Shown here one piece after another: positions 1 to 64,000 of a DNA stretch of 64,000 bases. This DNA comes from an uncultured Chloroflexia bacterium (GTDB lineage Bacteria; Chloroflexota; Limnocylindria; Limnocylindrales; CSP1-4), in assembly GCA_963768655.1 (NCBI GenBank), contig CAVYIM010000004.1:512001-576000 (forward strand), given 5' to 3'. The notes under the pieces are model-generated. The model was given only the letters and a program-made list of their open reading frames with translations. It made no database searches and had not been told where the DNA came from. The position numbers were made by a program, and so were the translations under genes. Each line of letters opens with the position of its first letter. Position 1 is the first letter of the stretch.

Positions 1-710
1 CCGAGGCCTGCCTGCCTGACGCCGGTCCATATAGCCCGGCGATGAGTCAGGCGGCTGACACCCAGGCCGACGGCGAAGAGTGCGATCCCGGATGCGGCGA
101 TGCTGAGGGCGAAGGCAGCCTGCCCGCCGCCGAGGACCAGGAACGGCAGCAACGGCACGAAGGCACCCAGGGCAAACGCGCAGAGCGATCCGAACCCGGC
201 TGTCACCGGAGAGCCCATCGTCTGGCCCGAGAGCCCGATCTCTTCCCGAACGAAGGTGTCGATCGCCCGCTCCGGATCCTTCATGATCCTGGTAACGATG
301 AGATCGGCCTCGGCCCACGACAGGCCCTTGGCCTCGTAGATCTCGCGCAGGATGTCGCGTTCCTGCTCCGGCGTGTGGTGGAGCTGGTGGCGCTGCAGGT
401 CGATCTGGTAGTCGAGCAGCTCGCGCTGCGATCGAACGGACACGTACTCGCCCACGGCCATCGAGAAGCCGCCCGCCAGCAGCCCGGCGACTCCGGCGAT
501 GACGACCGCATGCGGGTCCTGGCCGGCCGCACCGGCGGCCCCCGCCACGCCCATGATCAGCGACAGGTTGCAGACCAGGCCGTCGGTCGCCCCGAACACG
601 ACGGGCCGGACGATGCTCGCGCCTCGTGTCTCGTGTGGACTCGCCGGCGGCTCGCGGAGCGAGCGAACGCGCGCGACAATCGCGCTGCGCTTGGCTGTGA
701 CGCGAGACAT
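1..710 (-). CDS. VIT1/CCC1 family Fe/Mn transporter (3' end runs off the window)
   Basis: Manual translation from ATG at 710 gives VRPVVFGATDGLVCNLSLIMGVAG...AGLLAGGFSMAVGEYVSVRSQRELL, the VIT1/CCC1 signature. There is no stop before position 1, which is why it is missing from the ORF track. Confidence 0.9.
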   Translation of the reverse strand, partial: MSRVTAKRSAIVARVRSLREPPASPHETRGASIVRPVVFGATDGLVCNLSLIMGVAGAAGAAGQDPHAVVIAGVAGLLAGGFSMAVGEYVSVRSQRELLDYQIDLQRHQLHHTPEQERDILREIYEAKGLSWAEADLIVTRIMKDPERAIDTFVREEIGLSGQTMGSPVTAGFGSLCAFALGAFVPLLPFLVLGGGQAAFALSIAASGIALFAVGLGVSRLTHRRAIWTGVRQAGL

Positions 711-720
711 CGATCCCTCG

Positions 721-2046
721 CTAGATGGGCCGGCCTTGCGGACCGGATTGTCGCGCATCCTGACGCGCCAGGCGAAGTGCCAGGGGGCGGGGCCACGGTC
801 CGTCCGTGCCGGTCATCGGGTGCAGTGCGTCGGGCAGGCGGCGCGCGGCGACGACGGCGATCCAGCCGCAGTAGAAGAGAAGCCACATGTTCGGCCCTAT
901 TGCCCCTACGCCGAGCACGAGCCAGACGGCCGTGCCGCTCTCCAGCATCAGGACCGCCGGCAGCGCGAAGACGAAGCCGTGCGGCCACAGCGACGGCGAG
1001 GCGACGATCGAGGCCAGGCCCAGAGCCGCCAGGCCGCGACGCCCGGAGAAGAGCAGGGCCGCCGCCACCACGCCGACGGAGAGCGTGACGAACACGGACC
1101 CGGGCATGAAGCGCGCTTCCGAGTAGCCGAACATCGAGATCACGGCCTGCTGCGAGTCGGACCGATAGCCGAGCCCGGCGACCCACGCCCGCCACGAGTC
1201 GAGTCCCACGATCGGCAGAGTCACTAAGGCAATCGCGGCGACGGCGGTCAGGCCCAGGATGAGTCCGCGCCAGCGCCTGGTGCGCACCAGCCACAGCGCC
1301 GGGATCGCGGACTGGATCTTGAAGAGGCCGTCGACCACGAGGCTCCCATTCGCTCGATACGCCAGCGCGAACAGCAGGAACGTCAGGCTGGCGACGTTGC
1401 CGGATTCGAAGCCGATCATCACCGGCGGGAAGGTCAGCAGCAGCGCGCTCCAGAGCGGTCGAAGGCCCAGCGCGCGAAACGAGCCGTAGGCGCAGGCGAC
1501 CATGAAGCCGACCCACGCCACCGCCACCGGCGGGTTCGGCAGCTTCGAGAGCAGCCCGAAGAAGGGCAGCAGCGGCGGGGGATAGAGGAAGAAGTCCTGG
1601 CCCGGGCTCGACGGCCAGACACTGACCGGCCCGGTCATGTACGGCTGTCCGCCCGCCAGCCAGCGCCCCGCCGATGCCAGGTACACGTCGAAGTCGTAGA
1701 GGTGGTTGGTCTGCTGCCAGAGCAGGACGTCGAACAGCAGCCAGCCGACGACGACCCACGTGACAAGCGTGACCAACCCCAGGCCGGGTCCGGATCTGCC
1801 GGCTGGAGTGAGGACCGATCGAACCCGCGCGACGGCGACGATGGCCGCGGTCGCGACGATCCACACGACCCCGAACGGCGGGCCACCGATCGGCTGCCCG
1901 AGCCGGTCCGCCAGCCCGGCGGCGATGATGGCCATGCCCACCGGCACCGCGGCGTTGACCGGGCCGACGCGTGCCCAGCGCAGGCTCGCCATCTCGGCGA
2001 CCCAGCCGCGCACGCCATCCACGAACGAAAGAAGGCCCTCAGTCAC
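721..2046 (-). CDS. GT87/DUF2029-like polytopic membrane glycosyltransferase
   Basis: Multi-TM protein with DFDVYL..A, FLYPP, GNV and SPSLWPH motifs typical of GT-C fold GT87. Confidence 0.75.
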   Translation of the reverse strand: MTEGLLSFVDGVRGWVAEMASLRWARVGPVNAAVPVGMAIIAAGLADRLGQPIGGPPFGVVWIVATAAIVAVARVRSVLTPAGRSGPGLGLVTLVTWVVVGWLLFDVLLWQQTNHLYDFDVYLASAGRWLAGGQPYMTGPVSVWPSSPGQDFFLYPPPLLPFFGLLSKLPNPPVAVAWVGFMVACAYGSFRALGLRPLWSALLLTFPPVMIGFESGNVASLTFLLFALAYRANGSLVVDGLFKIQSAIPALWLVRTRRWRGLILGLTAVAAIALVTLPIVGLDSWRAWVAGLGYRSDSQQAVISMFGYSEARFMPGSVFVTLSVGVVAAALLFSGRRGLAALGLASIVASPSLWPHGFVFALPAVLMLESGTAVWLVLGVGAIGPNMWLLFYCGWIAVVAARRLPDALHPMTGTDGPWPRPLALRLARQDARQSGPQGRPI

Positions 2047-2403
2047 CCGGCAATTCTAGGGTGCCCGACCGGCCTCGACCGGTTGCGCTCAGTGCTCACG
2101 GGGCTGGCCGGTACCAGTCCGCAGCCTCTTCATGGGCTCGAAGAGGCCGTTCCGTATGGGTTGGATCTCCACAGAACCGACTCAACCACCACCTGTATCC
2201 CGCCTCCGCCTGACTACATAACGGCTGAGCCGCTCCTTTTGCAACATGCGCCCGTCAAACGGCCCGGGCCGGCGATGTCGCCCCGAAGGCATCGACCACA
2301 GACCCTCAGGTTCAGGCGCACATTGAGGGCGAACGGTCACGCTCGATGCGCGCCTGCCGAACCGGTCGAGCGCGACGAGCGTCCCCGAAACGGGTTCTCG
2401 ACC

Positions 2404-2766
2404 TTACCGCCGAAGGTAGATCGCCCGTCGCTCGCAATCAGCGGCGATGGCAGAGAGACGGCCGATGAGCTCTGCTTCAGTCGGAACGGCGTCTTCTCTG
2501 CGCCCCGTGGCCAGCACTCCACGGGACGACGCGATGCTCACGATCTCGGTCTGAGCTCGGCTCGCGAAGGCCAGGTCCTCGCGTGCATCGTCCAGCTTCC
2601 GCTCCGAGTAGTACCTGGTCCACCGCGAAAGCTCCGCGAAGTCCACCTCGTCATGCGCGTCTCGCCACATGACCGAGTGCCGTTGTATGACGTCGTTGGC
2701 AGCGGCCGACAGGTCGTCGGCGGCCAGGCGAGCCCGTTCCTCGGCAGCATCGAAGTCCTGAGTCAT
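2404..2766 (-). CDS. Hypothetical protein (120 aa, helical)
   Basis: ATG start preceded by GGAGG; normal amino-acid composition; no recognisable motif. Confidence 0.55.
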   Translation of the reverse strand: MTQDFDAAEERARLAADDLSAAANDVIQRHSVMWRDAHDEVDFAELSRWTRYYSERKLDDAREDLAFASRAQTEIVSIASSRGVLATGRREDAVPTEAELIGRLSAIAADCERRAIYLRR

Positions 2767-2928
2767 TGTCCCAACCTCCCGACCCAGTCGACTATGGTGA
2801 CCGGGTCAACGTTCGTTCAATGTCGGCGGCCGGTCAAGGGCGGAGCGGCACTGCCTTCTGGCGCTGCGCCGAGGCGGAAGCCGCGCCTTCTGTGCCGCGG
2901 GGCGTTCGCATCGGCCTACCATGAGGGC

Positions 2929-4737
2929 GTGCTGAGCCGAGCCCGCATCTCCATCGCGCGACCCGGTCGCCCGCCACTCGGGGGACTGGCGATCGCGTGT
3001 GTCGGGCTCGTGCTGACGACGGTCCTCGCCGCGGTCATCGTTCACGCCCTCAAGGTGCCCGACGCCTCGATCGTCTACCTGTTGCCGGTCGTGGCCGTCG
3101 GCATGGCGTACGGCAGCAGACTCGCGATCGCAACCTCCGTCGCGTCGTTCCTCATCTACGACTTCTTCTTCGTGAAGCCGCTCTACACGTTCTCCGTCGC
3201 CGCGCCGGAGGAGTGGCTGGATCTGCTGCTCTTCCTGGTCGTGGCGATCGCCATCGGCCGGCTCAGCGCTATGCAGCTCCAGCGCCGGCGCGAAGCGGAA
3301 TTGCGCACCTCCGAGGCTCGCGCCATGTTCGCCATGAGCCGCGACGCCGCGAACGCGGCCACGGCCCTCGAGGCGGCGCCGCTGCTGGCCAGCCGGCTGG
3401 TGCGCCAGGCCGAGATGGACCGCGTCTGGGTCGGCCTGGGCGGGTCCGTCGCGGAGGAACGCGTGGTGGCCGACAGCCGGCCCGAAGAGCCCCGGCCGTC
3501 GCTGGTCTCGCGCTGGGTGATGCACTCGAGCTCCGCCGAGGCGCAGCCGAGCTGGACCAGGGTGCGAGAGACAGGCGGCGGCCGACTCCACGAGCACGTC
3601 CGCGAGCCGGGCCACGATGCCGGCCACGAGCCAGGGCACGATGCCGGCCACGAGCCCGGACATGAACAAGCGCACGAGCGCGACGAACCGGTGACCGTCT
3701 TCCGCGTCCCGATCCAGGCCGGCGGGGAGATCATCGGCTCCGTGTGGGCGACCCGCGTCCACGGCGATCCGTTCCCGGGCCGATCCCACACCCGGCTGCT
3801 CGCCGCCGCCGCCGATCAGCTCGGCCAGTCGGTCGTGCGTGACCGCCTCGCCGCCGAGGCCACTGCCGCCGAAGTCGCCCGCCAGGGCGACGCGCTCAAG
3901 TCGGCCCTGCTCGATTCGGTCTCGCACGACCTGCGCACGCCGCTGGCGGCGATCCGCGCGGCTGCCGGGAACCTCATGGATCCGGACGTCGACTGGACGC
4001 GCGACGAGGAGCGCGCCGCCGCCAGCTCGATCGACGCCGAGGCGCAGCGCCTCAGCCGCCTGGTCCGCAACATGCTCGACCTGAGCCGGATCGAGGGCGG
4101 AGCGCTGCACCCGTCGCTGGAGCTGTACGACCTGTCCGACCTGGTGGATCCGGTGGTCGAACGCCTGACGCCGGTGCTCGCGCCCGCGCTGGTGGAGGTT
4201 TCGATTCCGGACGACCTGCCGCCGGTGCGCGTCGACGCGATCTTCGTCGACCAGATCCTGACCAACCTGCTGGAGAACGCAGCCCGCTACGCCGCCGGCA
4301 AAGGGATCCGCGTCACGGCCGAATGCCCGTCCGACGGCAGGGTCGAGCTGACGGTCGAGGACGCCGGGCCGGGCGTTCCGGCTGCCGCGCTGACCCACCT
4401 CTTCGAGCGCTTCTACCGAGGGCCGCGGCGGCTGGGCTCGCGCAGCGAGGGCGGATCCGGCATCGGGCTGACGGTCGTCCGCGGCCTGGCGGAGGCGATG
4501 GGCGGTTCGGCGGAGGCGCGCCCCAGCGAGCTGGGCGGACTGGCGGTTGCGGTCAGGCTGCCGGTCGAAGCGACGGCACCGGCGGGCGAGGCGGAGGCCG
4601 AAGCCGCGGCGGAGCCGGCGGCCGGCGCGGTCGAACCGGCGACCGAACCCGCCGTCGAGCCGGCCGCGCCCGCGGGCGATTCGGTGGCACCGGCGGTCGA
4701 CCAGGTCGAGCTGGCAGCCGAAGCGGCCGAAATCGAA
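2929..4737 (+). CDS. kdpD: KdpD-type membrane sensor kinase (DUF4118-GAF-HisKA-HATPase, lacks the KdpD N-terminal domain); in this sequence it reads in frame into the response regulator
   Basis: TM region with YDFFFVKPLYTFSV, H-box SVSHDLRTPL, N-box NLLENAARY, G-boxes DAGPG and GSGIGL. Likely GTG start at 2929. Confidence 0.85.
3604..3675 (+). repeat. 24-nt tandem repeat x3 encoding a His-rich insertion (EPGHDAGH)2-EPGHEQAH
   Basis: gagccgggccacgatgccggccac / gagccagggcacgatgccggccac / gagcccggacatgaacaagcgcac. Confidence 0.9.
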
Positions 4738-5442
4738 ATGAGCGATGGCGGCGCTGTCGTCCTGATCGTCGAGGATGACGAAACGGCGCGGACCGCGATC
4801 GCCGGCAATCTGCGGGCGCGCGGCCACGAGGTCGACGAGGCGGGCGACGTGCGCGAGGCACTGCGGTTGTGGGATTGCCGCCGCCCGGACCTCATCCTGC
4901 TCGACCTGGGATTGCCCGACCTGGACGGCCAGGCGGTCATCCTGCGGGTCCGGCGCGAGGCCACGACGCCGATCATCGTCGTCTCGGCCCGGGGTCGCGA
5001 AGAGGATCGCGTCGCCGCTCTCGACGCCGGCGCCGACGACTACCTGACCAAGCCCTTCGGCCTGTCGGAGCTGCACGCCCGAATGCGGGCGGTCCTGCGG
5101 CGAGCGGCCGGTCCGGAGGCCGACACGGAGGGGCGGCTGCACCTCGGTCCCGTGGTCATGGACGTGCCGCGCCACGAGGTCAGCGTGGGCGGGACGCCGG
5201 TGGAGCTGACCCCGCGCGAGTTCGAGCTGCTCAAGATCCTGCTGTCGCAATCGGGGCGAGTCGTGACGGCGGGCCGGCTGCTCCGCGCCGTCTGGGGCAC
5301 GGCTTACTCGGACGAGGGCCACTACCTGCACGTCTACGTCTCGCGGCTGCGCCGCAAGCTCGCTGCCGCCGATCCGTCCGGCGCGGCCGCCAGGCTGATC
5401 GTCGCCGAGCCGGGCGTGGGCTACCGCATCGTCGCGGAGTAG
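4738..5442 (+). CDS. kdpE: KdpE-like OmpR-family response regulator
   Basis: VLIVEDD, LLDLGLPDLDG, GADDYLTKPF, LTPREFELL, LLRAVWG..Y..E.HYLHVYVSRLRRKL, EPGVGYR. Confidence 0.9.
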   Translation: MSDGGAVVLIVEDDETARTAIAGNLRARGHEVDEAGDVREALRLWDCRRPDLILLDLGLPDLDGQAVILRVRREATTPIIVVSARGREEDRVAALDAGADDYLTKPFGLSELHARMRAVLRRAAGPEADTEGRLHLGPVVMDVPRHEVSVGGTPVELTPREFELLKILLSQSGRVVTAGRLLRAVWGTAYSDEGHYLHVYVSRLRRKLAAADPSGAAARLIVAEPGVGYRIVAE

Positions 5443-6063
5443 GGGAGTCGGCCTCAGGGCGCGACCTCCGAGCCGCAGCGGGGTCCGCGGAGTTCGGCCG
5501 GCCGCCCGCCGGCCCGTCGTTCGCGCACAGGGCGGCGGTTCCGGTTCCCGGCGTCGCGGCGGACGTCGCCGCCGTCTCGCCGCCCGAACTTAGGGCCACT
5601 CCCCGGCCTGCGGCCGCACCGCAACGATGCTATCGCGGATGAGCTCGCACTCGGACTCGTCGGTACCACGCGGCAGCCGCGCCGAAAGTCGAGCTCGAGC
5701 GTGGACGCCGGCAGGCGGCGCCGCGTGTGGACTCGCCGGCAGGCGGGCCAGTTTCTTGCAGATACGCCTGTCAGGCGTGTTGTCCGCGATTGGAGCCGTT
5801 CCGGGCGAGCGGGACCGCTACCAAAGACTCCGATCCACGCTCGGGCGAGCGTGATGAAGCCCTGGCAAGGGCCGTGGATCGGTGCGCTGGGCACAGAGTC
5901 CGCGTCCAACACTCCCGCAGGGCGTAGATGACCGAATCCGGGCAGCCTCGGGGCTCGGGCGGCTTCGGCTCCCGCCCGCGGGTCGCCGCCGCGGGCCGCC
6001 GCCACGGGTCGCGTCCGGGGGCGGACCTCGAGATCTCCGCGCAACCCGAGCCGGTGGTCGAGC

Positions 6064-7413
6064 CTACGGCTCTGGCAACGGAGACGGCGCAGGGCACTTG
6101 GCGGCCATCACCGACCGGACCGGCGAGTCGGGCTTGATCACGCTCTTCAGCGCGGACCACGGGATGACGACCTCTCGCTGGTACAGGGAGGCGGCAGGCC
6201 ACGATGCCACCGTGGGATCCTGGAAGACGAGGTGCAAACCGTCACACTCCGGGTGCCACATCGCCGCCTCGAGGGCATCGGGCGCCGTTGCCGCGGCGTA
6301 GGCGCCACCGTCTGACGCCAGACCCATGATCTGCCGGGTTTGCGCCGAGAGGACGGCCAGGCCGTTCGCCGGGTTCGTGAACAGCTCGTCTACGCCGATC
6401 CTGTGCCCGTCCGAGAGATCGAACTCGAGGTAGGCCGTCCACTCCGGGATGGTCACCGAGGGGGCGGGATCCAGTGTCGGGTCCATGATCACGTTGATCC
6501 GAAGCCACCCCGGTAGCGAGGTGTCCGCCACCCACGAGCCGAACAGCTGACCGGTGCCGGTTTGCGGAAGCAGACGTCCTCTGAGCGTCGCCAGGTCCGC
6601 GGCGAGCTGAGCCGCCCACTGTTCGGCGGCCCCGGAGATTGCCTGGTTGATGGTGGCGTCCGTGGCCGTGCCGCCGGGCGTTCCAGACACCGTCGGGTAG
6701 TTGAAGTTCCATGTGACCACGCCTGTCGGATCGTCCCCCTGGTATCTGGTCGGGCAGACCGAGTAGCTCTGGTCCGTCGGCGGCGCTCCCTCGTACGTTG
6801 CGAACGAGCCGGGCCCGTAGATCCACCACAACGGAGCCGAGACGCTAGTGATCACAGTCGATGTCGAATCCTGGTCGGCGGCCACCAGAACTTCCGACGG
6901 ATATGTCGTCACCGCAAAGCTGCCCGTCTGACCGCAGGTCAGCTGGCCGACAACCTGCTCGCCGACGGTCACCGTCATGAGGCTTGCCCCGCGATTGACG
7001 GCCCAGATCCGCGTGGCGCCCGGTGGGAACGGGGTTGGGACCGGAGTTGGGCCTGGCGTGGGCGGCGTGGGAATCGGGGGCGGCCAGGGCGCTGCCGTGG
7101 CTTGCGCCGTCGCCGAGGCCGTGGCCGTCGCGCCGGGCCCGGTGAGCCCGAGGTCGGTCCGGCCGAGCTGCGCCCACGGCAGCGCAGCAAGTACGAAGCC
7201 GGCGATGACCATCGCCACGAGTGCGGCCGGGGCCAACCTGGCCAGGTCATGCCGGAGGCCGCGGCCGGCCACCCGCGTCTCGCCTCGGGCCCGGATCGAT
7301 CTGACGATCCGGCCGTGGAGCTTGACCGGGACCGGTGAGCCGGCCAGCTCTTCGTAGTAGGACGAGAGCGACCTGTCGAGCAGGCCGTCGTCGGGCGCGT
7401 CAATGCCGCTCAT
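6064..7413 (-). CDS. Putative anti-sigma factor with one TM helix, a Pro/Thr linker and a C-terminal RsiV/DUF3298-like domain
   Basis: Overlaps the ECF sigma stop (ATGA). C-terminus FDLSDGHRIGVDELF...GLHLVF...EVVIPWSALKSVIKP resembles DUF3298. Confidence 0.6.
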   Translation of the reverse strand: MSGIDAPDDGLLDRSLSSYYEELAGSPVPVKLHGRIVRSIRARGETRVAGRGLRHDLARLAPAALVAMVIAGFVLAALPWAQLGRTDLGLTGPGATATASATAQATAAPWPPPIPTPPTPGPTPVPTPFPPGATRIWAVNRGASLMTVTVGEQVVGQLTCGQTGSFAVTTYPSEVLVAADQDSTSTVITSVSAPLWWIYGPGSFATYEGAPPTDQSYSVCPTRYQGDDPTGVVTWNFNYPTVSGTPGGTATDATINQAISGAAEQWAAQLAADLATLRGRLLPQTGTGQLFGSWVADTSLPGWLRINVIMDPTLDPAPSVTIPEWTAYLEFDLSDGHRIGVDELFTNPANGLAVLSAQTRQIMGLASDGGAYAAATAPDALEAAMWHPECDGLHLVFQDPTVASWPAASLYQREVVIPWSALKSVIKPDSPVRSVMAAKCPAPSPLPEP

Positions 7414-7964
7414 CGAGGTCCCTCCGGCCGCGTGCGGGACGCGGCGAGTGCGCTGCGGAGTCTCTGGCGCGCCAGGTACAGGCGCGACTTGATGGTTCCC
7501 TCAGGTTGGCCCAGGCGTCGGGCGATCTCGGTGATTTCGAGGTCGCGCCCGAACCGAAGGGCGAGCACGATCTGCTCGTCGGGCGTAAGGGCGGCGATGG
7601 CTCGACCGAGCTCGTCGCGATCGGCCATCTCACTCGAGGTGTCCGGGCGGCTCGCCTCGGCCGCGGGGGTCAGCTCGCCGACTCGGTGGCGGGAAGCCTC
7701 TCGCAGCCGGTCGCGGCACTTGTTGGCCACGATCCGGGCGAACCAGGCGTCGAGCGCGTCCGGGTCGCGCAGGCTCGTGCGATGCTCCCAGGCTGCCAGA
7801 ACCGCATCGTGAGCGACGTCCTCCGCGGCGCACGGGTCGCGCAGCATCACGGTCGCCAGACGGTATGCCTCCGGCAGGACGCGCACGACGAACGCCTCCA
7901 TCGTCTCGACCGTCGTCAGGTCGACGACTTCCGCCCGAAGTCTCACGACGGCGTCTCCCGCCAC
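7410..7964 (-). CDS. ECF RNA polymerase sigma-70 factor
   Basis: AEDVAHDAVLAAW, AWFARIVANKCRD, EIARRLGQPEGTIKSRLYLAR (regions 2 and 4). Confidence 0.9.
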   Translation of the reverse strand: MAGDAVVRLRAEVVDLTTVETMEAFVVRVLPEAYRLATVMLRDPCAAEDVAHDAVLAAWEHRTSLRDPDALDAWFARIVANKCRDRLREASRHRVGELTPAAEASRPDTSSEMADRDELGRAIAALTPDEQIVLALRFGRDLEITEIARRLGQPEGTIKSRLYLARQRLRSALAASRTRPEGPR

Positions 7965-8205
7965 CGACTCTCCCAGCGCTCTTGCGGCCGAACACGGTCG
8001 GCCTCACGTGTACGACGCGCCAGCGGCGCCTCAGGTTGAGGTTGGCGGCGCGGCCGCGTGAGCCCAGCTCGGTCCGGCGGGTAGAAGCGCGTTCCCTCGA
8101 TGTGCACGAGGCGATGGTAGTCAGGCGCCGGGCGCCGCGGAGCGCACCTGAGCGGGCCGCGGCCGGCCTTGCCGCCGCGGTCGGCTCTTCGGACGTGCCG
8201 CCGCC

Positions 8206-9360
8206 CTACGGCGTCTTTGCCGGCTGGCCGATGATGTGGATCTCCAGGCCCGGTACGGCGTCCAGCAATCGATCGGCCAGCGTGGGGCGGCCCAGGCCGA
8301 TGCCGCGGCGGGGTTCGTGGGCCAGGACCACGTGGCTGACGCGATGCTCGGCTATGACCTCAGCCAGCCCGCGGGCCAGGTCGGTGGCTTCGCCCCGCAC
8401 GACCTCGCCGCCCAGGTCCACCGCGTAGTCCACGTTGGCCTGCAGGTTCTGGCGGCGGTCGCGCGATTGCTGGATCGCGGGCGTCTCGATGGCCACGGCG
8501 ATCCAGGTGGCATGCAGCGCGCTGGCCAGAGACGAGGCGCGGCGAAGCGCTCGCCGGCAGGCGGGTGACTCGTCGACCAGGGCCATGACCCGCTCGGTGA
8601 CCGGCGGAATGGCGATGCCCTGGAGCGATACCGCGCCCTCCAGCTCCTGGTCCGCCCGCCCGGCCAGGAACCGCAGCGACAGGTCGCGCAGGGCCATCAG
8701 GTTGGGCTCGGTGAAGAAGCGCTCCAGGGCGATGACGGCTCGTTCCGGCGGATAGACGTTGCCGTGGCGCATGCGCTGGCGGAGCGCGTGCGGGCTCATG
8801 TCCACCAGCTCGATCTCGTCGGCGGCCCGGACCACGTCGTCGGGGATGCGCTCGTGAACCGGCACGCCCAGGATCGTCTCGACCGCGTCGGCGACGGACT
8901 CCACGTGCTGGACGTTGCACGTGCTGACGACCTCGATGCCGGCGTCGCGAATAGCCTCCACGTCCTGCCAGCGCTTCTCTCGAGGGGAACCCGGGACGTT
9001 GGTATGGGCCAGCTCGTCGACCAGGGCGACGGCGGGGTGGCGGGCGATGACCGCGTCGGCGTCCATCTCCTCGATGGCCACGCCGCGGTACTCCACGCGG
9101 CGGCGCGGGACGACCTCCAGGCCATCGAGGAGCGCCGCCGTGTGGCGCCGGCCATACGTCTCGACGAAGCCGACCACCACGTCCGTGCCGCGATCGTGTC
9201 GGCGGTGCGCCTCCTCGAGCATCTTGTAGGTCTTGCCGACACCGGGCGCCATGCCCATGTAGATGCGCAGCCGGGCCCGTTGCGGCTTCTGGTCGACCGC
9301 CAGGCGGGCGAGCATCTGGTCGCCTGTTGGCCGGCCGGGGTCGGCCGAGTCGGTGGTCAT
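8206..9360 (-). CDS. kdpD: Stand-alone KdpD N-terminal (sensor) plus USP domain protein
   Basis: LRIYMGMAPGVGKTY, LVDELAHTN, KRWQDV, NVQHVES, FF...NLMALR; C-terminal USP domain; no TM or kinase domain. Confidence 0.92.
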   Translation of the reverse strand: MTTDSADPGRPTGDQMLARLAVDQKPQRARLRIYMGMAPGVGKTYKMLEEAHRRHDRGTDVVVGFVETYGRRHTAALLDGLEVVPRRRVEYRGVAIEEMDADAVIARHPAVALVDELAHTNVPGSPREKRWQDVEAIRDAGIEVVSTCNVQHVESVADAVETILGVPVHERIPDDVVRAADEIELVDMSPHALRQRMRHGNVYPPERAVIALERFFTEPNLMALRDLSLRFLAGRADQELEGAVSLQGIAIPPVTERVMALVDESPACRRALRRASSLASALHATWIAVAIETPAIQQSRDRRQNLQANVDYAVDLGGEVVRGEATDLARGLAEVIAEHRVSHVVLAHEPRRGIGLGRPTLADRLLDAVPGLEIHIIGQPAKTP

Positions 9361-9370
9361 CTCAGGCCTG

Positions 9371-9952
9371 TCATTTCAGCAACCCGTCGAGATCGAGGTT
9401 CAGCTCCAGGACGCGTACGGTCGGCTCGCCGATGAACCCCAGGAACGGTTGCGTGGTGTGGCGAGCCACGACCGCCCGGACCGCATCCTCGGTCATGCCG
9501 CGGGCTTTGGCAACGCGCGGCACCTGGTACTCGGCGGCGGCCGGGCTGATGTCCGGATCCAGGCCGGAGGCCGAGGCGGTCACGAGCTCGATCGGGACCG
9601 GCGCGTCGCCGTTGGCCGCCCGTTCCGCGTCCACGCGCGCGGTGATCTCGGTTATCAGCGCTTGCGACGTGGACGAGAGGTTCGATCCGCCCGAGAGCGT
9701 CGGGTCGTAGCCGTTCGCTCCTGCCGCGGAGGGCCGGCCCCAGAAGTACTGCGGCGCGTCGAAGGCCTGGCCGATCAGGCTCGAGCCGACCGTCGTGCCG
9801 TCGACGACGATCATCGAGCCGTTGGCCTGGCTCGGGAAGACCGCCTGGGCGATTACCGTCACCACGGCCGGATAGATCAGGCCGGTGATGACCGTGAACG
9901 CCAGCAGGATCGACACCGCCGGCCAGAGCTGGGTTCGTACGAAGCTTCGCAT
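9371..9952 (-). CDS. kdpC: K+-transporting ATPase subunit C
   Basis: QANGS, GSSLIGQ.F..PQYFWGRPSA, SGGSNL, VTASASGLDPDIS, GEPTVRVLELNL. Confidence 0.97.
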   Translation of the reverse strand: MRSFVRTQLWPAVSILLAFTVITGLIYPAVVTVIAQAVFPSQANGSMIVVDGTTVGSSLIGQAFDAPQYFWGRPSAAGANGYDPTLSGGSNLSSTSQALITEITARVDAERAANGDAPVPIELVTASASGLDPDISPAAAEYQVPRVAKARGMTEDAVRAVVARHTTQPFLGFIGEPTVRVLELNLDLDGLLK

Positions 9953-9961
9953 CGTGGTCTC

Positions 9962-12187
9962 CTACGCCAGGTGCACGGCGGTGATCAGGAGATCGATCGC
10001 CTTGATGCCCAGGAACGGGGCGAAGATGCCGCCGACGCCGTAGATGAGCAGGTTGCGCCGCAACAGCTCCGCAGCCGGGGCCGCCCGGTAGGCGACGCCG
10101 CGGAGAGAGAGCGGCACCAGGGCGACGATGATCAGGGCGTTGAAGATGACTGCCGACAGGATGGCGCTCTGCGGATTCGACAGGCCCATGACGTTGAGGG
10201 AGTTCAGCTCCGGGTAGGCCACGACGAACATGGCCGGCAGGATGGCGAAGTACTTGGCCACGTCGTTGGCGATCGAGAAGGTCGTGATCGCGCCGCGGGT
10301 TATCAGGAGCTGCTTGCCGATGGCGATTACTTCGATCAGCTTGGTCGGGTCCGAGTCGAGATCGACCATGTTGGCCGCTTCCTTGCACGCGGAAGTGCCG
10401 CTGTTCATGGCCAGTCCCACGTCGGCCTGAGCCACCGCCGGGGCGTCGTTGGTGCCGTCGCCGGTCATCGCGACAAGGTGGCCGTCCGCCTGCTCGGCCC
10501 GAATTCGGGCGATCTTGTCCTCCGGCTTGGCCTGGGCCATGAAGTCGTCCACGCCCGCCTCGGCGGCGATCGTCCTGGCGGTCAGCGGGTTGTCGCCGGT
10601 GACCATGACGGTGCGGATCCCCATCCGGCGCAACTCGTCGAAGCGCGCGCGCAAGCCCGGCTTGACGGTGTCCTTCAGCTCGATCACGCCCAGGGGCCGG
10701 CCGTCGCGGCGAATGGCCAGTGGCGTGGCGCCGAGCGAGGAGATCTCGTCGGCGAGCGTGTTCAGCTCCGGCGGCGCCTCTTGGTCCAGGGCCGCCACGA
10801 TGGCGTCGACGGCGCCCTTGAGGACCACGGTGCCGTCGGTCAGGACCACGCCGCTGGTCCGCGACTCCGCGGAGAAGGGGACGACGGTAGCGATATCGGG
10901 CGACTCGGGAGTCGCCGTCCCGGCCGGCGCGGAGGGCGCCGCTTTGGCGCCCGAACCCGTGGCCGCGTCAAGCGCGGAGAGCCGCGCGCTGGCCAGCTCG
11001 ACGACCGATCTTCCTTCCGGAGTCTCGTCCTCTTCCGACGTGAGCAGAGCCGCCTCGAGCGCCTCGCGCTCGGTCGCGCCGGGCAGGGCCACGATCCGCG
11101 ACGCCAGCCGGTTGCCGAAGGTGATCGTGCCGGTCTTGTCGAGCAGGATCACGTCGACGTCCCCCGCCGCCTCGACGGCCCGGCCGCTCATGGCCAGGAC
11201 GTTGAAGCGGGCGACGCGGTCCATGCCGGCGATGCCGATGGCCGAGAGCAGACCGCCGATCGTGGTCGGGATCAGGCAGACGAGCAGGGCCACGAGGACG
11301 ACGATGCCCAGCGGCGCGCCGGCGTACAGCCCGAAGGGTCGAAGTGTGGCGGTCGCCAGCAGGAAGACCAGCGTCAGGCCGGAGAGCAGGATCGACAGGG
11401 CGATCTCGTTCGGGGTCCGCTGCCGCTTCGCGCCCTCGACCAGGGCGATCATGCGATCGAGGAAGGTCTCGCCCGGGTTGGCGGTGATGCTGATGGTCAG
11501 CGTGTCGCTGGTGACGGTGGTGCCACCGGTGACGCTGCTGCGGATGTCCGTGCCCGGCTCCTTGAGAACGGGCGCGGACTCGCCGGTAATCACCGCCTCG
11601 TTGACGTAGGCCACGCCCTCGATCACGTCGCCGTCGCCGGGGATCGTCTCGCCCTCGCGCACGACGACGATGTCGCCGCACCGCAAAGCCGATGAGCCGA
11701 CGTCCTCGAACGTGCCGTCGTCGCAGCGGCGGTGAGCCATCGTCTCGGAGCGGGTCTTGCGCAGGGTCGCCGCCTGGGCCTTGCCGCGGGCCTCGGCCAG
11801 GGCCTCGGCGTACGTGGCGAAGTAGACGGTGAACCACAGCCAGACCGCGATCTGGAGCTCGAAGCCCGTGCCCCGGCCCACTTCGCCGGGCGCCGCCTTG
11901 CTCAAGCCGACGAAGTCGGAGATGAGGATCACCGTCACGAGCGCGGCAGTCACTTCGACCACGAACATGACCGGGTTCTTCGCCAGCTCGCGCGGGTTCA
12001 TCTTGCGAACCGCCGGGCCGAGTGCGCCGCGGAGAAGCTTCGGGTCGAAGATGCCCCGGTTGTGGGGGCTGCCCGCGGCCTGCGCCTGGCGGGCTTCGCG
12101 AGCCAGGCGGCGGGTGCCGCGGGCGGTGTCGATCACGGAGAGCGAGAAGAGCTTGCGGCGGAGGCCGCCCGCGGCTTCGAACGCCAT
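9962..12187 (-). CDS. kdpB: K+-transporting P-type ATPase subunit B
   Basis: [54 protein letters not shown] at 12187 overlaps the kdpA stop. Confidence 0.97.
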
Positions 12188-13917
12188 CAGAACAGCCTCC
12201 CGGCGTTGTTGAGGAGCTGGTCGACGATCGGGCCGAGGGCGAGCGCAGGGAAGAAGGTCAGCGCACCGACGATGATGATCACGCCAAGCAGCAGCCCGAC
12301 CCATATCGGTCCCGTCGTTGGGAAGGTGCCGAGCGACGGCGCGACGCGGCGCTTACCGGCCATGGAGCCGGCGATGGCCAGGATCGGCACCATCATCGCG
12401 TAGCGGCCCAGCATCATGGCGAATGCGCCGGTTACGTTGTAGAAGAGGGTGTTGCCCGACAGGCCGGCGAACGCGGAGCCGTTGTTGCCGGTCTGGCTCG
12501 AGAACGCATACAGGATCTCGCTGAAGCCGTGGGGGCCGCCGTTGAGCGGCCCGGCTTTGCCCGCCGCCGTGGCGGTTGCCACCGCTGTGAAGAAGAGGAT
12601 GCTGAAGGCCAGGAAGAGGACCACCAACATGGCCATCTTCATCTCGTAGGCCTCGATCTTCTTGCCGAGGAACTCCGGCGTCCGGCCGACCATCAGCCCG
12701 GCAATGAAGACGGCGATGATGGCGAACGTGAGGATCCCGTAGAGGCCGGCGCCGATGCCGCCCGGAGTGATCTCGCCGAGCTCGATGTTGAACAGCGGGA
12801 CCAGGCCACCGATCGGCAGGAAGCTGTCGTGCATGGCGTTCACCGCCCCGGTGCTCGTGCCGGTCGTGACCGTCGCGAACAGGCCGCTGGCGTCGGCCCC
12901 GAAGCGAGTCTCCTTGCCCTCCATGTTCCCGGCCGACTGATTGACTTCCTGGGCGACCGCCGCCGGAATCGAGGGGTTCGAGCGTTCCTCGCTCGACATC
13001 GCCACCAGCGAGCCTGCCGAGAGCACGATCAGCATTACCGCCAGGAGGGCCCAGCCCTGCCGGGCGTTGCCGGCCATGCGTCCGAACGTATTCGTGAGCG
13101 CGAATGGGATGATGAGGATCAGCAACATCTCGACCCAGTCCGAGAGCGTCGTGGGGTTCTCGAACGGATGGGCGGAGTTGGCGTTGAAGAAGCCGCCGCC
13201 GTTGTTGCCCAGCTCCTTGATGGCTTCCTGAGACGCGACCGGGCCGAGCGGGATCGTCTGCACGGCGCCCTGCAGCGTGTGGACGCTGATGGAGCCGGCG
13301 AAGGTCTGGATCACGCCCTGCGAGACGAGGAACAGCGCGGCAACGAATGAGATCGGCAGCAGGATGTAGAGAGTGCTGCGGGTGAGGTCGACCCAGAAGT
13401 TGCCGATCGTGGTGGCCGACCGCCGGACCAGGCCACGGGTCAGCGCGATCGCGACGGCGATGCCCGAGGCGGCCGAGGTGAAGTTGCGGACGGCGAGCCC
13501 GGCCATCTGGGTCAGGTACGTCATCGTCTGCTCGCCCGAGTAGTTCTGCCAGTTCGTGTTGGTGTCGAAGCTGACGGAGGTGTTGTAGGCGAGGTCAGGA
13601 GCCACGGGGCCGACCGGGACGCCACCCTGGCTCAGCGGCAGCGACGCCTGGAAGCGCTGCTGCAGGTAGAGGGCCAGGATGCAGATGAAGGAGAAGAGGA
13701 TCACCGACACCGCGTACGCGGTCCAGCGCTGCTCGACCTTCTCGTCGACGCGGAGGACCTTGTAGACGCCGCGCTCGACAGGACGAATGACCGGCGAGAG
13801 GAATACCCGTTCGCCCTCCATCACCTTGCGGATGTAGCCGCCGAGCGGGCGCGCCAGAAGGATGGCGACGGCGAAGAGGCTGACGGCCTGGAGCAGGCCC
13901 GCCGGCGAAGGGATCAT
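12187..13917 (-). CDS. kdpA: K+-transporting ATPase subunit A
   Basis: [62 protein letters not shown]. Confidence 0.97.
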
Positions 13918-14006
13918 CAGAACCTCTCCGCGCGGAGGAGGGTGAACAGCAGGTAGATACCCAACAAGAGGACGACTACGCCGCCCAGAACGTCCTGTCC
14001 GTTCAT
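13917..14006 (-). CDS. kdpF: K+-transporting ATPase subunit F (29 aa)
   Basis: Manual translation MNGQDVLGGVVVLLLGIYLLFTLLRAERF with the YL..L..ERF ending; stop overlaps the kdpA start. Confidence 0.92.
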   Translation of the reverse strand: MNGQDVLGGVVVLLLGIYLLFTLLRAERF

Positions 14007-14095
14007 CGGGCCAGCCGATCGCACAGCCAGATCAGGCCCAGGAAGAACAGCAGGCAGGCTGTCATCAGGGCGACCATCGCGAGGTCAAAAGCCAT
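14003..14095 (-). CDS. Second small hydrophobic Kdp peptide (KdpG/KdpZ-like, 30 aa)
   Basis: MAFDLAMVALMTACLLFFLGLIWLCDRLAR, preceded by GGAGG; stop overlaps the kdpF ATG. Confidence 0.7.
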   Translation of the reverse strand: MAFDLAMVALMTACLLFFLGLIWLCDRLAR

Positions 14096-14501
14096 CGAAT
14101 CCTCCCTGGGATTCGACGTCTTCGCCGCTGCCGTCCCCGCCGCGGTGGCGCTCCACGATTTCGATGAGCGTCGGGACGGCGAACGGCTTGGGCAGGAAAC
14201 CGGCCACGCCGAACTCGCGCAGCCGGGCCGGCGGCACCGACGTGGCGCTGACCACGTACACGGGGGGCGACCCGGCGGCCCGCAGGCCGCCGCCGCGGAG
14301 CAGGTCCCAGCCCGATGCGCCGGGCAGGTTGATGTCGAGCAGCACGACCGTCGGACGGAAGCCGGAGCGGACCAGATCGACGGCCTCCTCAGCCGAGGCG
14401 ACCGCTCGGGCGTCGTGCCCACGGGCCCGCAGGTGCCGGACGACGATGCCGGCCAGGCCGCTGTCGTCCTCTACGAAGAGGACCCGCGCCGAATCAGTCA
14501 T
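14085..14501 (-). CDS. Single-domain response regulator (receiver only)
   Basis: VLFVEDD, VLLDINLPGASG, FLPKPF; no output domain. Confidence 0.88.
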   Translation of the reverse strand: MTDSARVLFVEDDSGLAGIVVRHLRARGHDARAVASAEEAVDLVRSGFRPTVVLLDINLPGASGWDLLRGGGLRAAGSPPVYVVSATSVPPARLREFGVAGFLPKPFAVPTLIEIVERHRGGDGSGEDVESQGGFDGF

Positions 14502-14793
14502 CTGTCGTGGCCGCGGCGTCCCTGGCGGGGCTATCGGCGGCTCGGCTCGTCGCGCTGACGCGGAGGTCGCCGCTGTCCTCCTCCGGCCAGAACGAGGCCT
14601 CGAGCGTGACGCCCTGCCGCGTGGCCGCATTCCTCAGACTCTGGGCCAGCTGCCGGCCGAAGCGCAGGCCGGTGAGTGTGACGCTGGTCGCCACGCCCGA
14701 GTGCACGAGAGCGATCGAAGCCCGGACGTCGGCGACCTCGCTCGCGAGTCGCTCCGTCGCTGGATCGAGCGTGGTCGCCCTGGTCGTGTCCAT
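14494..14793 (-). CDS. Uncharacterised small protein, first gene of the kdp operon; paralog of 37538-38023
   Basis: ADVRASIALVHSGVATSVTLTG aligns with ADIEAAVALVETGLATRVVLSG. Confidence 0.75.
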   Translation of the reverse strand: MDTTRATTLDPATERLASEVADVRASIALVHSGVATSVTLTGLRFGRQLAQSLRNAATRQGVTLEASFWPEEDSGDLRVSATSRAADSPARDAAATTDD

Positions 14794-14849
14794 GGCCCCA
14801 GCATCGATCCGGGGGCCAAGAGGCCGGGGGGCCTCGGGAGCCGGAATCG

Positions 14850-14866
14850 CTAAACACGGTCTAAAC
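14850..14866 (-). promoter_or_regulatory. Putative KdpE box GTTTAG-N5-GTTTAG
   Basis: Direct repeat with 11-bp period (OmpR-family geometry), 56 nt upstream of the kdp operon start; mirrored upstream of the kimA operon. Confidence 0.7.
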
Positions 14867-14936
14867 GACCTGGCCGGGGCTCCTGGTGAGCTGCGTCAGC
14901 CGGAGTCGCGGACAGCGGCGTTGCCGCCGATGCCCA

Positions 14937-16421
14937 TCAGTCGCAGACCGTGCCCACCTGGGTGGCGAGATTCTGCGCCTGCCGCGCGCGGCGAGCGGCG
15001 ACCTCCCGTGTCCCGGGAAGGAATAGCGCGGGAATGATGGCGAGGGCGGTGAGGCCGATTGACCACCAGAATGCGTTGTCGAATGCGGAGGCGCGGCCGA
15101 CAAGACCGCCGGCGGCTTGCGCGGCGAGCTGCGTCTGGAGGATCAGGGCGAAGACAGCCGCGCCAAAGGCGCCGCCAAGTTGCATCGTGATCCGAGTGGC
15201 GATACTGGCGTGAGCCACCTGGTCGGACCGCAAGCCTAGGTAGGCCGCAGCCATGATGGGGATGGTTACCGCTCCGAGGCCGGCGCCACGGACGACCAGA
15301 GAAGCGCCGAGAAGAAGCTCATTGCTGTTCACGCCGGCCTGCGTGTAGGCGAGCGTGCCAGCCACCGTGAGCAGAAAGCCACCGAGCACGATGGGTCGGG
15401 CGCCGATGCGGTCCGTTAGCCGGCCCGCATAGCCTCGGGTCAAGAGCATGCCCAAGCCCTGCGGGGCAAGCAGCAGACCGGCGGCGAGTGCGCTCTGCCC
15501 GCGCACCTGCTGCTCGTAAAGGGGCAGCAGCAGCATAGCCCCGTACACCGAGACACCCGAGAGAAACAGCAGGACGTTTGAGGCCGTGAAGGAACGCACC
15601 GCGAATAGCCGCAGGTCGAGGAGCGGCGGTCGCTTGGTGAGCAGCGCATGGAAGACAAAGCCACCGAGAAGCACGGCGCCGATAGCGACAGGCAGCAAGA
15701 CTGCAGAGTTGTCGAACCCACCATCACTGCCGGCCTGGGAGAGCCCGTAGATCATGGCGGCGAGACCGGGCGACAGCAAGGCCAAGCCAACCACGTCGAG
15801 GTACGAACTCCTCTGGGGCGCAGTTGGCGCCACGCCACGCCACGCCAGCACCAGGCCAGCCACGCAGAACGGGATGTTGACCCAGAAGATCCAGCGCCAC
15901 GGGAGCTGGCTCAGGATCAGGCCACCCAGGACCGGACCGAGGATCGGCCCCAGCAGCCCCGGAAGGCTGACCAGGGACATCATCCGCCCGAGGTTGCGCT
16001 CGCCTGCGGCATTGACCAGGAGGGTCAGCAGGACGGGCAGCATCAGGCCACCGCCGATGCCCTGCAGAACCCGGAAAGCGATGAGGACCTCGATGTTCCA
16101 GGCCAGGCTCGAGAGTATCGACCCGACCGTGAAGAGGGCGAGAGCGCCCATCCAGGTCTGCTTGGCGCCGAATCGATCCATCGCCCAGCCGCTGACCGGG
16201 ACCACCATCGCGAGTGCCAGCACGTAGGCGCTGATGACCCACTGGGTCGTTGACACCGACGCGCTCAACTCTCGCGACAGCGTATCGATGGCCACGTTGA
16301 CGATCGTCGTGTCGAACATGACCGCCATCGCCCCGGTGATCAGGATTACCGCAAGCTTCAGGAACGCCGGATCGAGCCCCTCGTTCTCTGCTGGCTCCTT
16401 CACGTGAGCGTTAGGCGTCAC
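14937..16421 (-). CDS. DHA2 (EmrB/QacA) family MFS efflux transporter
   Basis: FDTTIVNVA, GWAMDRFGAK, FRVLQGIGGG, WRWIFWVNIP; about 14 TM helices. Confidence 0.92.
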   Translation of the reverse strand: MTPNAHVKEPAENEGLDPAFLKLAVILITGAMAVMFDTTIVNVAIDTLSRELSASVSTTQWVISAYVLALAMVVPVSGWAMDRFGAKQTWMGALALFTVGSILSSLAWNIEVLIAFRVLQGIGGGLMLPVLLTLLVNAAGERNLGRMMSLVSLPGLLGPILGPVLGGLILSQLPWRWIFWVNIPFCVAGLVLAWRGVAPTAPQRSSYLDVVGLALLSPGLAAMIYGLSQAGSDGGFDNSAVLLPVAIGAVLLGGFVFHALLTKRPPLLDLRLFAVRSFTASNVLLFLSGVSVYGAMLLLPLYEQQVRGQSALAAGLLLAPQGLGMLLTRGYAGRLTDRIGARPIVLGGFLLTVAGTLAYTQAGVNSNELLLGASLVVRGAGLGAVTIPIMAAAYLGLRSDQVAHASIATRITMQLGGAFGAAVFALILQTQLAAQAAGGLVGRASAFDNAFWWSIGLTALAIIPALFLPGTREVAARRARQAQNLATQVGTVCD

Positions 16422-16448
16422 GATGGGGTCCTTTCGTGGATGGTATTT

Positions 16449-16520
16449 ACTTGCCGCCCGGTAAGTGGCAGGATTGATGCGGCGGAAGATACGCGCTAGC
16501 TAACCTGCCGTCAAGTAAGT
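16449..16520. promoter_or_regulatory. Two putative TetR operators in the divergent MFS/TetR promoter
   Basis: ACTTGCCG-cc-CGGTAAGT (16449-16466, near-palindrome) and the related ACCTGCCG-tc-AAGTAAGT (16503-16520). Confidence 0.65.
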
Positions 16521-16553
16521 TATCCACCCGAGCGGTTCGGAGGATCGGACCAG

Positions 16554-17147
16554 GTGAGTCCCCGCCAAGCAGATACGCGCAAGCGCGCACTGGATGTCGC
16601 CCTCGAGCTCTTCGCCGAGCAGGGCTACGAGAAGACGTCGCTGCGGGAGATCGCCGAGCGACTCGACGTCACGAAGGCCGCGCTCTACTACCACTTCGCG
16701 TCCAAAGAGGCGCTCCTGGCCGGGATCGTAGACAGCCTGGTCGAGCCTGCAGACGAGCTCGTGGCCTGGAGCCAGACGCAGCCGCGCACGACCGAATTCC
16801 GCCAGGAATACTTGCGTCGGCTGGCTCAGCTACTCCAGGGCCAGTGGAGCCGCTGGATCAGCTTCGTGCAGCAGAACCAGCCGGCCCTGCGCGATCACGG
16901 CGAGGCCGGGCAGAAGATGCAGAGCCGCTTGCTCCTGCTCTGCGCTCCCATCATCGAACCCGACGCCGCTCTCCAGGATCAGCTGCGCTCGCTCCTCGGC
17001 CTGCTCGCTGTCTACCTCGGGAATCTCGCTCCCGCTTCGGCGCTGCTCCGATCACTTGGCTTCGAAGCTACGCCCGAGGAGCTGACCGCAGCTGCCATGG
17101 ACGTCGCACTCGAGCTCGTGGGCGAGCGAACTTCCCGACGGTCCTGA
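16554..17147 (+). CDS. TetR/AcrR family transcriptional regulator
   Basis: ALELFAEQGYEKTSLREIAERLDVTKAALYYHFASKEALL. Confidence 0.95.
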   Translation: MSPRQADTRKRALDVALELFAEQGYEKTSLREIAERLDVTKAALYYHFASKEALLAGIVDSLVEPADELVAWSQTQPRTTEFRQEYLRRLAQLLQGQWSRWISFVQQNQPALRDHGEAGQKMQSRLLLLCAPIIEPDAALQDQLRSLLGLLAVYLGNLAPASALLRSLGFEATPEELTAAAMDVALELVGERTSRRS

Positions 17148-17466
17148 CGGCAGCGCGGCGGGCGTCCTTCCGTGTCGGCCCTCCATGGGGACCAGTCGTC
17201 GCTCCAGTCGGTGCGGGACCGCGACGGGTAGGCTGAACCTACCTGCTCCCCGTTCGGCGCCATCTGGTACCCGCGTCTGGTTCAGCGAATGAAGCCGACT
17301 GGGTGCAACTTTCGACCGGCGTCAGACGTACAGTTGGTGGGCGGCAAGCCCCTTGGATGCGGACAGAGCACCTGCCCCGAGCGACGCGGAAAGCATCCAT
17401 GCCGCCGACCGGCGGCGCCATGGATGGCCTCTCGGCCGGCTCGCTCTGACTGTGGGCGACCGCGGC

Positions 17467-17955
17467 GTGGCAAAGCTGGCGATTTTACTGGGGGCACTCG
17501 CGGTGGCGGCCGTTCTGCTCGGTGCCGTCGTGGTGATCCAGGGGGTCGGCAGGCAACCGGGCTCCCCGCCGGGAGCGGCGCCGTCACCCCAGGCGTCGGC
17601 AACAGCCACGCCGTCACCTCTGCCCAGCGGTGGGATTTCACAGACGATCGCAATTGCCCTTGCCCGTGGCAACGCCGGCATGATGGTCCAAGGGTTCGTC
17701 AGCGCCGTCGCCGGTCCATTCTCGGAACTCAACGAAGGCATCGGACCAGGCGCGGACATGGCCCCAACCCGGCTCGTTTGGGCCGTCACGCTCTCGGGAT
17801 ACGCCCAGCCCTGCCCGCCCAACGGAGCTACGTGTGAGCCGCCGAGGGTCGGCACCGTCACCTACTACTTCGACTACTTCACCGGCGCCTTCCTTGCCAG
17901 CTCCGGCTCATTCCCTGCGCCGCAGGCGACCGTCGCCATCACGGCGCGAGATTAG
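17467..17955 (+). CDS. Secreted or membrane-anchored hypothetical protein; paralog of 33755-34270
   Basis: N-terminal TM and P/S/T linker; RLVWAVT...CPP...C.PP...DYFTGAF is shared with the 33755-34270 protein. Start is uncertain (17353 or 17467). Confidence 0.7.
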   Translation: MAKLAILLGALAVAAVLLGAVVVIQGVGRQPGSPPGAAPSPQASATATPSPLPSGGISQTIAIALARGNAGMMVQGFVSAVAGPFSELNEGIGPGADMAPTRLVWAVTLSGYAQPCPPNGATCEPPRVGTVTYYFDYFTGAFLASSGSFPAPQATVAITARD

Positions 17956-17989
17956 TCGGGGCGAGAGGATTGAGGCCGAGATAACAAGC
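17955..17989 (+). repeat. att-like site L1
   Basis: GTCGGGGCGAGAGGA is identical to 30870-30884; GGCCGAGATAACAAGC (17974-17989) is identical to 19461-19476. Confidence 0.8.
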
Positions 17990-18091
17990 TAACCGTCGTA
18001 TGTCACGCGACCACGCTCTATCACGCCGGCCGGAGCTGATGGCAGAGCCCGCAGTCGCCCGACCGAGGCAGTCGGGTTCAAGCACCGCCCA

Positions 18092-19356
18092 TCAGGGTTT
18101 GAACAGTTCGGCGGAAGAGAAGGCTTCCTGACCGTCGCCTATGCCTCCCGCGATCAAGACGGTGCCGTCGGGCAGCAGGGTAGCCGTCTGATCGCTCCGG
18201 GCCTCGATCATCGAGCCGATCATGTGAAAGCCATTGGCCGGGTCGAACACTCCGGCCAACCGGACGGCGGCTCCAGAGAGGTCGCGACCTCCCTCGAAGA
18301 GGACGCGCCCATCGGGGAGAGGTGTGGCGGTGGAAGCGGACCACGCGAGCGGGGGGGAGATCGACCCGGACATTGTGACCGAATTTGTCGCGGGATCGAA
18401 CGTGACCAGGTAGTCGTAGGCACTCAAGAGTACGCGGCCATCCTTGAGCAGCGTAGCCGTGTCGGGTGCTCCCCAGGTGGTCGGGATCACGGACGGGAGC
18501 GCGAATGAGATCGAGGTGGACTTGGCGCGGCGGTGTCGTACAGATCCGCTCTTGGGACGCTGTCATCGCCGATGACCAGGATCTGGCCATTGGGCAGGAG
18601 AGTCGCCGTGGTGCCCCACATAACCGCTCGGCAGCGAGCCATCGAGCGTGAACTTGCCGGTCGCCGGGTCGTACATCTCAGCTCGGGTTTCACCGCCATT
18701 GAGCATCAGGACGCGCCCGTCAGGCAGGAAGTATCGCGCTGGCATCGGCGTGACCAACGGACATCGATCCCGTGGGCGTGAACTTGCCCGTCGCCGGGTC
18801 GTACAGCTCGGCCGTAACGCAAGCGGGTCTGTTCCCGCCGTCACAGGACCGGGGGTGCCCCACTCTTCCGAAGGCAGCCATAGCCACCGGCGATCAGGAC
18901 GCGGCCATCCGCCAGCAGCGTGGCAGTGGCATGGGAGCGAGCCGCCCTCATAGAGCCCGTGGGGGTGAACTTGCCGGTGCTCGTGTTGTAGGACAGCTCT
19001 GCGGACGAGACGACCTCGTCAAACGACGCGGTCTGCACGTCGCCTCCCCCGGCGATGAGGACCTTGCCGTCCTGGAGCAGTGTGGCGGTGGCGTCCATGC
19101 GCGCCCCGTGCATGCTGCTGGTCACGACGAATGTCGGCGTCGGCGTAGGCGTGGGCGTGGGCTTGGGAGTGGGCGTGGCGATCCAGCTGGCGGTCGGGCT
19201 GGCGGTCGAGCTCGGGCTCAGCGAGGGCGACGCCGTACTACCCCCGCAGCCAACGACGGCCACGATAAGGACCAACCCGGCCAAAAGTCGCCCGTCGAAA
19301 GCTGCGACCCAGGTCGATCCGCGGACTGGCTCTCCACGCTCCGTCCCCTCTGTCAT
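18092..19356 (-). pseudogene. Kelch-repeat (galactose-oxidase-like beta-propeller) exported protein, several frameshifts
   Basis: Signal/lipobox-like VAVVGC and a PT linker, then repeated ATLL.DG(K/R)VLIAGG...AELY.P.TGKF spread over several frames. Confidence 0.8.
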
Positions 19357-19435
19357 CTGAACGCCTTCAGGATGACGTATCGATGGAGCGCCCGTGACGC
19401 CACGGAAGGTGGCCGCAGAACGGGAGACAGGAGGT

Positions 19436-19476
19436 GGTGGGGACGACTGGAAGTAGCGCCGGCCGAGATAACAAGC
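19436..19476 (+). repeat. att-like site L2
   Basis: GGTGGGGACGACTGGAAGTAGCGCC resembles GGTCGGGGCGAGAGGAGTAGCGCC (30869-30892) and is followed by the L1 right arm. Confidence 0.65.
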
Positions 19477-19610
19477 CAGCCGGCGGAGGTCACGAGCGGC
19501 CGCTGCGAGACGACTGCCCGGCCGCTGAGTATTGAGCGCGAGACGAGGGGGGAGCTGATGGCAGAGCCGTCGCGGCCCGACCCAGTGAGTTGAGTTCAGG
19601 CGCGGCCCGC

Positions 19611-19714
19611 CATGGATTGAACAGCTCCGCCGACGAGACGGCGCCATTCTGCCGGTCGATGCCGCCCGCGACTGTCTCCCGCTGTCCATGCGAACCACTT
19701 GCAGGATGACGCAT
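19611..19714 (-). pseudogene. Remnant of a second Kelch gene (internally deleted)
   Basis: VAGGIDRQNGAVSSAELFNP parallels IAGGIGDGQEAFSSAELFKP. The flanks GGAGCTGATGGCAGAGCC and CAGGATGACG are duplicated from the first Kelch unit. Confidence 0.6.
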
Positions 19715-19759
19715 AGAAGGATTGCACGTGAAGCCGGGGCAGGTGGCACGGCCCTGAGT

Positions 19760-19783
19760 GGTGGGGACGAGAGCACAGGAGCC
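19760..19783 (+). repeat. Degenerate att-like site L3 (probable left end of the recombinase element)
   Basis: GGTGGGGACGAGAGCACAGGAGCC matches 30869-30892 at 17 of 24 positions. Confidence 0.5.
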
Positions 19784-20020
19784 TATCTCCCATTCGTCGC
19801 GTCGGCAAGGCGACCGGATTCGTTCCAGGTCTACCGTCTCTCGGCATCAGCCACAAGCTGACGGTGCAACCGCAGAAAACCGTTTGGGACCATCGGACCG
19901 CCTCGTACCACTAACAATCCCAAGACTCCGGAGGTAGGGTTCGGCTAGAGACTCGGCGTAGCCAATGGGTCGGTTGGGCCGTAGGTGACCATCCCAGTCC
20001 GAGTCGACAAGGGGTCGCGT

Positions 20021-20644
20021 GTGGAAGAATCTCAGTTCTGCACTCGTTGTGGCGCGCTTGCTGCGCATGAAGATGCGTTCTGCGGCAAATGCGGAACGCC
20101 TCTAGGTCCGAGGGATGCTAGCCAAGAAGTCATCTCCGGCAACGGGATCGATTGCCGCGACCGGAGGGTCATCGTCGAAGCGTTCGATCTCGTCGTGGGC
20201 GAAGCTCCTCCTGACGGCCTTGGTTGTGATCGCGGTTCTGGTCGGGCAGCAGTTGGCTACTACCAATTCGGACGTGGCGCAGCGACGCCGACACCGACGC
20301 CCACGCCGATGGCAACGATGAGCGACGCCGCCAAGCTTTGGTGCGCGGCTAACGACGACCCGACGGCGGGAGACGATATCGTGGCCGCTGCTGCCGAACA
20401 GCTAGGGATCAAGGTCCCGCCGGAGGTGGCGAACATAGAAGCGGCAATACTGACGCGGTCCCGTACCTCCGGAGCCGTGCCGGTCCCCGATGATGTCGCC
20501 GAGGCTTTCATCGAGTTCTACCGTAATGGTGGCTTCCAGACCTGGCGAGATTTCTCCCGAATACGCGCAGGCCTGCATGGCAGCGTTTGGCTTGCGCTGA
20601 CGCTCGTTATGAGATCGCCGCTCGGAAGGCGTTCGCGCCGATGA
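20021..20644 (+). pseudogene. Zinc-ribbon membrane protein, frameshifted
   Basis: FCTRCG...AFCGKCG N-terminus; the TM WAKLLLTALVVIAVLVG lies in another frame; paralog of the next gene. Confidence 0.65.
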
Positions 20645-20664
20645 TTGCCTAGGGGGTTGCGGAG

Positions 20665-21357
20665 TTGGATGTATCACGGTTCTGCACTCGGTGTGGCGCG
20701 CCTGCGGCGCCTGAGAATGCGTTCTGTGGAAGGTGTGGCGCATCCGTGAGGCCCGGAGATGACGGGCCGCTGTCCGCTGCCCTAACGGCGCCTGTCGCTG
20801 TCGCCGGACGGACCGCCCCGAAACGGTCGATTCCGACGTGGGCGAAGATCCTAACCATTGGCGTGGTGATTGCGGCACTGGTTGGCGTTGGCTCTTACGG
20901 TTACTGCCAGTTAGGGCGCGGTGCCGCTTCGCCCAGCCCAACACAGCTGCCTACCGCAACGCCGTCACCAATTCCCACCGCCGCTCCCATGCCGACGCCA
21001 GATATTGAGATGGAGGCCGCAGCCACTCATGTGGCCGATGCGATCGACAGCATCGAGGGAATGCCGCCATTCGATGAGGCCGATGACACCGCGTGGGTTG
21101 CCTTAGTCGCGACTCTTGCTGGCTCAGAGGCCGACTGGATCGAGCAACAGCCGCCCCGAATTCAGGGTCAGGCCGTAATCGCTGATGCCCACGATCATCT
21201 GCGCCACCTGGCCTCCAGCCCCGAAGTCTGCCTGTACGCCACGGGAGCAACAGAAGCTGCCCTCGGCTTCTGTTGGGATCTGCATTACCAGCCTGACCTC
21301 GTGTATCTCAAGGGCATGCTGCCAAGCCTGAGCGAACTGGCCGCGTCCGGCACCTGA
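20665..21357 (+). CDS. Zinc-ribbon domain single-pass membrane protein
   Basis: FCTRCG...AFCGRCG, TM WAKILTIGVVIAALVG, then a P/T linker. Confidence 0.8.
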   Translation: MDVSRFCTRCGAPAAPENAFCGRCGASVRPGDDGPLSAALTAPVAVAGRTAPKRSIPTWAKILTIGVVIAALVGVGSYGYCQLGRGAASPSPTQLPTATPSPIPTAAPMPTPDIEMEAAATHVADAIDSIEGMPPFDEADDTAWVALVATLAGSEADWIEQQPPRIQGQAVIADAHDHLRHLASSPEVCLYATGATEAALGFCWDLHYQPDLVYLKGMLPSLSELAASGT

Positions 21358-21365
21358 TCATTGGT

Positions 21366-21720
21366 TCAGCTGCCGGAATTGCTTTCTTCGTCGACTCGGC
21401 CTTGGTGAGCTTGACCTCTAGGAGTCCGAAGTTCGTCTAGGAGACGTCCAAGCCCCCGATACGCGGCGAGCGTGCGCCGGAATGCGGGAAGGACGAGCGG
21501 CCGTGCAAGCGTGGCCGCTTCCGCCTTGAGGTCGATCCGAGCCAGCTCCGCGCTCGTCAGAGCCACCAGGACGGTGCGGACGACCAGCAAACCGAAAGAG
21601 TGCCAACTCGGCAAAGGCTTCGACGGTCTCCCGAACCGCGAGCAACAGGACGCCCGCGAGCGTTCCGAGCAACGCAACCCAGACCTGCCTGTTCGAGAAG
21701 AGGCGGCTCAGTCGGATCAT
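21366..21720 (-). pseudogene. Possible small membrane protein, frameshifted
   Basis: MIRLSRLFSNRQVWVALLGTLAGVLLLAV appears to continue in another frame as LLVVRTVLVALTSAELAR. Confidence 0.35.
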
Positions 21721-21940
21721 GTCGTCAGCATTGCGAGCCCGGCGACGCCTCGGGCGGGTCTGGTCGAGCATCGCCGACCCCGTGCGCCCGGGTGCATGGA
21801 GCAGCCCGAGAGTGAGTGCCTTCGACGTGATCTGGCCATCCGAGTTCCAGGCGTGTTCGATCGTCACGGTCAAACTGACGCCAGCCGAGCGGCTGTAAAA
21901 CCGTGGCCTACAGGAGCGTCGGCAGTCGTACCATGAACAA

Positions 21941-22381
21941 ATGCCCGACCCAATCGCCACTGCGCTAATCGCTGGCCTGAGCGCGGTTGTCGGCGGTCTC
22001 ATCGCAGCAATCGGCAAGCCGTGGGGCCAGGACTGGGTGGCTCGCCAGGCTGAGAAACGCGCCGCGCAAAGAGCACGCGAGGCCGAATACAGGGTGCGTC
22101 TCGAACGTGTGCTGCAACTCCTCGGAATAGTCTCGGTCGAAGGATGGCCCACGCCGGAACACGAGCGAGAAGGGCACGAGCTACCCGCGGCGGCTTACGC
22201 TGTCAACGACCAATTGCTGATTGATGCGGTGACCAGAATGTCGGGTTTCTCTCGCACTTCTACCGAATGGGCCGCCGCTCGTAACGCTGCCAACCGGCGG
22301 GTCGGCGAACTTCTGAGTAGCCAACTGTTGGTCCCCGACCCTTTGGTTCGCGCCAAACTTGGAACGAAACTCGACGAGTGA
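21941..22381 (+). CDS. Hypothetical protein with N-terminal TM helix
   Basis: MPDPIATALIAGLSAVVGGLIAAIG; overlaps the HNH start (GTGA). Confidence 0.65.
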   Translation: MPDPIATALIAGLSAVVGGLIAAIGKPWGQDWVARQAEKRAAQRAREAEYRVRLERVLQLLGIVSVEGWPTPEHEREGHELPAAAYAVNDQLLIDAVTRMSGFSRTSTEWAAARNAANRRVGELLSSQLLVPDPLVRAKLGTKLDE

Positions 22382-22918
22382 TCGTGACCACGAGACAGCC
22401 GGCGCCTTTCGAAAGCTACCCAGAGGGCGGACGCATGCTCCTCAGACGGCCGAAGTCCGGGGACGGCTCTGCCCGCGGTGGCTATGGCCGCGATGTCCTC
22501 GTTTGGTGTGGGTTCAGGTGCGCTTACTGCGGGCTCGACATAGAGCAGTTCGAGGGCTGGCTGCAACTGTCGGTGGGACCACGTGATACCACGGCAGGCT
22601 AAGGTGCTCGGCTATCCGAAGGACTGGCTGCGGAACCAGATCAACACTGTTGCGTGCTGCCGCCCATGCAACGACTTGTACAACCGAGAACAGCCCGCCG
22701 AACCCGCCCCGGCCACGCTCGAGGAATTCCTTGAGATCCGTTACGCCGCATTCCGCCGCCGCAAGGCCCACATTCTCGAACGTCGCGAGGCTGAGCGTGT
22801 CAAGTTCGCGAATACGTCCGCGCAACGGGCGACGGCGCTTAGCGGACCTAGCCGGGCATCTGGCTCTCCGCCGCATTCGCTGCGTTCAGCCCGATGCAAC
22901 CGCCGATCTTCGCCCTGA
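22378..22918 (+). pseudogene. HNH endonuclease, one frameshift
   Basis: CAYCG...LSV[DH]VIP...NTVACCRPCN; removing one G from GTGGGACCAC restores VDHVIP. Confidence 0.8.
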
Positions 22919-23294
22919 TCTGGTTGACCGTGTCCAACATGAGCTGACCCTTGTGTCGGCTCGCAGCCAAGTCATCCTTGAGCATCGGAAACACGATATC
23001 GGCTTGCGCCATGCAGTCCTGATCGGTGCCTCCGTCGCCCTTACGGAGTTGTACGTCGTGCTTCTCCACGAAGTTATCGATGCCGGCGGAAAGAAGAACG
23101 ACCAGCAGCACCCGAGTCCAGGTGTCCCGACAGTCGCGCTTGCATGAAACGACCACGATCCACCGCTCGTCCCGGGGCGGATGCACCACTCCGTGCGCTT
23201 TCGGCAGCACAACATCGGCAGGGTCAACGGTGAAGACGTCACCTGGCCGGAGAACGGTACCTTCGGCTCCCGCCGCGCTATCTGCCGGCGCCAC
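22848..23294 (-). CDS. PemK/MazF-like toxin
   Basis: RPGDVFTVD...RWIVVVS...LLVVLLS...GGTDQDCMAQADIVFPM.K..L...GQL; lies directly downstream of the Panacea gene. Confidence 0.7.
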   Translation of the reverse strand: MAPADSAAGAEGTVLRPGDVFTVDPADVVLPKAHGVVHPPRDERWIVVVSCKRDCRDTWTRVLLVVLLSAGIDNFVEKHDVQLRKGDGGTDQDCMAQADIVFPMLKDDLAASRHKGQLMLDTVNQIRAKIGGCIGLNAANAAESQMPG

Positions 23295-23904
23295 TGAGTG
23301 CGCGGTTCACGAACGGTGCCATCGCCGCCAGAGCGTCCTTCTGTTTGGCGACCCTGTCTGCAAGCTCTTGCTGTCGTTCTGGCGTGGCCGTTTCCGGCTC
23401 TTCTGCAATTGCCCTAGGGTCAGTCATACGGTGAAAGTCGATAGGCGTGTCGATGAGCTCGTGCCGCGACGACGCTCTTCGATTTCAATGAGCCGCATAG
23501 GTGTAGTGGCATACGCCAGCCGCTTCACCTCGTCATCGGTAAGTCGAGACGTCAGCGCCAAGATGCGTCGAGCACTTGGATCGCGTCCTCGCTGAGCTGA
23601 GGCTCGAACCTCGGAGCAGGCCCTCTGCGGACCTCGGCACTTCGCGGCCGGAGTTGGTTTGCCGCTTCTCGTCTTCGGTCTCGTGCCCCTTCATCTCGCC
23701 TAGCGATGGAAGCATCGCCTTCGTCATGGGCCCGTACTTCTCGCGGACCCAGGTGGCATCGGTGATCGTCCGCCCCGTCTCAAGGTAGTGCTCCAAGTCG
23801 GCAAGGTACAGGAGCTTGTGGAGCCGCGTCATGCGAACTGACTCCGTCCTCAGCACGATGGCCAGGATTGCTTGTCTGAAGGGGGTCGACTCGGGCGCAG
23901 TCAC
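23278..23904 (-). pseudogene. Panacea (DUF4065/SocA-like) antitoxin, frameshifted
   Basis: TRLHKLLYLADLEHYLETGRTIT...W.REKYGPM; later LAYATTPM in another frame; stop overlaps the toxin start. Confidence 0.8.
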
Positions 23905-23941
23905 GCCTATATCGTAGCTGCCCCGCGCGAAGCTGCAACGG

Positions 23942-25530
23942 TCAATACTGCAAGGGCGTTCTAGACTCCCAGCGCGAAAGGGCGGTCGCCGACTGGCTTC
24001 CCCGGTCCATCCCTTTGAGACTATTCCGAGTCGTAGTCCTCTGGGGCCTCGGCAGCACGGCCAACAACTGCAGCTCTTCGGGCCTCGCGGCCGCCGCCCT
24101 CCCGGCTCGGCGGTGCGTCACGTTGGCACCGGTGACGTGCGGATAATCGACGCCCTGGCCGCCGAGCAACTGGCTGATCGTTCGAAGCTGAAGGCGGGGA
24201 TGTTTGCCCCAGGGCGACTCAAACCCGGCTTCTGCCGCTTCCGCTCGCATTCCCGTACTGGGCTCCTCGAATGAGAGCAGGACGCCGATCTCCGCCCGTT
24301 CGCGTTCAACGACTCCTCGCAAGTCGCGGACATAGTTCGGGACCAAGTGTCCGGCCTTGACGCTGAACACAATCTGACGAGTCTCGGAGCCGCCCTCATG
24401 GAAGTAGAGGCGGCCGTCGATCCCCTTGTCGCCGCCCTTCTTGTCGCTGCCGGCGATTCTGGCACCGACGAGCCCGAGAGCCCAAGCCTGGAACTGGAAC
24501 GGGTCATCTTTGGCGAGCACGCGCGCGTCGTCGACTGTCGTCGGCTCGCCGATCACGCGGTAGGTCTTGGCGATCTCCGGGCCGTAGCGATCGACGAGGC
24601 GGTGCTTGATCAGGCCGATGGAAAGATGAGTGATGTCGATGCCGATCCAACGGCGGCCGAGGGCTTGCGCCGCGTCCACCGTCGTTCCGCAGCCACAGAA
24701 CGGGTCGAGCACTTCGTCGCCAGGGTCGCTCGCCATCTCGATTATCCGGGCCAATAGGGCGACGGGTTTCTGCGTCGGATAGCCGAGCTTCTCGCGGCTG
24801 GCCGGTTGGAGCATTGGCATGCGCCACACGTCGTCAGCCATCCGGTGGGTTCGCTCTCTATGTACTGGACGTGCCCGTCCTCGCCCTTCGCGTTGACGAG
24901 CCTCTGCGTCTCGCCGTCCCAGGCGACGTTTGAGCATCTTCGCCGGGCCGCCCTCGCGAGCTTCCATGACCGGGTGAAACATGAACTCGCGGCTCTTCGA
25001 GTACCAGAAGATCAAGTCGTGGTCGGAGGCCAGCCGATGAATGTTGCCTTGCATCTTGTTGAAGTAGTGCCAGACGATCTCGTTCCGGAAGGCGGCCGGT
25101 CCAAAGACAGCATCGAGGAGCACCTTCAGGTAGTGGCTGGCGGACGGGTCGCAGTGGAGATACAGCTCCCGGTCGATTTCAACACTCGCCGCAGTTCGAC
25201 CAGCCGAGGTGCCATCATCGACAGGTAGGCGAGCATGTCGTTATCGCCTAGCACGGTCCGGAATGCCTGCATCGGCCAACGAACCTGACCGCCGCCGGAC
25301 TCGACCACCTCTTCATAGGCGGCTGGGCTGAACGTTCCATTCCACGTATCCTCGAATGCCTTGATCTGGGCGGCGGACCCCGTCGCCATGTTCCGCGAAC
25401 AGCACGTTGTAGTTCTGGTCCGACTTGAACGGCGGGTCAAGATAGACGAGATCGACGGACTCGTCGCGACGTATCGCTGGAGAACGTCGAGGTTGTCGCC
25501 GTAATAGAGGAGGTTCGGTTCCCCGCTCAT
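23942..25530 (-). pseudogene. N4/N6 DNA methyltransferase fused to a C-terminal Mrr-like endonuclease domain, several frameshifts
   Basis: YYGDNLDVL, LVYLDPPF, GYPTQKP..LL.RII, VLDPFCGCGTT, then FQFQAWAL...DKGIDG...VSVKAG. Confidence 0.85.
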
Positions 25531-25696
25531 CCGTCTCTCCAGCAGTTCGCCCGGTGCCAGGCGGGCCGCCTGGCCGTGTCCATCCTAGTCGACCCGTAGC
25601 CCGCGACGCAGATCCCTTGGGCGCGCCGACTAAACGACCGGCTGGCCGCGAGGGGGAACGGCCGGCCGGTCGGACACGTGGGGTAGGGTAGACGCC

Positions 25697-26726
25697 TCAG
25701 CCGTCGGTCGGGCGGCGAGACGGCAATTCGGGCCCCTCGGTGGCCGCCCTCGGCCGCCGCCCGTCTGCGCTGTGGGCCCAGCGGCAACGCTCCCCGCACC
25801 AGCGCTGGCCGCGCCGCTTTGGTCGGAACGTGTTGCCGCAGTGACCGCAGGGCCGCGGCGCCCGCCAGCTCGTCTGTAGCAGCGATCCGACAGAGGTGAT
25901 GGCCGGCCAGCTCGCCTCATCGAGCGTCTTCTGGTAGGCGGTGGCCAGCGGTCCGACGGCCAGGTCGAACCCTGCAGGCGCATGCCGTTCTCGGTCGGGG
26001 CCACGTGGGCAGAGACCTTGAGCAGCCGCTGCATGGGCCCGGCGAGGACGTAGCTCAGGCAGTACAGGGCCTGGATGTAGGCTCCGGCGCCTTTCCAGCT
26101 CGCGTCGGTCGGAACAGCCACGCCATACAGCCGAGCGAGGTTCGTTCCGGACATGGCCTGGTGATCAGGGTCGCGCTGGACATCGGTGAGAAAGCCCGGC
26201 TGGTAGTTCATCTGGCGCTCGACCTCGGCCCGAAGCTCGGCGCCGCGTAGCTCGCGGATCGCGCGGAGAATTGCCCGAGCCTGGGCGAAGTAGCGCAGGG
26301 CGAGCCCGATCTCTTCCACGCTCTCGCCCCGTTCCCGCCGGGCGGCTCGGACGCCAACAAATCCTTCGCTCTCACCCACGCGAGGATGGACGCTGCGTCG
26401 CCCGCTCCGAGGGCCACCAGCTCATCGGATAGGCCGGCACGATCCGACGGTCTCCAGATGCGGGCCGGCCCGTGCAGTTCCGGGGTGGTATCCACGATCC
26501 GACGGACCCACAACTCGCCCGAGGCGAGCTTGTACTCGCCGCGGCGCAGCCGGGTCCAGTTGCCGCGGGTGTCGGGCTGGGCGTACTTCGGCTCGCCGGC
26601 GAGTCGGAGCACCGGCCCTGGGTCCATGACGAACCTATCTACGGCGTCCTCGACGTCGTAGCTCTCCCCTACGGTCCAGCTCGTGGCGTCCAGCGCCGCG
26701 TCCGTCCCGGCCCTTGTCTCCGCCAT
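25697..26726 (-). pseudogene. Hypothetical protein with a C-terminal CGNR-like zinc finger, frameshifted
   Basis: Manual translation of the 3' part gives RPCGHCGNTFRPKRRGQRWCGERCRW; divergent from the XRE gene. Confidence 0.6.
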
Positions 26727-26787
26727 GGCGTCCCTCGCTTAGTCCACGTGTTCGATTTCGTCCATGGTACCGGAGATAGTTCGCTCT

Positions 26788-27018
26788 ATGACTAGCAACG
26801 ATCGCTCCCAACGACCAACCGGACTCAACCTCAAGTTCGCCCGCCTCGCCCGTGGCGTCCAGGCGCGGGCGATCGCGGCCTCGCTCGGGGTCTCGCCGCA
26901 GCGGGTCTCGACCATCGAAGCCTCCCTCCACCCCAGCCCCGAGATGGCCGCGCGCTACCTGGCTGCGCTCGATGCCCTCGCCCCGGCGGGCGACCCGGAA
27001 GGGGGCCGCCGCCCATGA
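26788..27018 (+). CDS. XRE-family HTH regulator
   Basis: LKFARLARGVQARAIAASLGVSPQRVSTIE. Confidence 0.8.
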   Translation: MTSNDRSQRPTGLNLKFARLARGVQARAIAASLGVSPQRVSTIEASLHPSPEMAARYLAALDALAPAGDPEGGRRP

Positions 27019-27209
27019 ACAGCAGGCGCTGTCTCTCCTGTGGCGACCAGCTCGACATCACGAGCCGGTCGGATCGGCGGACCTGCTCGGATCTCTGCCG
27101 AAAGCGCAAGTCGCTGGCGGGGCAAGCTCAGCGTCGCGCACTGCGCCTCAGAGCCCACGCCCCGCGGCGTGGAGGCCGCCGAAGGTCCACTGGCTTCCTC
27201 GGGCGCTAA
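27015..27209 (+). CDS. Small zinc-finger protein
   Basis: CLSCG...RSDRRTCSDLCR; ATGA-coupled to the HTH gene. Confidence 0.6.
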   Translation: MNSRRCLSCGDQLDITSRSDRRTCSDLCRKRKSLAGQAQRRALRLRAHAPRRGGRRRSTGFLGR

Positions 27210-27233
27210 CTGTGAAGGAAGGGGCTCACAGCT

Positions 27234-28550
27234 GTGACAGACCCCGCGCACGCCCCGGAGCCGATGGGCGCGATCACTGGGCGGCTTGGTTTCCCGGAGC
27301 GAGCCATCGCGCCGGACCAGATACGGCCGGAGGTGGTCATCACGCACCTCTCGACGGTGAAGCCATTGCCACTCGAATGGTTGTGGCAAGGCTACATTCC
27401 GGCGGGGATGATCACGATCATCGACGGCGACCCAGGTCTGGGCAAGAGCATGCTGACGCTCGATCTGGTGGCCAAGGTGACTCGCGGATTGCCGATGCCG
27501 GGGAGCCGGCCTGAGTCCGCCGGAAGGCCCAGAGGCGCCGTCCTGCTCTCAGCTGAAGACGACCTCGCGCACACCATAGTCCCGCGGCTCATCGCTGCCG
27601 GGGCCGACCTGGACCGCGTGGTGGTCGTGAGTCTGCGGGAGCGCGACGGCACCTCCCGGGAGCCCATCATTACTCCGGCCGACCTTGAGGCAGTCGAGAA
27701 GGCCATCGTCGAGGTCGACGCCGCGATCGTCATCATCGATCCCCTGGTGGCCTACTTGCCAGCCACGGCCAGTGCCAATCGCGACCAGGACGTGCGTTGC
27801 ACCCTGGCACCCCTGGCGGACCTCGCCGAGAGAACCGGGGCCGCGGTCGTCGTGGTGCGGCATCTGCGCAAGGCGGCCGCCGACAACGCGCTGTACCGAG
27901 GCGGAGGATCGATCGCCTTCATCGGTGCCGCCCGGGTTGGGTTGCTCGTGGCTCTCGACCCCGACGACGAAACCGAACAGCGGCGCATCCTCGCCAGCCT
28001 CAAGAGCAACGTCGGACCCAAGCCGCCGAGACTCATCTTCACCGTGGAAGTCCATCCGGGCCAGCCTCAGCCCCGAATTGTCTGGCGTGGCGAGACCGAC
28101 CATCGCGCCGACGATCTCCTGGTCCCCATGGACCGTGGCGAACGGAGCGCCATCGACGACGCCAAGGAGTTCCTGATCGAGCTGCTCGCGGGCGGGCCGG
28201 TGCCGTCCCGCGAGGTCGAAAGGCAGGGCTTGGAGGCCGCCATCTCCAAGGCCAGCCTTGGGCGGGCCAAGACGCTTCTGAGGGTCAAGTCGACCAGACC
28301 CGAGGGCTTCACCGGGCCGTGGTTCTGGGCGCTGCCCGAGACGTACATGCGCAACGAAGGCCGTACATCCTCACCTCTCGAAGTTGAGGACGTACGGGCA
28401 GGCCTGAGGAGGTACGGGGCCGCCAGCACCGGCACGGCCGACGCCGCGGCGGACGGGCCGAGTGCCCGGTGGCATTGCCCGGCCGGGTCCGGGCACGCCC
28501 CGGCGACCCACCCCGACGGCACGATCTACTGCGGGACGTGCCATCCATGA
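27234..28550 (+). CDS. AAA_25 / RepA-like helicase-type ATPase (element replication)
   Basis: EWLWQGYIPAG, GDPGLGKS (Walker A), SAEDD, IIDP, VVRHLRK, GSIAF...AR, KSN. Confidence 0.88.
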   Translation: MTDPAHAPEPMGAITGRLGFPERAIAPDQIRPEVVITHLSTVKPLPLEWLWQGYIPAGMITIIDGDPGLGKSMLTLDLVAKVTRGLPMPGSRPESAGRPRGAVLLSAEDDLAHTIVPRLIAAGADLDRVVVVSLRERDGTSREPIITPADLEAVEKAIVEVDAAIVIIDPLVAYLPATASANRDQDVRCTLAPLADLAERTGAAVVVVRHLRKAAADNALYRGGGSIAFIGAARVGLLVALDPDDETEQRRILASLKSNVGPKPPRLIFTVEVHPGQPQPRIVWRGETDHRADDLLVPMDRGERSAIDDAKEFLIELLAGGPVPSREVERQGLEAAISKASLGRAKTLLRVKSTRPEGFTGPWFWALPETYMRNEGRTSSPLEVEDVRAGLRRYGAASTGTADAAADGPSARWHCPAGSGHAPATHPDGTIYCGTCHP

Positions 28551-29242
28551 GCAGCATCCGCCGGGCTGCGCCGGGTTTCGATCCAGCCAGAGACGACTCT
28601 TTCGTGCTGCCGACCCGCCAGCAGGCCGAAGATGCGGGCGCAAATGCCCTCGCCGCTCTCCTGCGCCGGGGCATCGAAAGGCACCTACGGGAACCCGGGG
28701 CCACATTCGATGACGCGCTTCGAGAAGCGGCCCGCGATGTCCTCCGAGGCTCGCTCGACGAGGCCATCAGGGGCCAGCGGGGCGGGTACTGCATGCGCGC
28801 GCCGACCGACCCGGTCCTCTATGCGATCGGACGTCTCGGCGCCGCTCTCGTGGAGCTGAGCTACACAGTGCGCAATCCGGCCCGCGCCGTTGCGGAAGCG
28901 GCCCGGCTGTTCGGCGAGTATTCCCGCCGCTCCGTCGCCATCAACATCGCTATCAACGCCGCCAGCACCGCCGCCAAGGCCGGGTCCACCCCGACCGATG
29001 CCCCGGACAGGCCCCTCGACCAACCGGCAAGGTCCGGGTCCGACCGCACCGACACCGCCGTCCTCGCCGGCAACCGCCCGGCAGAGCCCGTGTCCGGCCC
29101 GGCCGGGACCGCGGCCCTGGCCGGCAATCGGCCCTCAAAGCCCGAGTCCAGGTCCAGACGGGCCGCTGATGCTGTGCTCTCGATCACCAACGTCGCAGAG
29201 CCCGTGCCCAGCCGGGAAGCTCGGCCCGGGAGCCGGCGATGA
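28547..29242 (+). CDS. Hypothetical protein with a repetitive C-terminus
   Basis: ATGA-coupled to the AAA gene; LAGNRP..P.S repeated. Confidence 0.5.
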   Translation: MSSIRRAAPGFDPARDDSFVLPTRQQAEDAGANALAALLRRGIERHLREPGATFDDALREAARDVLRGSLDEAIRGQRGGYCMRAPTDPVLYAIGRLGAALVELSYTVRNPARAVAEAARLFGEYSRRSVAINIAINAASTAAKAGSTPTDAPDRPLDQPARSGSDRTDTAVLAGNRPAEPVSGPAGTAALAGNRPSKPESRSRRAADAVLSITNVAEPVPSREARPGSRR

Positions 29243-29412
29243 ACCGCCCGCGCCCGCCGGCACAGACCCCGGGCTCGTCCACCTCATCGGGCCGTGCCCG
29301 GACCATCGAGCCCGGTGATCCGCTGGTGCGGGCCCTGGCGGTATGCGTCCGCCAGGCCTATGCGCGGCGTCGCACCGGCAGAACGGACTAGCGGAACGGA
29401 TGGCGTCGCGTT

Positions 29413-30908
29413 ATGACTAGCGTCATGCACCAGCTACCCCGCTTCCTGGACCAGATAGCCGGTCTGCGGGTGGCCCGCTGGCTCCGGGAATCCACGGTGG
29501 GCCAGTGGGACAACTGGGGGCCCGACTCTCAGCGCGAGCTTCAGGACCGGACCATCGCCCGTCACGGCCTCATCGATACCGGCCTCGTCTGGCAGAGCGC
29601 CAAGTCGGGCCGGACCGTGTACCAGAGCATCGAGTTCGGGGCCAGAGCGCCGCCGCGAAAGCCGGCAAGTTCGACATCCTGCTGGTCGGGTATGTCTCTC
29701 GGTTCCAGCGGAACCTCAAACAGACCCTGATCGCCGTCGACGAGCTTCATGCCCTCGGGGTTGCCGTCGTCTTCTGCGACGAGCGGATCGTCTCCTCGGA
29801 CCCCGAGCGCTGGGATGAGCTGGTCCGCGAGGCCCACGAGGCCGAGTCCTACAGTCGCAAGCTCGGCCGCCGGATCGGCGAAGGCCTCGCCGCCAAACGG
29901 CGCCGCCTGGGCGAACCCGGTGGCCAGCCCTCGTATGGATACATCCGGACCGGCAAGCCGCCGGTATTGGAGCCGGTCTCGGCCGAGCTGGAGCGGGTCA
30001 GGGCCGCGTTCGCCGCCGCTGCCGAGGGCATGACCGACCGCGAGGTCTCCGAGCGGGTCGGCCTCCCGTTCTACACCGTCCGGCACATCCTGACCAACCC
30101 GGTCTATGCCGGGCGCCTGCGGGACGGGACCCCGACCCGGGTCCCAGCGGTCATCGATCAACACACCTGGGACGCCGTCCAGCTCGCCCGGAGCCGGTTC
30201 AGCCGCCGGCATCCCGGCCGGCCCACGACCCGGCGTCCCTATGCGCTCTCCATGCTCCACTGCGCCGCCTGCGGCCGGCACCTAATCGGCCAGGCCGCCC
30301 GCTACCGCCACACCTTCCCGTGTCCCGAATGGCTCGGCGCCGCCCGGCCCGCACCGCGGGCTTTCCACAACTCGACCGACCATCGCCACAAGGGCGTGAG
30401 CTATCCCGCGGACTCGTATGAGAACTTGGTCCGCCAGGCCCTCGCTCACGTCAGCGCCAACGCCGAGCTGGCCGCCGTCGTCGTCGCGCGGCTCGCCGAA
30501 GACGAGACCGCACCCGATCCCGTCGCCCTGGCCCGCATCGAGCGTGACCGCGAAGCCGCCATGGCCCGCTACCGCCGCGACCGGGACACGGCCGCCCTGG
30601 AGGCGACCATGAGGTCGCTCGATCAGGAGGAGGCGACGGCCAGGGCCGCGCATACCGACGGGCTGACGTCAGAGGAGGCGATCGAGTCGCTGCGCGAGCT
30701 GCCGAAGCTCTGGGACGACGCCGAACCGTCGGGCCGCAAGCTCCTGGCCGAGGCTCTGTTCGAGCGGATCGATGTCCTGGCAGCCCGCAAGGTGAGGCTG
30801 CACCCGAGCGCATCTGCCAAGGCTCAGGGGTGGGACATTGCCTGGAATGGGGCTCGATTGGTTGTTATGGTCGGGGCGAGAGGAGTAGCGCCGACACCAT
30901 GCGGGTGA
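29413..30908 (+). CDS. Large serine recombinase (resolvase, recombinase and zinc-ribbon domains), one frameshift near 29645
   Basis: RWLRESTVGQ...SQ...SG...SRFQRN, PSYGY, ILTNPVYAG, PAVID..TWDAVQ, CAACG; the C-terminus VMVGARG runs through the att-like site. Confidence 0.9.
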
Positions 30909-30921
30909 TCGTTCGGGTCGG
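30870..30921 (+). repeat. att-like site R0 (overlaps the recombinase 3' end)
   Basis: GTCGGGGCGAGAGG-AGTAGCG-CCGACACCATGCGGGTGA. Confidence 0.8.
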
Positions 30922-31081
30922 TGTCTCGACCGAAGGGCGTAGCCAACGGGCTGGCCTGAGGCTGCACGTCCTGCGAGCCTGGTCCCCAGCCCTCATCCGT
31001 CGGCCCAGCTGCCGCGTATCCATGGCAGGGCAATCGACGTGGCGCAAGCCATCCGGGCTCAGCGGCTAGGGGGAGGCGCAC

Positions 31082-31543
31082 ATGCGTTGCAGGGCGCTCG
31101 CGTCGCTGCTGTTGCTGGCTCTCGTTCCCGCGGCGTGCGCTCCAGGCACCGCCACGCCAGCTCCCCCGAGCCTGTCGGACGCCGTCCGCACGGCGAAGCT
31201 GGCCCTGCGCGTCTCGATGGCCAGGGAGCTGCCCTGGTATGCGGCCCTGATCCTTGGCGACGACGGGATGCCGGCGGTGGAGATCGCGCAAGGCGACGTG
31301 CTGTATGTGCCCATTGATCCGAGCCGTCTCAACCCCAGCGCTGGCGAGGTCGCCAACGCAGGGTCCTCGGCGGTGGCGGTCGGGGACATATGTTTCACGA
31401 TTGCCGGCGAATACCTGCCAGTTGGCGAGTCCGCCGACTCCCTGGGCATCGAGTGGGTTTTCATGCGCGCGGCCGGGAGCACCATCTACGAGTGCCCCGT
31501 GCATCCTCCCGGCATAACCATCCTCCCATCGCAGCGCCCATGA
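31082..31543 (+). CDS. Cassette 1: putative lipoprotein
   Basis: MRCRALASLLLLALVPAAC (signal plus lipobox-like Cys); GGAGG RBS; only plausible gene between R0 and R1. Confidence 0.7.
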   Translation: MRCRALASLLLLALVPAACAPGTATPAPPSLSDAVRTAKLALRVSMARELPWYAALILGDDGMPAVEIAQGDVLYVPIDPSRLNPSAGEVANAGSSAVAVGDICFTIAGEYLPVGESADSLGIEWVFMRAAGSTIYECPVHPPGITILPSQRP

Positions 31544-31611
31544 CCAGACGAGAGGGGATCGTGAAGAGGTCACCCTGGCGTAGGCGTCTTGGGGCTCGCG
31601 TCTACCGCGAT

Positions 31612-31664
31612 GGTAGCTTGGGCAGGAGTTGCGCCGACACTTCACGGGTGAAGGTGCGGAGCGG
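31612..31664 (+). repeat. att-like site R1
   Basis: GGTAGCTTGGGCAGG-AGTTGCG-CCGACACTTCACGGGTGAAGGTGCGGAGCGG. Confidence 0.85.
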
Positions 31665-31832
31665 AGCTGAAGCCGACCCTGAGCCCGCTTGCGCCATTCA
31701 ACCGGTCGTCGCTGTCGCCTGAGTGAAGCCTGTGTCCGGGGCGACAAGCGACGGCCCGCGTGCTCGCCCGAACGTCCAGCAGCCGGGGGAGCGGGACGTT
31801 TTCGGCTCAGGGTCCGTTGGTATGATCGCTCG

Positions 31833-32297
31833 GTGGAACCACTTAACCAACCATCCAACCTGCCCGGCTCTCAATGGCCGCCCCCTTCGATGGGCAGAAT
31901 GCCTGGACGCCAAGTGTGGCTCTATGCCGGGGTCGCTGTAGTCGCGTTCCTACTGGGGCTCCTATCCGTCTGGATAGGCCTTAGGATCGCGGTTGCGGCC
32001 GCCGACGACTGCGGCGTCCTCTTCGACTCGGGCGGTAACTTCGCCATTGGAATGCTGTTCCTCTTCCTCCTGCCCACCGTCCCGACTGCGAACTGCCTGC
32101 TGTCGCTGCTCGCGGCGAGATTCCATCCGGCCGCTGGACTGCTGGCTGCCGTGGTGCTCTCATGCGCCGTGGTGCTAGTGCTGGTGATCACTCATGCGCT
32201 GGGTTCGGCCCCGATCATTCCTTCGTTGGGGCCAGACTACGGCAGCGCGTGCCCGTCGGGCGTGCCTCCGTGGTGGCCGTCCTGGCTGCCACGGTAG
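31833..32297 (+). CDS. Cassette 2: multi-TM membrane protein, paralog of 34554-35018
   Basis: LSVWIGLRIAVAAADDCGV.FDSG...CPSGVP.WWP.W.PR. GTG start lies 6 nt after TGGTATGAT. Confidence 0.8.
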   Translation: MEPLNQPSNLPGSQWPPPSMGRMPGRQVWLYAGVAVVAFLLGLLSVWIGLRIAVAAADDCGVLFDSGGNFAIGMLFLFLLPTVPTANCLLSLLAARFHPAAGLLAAVVLSCAVVLVLVITHALGSAPIIPSLGPDYGSACPSGVPPWWPSWLPR

Positions 32298-32310
32298 GCA
32301 GCCGGTCGGG

Positions 32311-32370
32311 ATGGGATCGGAGACTTCTTCGGAGTCGGGCCGACACTATAGGGGTGAAGGTGCGGAGCGG
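32311..32370 (+). repeat. att-like site R2
   Basis: ATGGGATCGGAGACTTCTTCGG-AGTCGGG-CCGACACTATAGGGGTGAAGGTGCGGAGCGG. Confidence 0.85.
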
Positions 32371-32709
32371 TGGGCCAACGCCCGGAGCCAGCGTGCCACT
32401 GCCTCCACGTCAGGTGGCGGGGCCTGCCTGACGGTTCTGAATTCGGCCGGAGGCCGCTCTGGCCAGGCCTGGCCAGACGTCACATTTGGGCTCATCGCGC
32501 CCGCAGAGACGGGGCTTGTCAGCCCCGATGCGGCAGAACGGTGCGAGGTCTGTTGTGGGGCTGAGCCCAAGGCGCGGCCGTATTCTCGGGGCTTCAGGTC
32601 GAGAGTAGAGTGCAGGACCATTGACACGGTGCGCCACCGGACGAGCGTATTGCGCGTCCGAAGAGCGGACGCACGAGCGGCGTAGTGCAGGTATGACAGG
32701 GGGTGCGCG

Positions 32710-33345
32710 GTGAAAGCGACGATCGGACGAGGGGCGCGGCGCGTCGTCGCCGGCATGCTGTTCTCCGCCCTCGTGGGCGGTTGTGGCACGACACAGCCTG
32801 TCACTTCTCCGGCTCCTTCCGCGTCGAGCGTCTCGCCCGCCGTGGCGACCACGGCGGAACCTACGGAATCACCGACACCGACAGCGAGCGCTGCGGCCGC
32901 GGCCTGTGCATCGGCGGACCTTGCGATCACTGCGCTCAATGCCGGCGGCGGCGTCGGGACGGTCGGCGGCTGGTTACGGTTCCAGAACGTCGGAACGGAA
33001 CCCTGCACACTCACGGGCTGGCCGCAGGTCGTCGGAGTCACGGCCGGAGGGGCAAGGACGACAGCCGGCCAAGCCATGGCCCTTCTCGACTCCCCAGTGA
33101 TCTCCGGCACACCGGTTGTCGCCATCGCGCCCGGCGAGTCGGCCTTCGCGGTCTACGCTGGCGGGGACAACCCGACCGGGAGCGCAGGCTCGTGCCCTCC
33201 GCCGTACCACACCTTGCAGGTGACGGCGCCCGGGACGACGAAGTCGGTCTCCGTCTCGGCCTACAACGCCTGGCTCGGGCAGGATTTACCGTCGTGTGTC
33301 GGGATCGAGGTTACCCCGGTCATGGGCGCGAGCCTCATGCCGTAG
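32710..33345 (+). CDS. Cassette 3: DUF4232-like lipoprotein
   Basis: Lipobox LVGGC, S/T/P linker, CASADL...GGWLRFQNVGTEPCTLTGWPQV...IAPGESA...LQVTAPG. Confidence 0.8.
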   Translation: MKATIGRGARRVVAGMLFSALVGGCGTTQPVTSPAPSASSVSPAVATTAEPTESPTPTASAAAAACASADLAITALNAGGGVGTVGGWLRFQNVGTEPCTLTGWPQVVGVTAGGARTTAGQAMALLDSPVISGTPVVAIAPGESAFAVYAGGDNPTGSAGSCPPPYHTLQVTAPGTTKSVSVSAYNAWLGQDLPSCVGIEVTPVMGASLMP

Positions 33346-33422
33346 CTCTCGACTCTGCGGCCGTAGCCCGTTACGTGAGCACGATCGCGAAGGTGCGGGC
33401 GTTCCCCAACGCGTCTGACAGC

Positions 33423-33446
33423 GGTAGCTTCGGAAGGAGTCGGGCC
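33423..33446 (+). repeat. att-like site R3
   Basis: GGTAGCTTCGGAAGG-AGTCGGG-CC; left arm like R1, core like R2, divergent right arm. Confidence 0.75.
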
Positions 33447-33754
33447 TAGGCTAACCCGCTCGTCGGGGGTCTGGACCCCACGTCTCTACCGAGGCCGCGT
33501 CCTCGTTACGATGGGCGGCGCCAGAGGTCTCGGTTTGCGCACGTGTTCCTCCTCTGTTCGGCCAAAGTCTGGTGGCCCGTCGGTTGAGTCGTTCAGTTGA
33601 TGAAATCACCTCCTCCCTCGACGACCCACCCTCTCCGAAGATGCGACCGATTGCTCGGCCTGGGCACGGCGCAAGTCCCCTGGTTCCGACCGATGGTGCG
33701 AAACTCTAGCGATGAGGCCGAAGTTGCAGGGCCTGTTTGGAGCTTTGACGGCCG

Positions 33755-34270
33755 TTAGATGTCGCTGAAGATGAATGCGCCCGTGTAGTAATCGAGGATG
33801 ATCATCAGCGGACCGGGTTGGGGCCAGCAGGGCGAAGCCAAGGGGCTGGCGGCCGGCGGAGCGCAGACAACGGTGTTCGTGTCGTACGTGATGGCCCACA
33901 CGAGCCGCTTCGGGCTGTATAGGGCCGGTCCCAGCGCCGATCCAATGCCTGGCTGGGGGTCGACCGAGCTCCACGGTCCAGACTCGGCACTCACCAGGTG
34001 AGCGGTGCTATCGACGTCCTGATTGGCCAGGTCGATGGCACGGTCGCAGGTGATGCCGCCCGGCGCCGGAGATGCTGCGTTCACACAAGTGATGCTCGAC
34101 GCGTCGGCTCCGCTCGGCGCCAGGGCAGCCCCGGATCCAGAGGGGTTGCCGGTACCGGCAACGCAGCCCGCCAGCACGAGGGCGATGGCGATGGCAAGGC
34201 CACCGAGCAGCGACTTCGACGCGGCGCCTCCGGCGGGGCGGCGCTGGCCCCCGGGTTCAACGTTAGCCAT
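33755..34270 (-). CDS. Cassette 4: putative lipoprotein, paralog of 17467-17955
   Basis: Lipobox VLAGC; RLVWAIT...CAPP...C.P.PG...LDYYTGAF. Confidence 0.78.
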   Translation of the reverse strand: MANVEPGGQRRPAGGAASKSLLGGLAIAIALVLAGCVAGTGNPSGSGAALAPSGADASSITCVNAASPAPGGITCDRAIDLANQDVDSTAHLVSAESGPWSSVDPQPGIGSALGPALYSPKRLVWAITYDTNTVVCAPPAASPLASPCWPQPGPLMIILDYYTGAFIFSDI

Positions 34271-34417
34271 CGTGGCCCCCAGAGCAGATAACGAACTCCG
34301 TCATGCTCCCACCCGGCGCCTGGCACTTCAATATCGCGTTTCGAGGCCCAGCGATTCTGACCCTGCTTACTGCTCAGTGACTTCGTCAGATTCCCCCATG
34401 AGGAGAAGCCGACCTTC

Positions 34418-34477
34418 ATGGGATCGGAGCCGTCTTTGGAGTAGAGCCGACACTTTACGGCTGAAGGTGCGGAGCGG
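34418..34477 (+). repeat. att-like site R4
   Basis: ATGGGATCGGAGCCGTCTTTGG-AGTAGAG-CCGACACTTTACGGCTGAAGGTGCGGAGCGG. Confidence 0.85.
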
Positions 34478-34553
34478 GGCTGAACACGCCTTCGCCGACC
34501 AGTGGGTCGTCGACAGGACCCATTCGGCTTAGCGTCGTTGCTATGATCCATCG

Positions 34554-35018
34554 GTGGACCCCCTGAACCAACCCACCGCCAGAACCGGCCCTCAGTGGCC
34601 AGGCGGTCCACCGAACCCCAGTCCAGCAGCCAGACACCACTCCGCGTGGCTCTACGTTGGAGTCGCGTTGGCAGCCTGTCTGCTGGGGGTGTTGTCCGTC
34701 TGGATCGGCATGAGGATCGCGGTTGCCGCTGCCGACGACTGCGGGGTCTACTTCGACTCGGGCAATGACGGTGCCTTGGGGCTCCAGTTCGTGCTACTGG
34801 CCCCTACAGTCGCTGCGGCCAACTGTCTCCTGTCCCTCCTTGCGGCGCGAATCCATCCGGCCGCTGGATTCCTGGTGGCCGCAGGGCTCGCGGTACTCGT
34901 CACGTTTGTGTTGGTAGGCACCCACTCCCTCTCCTGGGCGCCGTCCGGACCCGACATGGGGGGCTACCTGTGCCCGTCCGGGGTGCCGACCTGGTGGCCG
35001 TGGTGGATGCCACGATAA
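34554..35018 (+). CDS. Cassette 5: multi-TM membrane protein, paralog of 31833-32297
   Basis: Same motifs as cassette 2; GTG start lies 6 nt after TGCTATGAT. Confidence 0.8.
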   Translation: MDPLNQPTARTGPQWPGGPPNPSPAARHHSAWLYVGVALAACLLGVLSVWIGMRIAVAAADDCGVYFDSGNDGALGLQFVLLAPTVAAANCLLSLLAARIHPAAGFLVAAGLAVLVTFVLVGTHSLSWAPSGPDMGGYLCPSGVPTWWPWWMPR

Positions 35019-35036
35019 GGCGGCCAGTTCTCGATC

Positions 35037-35074
35037 GGATCGGAGCCGTCTTTGGAGTGGAGCCTCCGACCTCT
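35037..35074 (+). repeat. att-like site R5 (right boundary of the island)
   Basis: GGATCGGAGCCGTCTTTGG-AGTGGAG-CCTCCGACCTCT; left arm identical to R4. Confidence 0.8.
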
Positions 35075-35079
35075 CCCGA

Positions 35080-35808
35080 TCAGGAAGGCGGGGGAGGGCC
35101 TTCACGGAGCGAGTCCCCGTCGGCGACGCGATAGCCGATGCCGGGCTCCGTTTCGATCAGGCCGTCGAGCGAGACGTCGGTGACGGCCGAGAGCTTGCGG
35201 CGCAGGCGATTGACGTATACGTGGAGGTAGGCACTCTCCTCCGCGTACGCGAGACCCCAGACCGCGCGCAGCAGCCGGGCCTTGGTGAGGACCCGGCCCT
35301 GATTCGAGAGCAGCACCTTCAGCAGCTCGTACTCGCGCGGGGTCAGGCGGACCGGCGCCCCCGCGACCCTGACTTCCCGGCGTACCTGGTCGAGCTCGAT
35401 GGGGCCGAGCCGCAGGCGGCCCGAGGCGTCGGCGTCGACTCCGCCGGCGCGCCGCAGCACGGCCCGGATGCGGGCGTTCAACTCGTCCGTGGCGAATGGC
35501 TTGGTCAGGTAGTCGTCGGCGCCCGCCTCGAGTCCACCGATCTTGTCGCGCTCGTCGCCGCGGGCAGAGAGGATGATGATCGGCGTCGTGGCTTCGCGCC
35601 GAATACGGCGAATCACGTCGACGCCATCGAGATCCGGCAGTCCTAGATCGAGCAGCACAAGGTCCGCCCGGTGCGCATCCCAGAGACGCATCGCTTCCTT
35701 CGCCGAGGCGGCTCCGTGGACGTCGTAGCCGCGCCGGGTCAGGTACTCGGCCAGGGTTCGTCGCGCACCGTCCTCATCCTCGACGAGCAGGAGCGCCGGC
35801 CCGCTCAT
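35080..35808 (-). CDS. kdpE: Second KdpE-like OmpR-family response regulator
   Basis: LLLVEDE, LLDLGLPDLDG, GADDYLTKPF, LLRAVWG...YLHVYVNRLRRKL; clear paralog of 4738-5442. Confidence 0.88.
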   Translation of the reverse strand: MSGPALLLVEDEDGARRTLAEYLTRRGYDVHGAASAKEAMRLWDAHRADLVLLDLGLPDLDGVDVIRRIRREATTPIIILSARGDERDKIGGLEAGADDYLTKPFATDELNARIRAVLRRAGGVDADASGRLRLGPIELDQVRREVRVAGAPVRLTPREYELLKVLLSNQGRVLTKARLLRAVWGLAYAEESAYLHVYVNRLRRKLSAVTDVSLDGLIETEPGIGYRVADGDSLREGPPPPS

Positions 35809-37412
35809 GCCGTCTCGCCCGAAGCCGGCGCCGGCACGCGCTGGGGTGGGGTGGGATCGGCCGACTGTTCGGGCACGATGGCCCGGTGGAGCCGGACGTC
35901 CACCCGCAGGCCACCAAGCTCGCTGCGGCACGCCGACACCTGGCCTTCCATCGCCCGCGTCAGGCCCTCGACGACGGTCAGGCCGATGCCCATGCCCCGC
36001 CGCTGTGCCTCGCCCGGCGCTCCGGCCTGGTAGAACTTCTCGAACAGGTGCGGCAGGGCTGTGTCCGGCACTCCGCGCCCGTCATCCTCGACGCTGACCT
36101 GCACGAGCCCGTCCGGGAGCTCGCGGCCGCCGACGCGGATCGTGTCGCCGCCGTAACGGATCGCGTTCTCGATCAAGTTGCCGAGGACCTGGCCGAGGTA
36201 CAGCTCGTCCGCCAGCACCGGCGAGAGTGGTTCGATCAGCTCGACGACGATGCGCCTGTCGGGATTGACGCGGGCCCGCCTGACAGCCTGACGGACCACG
36301 TCTTCGAGGTCGCAGGGCTCCAGCTCCGGCTTGAGGGCGCCGCCTTCGATGCGGCTCAGGTCGAGCAGGTTCCGGACCAGCCTGCCCATCCGCTCGGCCT
36401 CCGCGTCGATCGCCTGGAACGCCTGCCGGTGGTCGTCCTCGGACCACTTCACCGACTCGTCGAGCATGCTGCCGGCAGCGGCCCGGATCGTCGCCAGCGG
36501 GGTGCGCAGGTCGTGGGATACGGAATCGAGCAGGGCCGTCTTCAGGGCCTCGCTCTGGCGGGCGATCTCGGCGCTGGTCGCCTCCTGGGTCAGGCGGTCG
36601 CGGACGATGGCCTGACCGAGCTGGTCGGCGGCCGCGGACAGGATCCTGGTCTCGGCCTGATCGGGCTCGAGCTCGTCGCGCGCCCGGAGCGCCCACAGCG
36701 AGCCGAGCGTTTCGCCGGCTACCTCGATACGGACGCGGTGCAGCGCGGCGCGCGGGCCGCGCCAGGCACTCCTGCTCGCCACGTGCGCCCGAACCCAGCG
36801 CATCTGACCGTCCGGCCGGCGCTGCAGCACGACCTGCCAGCCCGGCATCGGGAGTGGCTCCGGCGCGGCCGTGTCGGCGAGGGTCCGTTCCTCGGACGGG
36901 GTCGCGCCCAGGCTGACCCAGACCCGATCCATGGCCGTGAGCATCTCCAGCCGCGTGGCCACGGCCGGGGCCGCCTCGGCGACGGTGCGGGTCGCCGCGA
37001 GCACGCTCGTGATGGCGTGGAGCGCCTCCGCTTCGCGGGCCCGGTCCGCGGCTTCACGCGTCCGCTCCGCCTGGAGCGCGGCCAGGCGACCGATGACGGA
37101 GGCGACGGCGAGCAGGAGGAGCAGGTTCAGCCATTCGTCGGGGCTGTTTATCGTGAGGGTGTAGAGCGGCTCGACGAACAGGAAGTCGTACAGAAGGAAT
37201 GCCGCGACCGAGGTCAGCATCGCCGGCGCCGTGCCGTAGCGCATGCCGACGGCGAGCACCGCGAGCAGGTAGACCGGCGCCGGGTAGGTGACGTGGATGC
37301 CGGCCCGGAGGAGGGCGATCGTCAGCGTCGAGGCGCCGAGCGAGGCAAGTGCCAGCGCGACCATCCCGACCAGATCCGCCCGCCTGGGGAGCCTGACTCG
37401 CCAGATATCCAT
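35805..37412 (-). CDS. kdpD: Second KdpD-type membrane kinase (DUF4118-GAF-HisKA-HATPase)
   Basis: YDFLFVEPLYTLTI, SVSHDLRTPL, NLIENAIRY, GMGIGL; stop overlaps the regulator ATG (ATGA). Confidence 0.85.
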   Translation of the reverse strand: MDIWRVRLPRRADLVGMVALALASLGASTLTIALLRAGIHVTYPAPVYLLAVLAVGMRYGTAPAMLTSVAAFLLYDFLFVEPLYTLTINSPDEWLNLLLLLAVASVIGRLAALQAERTREAADRAREAEALHAITSVLAATRTVAEAAPAVATRLEMLTAMDRVWVSLGATPSEERTLADTAAPEPLPMPGWQVVLQRRPDGQMRWVRAHVASRSAWRGPRAALHRVRIEVAGETLGSLWALRARDELEPDQAETRILSAAADQLGQAIVRDRLTQEATSAEIARQSEALKTALLDSVSHDLRTPLATIRAAAGSMLDESVKWSEDDHRQAFQAIDAEAERMGRLVRNLLDLSRIEGGALKPELEPCDLEDVVRQAVRRARVNPDRRIVVELIEPLSPVLADELYLGQVLGNLIENAIRYGGDTIRVGGRELPDGLVQVSVEDDGRGVPDTALPHLFEKFYQAGAPGEAQRRGMGIGLTVVEGLTRAMEGQVSACRSELGGLRVDVRLHRAIVPEQSADPTPPQRVPAPASGETA

Positions 37413-37464
37413 CACCAGGATCGTAGTCCCGGCCGCGGCCGCGGAGGCCCCTTTGGGCGGCTCT

Positions 37465-37481
37465 GTTGAGCGGATGTTGAG
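37465..37481 (+). promoter_or_regulatory. Putative KdpE box GTTGAG-N5-GTTGAG
   Basis: Direct repeat with 11-bp period, 56 nt upstream of GTG 37538, the same spacing as at the kdp operon. Confidence 0.7.
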
Positions 37482-37537
37482 GGCCGGCGGGCACCGGCTC
37501 CATCTTCCCTCGTGGGCCCCCGGCCTAAGTTGAGGGT

Positions 37538-38023
37538 GTGACATTCGCTGATGGCGTGCTGAGACTCGTTCGGGCTGGAACGCGGGCTGACGCGGAGGGA
37601 GGTCGGTCCCCGTCCCGGTCTGTCGACGCTGGCATCTCGGGCGGCTCCGGCAGGCTGGCCGCCGGGCCTCTGGAAGTTGTCGCGGTCGAGTCCCCGACCG
37701 AGTTCGACCTTGCGGCCGTGGCCGCGCCAGCCGACAATGCCTCCGCGGCCGAACCATTCGCCGTGGACGGCATGCCAGCCGAGCCGGCGGCAGAACCGTC
37801 CCACCTCGAGCCCGGCTTCGCCGACATCGAGGCCGCCGTGGCCCTGGTCGAGACCGGGTTAGCGACACGGGTCGTGCTCAGCGGCTTCCCGTCGTGGCCC
37901 GGCCTGCTGTGGCAGGCCTACCAGCTGGCCGAAGCCTCCAACGTCCTGATCCTGCCGACCGTGGTCCGTCCCGGCGGCCGCGTGGACATCGTGATCGCGA
38001 GGGAAGCCACCATAGATGAGTGA
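37538..38023 (+). CDS. Uncharacterised protein, first gene of the kimA operon; paralog of 14494-14793
   Basis: C-terminal ~70 aa align with 14494-14793; overlaps the kimA start. Confidence 0.72.
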   Translation: MTFADGVLRLVRAGTRADAEGGRSPSRSVDAGISGGSGRLAAGPLEVVAVESPTEFDLAAVAAPADNASAAEPFAVDGMPAEPAAEPSHLEPGFADIEAAVALVETGLATRVVLSGFPSWPGLLWQAYQLAEASNVLILPTVVRPGGRVDIVIAREATIDE

Positions 38024-40010
38024 ACAACAACAACTGCGTGGCCGGAAGCTGGGAGACCGGCGCGTCGTCGTTGATCGTCCTCACGCCCGCTACTTCCGAT
38101 ACGTCGCGCCCGGCGTCCTGGAGGCCAAGCTCGAAGCTCAGGCGCCGCGGACGGCCTACCAGCGTCGCATGGCCACCATCCGCGGAATCCTGTTCGGCCG
38201 CCCGCTTTCATCCGCCGCGGAGCTGAGCGAGCGGCTGCCCAAGTGGAAGGCCCTGCCGGTCTTCTCGTCGGACGTGATGTCCTCGGTCGCCTATGCGACC
38301 GGAGCCATGATGCTCATCCTCGTCGGGGCCGGGCAGGATAGCTTCAAGTACGTCCTGGGGCTGTCCGTCGTCGTCGTCGCTCTGCTGGTCATCGTCACCT
38401 TCAGCTACCGCCAGACGATCCGGGCCTATCCCAACGGCGGCGGAAGCTACATCGTCGCCCACGCCAACCTGGGCGTGATGGCCGGCCTCGTCGCCGCCGG
38501 ATCTCTCCTTACGGACTATGTCCTGACGGTGTCGGTGAGCGTGTCGTCAGGCGTGCAGGCGCTGTATTCCGCGTTCTCCGGTCTCCAGCACTTCAGGGTG
38601 CAACTTATCGCCTTGTCGATCCTGCTGGTGATGGTCATCAACCTGCGCGGGCTCCGGGAGAGCGGGACGCTCTTCGCCAGCCCGACGTACATCTTCATCG
38701 GTTCGATGCTCCTGCTGATCGGCGTGGGCATCTTCAGAACCATGACCGGCAGTTTGAACCAGGTCACGGACGTAGCGCCCCTGACCGGCGTAGCCACCGA
38801 GAACATGGGCATTTTCCTGCTGTGCAAGGCATTCGCCGACGGCTGCTCGGCAATGACCGGGACCGAAGCCGTTGCCAACGGAGTCCCCGCCTTCAAGCCG
38901 GTCGAATGGAAGAACGCACAGCAGACGATGATCATCATGGCGACACTGCTGGGCATCATGTTCCTGGGCACGAGCTTTCTGGCGATCCAGGTCGGTGCCC
39001 ACCCCTCGGGGTTCCAGGCCGGCGGCGAGAGCGTGCTATCCCAGGTCGGTCGCACCGTCTTCGGCGGCCCGGGGATCCTCTATTACATCCTGCAGTTCTC
39101 GACCATGGGCATCTTGATCCTCGCGGCGAACACGAGCTTCGCCGACTTTCCGCGCCTGTCCTCCATCCTGGCACGCGACGGGTTCTTTCCGCGCCAGTTC
39201 GCACTGCGCGGCGAAAGGCTGGCGTTCAACTCGGGCATCGTCGCCCTGGCGCTCATCTCGATCGCCCTCGTGGTCGCCTTCGATGGCTCGACCGACCGCC
39301 TGATCGGCCTGTACGCCATCGGCGTGTTCACCTCGTTCACGTTGTCGCAGTCGGGCATGGTTCGGCATTGGTTCAGCGAACGGGGACCGGGCTGGCGGCG
39401 GAGCGCTCTGATCAACGGCGTCGGTGCGGTCGTAACAGGCATAGTGGTCGTAGTCATCGCCATCTCCAAGTTCGACCAGGGCGTCTGGATGATCATCATC
39501 GTCGTCCCGATCCTGGTAGGGATGATGCTGTTCATCAAACACGAGTACGCCCAGGAAGAGGTTGGCCTCGAGGTCCAGCCGGACGTCGTGTTCGGGCCGC
39601 CCCATCGCCGCCAGAGAGTGGTCGTGTCGGCCCAGGCCATGAGCCGGGCGGTGGTCCAGGCCGTGAAGGTCGGCGAGACGATGGGCGAGGAAGTGCAGCT
39701 GGTCCACGTGACGCTGGATCCGGCCGAGGGCGAGCATTTCCGCGAGCGAGTCGAGCGTCAGCTACCGGGCGTTCGGGTCGTGCTGGTCGAGTCGCCGTAC
39801 CGGGCGCTCGTCCGGCCGTTCGTGCGTTACCTGGAGGTTTCGCAGGCCGAGGATCCGGGCCGGCTCACGATCGTCCTGCTGCCCGAGCATCTGCCCCGCC
39901 ACTGGTGGGACCGCATCCTGTACAACCAGAACGTGCACCGCATCCGGGCGGCGCTGGTCGGTCGCAAGGACTTCGTCGTGCTCGACACGCCCTACCGGCG
40001 AGAGGCGTAG
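38016..40010 (+). CDS. kimA: KimA/YdaO-type APC-family K+ transporter
   Basis: LPVFSSDVMSSVAYA, SYRQTIRAYPNGGGSY, DYVLTV.VSVSSG, NLRGLRESG, GTEAVANGVPAF, AANTSFADFPRL, ESPYR. Confidence 0.88.
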   Translation: MSEQQQLRGRKLGDRRVVVDRPHARYFRYVAPGVLEAKLEAQAPRTAYQRRMATIRGILFGRPLSSAAELSERLPKWKALPVFSSDVMSSVAYATGAMMLILVGAGQDSFKYVLGLSVVVVALLVIVTFSYRQTIRAYPNGGGSYIVAHANLGVMAGLVAAGSLLTDYVLTVSVSVSSGVQALYSAFSGLQHFRVQLIALSILLVMVINLRGLRESGTLFASPTYIFIGSMLLLIGVGIFRTMTGSLNQVTDVAPLTGVATENMGIFLLCKAFADGCSAMTGTEAVANGVPAFKPVEWKNAQQTMIIMATLLGIMFLGTSFLAIQVGAHPSGFQAGGESVLSQVGRTVFGGPGILYYILQFSTMGILILAANTSFADFPRLSSILARDGFFPRQFALRGERLAFNSGIVALALISIALVVAFDGSTDRLIGLYAIGVFTSFTLSQSGMVRHWFSERGPGWRRSALINGVGAVVTGIVVVVIAISKFDQGVWMIIIVVPILVGMMLFIKHEYAQEEVGLEVQPDVVFGPPHRRQRVVVSAQAMSRAVVQAVKVGETMGEEVQLVHVTLDPAEGEHFRERVERQLPGVRVVLVESPYRALVRPFVRYLEVSQAEDPGRLTIVLLPEHLPRHWWDRILYNQNVHRIRAALVGRKDFVVLDTPYRREA

Positions 40011-40110
40011 GCAAGCGCGAGTCCGGTCCGCGCCGGCGCGTCCGGCGTCCGGCGCCGTCCCGGCAGTGCGCGAAGCCGCGCCGCCTCGACCAGGTCAGAC
40101 CTCGACCAGG

Positions 40111-40881
40111 TCAGACCTCGATCATGCCCCCCGGCGTGGCCACCTCGATGGCGCCGCGGTAGACCTCGCCGGCCCGCTCGACCGCCTCTTCGGGTGCGAG
40201 ACCCGGGGCCAGGTGGGTAAGGACCAGACGCGCCACGCCGGCGTGCTGGGCCGTCAGGCCGGCGTCCTCGGGGGAGAGGTGGACGGACGGAATCTCGATC
40301 ACGTCGGTCCCCACCTCGGCGACCAGGACCCGTGCGCCTTTCGCCAGAGTGACCAGGTTGTCGCATGGGCCGGTGTCGCCGCTGTACGCCAGGCGGTGCT
40401 CGCCCAGCCTGGCGGTCAACCCGAAGGCCGGGATGCCGTGCTCGACGGCCCGGGCCTGGATGCGCAGGTCGCCGATCTCGGCGATGCCGCGATCCTTGAG
40501 CTCGACCACCTGGAAGAAGTTGCTCATGTGATGGTCGGCTGCGCTCTTGACGAAATCCTCGACCCGCTTGGCCCAGCCGGTCGGGGCCAGGACCGGGATC
40601 TTGCGCATCGGCTTCTCCGAGTACGCGAAGGCGTAGTAGAGGAGCGGCATGTCGGCGAAGTGGTCGGCATGCAGGTGGCTGATCCACACGGCGTGAAGGT
40701 CGTCCAGGTTGATCAGATGCTGCAGCGGGCCAAGCGTGCCGCCCCCGACGTCGACCAGGACGTTCGCGCCGCCGCCCTGCAGGAGGTAGCCCGAACAGGG
40801 CTCCTCGGCCTTGGGGAATGGGGCGCTGCCAAGCGTCGTCCATCGGATAGGGCCTTCAGCCTTCCTGCCCCTGCCCGCCAC
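40111..40881 (-). CDS. MBL-fold metallo-hydrolase (RNase Z/YhfI-like)
   Basis: CSGYLL, VDVGGG, SHLHADH, YSGDT, HLSPEDAG, LVLTH; start uncertain. Confidence 0.88.
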   Translation of the reverse strand: MAGRGRKAEGPIRWTTLGSAPFPKAEEPCSGYLLQGGGANVLVDVGGGTLGPLQHLINLDDLHAVWISHLHADHFADMPLLYYAFAYSEKPMRKIPVLAPTGWAKRVEDFVKSAADHHMSNFFQVVELKDRGIAEIGDLRIQARAVEHGIPAFGLTARLGEHRLAYSGDTGPCDNLVTLAKGARVLVAEVGTDVIEIPSVHLSPEDAGLTAQHAGVARLVLTHLAPGLAPEEAVERAGEVYRGAIEVATPGGMIEV

Positions 40882-41067
40882 GCGTTTCCCTCCACGATGC
40901 CGTCGACCTGGTGAGTTGCACGGATCGTAGTGCCCGCGGCGGCTCTCCGCTAGGCCCGCTCTCCACCAGACAAGAATCTGGCGGTCGCCACAGGGCCCGG
41001 AGGGTCATCCTCTCCTACTCAATTCGCATGATGGCGAGCTATTTGCGGTAGCTGATACTATTCAGCT

Positions 41068-41586
41068 GTGAGCGAAGTATCTGACGCACGGCCGGCGAGT
41101 TTCGCCTCTGACTCAGCCTCGGAACCGGCCTCCGCCCAGACGGCCGACAAGCTGCGCGAGATCGAGGCCGTCCTGGAGAGCCTCGGAGAGGTGTGGGATC
41201 ACGGAGCGCAAGAGATACCGGGCTGGGTCGGCCTGGATCTGACCTTCGGCCAGATGCGGCTGCTCTTCCTGCTCAGCAAGAACGGCCCCTCTCCGATGAG
41301 CCACGTGGCCGAGTGGCTGGGCGTGGGGCTGCCCGCCGCGAGCGGCGTCGTTGAGAGAGTGGAACGGCACGGCCTCGTGACGCGCCAGCACCGCAACGAC
41401 GATCGCCGCGTCGTCGAGTGCATCCTCACCGACGACGGCCGCCGCCTGATCGAAGAGGTAGCGGGCCTGCGCCGGGAAACACTGCGCCAGACCCTCGGCG
41501 TGCTGTCGGACGAGGAGCTGGCCGAGATGGCGCGTCTGATCTCGATCGTCCTGGAACGTACGACAAGACAGCCGGATCGATCATGA
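41068..41586 (+). CDS. MarR family regulator
   Basis: LTFGQMRLLFLL...VERVERHGLVTR...DRRVV..LTDDGRRL. Confidence 0.9.
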   Translation: MSEVSDARPASFASDSASEPASAQTADKLREIEAVLESLGEVWDHGAQEIPGWVGLDLTFGQMRLLFLLSKNGPSPMSHVAEWLGVGLPAASGVVERVERHGLVTRQHRNDDRRVVECILTDDGRRLIEEVAGLRRETLRQTLGVLSDEELAEMARLISIVLERTTRQPDRS

Positions 41587-41771
41587 AAACCGGCTTCGAC
41601 CGAACATACGTCGATCGTTCCGAGCTTCGACGGAGTCTGTCAGGCGGAACGACCGCCGCTGCCCGTCCCCCGAGAGCTCGCCTGTTCGACTGACCGCCCG
41701 CGCGCCGAACCTGGCGCGCCCCTCAGAAACGCTCGCAATTCGCCGCCAACCCGCACCCGAAGGAGTCGCAC

Positions 41772-44700
41772 GTGATCCGCCTGACCCAGCTCGCCGTGAG
41801 CAAGCGCAGCGTGACTGTGCTCATCACGGTGGCCATGCTGCTGGGCGGCATCTTTGCCTGGGCCTCGCTCAAGCAGGAGCTGCTGCCTGACATCGCGTTC
41901 CCGTACGTCGTGGTCATCACGCCGGTCCCGGGCGCCAGCGCGCAGGACGTCTCGACATCGGTGACCGAACCGATCGAGCGCTCCATCGGCAGTCTGCCGG
42001 AGTTGCAGCACATCGATTCGAGCTCGGTGAACAGCCTCTCGATCGTGGTGGCTTCGTTCGACTACGGCACGGACGTCAAGGGGACCACCGCGACGATCGA
42101 CTCCAACGTCAAGGCCCTGGGCCTGACCGCCACGTCCACGGTCGAGTCGTTCGACATAAACGCCCTGCCGCCGCTGACGGTGGCCATTCAGGCGAAACCG
42201 GGCACCACCACTGAGCAGCTGGACGCGCTGGCGGCGTCCACGATCGTGCCCGCGCTGGAGAGCGTCGACGGCGTCAGCACGGTCGATCTGAGCGGCGCCG
42301 CCCAGGAGCGGCTGATGGTCGAGCTCGACCCGGCCAAGCTCGCGGCCAACAACATATCGATCAGCCAGATCTCCGGCCTGCTCGCCGCCAACAACCTCGT
42401 CCTGCCGGCCGGGTCCCTTCCGACCACGACGGCCGCCGGAACGACGATCAACATTCCCGTCTCGGCCCAGCATCAGCTGCTGCTCAACTCCCCGAACGAC
42501 CTCCTGTCGCTGGCCGTGGGCGTCAAGACGCCGACGGCCGGTTCCGGCTCCACGGTGCCGACGCTCATCACCCTCGGTGACCTGGGCACCGTGCAGCTGG
42601 TCCCGATCTACGCCAGCGGCTACGCCGAGCTGAACAGCGACCCGAGCCAGCAGGACGCCGGGTCGTCTCTGGTCCTGTCCGTCTCCAAGACCTCGGACGC
42701 CAACACCGTTGACGTCGTCCAGGCCGTCCAGGCAAAGCTCGCCCAGCTGCAGTCGCAGAGCGGCGCATTCCAGCTCGTCACCGTCGAGGACCTGTCGAGC
42801 TTCATCATCGAGTCCCGCGACAGCCTGGTCCGCGAGGGTCTGCTTGGCGCGCTGTTCGCGATCATCACGATCTTCATCTTCCTGATGAGCCTGCGCTCGA
42901 CCCTGGTCGCCGCGGTCAGCATCCCGGTCTCGATCATGACCGCGTTGGTGCTCATGCTCGTGGCGGGAGTCACGATCAACATCATGACCCTGGGCGGATT
43001 GGCGATAGCCGTCGGCCGGGTCGTGGACGACGCCATCGTCGTCCTGGAGAACATCTACCGGCACCGCGGCCGGGGCGATCCCATGAAGGACTCGGTCATC
43101 TCGGGCACGCGCGAGGTGGCCAGCGCCATCACCAGCTCCACCCTGACCACCGTCGCGGTGTTCCTGCCCATCGGCTTCGTCGGCGGCATCGTCAGCCAGT
43201 TCTTCCTGCCCTTCGCCCTGACCGTGACCTTCGCCCTGCTGGCCTCGCTGATGTGCGCCCTGACCGTCGTGCCGGTCCTGGCCAGTCTGTTCATCGACCG
43301 CATCAAGCTGAACCCGGACGAGGGCGTTCAGCATCACGACACGTTCGTCCAGCGGATGTACACGCCGCTGCTGACGGCCGCGCTTCACAACCGGCGCAGC
43401 CGCTGGAGCGTGATCGGCATCTCGGCGGTGCTCGTCGTGTTCGCGGCGTTGCTGGTCCCCCACATCCCGACGCAGCTCCTCGACACCGGTTCGCAGAAGT
43501 ACCTCCAGATCAGCGTCTCGCCGCCCTCGGGCACGCCGTCGGCCTCGGTCCTCAAGGAGGCCCAGGTGGTCGAGGCCAAGCTCCGAACATACTCGGAGAT
43601 CAACCTCATCGAGACGACCGTTCCGGGCGATTCGGACACCGGCTTCGGGGCGCTCGAGGCCGCCTTCACCGGCGGCGCGTCGAACAGCGCCTCGATCGTC
43701 GTCCGCCTCGACGACAGCGTCGATCTCAACACCGAGCAGCAGAAGCTCTCCGACGGCCTGGCGAGTCTCCAGATCGACTCGTGGCAGATACAAGTTTCCC
43801 AGGAGAGCATGACCGGCAGCGGCTCGATCTCCGTCGTCGTCAGCGGGACGAATCCGAGTGACGTCGCGACGGCGACGACGGCCGTCGTCGCGGCACTCTC
43901 GAACAAGGCCGACTTCCCCGACCTGCTGAACGTGAAGAGCGACCTCGCCACGACCGCCTCCGAGCTCGAGATCGACGTCGACCCGAACAAGGCGATCCTG
44001 GACGGGACGACGACGGTTGGGGTCCAGAGCGAGGTCCAGAACGCCCTGACCGGGACGAAGGCGGGGACGGTCAGCCTGGCCGGCGTGCCCGCCGATGTCT
44101 ACCTCCAGCTGAACGCTCAGCTGGATTCGCTGCAGGCTCTCCAGCAGCTGCCTGTGGGCGTGGCGAATATGCCGCTCGGTCAGATCGCCACGGTCTCCCA
44201 GCAGGCGACCCAGGCCCGCATCAGCCGCGTCGATCAGTCGCCGGCCGCCACGATCAGCGCCGACACGACCAGCCAGGACACCGGCGGTGTCTCGACTGAG
44301 ATCCAGAAGGAGATCAACAAGCTCCAGGCTGCCGGCAAGCTCTCGGGCGTGACGGTCACCCTCTCCGGCGTGACAGAGGAGATGAACAGCGCCTTCGGCG
44401 GCCTGATCGTCTCGATGGCGGTCGCGATCCTGCTGGTCTACCTGGTCATGGTCCTGGTCTTCAACTCGCTGATCGACCCGCTGGTCATCATGTTCAGCCT
44501 GCCGCTGGCCACCATCGGCGCCTTCCCGGCCCTGTTCATCACCCAGCGCGCCATCGGCATCAGCTCCATGATCGGTTTCCTGATGCTGATCGGCATCGTG
44601 GTCACCAACGCCATCGTCCTGCTCGACCTGGTCGAACAACACAGGCGTCGGGGCCTGCCCATGTACGAGGCCCTGATGCAGGGCGGACGGACGAGAGTCC

Positions 44701-44948
44701 GGCCCATCCTGATGACGGCCATCGCCACCATCCTGGCCCTGATCCCGCTTGGCCTGGGACTTTCCCAGGGTGAGATCATCGCCTCGGAACTGGCGACCGT
44801 CGTCATCGGCGGCCTGTTCACCTCGACCTTCCTGACGCTGATTGTCGTCCCCGTCGTGTACTCGCTCGTCGATGACGCGAAGGTGATCTCGCGCCGTAAG
44901 CTCGGCCTCGCAGCGGAGCAGGCGGAGGCGGAGCAAACGCTGGCGTAG
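41772..44948 (+). CDS. RND (AcrB/SwrC-like) efflux transporter permease
   Basis: ELLPDI.FP, GRVVDDAIVVLENI, VFLPI, GIVVTNAIVLLD, RVRPILMT. Confidence 0.95.
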   Translation: MIRLTQLAVSKRSVTVLITVAMLLGGIFAWASLKQELLPDIAFPYVVVITPVPGASAQDVSTSVTEPIERSIGSLPELQHIDSSSVNSLSIVVASFDYGTDVKGTTATIDSNVKALGLTATSTVESFDINALPPLTVAIQAKPGTTTEQLDALAASTIVPALESVDGVSTVDLSGAAQERLMVELDPAKLAANNISISQISGLLAANNLVLPAGSLPTTTAAGTTINIPVSAQHQLLLNSPNDLLSLAVGVKTPTAGSGSTVPTLITLGDLGTVQLVPIYASGYAELNSDPSQQDAGSSLVLSVSKTSDANTVDVVQAVQAKLAQLQSQSGAFQLVTVEDLSSFIIESRDSLVREGLLGALFAIITIFIFLMSLRSTLVAAVSIPVSIMTALVLMLVAGVTINIMTLGGLAIAVGRVVDDAIVVLENIYRHRGRGDPMKDSVISGTREVASAITSSTLTTVAVFLPIGFVGGIVSQFFLPFALTVTFALLASLMCALTVVPVLASLFIDRIKLNPDEGVQHHDTFVQRMYTPLLTAALHNRRSRWSVIGISAVLVVFAALLVPHIPTQLLDTGSQKYLQISVSPPSGTPSASVLKEAQVVEAKLRTYSEINLIETTVPGDSDTGFGALEAAFTGGASNSASIVVRLDDSVDLNTEQQKLSDGLASLQIDSWQIQVSQESMTGSGSISVVVSGTNPSDVATATTAVVAALSNKADFPDLLNVKSDLATTASELEIDVDPNKAILDGTTTVGVQSEVQNALTGTKAGTVSLAGVPADVYLQLNAQLDSLQALQQLPVGVANMPLGQIATVSQQATQARISRVDQSPAATISADTTSQDTGGVSTEIQKEINKLQAAGKLSGVTVTLSGVTEEMNSAFGGLIVSMAVAILLVYLVMVLVFNSLIDPLVIMFSLPLATIGAFPALFITQRAIGISSMIGFLMLIGIVVTNAIVLLDLVEQHRRRGLPMYEALMQGGRTRVRPILMTAIATILALIPLGLGLSQGEIIASELATVVIGGLFTSTFLTLIVVPVVYSLVDDAKVISRRKLGLAAEQAEAEQTLA

Positions 44949-45045
44949 ATCGGGACATCGCACGGGAGTAACTCCGATAGCACCGGGATCCAAGCCGCAA
45001 ATCCCCACAGCCGAGTACCCGGAGCGCCGGCTCCGGGTACAGGCC

Positions 45046-46155
45046 ATGATGGCCGCCCGGGGTCTCGACTTCCTGGTGGCATATGCCGACGACCGGGCCT
45101 CGTTCGGGCCGGCTCATGCCCGCTGGCTGGCCGACTTTCCGGTCCACTTCGAACCCGCCTGCATCCTGATCCCCCGCCAGGGAGAGCCGGTGATGCTGGT
45201 GGGTCCGGAGAGCGACCAGTACGCGCTGGCCGTCGGCCGGATCGCCGACGTGCGGGTCCTGCGCGAGCTGACCCACCCCGACGAGGACTATCCCTACGCT
45301 CGAATCCAGAGCCTCGCGGAGGTCATGGCCGAGATCGGCGGGGCGTCCGCGGCGCGGCGGGTGGGCCTGGGCGGCGGGGGCCTCATCGGAGCCGACCTGA
45401 TGGCGGCATTCCGGACCGCGTTGCCCGGGGCCGAATGGGTGGACGTGGAGAATCTCCTGTGCGACCTGCGCGCCCAGAAGTCTCCGGCCGAGCTCGAGGT
45501 GATCCGCTACGCGTACAAGATCGCCGAGGTCGGCATCGGCGCCGGCATCGAGGCGATCGGGGCGGGCGTCACCGAGCGTGAGGTCGCTGCGGAGATCGAG
45601 TCGGCCATGCGGCGGGCCGGGGCCGAGGGCACAGGAATCGACACCATCGTCGCCTCCGGGCCGAACTCCCGGCCGATCCTCGCCCGGTCCACCTTCCGCC
45701 GCATCGAGCCCGACGACCTGGTGCTGCTGACCGTGGCCCCGCGCTACCAGGGCTATCACGCCGCCATCGGCCGCGTGGTGCTCGTTGGCAATCCCGATCC
45801 GGAGATCGGGCGCGCACTGGCAACCGCCATCGGGGCCCAGCGGGCCGCATCGGCGGCCCTGCGTCCCGGCCGCGAGGGACGAAGCGTGGAAGCCGTCGGC
45901 CGCGCCATCGTCGCCGACGCCGGCCTGGGTCAGTACTTCCTCTACTCGGGCCTTCACAGCGTCGGCGTCATCGAGTTCGAGCCGCCGATCTTCGGCCCCA
46001 GCAGTCCGGAGATCCTGAAAGAGAACATGGTCATCTCGATCGACATCCCGATGTTCAACACGCCATGGGGCGGCATTCGGGTCGAAGACGGCTATGTCAT
46101 CACGGCCACGGGCGCCGAGCCGCTCAATCGGACGCCTTACGAGATACGCAAGTAG
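45046..46155 (+). CDS. Xaa-Pro (M24 family) peptidase-like protein
   Basis: LRAQKSPAELEVIR, TIVASGPNS, HSVGVIEFEPP, GGIRVED. Confidence 0.85.
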   Translation: MMAARGLDFLVAYADDRASFGPAHARWLADFPVHFEPACILIPRQGEPVMLVGPESDQYALAVGRIADVRVLRELTHPDEDYPYARIQSLAEVMAEIGGASAARRVGLGGGGLIGADLMAAFRTALPGAEWVDVENLLCDLRAQKSPAELEVIRYAYKIAEVGIGAGIEAIGAGVTEREVAAEIESAMRRAGAEGTGIDTIVASGPNSRPILARSTFRRIEPDDLVLLTVAPRYQGYHAAIGRVVLVGNPDPEIGRALATAIGAQRAASAALRPGREGRSVEAVGRAIVADAGLGQYFLYSGLHSVGVIEFEPPIFGPSSPEILKENMVISIDIPMFNTPWGGIRVEDGYVITATGAEPLNRTPYEIRK

Positions 46156-46268
46156 GCGCGGCTCCGCCGCCATCGCCCGCTCCGCGCCGCGCCGCAGCTT
46201 GGCGCCGCGCCGCGGATCGCCGGGCGGCGCCGAGCCACCGGTCACCGCGCGCGCCACCGGACCTCGGC

Positions 46269-47537
46269 TCAGCCCGAGGCGGACTCCCGGTCGGGCGCTG
46301 CGCGGCGGTCGCCCGTGGCTGCCTCGTCCGTGCGGGGTATGAGCACGTAGCCGAGGACCGCCGCGGCCACGTTGGCCGCCACTCCGAAGACGATCGCGGC
46401 CTCGATCGAACTGGTCACGATGATGCCGGCCACCGCCGCCCCGATCGGAAAGCCGGAGAAATTGAGGTTCATCGAGACCGTGAAGGCGCGGCCCATCCAG
46501 GCCGGGTCGGTTCGCCGCTGTCGGAGCGTGAACAGGGCGATGTCGAGCGGGCCGTTGGCCAAACCGGAGATGGCCATGCAGGCGACGATCGGGAGCAGCC
46601 CGGCAGGCCACAGCAGGATCCCGGTCGTTCCGACGAAGCAGACGGCCGGCACCAGGATCAGCCGGCGCTCGCGACCCTCCGTTTGGAGCCGGCCACAGAC
46701 GAAGGCGGAGACGACGCCGAAGGCACCGCTCAGGCCGAACACGTAGCCGACCATGTCCTGGCCCATGCCGAGGCGCTTCAGGACCAGCAGCGGCACGACG
46801 ATCTGGATGACGCCGCCGGACAGGTTCATCGTGGACAGCGAGACGGCGAGCGCCCGCAACGTCCTGTTCTGCCAGGTGTAGACCAGACCCAGCCAGGCGT
46901 CGCGCAGGAGGTTCCCGGTTGAGGCGACCTCGGTGCGCGGGTCGGGGGCGCCGATCATGATCAGTGCGGCCGCGAGGTAGCCGGCGGCGATGATGGCCAG
47001 AGCCGGCTCGAAGCCGAGCACCTGGGCGAAGACGGCTCCGAAAGGAGCGCCGACGACCGTGGCCAGGACCCAGCCGTTGGAGTCGACGGCGTTGACGCGC
47101 TCCCAGAGAGGCTCTGGAACGAGCAGCGGGAACAGGCTGCGCAGGCCGCTGCTGCTCAGCGGGCCGGTGAGCGACGACACGGTGACGATGGCGACCAGCA
47201 GCCAGGCTGGCAGCGCGCCGGCAAAGGAGAGCGTGGCCACGAGGAGCAGCGAGGTGGAGGCCACGAAGTAGTCGAGGATGATGAGCCGCACCCGGCCGTG
47301 GCGATCCAGCAGGGCGCCCGCAATAGGGCTGACGACCATGCCCGGGGCGATGCTGGCGAAGGCGACGATGCCCGCGAGCGGAGGGGAGTCATAGCGCTGC
47401 AGCGCGAACAGGATCACGACGATGCTGACCATCGACGACGAGATCCTGGCGATCTGCATGCCGAGCAGAACCCGGCCGAGGGACGGCACGGCCAGGAGCG
47501 CGCGGTATGAGGGCGCGGCGGAGACGGGTTCGGCCAC
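46269..47537 (-). CDS. MFS transporter
   Basis: GALLDRHGR motif A; about 12 TM helices. Confidence 0.88.
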   Translation of the reverse strand: MAEPVSAAPSYRALLAVPSLGRVLLGMQIARISSSMVSIVVILFALQRYDSPPLAGIVAFASIAPGMVVSPIAGALLDRHGRVRLIILDYFVASTSLLLVATLSFAGALPAWLLVAIVTVSSLTGPLSSSGLRSLFPLLVPEPLWERVNAVDSNGWVLATVVGAPFGAVFAQVLGFEPALAIIAAGYLAAALIMIGAPDPRTEVASTGNLLRDAWLGLVYTWQNRTLRALAVSLSTMNLSGGVIQIVVPLLVLKRLGMGQDMVGYVFGLSGAFGVVSAFVCGRLQTEGRERRLILVPAVCFVGTTGILLWPAGLLPIVACMAISGLANGPLDIALFTLRQRRTDPAWMGRAFTVSMNLNFSGFPIGAAVAGIIVTSSIEAAIVFGVAANVAAAVLGYVLIPRTDEAATGDRRAAPDRESASG

Positions 47538-47701
47538 TGGGCTCCGGAGAGGATGCGGTGCTAAGACGGGGAGCGTGCCACAGATTGGCGACGGGCGTAG
47601 GGCGCGGACGCCACTCGATCAGCTCCGGCCCACGTCTACGGAGAGACTGGAGCCGCGCCGCGGCTCGCGAGGTCGACCGGTGTGAGGGGCAGCCTCAGTT
47701 G

Positions 47702-48196
47702 TCAGGCCGTCGTGCCCCAAAGTGGATCGACGATCTGGGGCCCGCTGCTCGTGGTGGCGGCCTGATCGAGGAACGCCTGCGAGGCGGCCTGGGTCGTGGT
47801 CGCTGTAGTGCCGGCGGTCGGGGACGTGGCACCGGAGCCACTGCCCGGGGTGGGCGTCTGGATTCCGATCAGCGCCAGGGCCTGCTCGGCGGTGGCCGGG
47901 GAGAGCGACTGGAGCAGCGGCAACAGGGTGTCGCTGGCGAAGAGGCTGCCCGATGTGGCGGCTGCGCCGCCGTACACTCCGCTGACCGACGCCGGGTCTA
48001 CGCCGAACTGGCTCGAGAGCAGCTCGCCGTTCAGGGTGTTGACGGAGGCCGCTCTCGCCAGGTTGACCGGCGGCAGACCGAGCTGCGTGACTTCTGATTG
48101 GGCCTGCGTCGTGTTGCCGGCCTCGGCATTGGCACTGCTGGCCTGGACCGCCTGCGACGCTGTCGGGGCGGCGCTGATGGCGCTTATCTGGCTCAT
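47702..48196 (-). CDS. Hypothetical Ser/Thr/Ala/Gln-rich protein
   Basis: Arg-poor ORF with natural composition in GC-rich DNA; sigma28-like promoter upstream. Confidence 0.6.
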   Translation of the reverse strand: MSQISAISAAPTASQAVQASSANAEAGNTTQAQSEVTQLGLPPVNLARAASVNTLNGELLSSQFGVDPASVSGVYGGAAATSGSLFASDTLLPLLQSLSPATAEQALALIGIQTPTPGSGSGATSPTAGTTATTTQAASQAFLDQAATTSSGPQIVDPLWGTTA

Positions 48197-48203
48197 ACGC
48201 GAG

Positions 48204-48230
48204 CAGTCGGTTGCGCAGCGCCGGGCCTTA
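48204..48230 (-). promoter_or_regulatory. sigma28 (FliA/SigD)-like promoter TAAG-N15-ACCGACTG
   Basis: Matches the TAAA-N15-GCCGATAA geometry and ends 7 nt before ATG 48196. Confidence 0.45.
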
Positions 48231-48320
48231 GGGGATTCCCCCTAGATGTGGTGGCCCGAGGCACCGGCGGCGCATCCGATCGGGCCGCGGCGAGCGGCTC
48301 GCGGTCAGGACGGCCCCAAT

Positions 48321-48357
48321 GAAAGCGGCTCCGAGCCTCCGCGTCGGAGCCGCTTTC
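48321..48357. terminator. Intrinsic terminator-like hairpin
   Basis: Perfect 14-bp stem GAAAGCGGCTCCGA / TCGGAGCCGCTTTC just downstream of the peptidase gene. Confidence 0.7.
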
Positions 48358-48395
48358 GGTGTTTCTTGAGGGCCCCAGAAAACGGGGTCAGTGCG

Positions 48396-50664
48396 TCAGC
48401 TAACCGGATTGCCACCTTCGCCGGGCGGGAAGACGGCGGGCGGCGCGCTGCCCGCGGGCGGGACTACAGCCGGCGGGATTACAGCCGGCGGGACGAAAGC
48501 CGGCGGCGCCGGAGGAGGTGCAAGAGCCCACGTGGCGGGGTCATAGCCAGCCGGCGGAGCCGGCGGGGGAGCGGGGGCCAACGTGGCGGGGTCATAGCCG
48601 GCCGACGGGGCATAGGGCCAGGCCGCCGCAGCGGCTGCCGGCGCCAGGGTCACCCTGGCGCGCCGCCGCCGGCGCCACACCAGGAACAGCACCGCCGCGA
48701 GGAGCGCGAGGAGCGCGAGGAGCAGGCCGAGCACGACGCCGAGCCTGATCAGCCCCTGGGTGCTGGACCCGTTGATGGCATCGATGGCCTTCTGGGCCGA
48801 GGCCGAGGCATCGTCGGGCTTCACGCTCTTGATGGACGCTACCGCCTGCGCGATCGACGACGCGGGGTCGGAGCCGATCAGGCCGATCGTCTGGAAGATG
48901 CTGTGGCTGCCGCTGTTCAGCTGCGTGGCCTGCGCGACTTTGACGGAAGCGTCGGACTCCTTCTGGATGAGCGCGAGCAGCGCGTCCAGATCCGCCTGCG
49001 TCTTGGCCCCTTCGAACTGGGTTTGGATGAGCGTTCCGTCGAGGTTGACGCCGGGCGCGTTCTTCTGAACCTGGTCGCGCAACGTCAGGATCTGGTTGAC
49101 GGTCTGCATGGCCGTCTGGGCGGTGGTGAAGTCCCAGGAGGCCATCGGGCCCCGGACCGCCAGCGGCATCTTCCAGGCGCCGGCCTCAGTGACCAGCTGG
49201 TGGTAGTTGGACCGAGCCGTCGATCGGGCCGTGAGGTCGGCCGCGGTGAAGATGCCGTAGGCGGCGAACAGGTCCTGGGCCTTGTCCAGATCCGTGACGC
49301 CCGCGGGCACCATGCCCCGCTCGTCGATCAGGTCGAGCAGGCTCTTGGGGGTGATCGGCGGCCCGCCGGCGGTCGACTTCTCGACCGGTGAAGCGCCCAC
49401 GTAGGCGATCTCGCCGGCGGAAGCGGCGCCGAGGACCGCCTTGAAGTTGGCCGGCCCGATTGCGTCGGCCAGCTGGGTTACGAGGTAGCACGAGGCGGCG
49501 TACTGCCAGTCGGAGAGGGTCTGGTCTTTGGCCGAGGAGTTGGCGTCCAGTAACGTCCAGGTCGTCAGGTCGGGCGAGCCCGTGCCCGGGTAAGCTCCCG
49601 GATCCCCGCAGACTTTGTAGTTGCCCGTGCCCGCGACCTGTTCGCTGTAGTCGGCGAAGCCCTCGTCCATCCATGTCTCGGTGAAGAGATTCGCGTTGAA
49701 CCAGACGTGCGAGAGTTCGTGGGCGACCGTGGCCTGATCCGTGTCCTCGGTCACGCTCGCAGTCTGGGTCTTCGGCGTGTAGGAGCCGGCATAGTCGCCG
49801 AGTTCCGATCCGCCGGCCTCCTCGATGACGATGGTGCCGCCGGGCATCTGCAGGCCGGTCAGGTCCTCCAGCTTCGCGATGTCGCTCATGACGTCCTGTG
49901 TAACTGCGGTCGCCCAGGTCGGGTCCTCGGGCCAGGCCTGAATCTCGAAGCCCTGGTTTCCGGCCGTCAAATTCGAGGTGGTCATGCCGGACGGATCGCT
50001 GGCTTCCAGGCAGGTCCAGAAGGCGGCTGGCTGCGAGACCGAGCCGCTGGCGAAGGTCTGTTCCCCCTTTGCGTCGGTGGACAGGGTCAGGGTCGTCCCG
50101 CCCGTGAAATCGACGTCGAAGCCGTCAGGGACTACGACGTTGACGGAGCCGCTGTCCGAGTAGAGGCCGTTGCCGACCGCGCAGAGCTCCGCGTATGCCT
50201 TGCCGGCCCGGAAGCCGCCAGGCGCGTGAGGAGCCGCCGGGATCGAGTAGGACACGGTGACGACACGCGTCTGCTTGTAGTAGACGGGCGGGTAGGTGAG
50301 CTTGACCTGACGGAGGCTGGCGTCGGAGCTCGATACGCTCTGGCTGACCTTGCCCGCGTTGGAAGTCGCCTTGAGGGTCCCAGCCTCCGTCTCGACCTCG
50401 ATGGACGTGCTGTTGTAGTAGTAGCTCGTGGTCACGGGGTACATGAAGCCGCCTTGATAAACCACGGCGGTCGTTGGCGGCTTGTTGTTCTTGATCGAGA
50501 GCTGAAATCGTAACGTCGATCTCGGACTTGGCCGGGTTCACGACGTAGGTCGTCGTGGCGGTCTCGACGACATCCGCCGTGGCCAGGGCGGGCAGGGGTG
50601 AGGCCAGGGCCGCCGTCCCGGCCAGGAGCATCGGTGCCAGCCCGAGAATCAGACGCCTGCGCAC
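48396..50664 (-). CDS. Exported, C-terminally membrane-anchored M1/gluzincin-like metallopeptidase (frameshift near 50500)
   Basis: VAHELSHVWF...WMDEGFADY (HExxH...E); signal peptide in an upstream frame; C-terminal TM and Pro-rich tail. Confidence 0.75.
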
Positions 50665-50936
50665 GACGAACCCCTTCCCGCTGACGTGGTGACCGATGAG
50701 ATTGCGTCTCCTCTCCGGCGGCGGGCGCCCCAGCCTCGAAACGCGCCGGAGGCAATCAGTCAAACGAGGCCGGCCGAACAAGTCAATGGCCGTACTTCCC
50801 GAACGCACCCGATTGACCGAATCGAGGCCCGCCGACCGGGCTGGAGAGCGGATCGGCCCGACGCGGGCGGAGGCACCAGACGCGGGCCACGCCTGTGCCA
50901 CGCAAGCTGTCATCGGCCCGCGGTATGGTGGTGGCG

Positions 50937-53900
50937 ATGCAACTCATCGATGGCCGGCCCGTCTTCGCGGCCACGGATCTGGTCGGCTTCCTGGCCTGCG
51001 AGCATCTCGTCGGGCTGGAACTGGCCGCGCTGGCCGGGCTCGTGGCGAAGCCGGATCGGCTGGACCCGGAGCTGGATCTGATCGCGAAGCGCGGAGAGGA
51101 GCACGAGCGGCGCTACCTCGCGGGACTGGAGGCGCAGGGGCGGCGAGTGACTCGAATCGCCGAGGACCGCGGACAGCCCGATCGCAGGGCGCGCTTGGAG
51201 GCCGCGGCAGGGGTGACACGCGAGGCCATCGAGCGTGGCGACGACGTGATCTACCAGGCCACGTTCTTCGATGGACGGTGGCTCGGGCTGGCGGACTTCC
51301 TGGTCCGGGACGTGCGGCCGAGCCGCCTCGGCGCCTGGAGTTACGAGGTCGTGGACACCAAGCTCGCCCGTCACGTCAGATCGTCCGCGCTCCTCCAGAT
51401 CTGCTCGTACGTGGAGCAGCTGACGGCGATCCAGGGTCTGGCGCCCGAGCGGATGTATGTCGCTCTGGGCGGCAGCGCGCGAACCGTCGAAGCCCATCGC
51501 GTGGCCGACTACATGGCGTACTACCGCACGGTCAAGGCGGCCTTCGAGGAGCGGGTGGAGGCCGACGGCGGGTTCGCCGCGGCGGCGGAATCCACCGAGC
51601 GGCACCTACCCCGAGCCGGTCGAGCACTGCGAGGTCTGCCGCTGGAGCCAGGTTTGCGCCCGCCGACGGCGGTCGGACGACGACCTGTCGCTCGTGGCCG
51701 GGGCATCGACCCGCCTGCGGCGAGCGCTGAAGGGCAGGGGAGTCCCAACGCGCCGCGGCCTTGCAGCCCTGGATCTGCCGCTCGCCGAGCCGCTGGCCGA
51801 GGTCGGTGCCGGAGTCCTACAGACCGGTCGCGACCAGGCCCGCATCCAGGTCCGCGGCCAGGACGAAGGACGCACGATCTACGAGCTGCTGCCGCCGAGC
51901 CGGCTGCCCGACGGCGCTCTCGAGCCGAACCGCGGCCTCACGAGCCTCCCGCCACCGCGACGCGGAGACCTCTTCTTCGACATAGAGGGCGACCCGTTCG
52001 CGCTGGAAGACGGGGTCGACTATCTGTTCGGGATCCTGGAGCCCGGCCTGGTCGGGCCCGACGGCGAGCCTACCTTCCATGCCTTCTGGGCGGTGGACGG
52101 GCAGGGCCAGGTGACGCACGAGTCGGAGAAGCGAGCCTTCGAGCAGGCCATCGACTTGATGATGGACCGCCTGGCGAGCGATCCCGAGATCCACATCTAC
52201 CACTACGCCGCCTACGAGCCGACGGCCGCCGGCCGCTTGATGGGCCGCCATGCCACGCGGGAGCTCGAGGTCGACCGGCTGCTGCGCGGCAAGGTCTTCG
52301 TCGACCTCTTTCGTGCCGTCCGCCAGGGACTGCGAGCCTCGGTGGAGAGCTACTCCATCAAGAAGCTGGAGCCGCTCTATGGACTCGCCCGCGAGGAGAG
52401 CCTGCGCGACGCCGGTTCGAGCATCGTCGCCTTCGAGAGCTGGCTGGCCGAGACGGAGACGGGGACGGCCAGCCCGGAGGCAAGGTCGCCCGAGACCGAT
52501 GCGACACTGCGCAGCATCGAGGCCTACAACCGCGACGACTGCGTGTCGAACTGGCTGCTCCGCGACTGGCTGGAGGGGCGCCGCGGCGAGCTGGCCGCCG
52601 AGATCGGCGAGCCTCTGCCGCGCCCCGGTCCGGCCGAGCCCGAGGCGGCGGAGAAGCTGACCGATCGCCTGGCCCACGTCGCCGAGGTTGCCGATCGGTT
52701 GTGCGCGGGCGCTCCGGAAGAGGCGGCGGATCGCACTCCCGCGCAGCACGCCCGCTGGCTGCTGGCTCAGCTGCTGAGCTGGCACAGGCGCGAGGAGAAG
52801 GCATTCTGGTGGCGCTACTTCCACCTCATGAACGACCTCACGGACGAGGAGCGAATCGCCGAACGGGAGCCGATCGGCGGGCTGACGCTGGTCGAATGCC
52901 TGGGGCCGTCGGCGCGCTCCACGGTATACCGGTATCGCTTTCCCGAGCAGGAGCACGCCATCGACGTGGGTACGGAGGTCGCGGACCCCGCCACGGGGCG
53001 CTCGCCGGGGGATGTGGTGGCGCTGGACGAGGCGGCGGGCACTCTGGACCTGCGGCGCGGGCCCAGGCGAGACGGCCCCCATCCCACGTCTCTGGTGCCG
53101 AGCGGTCGTGTCGGCACCGGGCCGCTGCGCGACAGCCTGCTTCGGATCGGCGAGTGGGTCGCCGAGCACGGCGTCGAAGGGCCGGGAGAGCACCGCGCGG
53201 CGCGGGAGCTGCTGCTCCGCAGGGCCCCCCGAGTTCGCGGCGGAGAGGCGCTGTGCCGGCCGGATGAGGAAGCGCTCGACGCCGCTCTGCGGATCGTGCC
53301 CGCGCTGGACGGTGGCTGCCTGGCGGTGCAGGGCCCGCCCGGCTCCGGCAAGACATACCTGGGCGCGGCGGCGATCGTGGAGCTCGTCCGGCGAGGGCGC
53401 AAGGTGGGCGTGACGGCCAACAGCCACAAGGTCATCGGCAATCTGCTCAATTCGGTCGCCGAGCGCGCCGCGGAGCGTGGCGTGAAGGTGCGGATCGGCC
53501 AGAAGACGGACATGAGCGGGGAATGCGCCTCGGACGCCGCCGAGGCGTTCGAGGGCGCCGCCGCGCTGCTCGCGGCGATCGAGGCCGGGGAGCTGGACGT
53601 GGTCGGCGGCACGGCCTGGGTCTGGTCGCGGCCGGACTTCGCCGAGCGACTCGACGTGCTCGTAGTGGACGAGGCCGGCCAGTTCTCGCTCGCCAACGCC
53701 GTGGCCGTTTCGCCGGCGGCCCGCGGCATGGTCCTCCTCGGCGACCCGCAGCAGCTGGATCAGCCGCTCCAGGGAACCCATCCGCCGGGCGCCGAGGCCT
53801 CCGCCCTGGGCCACGTGCTCGCCCGGGAATCCACCATGCCCGTGGACCGAGGCCTCTTCCTGGAACGTACTCGCCGGCTCCATCCGGATCTCTGCCGCTT

Positions 53901-54483
53901 CACGTCCGAGGCCTTCTACGAGAGCAGGCTCGGCTCCGTGGTCGGTCTGGAGAACCAGGATCTGGAGGCCTCGGGTGCGCTCTCGGGCACGGGCGTGCGC
54001 TACGTACCCGCGCGCCACGAAGGCAACACCAGCGAGTCGCCCGAGGAAGCGGAGCTGGTCGCCCGGCTGGTTCGCGACCTCGTCGCCGGCGGCGCAGTCT
54101 GGACGGACCGACTCGGGCGGACGCACCCGCTCAGCTGGGAGGATGTCGTGATCGTCGCTCCCTACAACGCCCAGGTCGCGGAGATCGGGCGGCGGCTACC
54201 GGCGGCGCGGGTCGGGACGGTCGACAAGTTCCAGGGACAGGAGGCGCCGGTGTCGATCTACTCGATGACCACGTCGGGGCCCGACGAGGCGCCGCGCGGC
54301 ATGGAGTTCCTCTACAGCCTCAACCGCCTCAACGTCGCCACCTCCCGGGCCCGCTGCCTGGCGGCCGTGGTAGCCAGCCCGGCGCTGGTGAGGGTCCGCG
54401 CCCGAACGCCTCGCCAGATGCGGCTCGCCAACGCTCTCTGCCGCTTCCTGGAACTGGCCGCGACCCAGGCGCCCGAGAGCTGA
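50937..54483 (+). CDS. TM0106-family RecB-like nuclease fused to RNase H-like and SF1 (DNA2/NAM7) helicase domains (frameshift near 51600)
   Basis: ADFLVR...YEVVDTKLAR...LLQ, FFDIEGDP, HIYHYAAYE, YNRDDC, QGPPGSGKT, VDEAGQ, GDPQQL, APYNAQV, TVDKFQGQE, NRLNVATSRA. Confidence 0.9.
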
Positions 54484-54656
54484 GGACGCGCGAACTCCGG
54501 CCCCGGCGCCGGATGTTTGCGGGTGCAGTGCCGCACCGGGACGACCGATACCTTCGAGGCGATCCCCCGTCGCAGGGAAGGTGCAGCCCGAGCGGCGCGA
54601 CGGCGTCGAGCGGGTGAGGCACCGATCGGATCGGCTACGCGCACCGAGGAACTCAT

Positions 54657-57245
54657 ATGCAACCCAGCACTGCCCAGTCCCGCCTCGCCGCGTGGCGCTC
54701 TACGCTCGTCCGCCGCGGCGTCTTCGCCGGGCTCGCGCTTGCCCTGGCGTTCCTCGCCGCGGGCGTCCTGGCCACCGCGTTCGGGGCCGCGGCGAGCCCT
54801 GCGCTGCTGACCCTTGGCATCGGCGCCACAGCCGGCTGGGCCGTCACCGCGGCGGCCTACATGTTCACCGTCGCGCGGCCGCTCGGCCGCCTCACCCGGA
54901 CCACGATCGCCCTGGCCGAGACGGACACGGCGGCCCTCTCGGACGCCCTCGGCGCGCTGGCGGAAGGGGATCTGACACGCAAGCTGAAGATGCAGGTCAG
55001 GCCGATCGCGATCGATGGGACCCTCGAGGTCACCCGCCTGTGCGACGGCATCGGGGGCATCATCGCCCGGCTCGGCGACAGCGCCTCCCAGCTCAACAGC
55101 GTCACCGACGAGGCGTGCCGGCGCCTCTTCTACGTCGGTGGCGACGGGTACCTCCAGGGCCAGACGGGCGGCGAGGCCATGGGCCGCGCCCTCGACGGCA
55201 GGGGCCAGGTCCTGGTCGTGACGGCGTCTTTCTCCCATCTCAGCCTGGAGCTGCGTCGTCACGGATTCGAGGGGATCCTGCGGGAGCGATATCCGAACGT
55301 CGAGGTCGTCGAGTCGATAGAGACCATCGGCGAGGGGCCTGAGATGCGCGTCGCCACTGCCGCGGCGCTGAAGCGCCACCCGCGACTGGCGGGCATATAC
55401 GTCACGGTCGCCGGCGGCGGAGCGGCCCAGGCCGTGGTCGATGCCGGCCTGGCCGGGAAGCTGACACTCATCAGCCACGACCTCGTGGACGAGTCGATGC
55501 CCTACGTCATCAACGGCGTCATCACCGCCGCGATCGGCCAGGACCCGTACGGTCAGGGGCACGATCCGGTCATCCATCTGTTCAACTACCTTGCCGCCGG
55601 CTGGCAACCGCCCAGGTCGCGGCTGCTGACGGCCATGGACCTGGTCACGTCCGCCAACGTGGGGCAGTTTTGGCAGGCCGGCAAGGGCGCCATCGAGTCG
55701 GCGGCCGTCGCCGCCCGCCGCCCCAGGCCGATGCAGGTCGCGCACCGCCGCATCCGGATTGCCGTCCTCGGCCTCGCCGACACGCCCTTCTGGGATCTCG
55801 TCCGGGACGGCGCGATGGCCGCCGCGGAGGAGTTGCGGCCCTTCAACGCCGAGGCGGAGTGGATCGTTCCCGAGCCGAGCAAGTCCTTCGACATGGTCGT
55901 AAGGTCACAGGCTATCGAGACGCTCGCCGGGCAGGGCTGGGACGCCCTCGCCACACCGGTATTCGACACCGGCCTGGTGGCGAGCATCAACCGGGTCGTC
56001 GCCGCGGGCGTGCCGGTCGCGACGTTCAACTCGGAGTCGTCGAGCTTGCGCGGCCTGATGGATCAGCTCTCCCATCGTGCCCAGAAGCTGATCGAGGTCA
56101 GCGACGTCATCGCCGGTTCCGCGAGGTCCTCCGGTCTGGCTACGAGCCAGATCGCCGGGAACATCTCGCAGATGGCGGACGCGGCCACCAGCGAAGCCGC
56201 CGCAATGACCAGGGCCAACTCCAGCATCGAACGGATCGCCGAGTCCGTCGAAGCCATCGCCAGCGGCGCGCGAGATCAGGCCCAGGCCGCTGACAGCCTG
56301 TCGGAAGCTGCCGGCCACATCGCGCAAGCGGTCGAGATGGCCGGGTCGAGCTCCGAAACCGTCGTGGCCGCCACCGTCGAGGCCGTGGCCACGGCCGAGC
56401 GCGGATCGGACGCCATTCGCCAGACCCTGGCCCAGATGAAATCGATCGAAAGCGCCGTCGACTCTTCGGCGGGGACGATCCAGGAGACCAACGCCCGAGC
56501 CCAGCAGATCGGCGAGATCGTCGGCACCATCGAAGACATAGCCGCGCAGACGAACCTGCTGGCGCTGAACGCGGCGATCGAGGCGGCCCGGGCCGGGGAT
56601 CAGGGCAAGGGCTTCGCCGTCGTCGCCAGCGAGGTTCGCAAGCTGGCGGAGAAGTCGGCGGCGGCGACCAAGGAGATCGGGGCGATCATCAACTCCGTCC
56701 AGGCCAGCGCCCAGCGCGCCGCGGAGGCGATGGACGTAGCCATGCAGAAAGTGCACGACGGTTCGTCGCTGGCCCAGCACTCCGGCCAGGCGCTCGACCA
56801 GCTCCTCGAATCGGCCAAGACGACGCGGCGCCAGACGGGCGAGATGGCCAGCGCCAACCAGACCGTAGCCGACGTGATGGTCGATCTGACGTCGGCTATC
56901 CAGCGCGTCTCTGCGGTCGTCACGGCCAACATGAACCGGTCCGAGATGGCGGCCGGCGGCATTCGCGAGACGCTCGAGATCGTCGAGAGCGTGGCCGCTC
57001 TGTCGGAGGAGAACGCCGCTTCGGCAGAACGCGTTTCCTCCTCGACCGGCCTGGTTTCTCAGCAGGCGCAGGAAGTGAACGAGGCCGCCGTCGAGCTGAC
57101 CGCCATCGCGCGAGAGCTCGAGGGGGCGACGGCTCGGTTCAGGCTGACCCGCGACGACGAGGCGGCTGATGTCGCTTCAGGCGTCGTGGCCGGCGAGCAG
57201 GCCGCGGACACGGGCTCGCGAGGCCGATCGAGGAAGGCCGCCTGA
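54657..57245 (+). CDS. Methyl-accepting chemotaxis protein with an inserted sugar-binding (RbsB-like) domain
   Basis: Two TMs, HAMP (LAEGDLT), PBP-like insert, then [38 protein letters not shown]. Confidence 0.92.
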
Positions 57246-57397
57246 GCGGTCTCCGATAGACCGGCAGGCCCCGGACCGGGCTTCGTCTGCCGGTTCGGGA
57301 CTCGATCGAACCGAAGTCTCCATGCGCGCGGGCTACTCTATGGCCGGAACCGGCCTCTCCGCTAAGTCGACCGGTCGCCGAGAGAGGAGCCCAGGCA

Positions 57398-58381
57398 ATG
57401 CAGTACCGCAGGCTCGGCAAGACCGGCCGTGACGTGAGTGCGATCGGCTTCGGCGCGTGGGCGATCGGCGCCGATTGGGGGGTCGTAGACGACGGCGAAA
57501 GCCTCCGGGCGCTGCACGCGGCCGCCGACGCGGGCGTCACGCTCATCGACACCGCCGACGTCTACGGCGACGGTCGCAGCGAGAGGATCGTCGGCCGGTT
57601 CCTCCGCGAGCGAAGCGGCGAGCGGTTCTTCGTCGCCACGAAGATGGGCCGGCGCGTACCCCTGGACATGGCGTCGTACACCCCCGACAACTTCCGAGCC
57701 TGGATCGATCGAAGCCGGGGAAACCTCCGCGTGGACTGCCTGGATCTCGTCCAGCTGCATTGCCTCCCGACCGACGTCTACTACCATCCCGAGACCTTCG
57801 CCGCTCTCGACGACCTGGTGGCAGCCGGCGCGATCGCCAGCTACGGCGTCAGCGTCGAGCGGGTCGAGGAGGGCCTCAAGGCCATCGAGTATCCAGGCCT
57901 CGCCTCGGTCCAGATCATCTTCAACATGCTCCGCCAGCGCCCCGCCGACCACTTCCTGTCCGAGGCGAAGCGGCGCGACGTGGGCGTCCTGGCGCGAGTC
58001 CCGCTGGCGTCCGGGCTGCTGACCGGCAAGATGAGCCGGCAGACCGCCTTCGACGCCTCCGACCACCGTTCGTACAACCGTCACGGCGAGGCCTTCGACG
58101 TGGGCGAGACGTTCGCCGGCGTGGATTACGACGCCGGCCTGGCCTTCGTCGAAGAGCTCAGAGCCCTCGTGCCCGGCGGCGCCACGATGGCCCAGATGGC
58201 GCTGCGCTGGATCCTGGCCTTCGATGGCGTGACGACGGCGATCCCCGGCGCCAAATCGCCCGAACAGGCCCGGACGAACGCCGCCGCGGCCGATCTGGCG
58301 GCCATCCAGCCGGCCACCCTCGAGCGCATCCGGGCCATGTACGAGGAGCGCATCAAACCCCTCGTTCACCAGCGCTGGTAG
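57398..58381 (+). CDS. Aldo/keto reductase
   Basis: YRRLGKTG..VSAIGFGAW, IDTADVYG.G.SE, LDLVQLH, PLASGLLTGK, IPGAK. Confidence 0.95.
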   Translation: MQYRRLGKTGRDVSAIGFGAWAIGADWGVVDDGESLRALHAAADAGVTLIDTADVYGDGRSERIVGRFLRERSGERFFVATKMGRRVPLDMASYTPDNFRAWIDRSRGNLRVDCLDLVQLHCLPTDVYYHPETFAALDDLVAAGAIASYGVSVERVEEGLKAIEYPGLASVQIIFNMLRQRPADHFLSEAKRRDVGVLARVPLASGLLTGKMSRQTAFDASDHRSYNRHGEAFDVGETFAGVDYDAGLAFVEELRALVPGGATMAQMALRWILAFDGVTTAIPGAKSPEQARTNAAAADLAAIQPATLERIRAMYEERIKPLVHQRW

Positions 58382-58439
58382 CGTCGGCGGGCGAGGCGGC
58401 CGATCACGTCGACTGCCCGCCTCCGACGGCAGTGGGAGG

Positions 58440-58871
58440 TCAGCTCAGGCGTTCGAGCAGGATCACCGGAATGACGCGCGTCGTCCGCGCCTGGTACTCG
58501 AGGAAGCCGGGATATTCGGCCGCATGCTGGGCATAGAGGCGATCTCGCTCGGCGCCCTCGACCACCGTGGCCCGGGCCGAGAACGTCTCCCCACCGGCTT
58601 CGACCGTCACCGTCGGGTTCGCCACGAGATTGAGATACCATGCCGGATGCACCGGCGCTCCGCCCTTCGAGGCGACGATGACGAGACGGTCGCCGTCGCG
58701 TGAGTAGACGACCGGCGCCAGACGCGGCTGGCCCGTCTTCGCTCCGGTGGTGGTGAGCAGCAGCACCCGGCGCCCCGCGAACGGTCCAGTACTGACCCGG
58801 CCGTCGTGGGCTCGGAAATCCTCGATCAGGGAAGAGTTGAAGCTGGCGAATCGTGGGTCCGGGCCGGTCAT
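58440..58871 (-). CDS. Deazaflavin (F420)-dependent nitroreductase, Ddn family
   Basis: LLLTTTGAKTGQPR, VASKGG...HPAWYLNLVANP, YQART.RVIPV. Confidence 0.92.
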   Translation of the reverse strand: MTGPDPRFASFNSSLIEDFRAHDGRVSTGPFAGRRVLLLTTTGAKTGQPRLAPVVYSRDGDRLVIVASKGGAPVHPAWYLNLVANPTVTVEAGGETFSARATVVEGAERDRLYAQHAAEYPGFLEYQARTTRVIPVILLERLS

Positions 58872-59080
58872 GAAACCTCCGGTTGAGATCCGTGGAGACT
58901 AGCTGAGCTTCATCGTAACGCGCGCCCCGATTGACCCGGAGTGGCCGGTCGATCGTGTAGCAGGATGCGCCACGGCCGGCGCCCGGCCGTGGCGCCGGCG
59001 GTCGGCGCCGGCGGCGGGACTTCGCAACGCGGGGGAGAGGCGCCGCCGATGCCGCGTCCCCGGGGATATGGCCCGGCCGT

Positions 59081-60568
59081 TCAGCCGCGCGGCAACCGCC
59101 CGTAGAGCTCTCGGTAGATGGCGGACATGCCCGCGTAGAGCTCGACGCTCGCCGGATCCGGCTCCATCACGCGTGTGTCGGCCGGCAGCGGCGGGACTCC
59201 ATTCGCCGTCGAAGGGATGACGCCGCCGGCGACGGCGCCGAGCAGCGCCGCGCCCCGGGCCGATCCATGCTCCGTTGCGCCGAGGGCGACCGGGAGATCG
59301 AGGACGTCGGCGATGATCTGCTGCCACAGGCGATTGACGCCGCCGCCCGCGACGACGCCCGAGGTCGGTCGCACGCCGATGCCGCGCATGAGATCGAGGC
59401 CTTCGGCCAGGGCAAAGGCCACTCCCTCCAGAACCGCCCGGGTCAGCTCCGGGGCGGTGTGGCTGATGCGCAGCCCGACCATCGCGCCTCGTGCGGCCGG
59501 GTCGAAGTGCGGCGTCCGTTCGCCGCGCAGGTACGGCAGGAAGATCAGGCCGTCGCTCCCGGCCGGTACCTTGGCGGCGGCCGCCAGCAACTCGCGGCTG
59601 CCGTTGGGGTCGTCGGGGCGCAGCAGTCGAACGACCCAGTCGAGCGAGGCCGCGGCCGAGAGGATCGCGGCCATGACGCACCACTGGCCGGGGACGACAT
59701 GGGCCAGCCCATGGAGGCGCCCGTCGGGGTCGATGTGCGGCTGGGCCACCGGCGCGAGCACCTGCCCGCCCGTGCCGAGCGAGATGAGCACCGTGCCCTT
59801 CGCGTCTTCTTCCCGGGCCATGCCCAGGCCCAGGGCCGCCGCAGGGGCATCGGCTCCGCCCACCGCCACGGCGATCCCGGCCGGCAGGCCCAGCGCCCGG
59901 GCGGCATCCTCGCGCAAAGCCCCGGCTTTCGTCTCCGATTCCATGAGCGGTGGCAGCAGCCCGGCGTCGATCTCCAGTTTCCCGCAAATCTCCGGCGCCC
60001 AGGTCCGGGCCCGCAGATCGAACAGGAGCGTCGCGGAGGCGTCGGAGACGTCGCTCGCCACCTCGCCCGTCAGGCGCGCCCGCAGGGCGTCCTTGGGTTG
60101 CACGATCCAGCGCGTACGGGCGAAGACGTCCGGCTCGTGGGCCGCGACCCACATGATCTTGGGCGCCGTGAAGCTGACGTTCGATCGATTGCCTGTCAGG
60201 GCCACCAGCTCCCCGCGCGGAATTCGCTTCTCGATCTCGGCCGCCTCGGCCTCGGCGCGACCGTCAGACCACATCAGGGCCGGTCGAACCGGGACGGCGG
60301 CGGCGTCGAGGAAGACGGCGCTGTGCATCTGGCCGGTGAGGCCGAGGGCGACGACGTCCGCGCCCCGCATGCTCGGTCGGGACAGCATCTCGGACATCCC
60401 CAGACGCAGCGCATCCCACCAGCGATCCGGGTTCTGCTCCGCGTAGCCGGGTTGACGGGATTCCGTGGCGTACGAGGCCATCGTCACCCCGAGGGCATTG
60501 CCCTCCTCGTCCAGGGCGAGCAACTTGACCCGCGACGACCCAAGATCGATCCCGATCGAGACGCGCAC
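59081..60568 (-). CDS. xylB: Xylulokinase (FGGY family)
   Basis: GIDLGSS.VK, GLTGQMHS, W.DGR, DVSDASAT, SLGTGG, FLPYL.GERTP, AVLEGV. Confidence 0.85.
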   Translation of the reverse strand: MRVSIGIDLGSSRVKLLALDEEGNALGVTMASYATESRQPGYAEQNPDRWWDALRLGMSEMLSRPSMRGADVVALGLTGQMHSAVFLDAAAVPVRPALMWSDGRAEAEAAEIEKRIPRGELVALTGNRSNVSFTAPKIMWVAAHEPDVFARTRWIVQPKDALRARLTGEVASDVSDASATLLFDLRARTWAPEICGKLEIDAGLLPPLMESETKAGALREDAARALGLPAGIAVAVGGADAPAAALGLGMAREEDAKGTVLISLGTGGQVLAPVAQPHIDPDGRLHGLAHVVPGQWCVMAAILSAAASLDWVVRLLRPDDPNGSRELLAAAAKVPAGSDGLIFLPYLRGERTPHFDPAARGAMVGLRISHTAPELTRAVLEGVAFALAEGLDLMRGIGVRPTSGVVAGGGVNRLWQQIIADVLDLPVALGATEHGSARGAALLGAVAGGVIPSTANGVPPLPADTRVMEPDPASVELYAGMSAIYRELYGRLPRG

Positions 60569-60824
60569 CGATACCTCCGAACTAGCCCCCGGACCATCGA
60601 CCTGTCGGCCGTAAGGTTACCGCCCGGCGCGGCATCGAGAGGCGAATGCAAGATATCGAATCAGTTCGCGCCGGCCCTGGAGACCCGACTGCCGGTTTGC
60701 GCGGGCGCCGGCGCACCGAACGGCGCGACGCGACAGTGGCCCAACCAGTCCTGGAGCCATACCCCGCGACTGCCGATCACGATCGACGTGACACCCGGGA
60801 CCGGGCGACTCCAACTCGGCTGCG

Positions 60825-61625
60825 TCAGGCCGCCAGATCGCGCCTGTCGAAGGCAACGATCGCAAGGGCGAGGAAGACGGCCGCGACGGCGCAAAGCACG
60901 GCCGCGTCGCCGAGATTCAAACCGTTGCGGAGCGGATCGTCGCCCATGTAGTAGCGGAAAAGCGAGAGTGGCCGGACGGTCCTGAGGCCGTCCACGATCG
61001 AACTGAGCGCGTCGATCAGATACATGGCCACCAGCAGCGCGACCGTCACGCCGATGGCGGCGCCACGATTGCCGGTGCCGGCCGAGATGGCCAGGGCGAT
61101 GTTCCCGAACGCCAGGCCCAGCAGAACGAGCATCAGCAGCGCCGCGGCGAGTGGACCGGGCGGCAGCGGGCTGGCGCTGATGGCCGCGCCCGCGATGGCG
61201 AAGACCCACAAGACGATGACGCACACGATGCAGGCCAACACGACGGCCAACCATTTCTCGAGGACGACATGGCGACGCGACACCGGGTAGGAGAGAAGGA
61301 TGTCGATCGTGCCGCGCGACTCCTCGCCGGCCGTGAATCCGCTCGCCATTCCGGCGGCGAACGCGACCATCGCGGCGGGCAGGATCATCGAGAACAGCTC
61401 GATGTGAAGGAAGCCGACGAGGCTGTTCGCGTCTCCCGCGCTTGCGCCGAGCAGTCGGGCGGCCGGCCCCATCTTCTCGAGGAGCGATTCCATATCAACT
61501 ATCTTCGAGTAGGTGGGGAAGAGAATTGCGAAGTAGGCGGTCATCACCGCACACCCGAGACTCACCCCGAACGTAGGCCATCGCAAATCGCGGATGGTCT
61601 TCGTGAAGACGTTACGCAGCAGCAT
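60825..61625 (-). CDS. ABC-2 type transporter permease
   Basis: AGEESRGTIDILLSYPVSR..V..EK, SLFRYY, FDRRDL. Confidence 0.88.
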   Translation of the reverse strand: MLLRNVFTKTIRDLRWPTFGVSLGCAVMTAYFAILFPTYSKIVDMESLLEKMGPAARLLGASAGDANSLVGFLHIELFSMILPAAMVAFAAGMASGFTAGEESRGTIDILLSYPVSRRHVVLEKWLAVVLACIVCVIVLWVFAIAGAAISASPLPPGPLAAALLMLVLLGLAFGNIALAISAGTGNRGAAIGVTVALLVAMYLIDALSSIVDGLRTVRPLSLFRYYMGDDPLRNGLNLGDAAVLCAVAAVFLALAIVAFDRRDLAA

Positions 61626-62547
61626 GGCCAGCCTCCCGCGCTGCCGTCTCGTCCGCAGCCTCACCCGATCCATAATAGGCCATGAATATCTCTTCGAGGC
61701 TCGTGTCGATGCTGCGAATACTGCGAACCTCGAATCGGGCCGCGGCTTTGATCAACGCATCGACGCTGCCCATCACTGTGCAACGAAGAGTGCCATCATC
61801 TACGACCAGCTCGCTCACACCTGGTAGGTTCGAGAAGGCTTCCGCCTCAACACGTTCGCCGAAATCGATCTCGAGGCGGCGCAGGGCCCGTTCTTTCAAT
61901 GCCGCGATCGTTTCGACAGCCAGCAATCGGCCCTCGCGAATGATGCCGACGCGATCGCACAGGTGCTCGACCTCGGGCAGCTGGTGCGACGAGATGAATA
62001 CGGTCCGACCTTCGCCGCGGGCCTCTTCGCAGAGGCGTTCGAACTCGAGCTGGACGAAGGGATCGAGGCCGGCCGTGGGTTCGTCGAGGATCAGCAGCTC
62101 GGGCCGGATCATGAATGCCGAGACGAGGCCGACCTTCTGCTTGTTGCCGCGCGACAGGGCCTTGATCCTCCTGGTCGGGTCGAGCTCGAGGCGCTCGATC
62201 AGGCTCTCGCGGTAGGCCGCGTCGACCTGGCCCTGGAGATTCCCGAGGTAGGTCAGCAGCTGACGGCCGGTCAGCTCGCTGTACAGGGAGAGCTCGCCGG
62301 GCACGTAGCTGGTCCGCCGGTCGATGGCCAGCCGGTCCCGATGGACGTCCAGGCCGAGGACGCGGGCCTGGCCGCCGGTGGGCCGTATCAGGTCGAGCAG
62401 CAACCTGATCGTCGTTGACTTGCCGGCACCGTTGGGGCCCAGAAAGCCGAAGATCTGGCCGGCCTCCACCAGCAGGTCGACGTCGACGATTCCGCGGGCG
62501 CGGCCATAGCGCTTCGTGAGACCTCGAGTCTCGATCGCGGCGGTCAT
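61612..62547 (-). CDS. ABC transporter ATP-binding protein
   Basis: GPNGAGKST, LSRGNKQK, LILDEPTAGLD, SSH. Confidence 0.95.
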   Translation of the reverse strand: MTAAIETRGLTKRYGRARGIVDVDLLVEAGQIFGFLGPNGAGKSTTIRLLLDLIRPTGGQARVLGLDVHRDRLAIDRRTSYVPGELSLYSELTGRQLLTYLGNLQGQVDAAYRESLIERLELDPTRRIKALSRGNKQKVGLVSAFMIRPELLILDEPTAGLDPFVQLEFERLCEEARGEGRTVFISSHQLPEVEHLCDRVGIIREGRLLAVETIAALKERALRRLEIDFGERVEAEAFSNLPGVSELVVDDGTLRCTVMGSVDALIKAAARFEVRSIRSIDTSLEEIFMAYYGSGEAADETAAREAGHAAA

Positions 62548-62854
62548 CAGCGAAGCCTCCTCTTCGACCGGTGGAGCGCTCTCGCTCTCGGGGTTGGCCA
62601 GCCAAGTATCGAGCCTGGGCCGCGAGTCGGCCAGCCGGGCGGCCCGTTCAGGCCATCGGAACCCCCCGGGCGCCCCATGACCCTACGGCAAACGGCCGAC
62701 TACGGAGGTCCCTCCACGAACGACCGGCTCAAGCCGGGAGTACACCTACACGCCCTCCCTGCCGAATGCTTCAGGCCAGATCGCAGGACGTGATCCGCTC
62801 CTCACTCTTCGACGGACCGTCCGCCAGGACAGGTAGCCCCAAGGATTGGCCGAA

Positions 62855-63556
62855 ATGTCGATCGCCAGCTATCCCGTACAGGACCGTCGCGGAGGCCGCC
62901 CCGCGGCGGTGCCGCCGCGACCGACCCGGGCAGTGACTCACGCTCTCATCATCCACCAGGCCGAGATCGTCCGTCTCGGAGTCTCCACGATGCTCGCCAG
63001 CGGGTCGGCCTGCGAAGTTGCCAGCGCCGCCTCCGTCTACGAAGCCTTCCGACTCGCGTCGGACGTCCACCCGCAGCTCGTTCTGTTCGACTTCACGCCT
63101 GCCGAAGGACCCGAGGTGTGCCGGCTACTGGCCGCCCTCTGGCCCAAGCCCCGATTGATCGCCCTGGTCACGCGCGGCCGCGAAGTTGCGCCCGGCGATT
63201 GTCTGGGTGGCGGCGCGGACGCCGCGATGCTCATCGACAACGTCAACCGCGACACCTTCCTGATGCTCGTTCGGCGAGTGATGGACGGCCTCGGCCCCAT
63301 CGTCGCCGGCTTCCCGACGGCCGGGGAGCACCTGGGCGCCGCCCTGGTTGACGAAGGCCCGGTTTCGCTGCTGACTCCGCGCGAGCGCGAGATGCTGTAC
63401 CTCATCGGCCAGGGCCTCTCCAACCGCGAGATCGCCGAGTCCCTGGTCCTGTCGGTGAAGACGGTCGAGGCCCACCGGGCCAATCTCAGCCGCAAGCTCA
63501 ACGTCCGATCTCGCGCCGGGCTGATGCGCCTCGCCCTGACCGGCAGCCTGGCCTGA
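62855..63556 (+). CDS. LuxR/NarL-type regulator with an atypical receiver domain
   Basis: C-terminal LTPREREML..IGQGLSNREIAE.L..SVKTVEAHR; the receiver has IIHQ in place of the acidic pair. Confidence 0.88.
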   Translation: MSIASYPVQDRRGGRPAAVPPRPTRAVTHALIIHQAEIVRLGVSTMLASGSACEVASAASVYEAFRLASDVHPQLVLFDFTPAEGPEVCRLLAALWPKPRLIALVTRGREVAPGDCLGGGADAAMLIDNVNRDTFLMLVRRVMDGLGPIVAGFPTAGEHLGAALVDEGPVSLLTPREREMLYLIGQGLSNREIAESLVLSVKTVEAHRANLSRKLNVRSRAGLMRLALTGSLA

Positions 63557-63559
63557 GCC

Positions 63560-63856
63560 GTGATCCCGCTGACGCGTACCGACGGCACGGCCGTCCTGGT
63601 GAACCCCGATCGAATCGAAACGATCGAGGAGACGCCGGACACCATCATCACCCTTGCCGACGGCAAGAAGCTGCTGGTCCGCGAAACCGCGACTGAGGTC
63701 GCGACGCGCTTCCACTACTACCAGCGCTCGCTACACGTAGACGCCAGGTTCGGCGGCCGGCGGGCCTACGACCCGCCCCAGGCCATGGACCCGGCGCTGT
63801 ACGAGCACCCCAACCGTGGGCGCCTCCGCGCCTACGACGACTCCGGCAAGGGCTAG
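63560..63856 (+). CDS. flbD: Flagellar FlbD/SwrD family protein
   Basis: MIPLTRTDG...VNPDRIETIEETPDTIITL.DGKK..VRET. Confidence 0.88.
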   Translation: MIPLTRTDGTAVLVNPDRIETIEETPDTIITLADGKKLLVRETATEVATRFHYYQRSLHVDARFGGRRAYDPPQAMDPALYEHPNRGRLRAYDDSGKG

Positions 63857-63862
63857 ACCGAG

Positions 63863-64000
63863 ATGGATTCTCGGCATCGGCATCATGGTCTGCATCATCG
63901 CCATGATGGTCGCCGACGTCCTGGATGGCGGCTCGCCGGTTGCTTTCCTCAATCCCTCGGCGATCCTGCTGATCTTCGGCGCGACCTTCGGAGCGACGAT
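63863..64000 (+). CDS. motA: Flagellar motor stator MotA, 5' part (apparent extra G after the ATG)
   Basis: ILGIGIMVCIIAMMVADVLDGGSPVAFLNPSAILLIFGATFGAT directly after flbD. Confidence 0.75.
   Translation, partial: MDSRHRHHGLHHRHDGRRRPGWRLAGCFPQSLGDPADLRRDLRSDD

Follow-up and report, generated by a model that had tools for sequence, protein, structure and literature searches.

An array of one-gene units in a Chloroflexota genome, apparently stacked in series by a large serine recombinase at copies of a tRNA-Pro gene end

In staphylococci, the 3' end of a single conserved gene receives SCC elements one after another through the CcrAB serine recombinases, and some units of the resulting arrays lack recombinase genes, are bordered by the same short repeats and are mobilised in trans or in tandem. 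These SCC and pseudo-SCC arrays at rlmH are the topic of PMC11470126. The ssrA islands of Dehalococcoides (McMurdie et al. 2011, PMC3146451) depend on a CcrB-like serine integrase, DsiB, whose target is a tDNA T-loop. An insertion leaves the tDNA 3' end directly repeated, with a conserved element-side motif next to the repeat, and several islands lie in tandem. The 3' end of the DsiB gene overlaps the att site so that its C-terminus varies by neighbour, and for the roughly half of the islands that have no integration module, mobilisation in cis was proposed (PMC3146451). Tycheposons of Prochlorococcus (10.1101/2020.12.28.424599) are cargo elements that enter tRNA genes together with modules for integration and replication; repeated integration drives older elements into the island, partial tRNAs remain, and a minority (27 of 937) depend on a large serine recombinase. 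A further comparison is with CIMEs and accretion at specific sites (Pavlovic 2004; Bellanger 2011; both cited in PMC5704250), CIMEs being described as decay products of ICEs or IMEs with tyrosine integrases. These are the closest known systems to the locus analysed here, which lies in a 64,000-nucleotide stretch of DNA (the window). The host genome is a Chloroflexota of peat and soil. The locus apparently consists of one-gene DNA units whose recombination sites are copies of a tRNA-Pro gene end and which a large serine recombinase (LSR) stacked in series.

Site anatomy and tRNA identity

An earlier note on this DNA had described six co-oriented sites following a recombinase gene, with one small gene in each interval. 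All six sites (R0 to R5) are genuine and specific and lie where it placed them, and each interval contains a single plausible gene (c1 to c5).

29413 to 30908, plus strand: LSR gene (Pfam Resolvase, E 2.7e-09; Recombinase, E 2.3e-04)
30866 to 30921, plus strand: R0, LSR 3' end (P-left, a mimic of the tRNA-Pro 3' end), GGAGT and a variant X arm
31082 to 31543, plus strand: c1, cassette 1 gene, 153 aa, N-terminus resembling a signal peptide or lipobox
31609 to 31664, plus strand: R1, left arm A (ATGGTAGCTTGGGCAGGAGT, a diverged P-type arm) and X arm
31833 to 32297, plus strand: c2, cassette 2 gene, multi-pass membrane protein, paralogue of c5
32314 to 32370, plus strand: R2, left arm B (C-type, GATCGG-N10-GGAGT) and X arm
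32710 to 33345, plus strand: c3, cassette 3 gene, DUF4232 lipoprotein (Pfam E 3.6e-15)
33423 to 33524, plus strand: R3, left arm A, GGAGT and Y arm (about 90 nt)
33755 to 34270, minus strand: c4, cassette 4 gene, inverted lipoprotein
34421 to 34477, plus strand: R4, left arm B and X arm
34438 to 35058, plus strand: cassette 5 unit, with c5 at 34554 to 35018
35037 to 35072, plus strand: R5, array end, left arm B, GGAGTGGAG and CCTCCGACCTC

R0 lies inside the final codons of the recombinase ORF (MVGARGV..., stop at 30906 to 30908), and these codons form its left half-site. As the earlier note had it, the right arm X (CCGACAC..GG.TGAAGGTGCGGAGCGG) is shared by R1, R2 and R4, with a variant form at R0. 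Left arm B was matched at 32314, 34421 and 35037 (3 matches against 0.00 expected over 100 shuffles) and left arm A at 31612 and 33423 (2 against 0.02 expected). Across the whole 3.37-Mb genome arm X has 4 matches on the forward strand and 0 on the reverse, and the reversed-pattern control has 0. The right arm Y of R3 differs from X, contains a GGGGGTCTGGACCCC palindrome and has 4 more copies in the host genome, one of them immediately 3' of a paralogous recombinase gene; an LSR gene runs directly into a Y arm both at G000:C3 and in G024. The nucleotides following GGA track the class of the right arm (tRNA, TTTGAA; X2, TTAG.G; Y, GTCGGG; W, (C/T)TTGAGG). In sites joining a tRNA-type left arm to X, dyad symmetry is maximal between both G of GGAGT (11.3 of 26), with 3.6 to 10.2 at the 21 other offsets and the second best one nucleotide off the peak.

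The R0 left arm equals the 3' end of tRNA-Pro(CGG) in reverse complement, with the "core" at the T-loop position, and the right arm of R5 (CCTCCGACCTC) is a further piece of this tRNA, a remnant of T-stem and variable loop. ARAGORN, run on ten loci, called tRNA-Pro(cgg) in five, overlapping the LSR 3' end in L041, L044, L046 and L051 and terminating the array in L016; it called none in L042, L047, L055, L056 or L028. All 13 related loci whose LSR gene is complete at its 3' end carry the tRNA-like arm there, the gene end being the left half-site, so the physical link of sites and recombinase in the earlier note is borne out. The right partners at these 13 loci are a tRNA gene (4), a tRNA-like remnant (2), X (2), X2 (2), Y (1) and others (2). 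No tRNA-Pro(CGG) gene was found in the host assembly, which is 88.6% complete; this counts against our main reading. Because the sites copy the 3' end and T-arm of tRNA-Pro(CGG), they point to tandem accretion at a tDNA-type attB.

The kdp island and its recombinase element

The array forms the right end of an island between kdpA and kdpE, and GC3 is lowered over about 17 to 35 kb of the window.

14869 to 35079, no strand assigned: composite island spanning about 20.2 kb from the kdpA-side flank to a kdpE-like gene, whose 3' end it adjoins
17954 to 17990, plus strand: left junction of the LSR element, where a tRNA-Pro-like left arm (AGTCGGGGCGAGAGGA) meets the W right arm (GAGGCCGAGATAACAAG)
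17958 to 30884, plus strand: LSR-encoding integrative element of about 13 kb, variable cargo and conserved module
26764 to 27018, plus strand: HTH_3 regulator of the conserved module (Pfam E 4.7e-07)
27234 to 28550, plus strand: AAA_25, RepA/helicase-like ATPase of the conserved module (Pfam E 9.1e-37)
35080 to 35931, minus strand: kdpE-like response regulator, right flank (Pfam Response_reg, E 6.3e-31; Trans_reg_C, E 1.1e-21); its true start is probably nearer 35811

The left flank (13238 to 14868) directly adjoins the kdpE orthologue in L059, L060 and L063 and is separated from it by about 0.55 kb in L073. Counted by genome, G043, G052 and G063 have a gap of about 0 kb between kdpA and kdpE and G010 has one of 0.55 kb; in G005 the gap measures about 10 kb and holds one X cassette, and in the host it measures 20 kb. 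In line with the earlier note, relatives differ in the occupancy of this chromosomal site, which is empty or differently filled in them. A kdpE-like match (E <= 1e-20) occurs in 49 of 51 genus genomes, paralogues counted. The empty kdp site of the most distant relatives contains no tRNA-like sequence, which counts against our main reading, since that reading does not account for how the attB remnant arose there.

Within the LSR element, variable cargo (17.96 to 25.7 kb) precedes a conserved module (25.7 to 30.9 kb), and module segments within 25754 to 29372 share 64 to 81% nucleotide identity with most related LSR loci. Pfam searches of the element identified a DNA methylase/Mrr fusion (23942 to 25123, minus strand) and zinc-ribbon proteins, and no DsiA-like second small serine recombinase was found among the ORFs scanned. 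On contig C3 the same W arm precedes the paralogous LSR by about 10 kb. The window LSR is 83% identical to an intact copy (G000:C3:516199-517788), and its match to serine integrases in the PDB is confined to the catalytic domain. A single frameshift near 29640 splits the ORF, a point against the main reading. Frameshifts are also present in other LSR copies of these MAGs, so this one may have arisen in assembly.

Cassette mobility, distribution and origin

Homologues of the cassettes in different contexts, with breakpoints at the sites, uphold the view of the earlier note that units of right arm, gene and left arm behave as separately integrated pieces. Four cassette families recur in unrelated contexts at 88 to 98% identity, the homology beginning and ending at the GGA of the site. 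Cassette 5 has a copy at G000:C7:59502-60121 (minus strand) with 98.4% identity over 621 nt and unrelated flanks, and the boundaries of this pair are exactly the GGA(G/T)T blocks. L075 and L104 (92%) stay alike up to ...GTCAGGA and then diverge into TTTGAACCTCCGAC in one and CTTGAGGCCGAGATAACAAG, a W arm, in the other. Homology likewise starts or stops at the site between L082 and both L144 and L096, and between L142 and both L137 and L131. The breakpoint maps to GGA, at the left edge of the 7-nt core, and not inside that core as had been proposed. In a fifth pair, L103 and L152 (95%), three of the four spacer positions after GGAGT differ, which a crossover at GGA does not predict and which counts against our main reading. 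Neither an excision product nor a circle nor an empty array was observed, again a point against it; the one public run that contains part of the stretch yielded only short contigs.

Of the 51 genus genomes, 47 contain arm X, which has 178 matches where the reversed control has 6. A phylum sample gave 10 positive genomes of 301, with 9 control hits; five of the ten are from the same genus (the host's own counted, 5 of 6 sampled), one is from a sister genus and four lie elsewhere, at control level. Arrays recur: in L038 the LSR is followed by 4 further X sites, 5 sites occur in L019, and the 6 X sites of L028 are terminated by the CCTCCGACCTC remnant as in the window. LSR relatives (E <= 1e-40) occur in 27 of 47 X-positive and 3 of 4 X-negative genomes; across the 51 genomes there is no genome-level association of X and LSR, which also counts against the main reading, as do several arrays with no such LSR nearby (below). 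Intervals measure 469 to 3416 nt (43 intervals), or 468 to 3553 nt on metagenome contigs (n=38, some being one locus sampled several times).

The c2 and c5 proteins share 64% amino acid identity, and the c1 product matches no Pfam family. The c4 product is 36% identical to an ORF at 17467 to 17952, and the c4 gene has about 90% nucleotide identity to a stretch of G024 past its LSR and Y junction. The notion that the cargo is limited to cell-surface genes is contradicted by a scan of 33 cassette ORFs, which returned 4 Kelch-repeat proteins, 2 CDF transporters, and one each of an MFS transporter, an aldo-keto reductase, a DNA methylase and a Shedu-like protein.

Our best reading is a serial insertion, at a tRNA-Pro-like attB, of the 13-kb LSR element and of five mini-cassettes that lack a recombinase. 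We consider it quite probable that the array is the right part of a 20-kb island built by repeated site-specific integration, through the upstream LSR, at a tRNA-Pro(CGG)-like site. The final LSR codons overlap a copy of the tRNA acceptor and T-stem (TGGTCGGGGCGAGAGGA), and this copy would restore the tRNA when the element entered a real tRNA-Pro gene. The five downstream units would be mini-elements without a recombinase. On the element side each has a conserved arm, X or, in cassette 4, Y, of about 30 nt; a single gene follows, presumably under its own promoter, and then a left arm of weak conservation (GGTCGG/GATCGG-N10-GGA or a diverged tRNA-like arm). An incoming circle would recombine at the GGA of GGA(G/T)T, at the junction bearing the tRNA-like right half; older units would shift leftward and a tRNA-like remnant would remain at the far right (R5). 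The LSR would have to work on the mini-elements in trans. To our knowledge canonical LSRs recombine only attP with attB, and repeated insertion at a junction with a cassette-arm left half would need a looser rule. The data show how the sites are built, their tRNA identity, their link to the LSR, the recurrence of the arrays, cassette copies in different contexts that break at GGA, and the variable occupancy of one locus; from these we infer catalysis by the window LSR, circular intermediates, the order of insertion and present-day activity.

It is unlikely that the sites are equivalent and that any cassette is excised and reinserted anywhere with freely permuted order, as in true integron-like shuffling (attC x attC and attC x attI). 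Such shuffling would fit the predominance of one internal junction type, cassette left arm with X (19 C-left and X cases tabulated, 3 of which look spurious; 16 in a stricter set), since an exchange of left halves would leave the site type unchanged. It would also fit the near genome-uniqueness of cassette families, as in integrons (the c2/c5 family occurs in 3 of 51 genomes), and the arrays with no LSR nearby, such as L016, L019 and L028, where no relative (E <= 1e-40) lies within the 13 to 20 kb fetched. However, all three arrays whose far end was read (window R5, L028 and L016) end in a tRNA gene or tRNA-like half, and the W-type element in L104 sits exactly at the tRNA-like half of L075, as insertion at the tRNA end predicts. 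ORF orientation is mixed (22 along the site direction and 18 against, crude calls, n=40), a common promoter is not evident, and LSRs are not known to recombine identical sites.

Less likely still is an origin of the small units by internal deletion of larger LSR elements, leaving CIME-like remnants carried only by a complete neighbour. Several LSR copies in the genus are indeed fragmentary or frameshifted, and accretion followed by decay is a textbook source of recombinase-less, att-flanked units (PMC5704250 and PMC3146451). The units nevertheless contain whole genes and no gene fragments, their sizes concentrate at 0.5 to 2.5 kb, and lone units reappear in unrelated contexts; moreover, 16 of 36 non-tRNA-type left arms have a fixed GGTCGG-N10-GGA layout that differs from the LSR's own arm. 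That the repeats are a promoter, operator or RNA leader of a secreted-protein gene family, spread by duplication without recombination, is highly improbable and already contradicted. Although c2 and c5 are paralogous with similar flanks and X lies upstream of four co-oriented window genes, the left arm is tRNA sequence and a recombinase 3' end, unrelated genes in either orientation follow X arms, and homology breaks at the site. Rfam gave no match over 28000 to 37000 other than one sub-threshold hit elsewhere.

Comparison with described systems

The earlier note did not recognise this as a described kind of system, but accretion of the tDNA type is already known from Dehalococcoides ssrA, SCC arrays and tycheposons. 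With the Dehalococcoides islands the locus shares phylum, an LSR, the tDNA T-loop, repeats of the tDNA 3' end with a conserved element-side motif beside them, tandem units, some of which have no integration module, and an LSR 3' end on the att site. It differs in its target, tRNA-Pro(CGG) and tRNA-like remnants, in recombinase-less units that are mostly of one gene and 0.5 to 3.5 kb where those islands are multi-gene, in a conserved 30-nt arm of the units' own (47 of 51 genomes), and in having no DsiA-like small recombinase among the ORFs scanned. SCC arrays likewise combine serial insertion by serine recombinases with recombinase-less units between short repeats, but they involve rlmH, a recombinase pair and multi-gene units of several to tens of kb, with no tRNA mimicry. 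Integration into tRNA genes, displacement of older elements, partial tRNAs, modules for integration and replication beside the cargo and, in a minority of cases, an LSR are common to the tycheposons, each of which has its own integrase and cargo of up to 10 kb or more, while the units here lack a recombinase; the accessible text of 10.1101/2020.12.28.424599 does not describe one-gene cassettes that lack a recombinase, carry a dedicated arm and form arrays. Like CIMEs, the units are att-flanked, lack integration genes and stand beside a functional element, in tandem with it, at a target-gene 3' end; unlike CIMEs they seem to be a class of their own, each with conserved arms and one whole gene.

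The likeness to integrons drawn in the earlier note is not supported as stated, as IntI and attC are absent, no common promoter is evident and orientation is mixed. Integrons do share mostly one-gene units with their own sites beside a recombinase gene and highly strain-specific content, but they use a tyrosine recombinase and folded attC sites, whereas a serine-class recombinase, double-strand tRNA-like att sites, mixed orientation with no evident common promoter and insertion at a tDNA-type attB characterise this locus. The array is not an integron; it is a miniature, integron-like version of a known route by which genomic islands are built.

Sites, cassettes and the adjoining recombinase

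An earlier note had described an integron-like array beside a large serine recombinase (LSR), in which six related sites (R0-R5) bound five small cassettes (c1-c5). Analysis of the window confirmed this as an observation: the site cores start at 30882, 31625, 32331, 33436, 34438 and 35054, as that note had them, and every interval holds one gene. Its reading as an integron-like serine-recombinase array is supported in part, the integron features being among the parts that did not hold. The source DNA is high in GC (62-74% across the window) and belongs to a 3.37 Mb assembly of 9 contigs (G000, 88.6% complete), whose close relatives are MAGs from peat, fen and soil. Left arm B occurs three times against 0.00 expected and left arm A twice against 0.02. 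The conserved right arm of about 30 nt, termed X, has four matches in the whole genome (<=2 mismatches), all of them within the array, and none for the reversed control; in a looser scan, contig C7 yielded two more and C3 a single variant. Each of c1-c5 consists of a single ORF lacking a recombinase domain, c4 is inverted, and the c2 and c5 proteins are 64% identical. Homologues of this pair in two other genomes of the genus (49% in G013, 37% in G004) have no recognisable flanking sites, and the family is therefore not always carried in a cassette. An RNA motif was considered for the region and dropped, as an Rfam scan of 28000-37000 (E <= 1) returned only a sub-threshold L31-leader at 30188-30238, inside the LSR gene.

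The recombinase next to the array carries Resolvase and Recombinase domains and thus belongs to the serine class. Its gene is broken by a single frameshift near 29640, and an intact paralogue, 83% identical, is present on contig C3. Several LSR genes of related MAGs are likewise split into 2-4 frames (L031/L051 at G015:C9; L050), which suggests either frequent decay or assembly indel errors and bears on whether the frameshift in the window is real. R0 sits within the last LSR codons, and the C-terminal tails of LSRs vary with the neighbouring arm; where the right arm Y follows an LSR, the ORF is longer by about 43 codons. A tRNA-type left arm joined to a right arm of class W forms a site at 17954-17990, where a 13-kb element begins whose other end is formed by the LSR gene. 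A W arm also lies about 10 kb upstream of the C3 paralogue. In its terminal 5 kb the element carries a module conserved among LSR loci (an HTH_3 regulator, an AAA_25 ATPase, a 257-aa ORF without assignment and the LSR), and the remainder is cargo. Contig C6 of G001 is a very long accretion array, with three co-oriented LSR elements (L039, L038, L046) within about 75 kb, the last of which adjoins a tRNA-Pro(CGG) gene. Features of the element and the array are as follows.

17467-17952, + strand: small secreted protein sharing 36% identity with the c4 product
18064-19465: cargo segment of 1.35 kb, minus-strand ORFs with no Pfam match; three tandem copies at G000 C5:43082-47931 (83-88%)
23942-25123, - strand: N6/N4 DNA methylase and Mrr-like nuclease fusion, LSR-element cargo
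33435-33524: Y arm, about 90-100 nt, 82-91% identity in five copies, the others at G000 C2:55301, C3:516227, C6:188315 and C8:96122

The ORF of the small secreted protein runs with its stop codon into the tRNA-type left arm at 17954 and may represent an older unit, although its upstream side showed no right arm. The 1.35-kb segment also has weaker copies elsewhere, and a stretch 74-76% identical to the methylase-nuclease fusion lies inside a 2.5-kb X-bounded unit of G009 (L021). The Y arm contains the palindrome GGGGATCTGGATCCC.

tRNA-Pro identity and probable crossover point of the sites

The left arm of R0, ATGGTCGGGGCGAGAGGA, encodes the last LSR codons (…MVGARGV…) and at the same time is the reverse complement of a tRNA-Pro 3' end, comprising the CCA, the discriminator, the acceptor strand and the T-stem, with GGAGT.G.GCC occupying the position of the T-loop. 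In relatives, the sequence joined to the LSR end is a true tRNA-Pro(CGG) gene, encoded on the opposite strand. ARAGORN detected this gene overlapping the LSR end in four loci (L041, L044, L046, L051) and terminating the L016 site array, with no such call in L042, L047, L055, L056 and L028. The arm is present at the 3' end of all 13 LSR loci in which that end is complete; to its right follows a tRNA gene (4), a tRNA-like remnant (2), X (2), a second arm termed X2 (2), Y (1) or another sequence (2). A single left half with so many right halves is the product that would be expected of site-specific recombination at this point. At the far end of the array, the right arm of R5, CCTCCGACCTC, continues the tRNA by 11 nt (T-stem and variable loop), beyond which the sequence enters the stop codon of a kdpE-like gene. 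Within the window the tRNA is represented by no more than this remnant at R5, and ARAGORN found no tRNA there; the link emerged solely from comparison of the arms with tRNA genes. A tRNA-Pro(CGG) gene was not found in the 88.6% complete G000 assembly: a tRNA-body search (<=4 mismatches) returned only a tRNA-Val, and a 69-nt 'Pro(cgg)' reported by ARAGORN at C3:247196 does not resemble the genus tRNA.

Among 57 distinct X sites in a selected set, the tRNA-type left arm is found in 21; the other 36 carry different left arms, 16 of which fit G(G/A)TCG(G/A/C)-N10-GGA. The cassette left arm (arm B type) is paired with X in 19 rows and with the tRNA-like right half in three; no pairing with the right-arm classes X2, Y, W or T occurs among the rows examined, and two further rows with class V appear to be chance matches of the loose cassette-left-arm pattern (611 unclassified rows). 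In G000, chance matches of a loose pattern also brought up at least 11 near-identical copies of a repeat holding GGTCCTCCAGCCCGGAGCGTGAGCTGTCACGCTACGGGAGACCCGGAAAGTCG (G000 C3:291066, C4:327515/336108/345751, C5:104819/108529/241814, C7:79372/83534, C9:27335/31641), which is probably an insertion sequence or an intron-like repeat. Measured from the G|G centre, the distance to a GTCGG/CCGAC motif is 8 nt in X, W and the tRNA-type left arm, and 11 nt in cassette left arms and the tRNA right arm. The attP and attB sites of serine integrases differ in half-site layout; the two spacing classes recall these layouts and may encode direction, a likeness that we offer as a lead rather than a result.

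Copies of single units at unrelated positions were used to locate the crossover. Cassette c5 (34438-35058) has a 98.4% copy on contig C7 with unrelated flanks, the identity starting at GGA(G/T)T and ending at GGAGT. A 1.9-kb unit of L075/L102 has a 92% copy in L104, in which the left identity starts at GGAGT and the right identity runs through …GGTCGGCGTCGCGTCAGGA and is followed by TTTGAACCTCCGAC (tRNA-like) in one and CTTGAGGCCGAGATAACAAG (W arm) in the other. Comparison of L082 with L144 and L096 (88%) gave a tRNA-like right partner in one and a 'T' arm in the others, and L142, L137 and L131 (90-95%) have three distinct left arms and are shared from GGAGT on. The bases after GGA track the right-arm class. 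Dyad symmetry in sites joining the tRNA-type left arm to X is highest, at 11.3 of 26, between the two G of GGAGT, with 10.2 one nt off and 3.6-8.4 at the other 20 offsets. The earlier note had expected breakpoints inside a 7-nt core; the c5 copies, the L075/L104 pair and the dyad peak point instead to GGA, in or at which we place the putative crossover. Two other positions for the crossover, the CCGAC motif and the CC to the right of the spacer, were rejected because the two c5 copies have unlike right-end spacers and because, in L075 and L104, the bases after GGA follow the right partner. The spacer after GGAGT differs at three of four positions between L103 and L152 (95%), for which we have no explanation.

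Occurrence across genomes and the kdp locus

The X arm is present in 47 of 51 genus genomes, with 178 matches against 6 for the reversed control. In a phylum-wide sample it was found (<=2 mismatches) in 10 of 301 genomes, five of which belong to this genus (own genome included) and one to a sister genus; the remaining four are single hits, not above the 9 control hits, and a sixth sampled genome of the genus lacks X. Further co-oriented arrays include L038 (an LSR followed by four further X sites), L019 (five sites) and L028 (six X sites, ending in the cassette left arm and GAGCCTCCGACCTC, as at R5), and an exact 22-mer matched 92 metagenome contig stretches. Intervals from site to site span 469-3416 nt (n=43) in the genomes and 468-3553 nt (n=38) in the metagenomes, where some represent one locus in several samples. 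Cargo among 33 scanned ORFs comprised Kelch-repeat (4), CDF transporter (2) and zinc-ribbon (2) proteins and one each of aldo-keto reductase, DNA methylase, Shedu SduA_C, MFS and WD40, to which c3 adds DUF4232. Many cassette ORFs have no Pfam family yet have signal or membrane segments. Several arrays have no LSR within the DNA examined, and across genomes LSR relatives were not associated with the X arm (27 of 47 genomes with X against 3 of 4 without it).

The array forms one end of a larger insertion that interrupts a kdp locus, the parts of which lie at 8206-13917 (-) on the left and 35080-37868 (-) on the right.

12187-13917, - strand: KdpA (Pfam E 1.6e-234)
14085-14630: receiver-domain protein, left of the island
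35080-37868, - strand: kdpE/kdpD-like pair, right of the island

The left flank (kdpA side, to 14868) directly adjoins the kdpE orthologue in G043, G052 and G063 and is separated from it by 0.55 kb in G010 and by about 10 kb in G005, where a single X cassette sits beside kdpE. G042 and G046 have a tRNA-type left arm joined to a tRNA-like remnant at kdpE, and G012 has W-type units at the site. From this differing occupancy, the stretch of about 14869-35079 is a variable island. A degenerate 24-nt tRNA-like stretch lies beside kdpE in G010 and G006 and is missing from G043, G052 and G063, and the C-terminal tail of kdpE differs between genomes with and without the tRNA-like remnant. The remnant beside kdpE may mark a former tRNA gene.

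Integration model and comparison with known systems

Serial LSR-mediated integration is our best reading of these arrangements. The LSR would integrate circles one after another at the junction bearing the tRNA-like right half, beginning with the 13-kb element and continuing from c1 to c5, and the mini-elements would rely on LSR supplied in trans. Against this reading count the frameshift of the local LSR, the lack of co-variation between X and LSR, the arrays without a nearby LSR and the failure to see circles or excision products. The last point comes from three public read runs, all taken as Logan contigs, one of which contained 13% of sampled words; alignment gave short pieces of 36-581 nt. 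The only joints were one that skips 34244-35191 and has a side of 25 nt, one that skips the 78 nt of 35229-35308, and an X3 record in which 34228 is joined to 32821; every one of them occurs in contigs less than 95% alike, and we read them neither for nor against excision or circles. Units flanked by att sites and devoid of integration or transfer genes are known as CIMEs, a description that fits c1-c5, and c1-c5 might likewise derive from a larger ICE or IME by decay; no fragments of LSR-element genes were seen in the units, and their left-arm layout is distinct. In its broadest form, the proposal would be that this genus of Candidatus Limnocylindrales runs an integron-like serine-recombinase platform, in which dedicated one-gene cassettes of 0.5-3.5 kb, each with a site of about 55 bp built from GGTCGG-N10-GGA and the 30-nt X arm, are excised as circles before being captured singly in trans at a tRNA-Pro-type attB. 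We hold this full version tentatively, at somewhat under an even chance.

LSRs are rarely documented as tRNA-gene integrases. In this uncultured lineage of soil and peat, one family seems to act in this manner, with the tRNA restored. The islands, SCC elements and tycheposons so far described are far larger and less uniform than the recombinase-less units, whose one-gene granularity is otherwise known from integrons; the system would show that cassette-wise gene capture also evolved on a serine-recombinase chassis. Serine integrases are widely used genome-engineering tools, and dozens of compatible left and right arms with a crossover pinned to GGA would constitute a natural specificity series for them. 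No description of single-gene arrays of this sort was found in the main texts of the open-access literature.

Comparison with integrons revealed no IntI-type tyrosine recombinase in any ORF scanned (14-36 kb). Instead of attC, the sites consist of a copy of the tRNA-Pro 3' end and a 30-nt arm, with a weak dyad (11.3 of 26) solely in sites joining the tRNA-type left arm to X and none in cassette-arm sites. Nor are the cassettes promoterless and co-oriented behind a Pc, as ORFs run with the site in 22 of 40 cases and against it in 18 (crude calls), and c4 is inverted. The closest case is that of the Dehalococcoides ssrA-specific islands, for which the published account describes a CcrB-like serine integrase, a T-loop crossover, tDNA 3'-end repeats bounding tandem islands, an integrase 3' end over the att site and islands without the module (PMC3146451). 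Here, too, the LSR lies at one end with its 3' end overlapping the att site, relatives show integration in a tRNA gene that is restored with its 3' end directly repeated, and tandem islands occur, some without an integration module, as in the LSR element and five units of the window. The six-gene module with DsiA, a second small serine recombinase, and ParB has no counterpart: neither a second Resolvase-domain ORF nor ParB was present among the ORFs scanned, in which small ORFs were possibly missed. SCC elements differ in their rlmH 3' end target and CcrAB/CcrC recombinases, the target here being a tRNA-Pro-like sequence beside kdpE. The tycheposon pattern of own integrase, replication module and tRNA site loosely fits the 13-kb element (LSR and AAA_25) and does not fit the five small units. 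SCC/psiSCC arrays, tycheposons (10.1101/2020.12.28.424599) and CIME accretion (PMC5704250) represent the same kind of process. The present system differs from all of these in the tRNA-Pro target of its serine recombinase, its one-gene units without a recombinase and its dedicated genus-wide arm.
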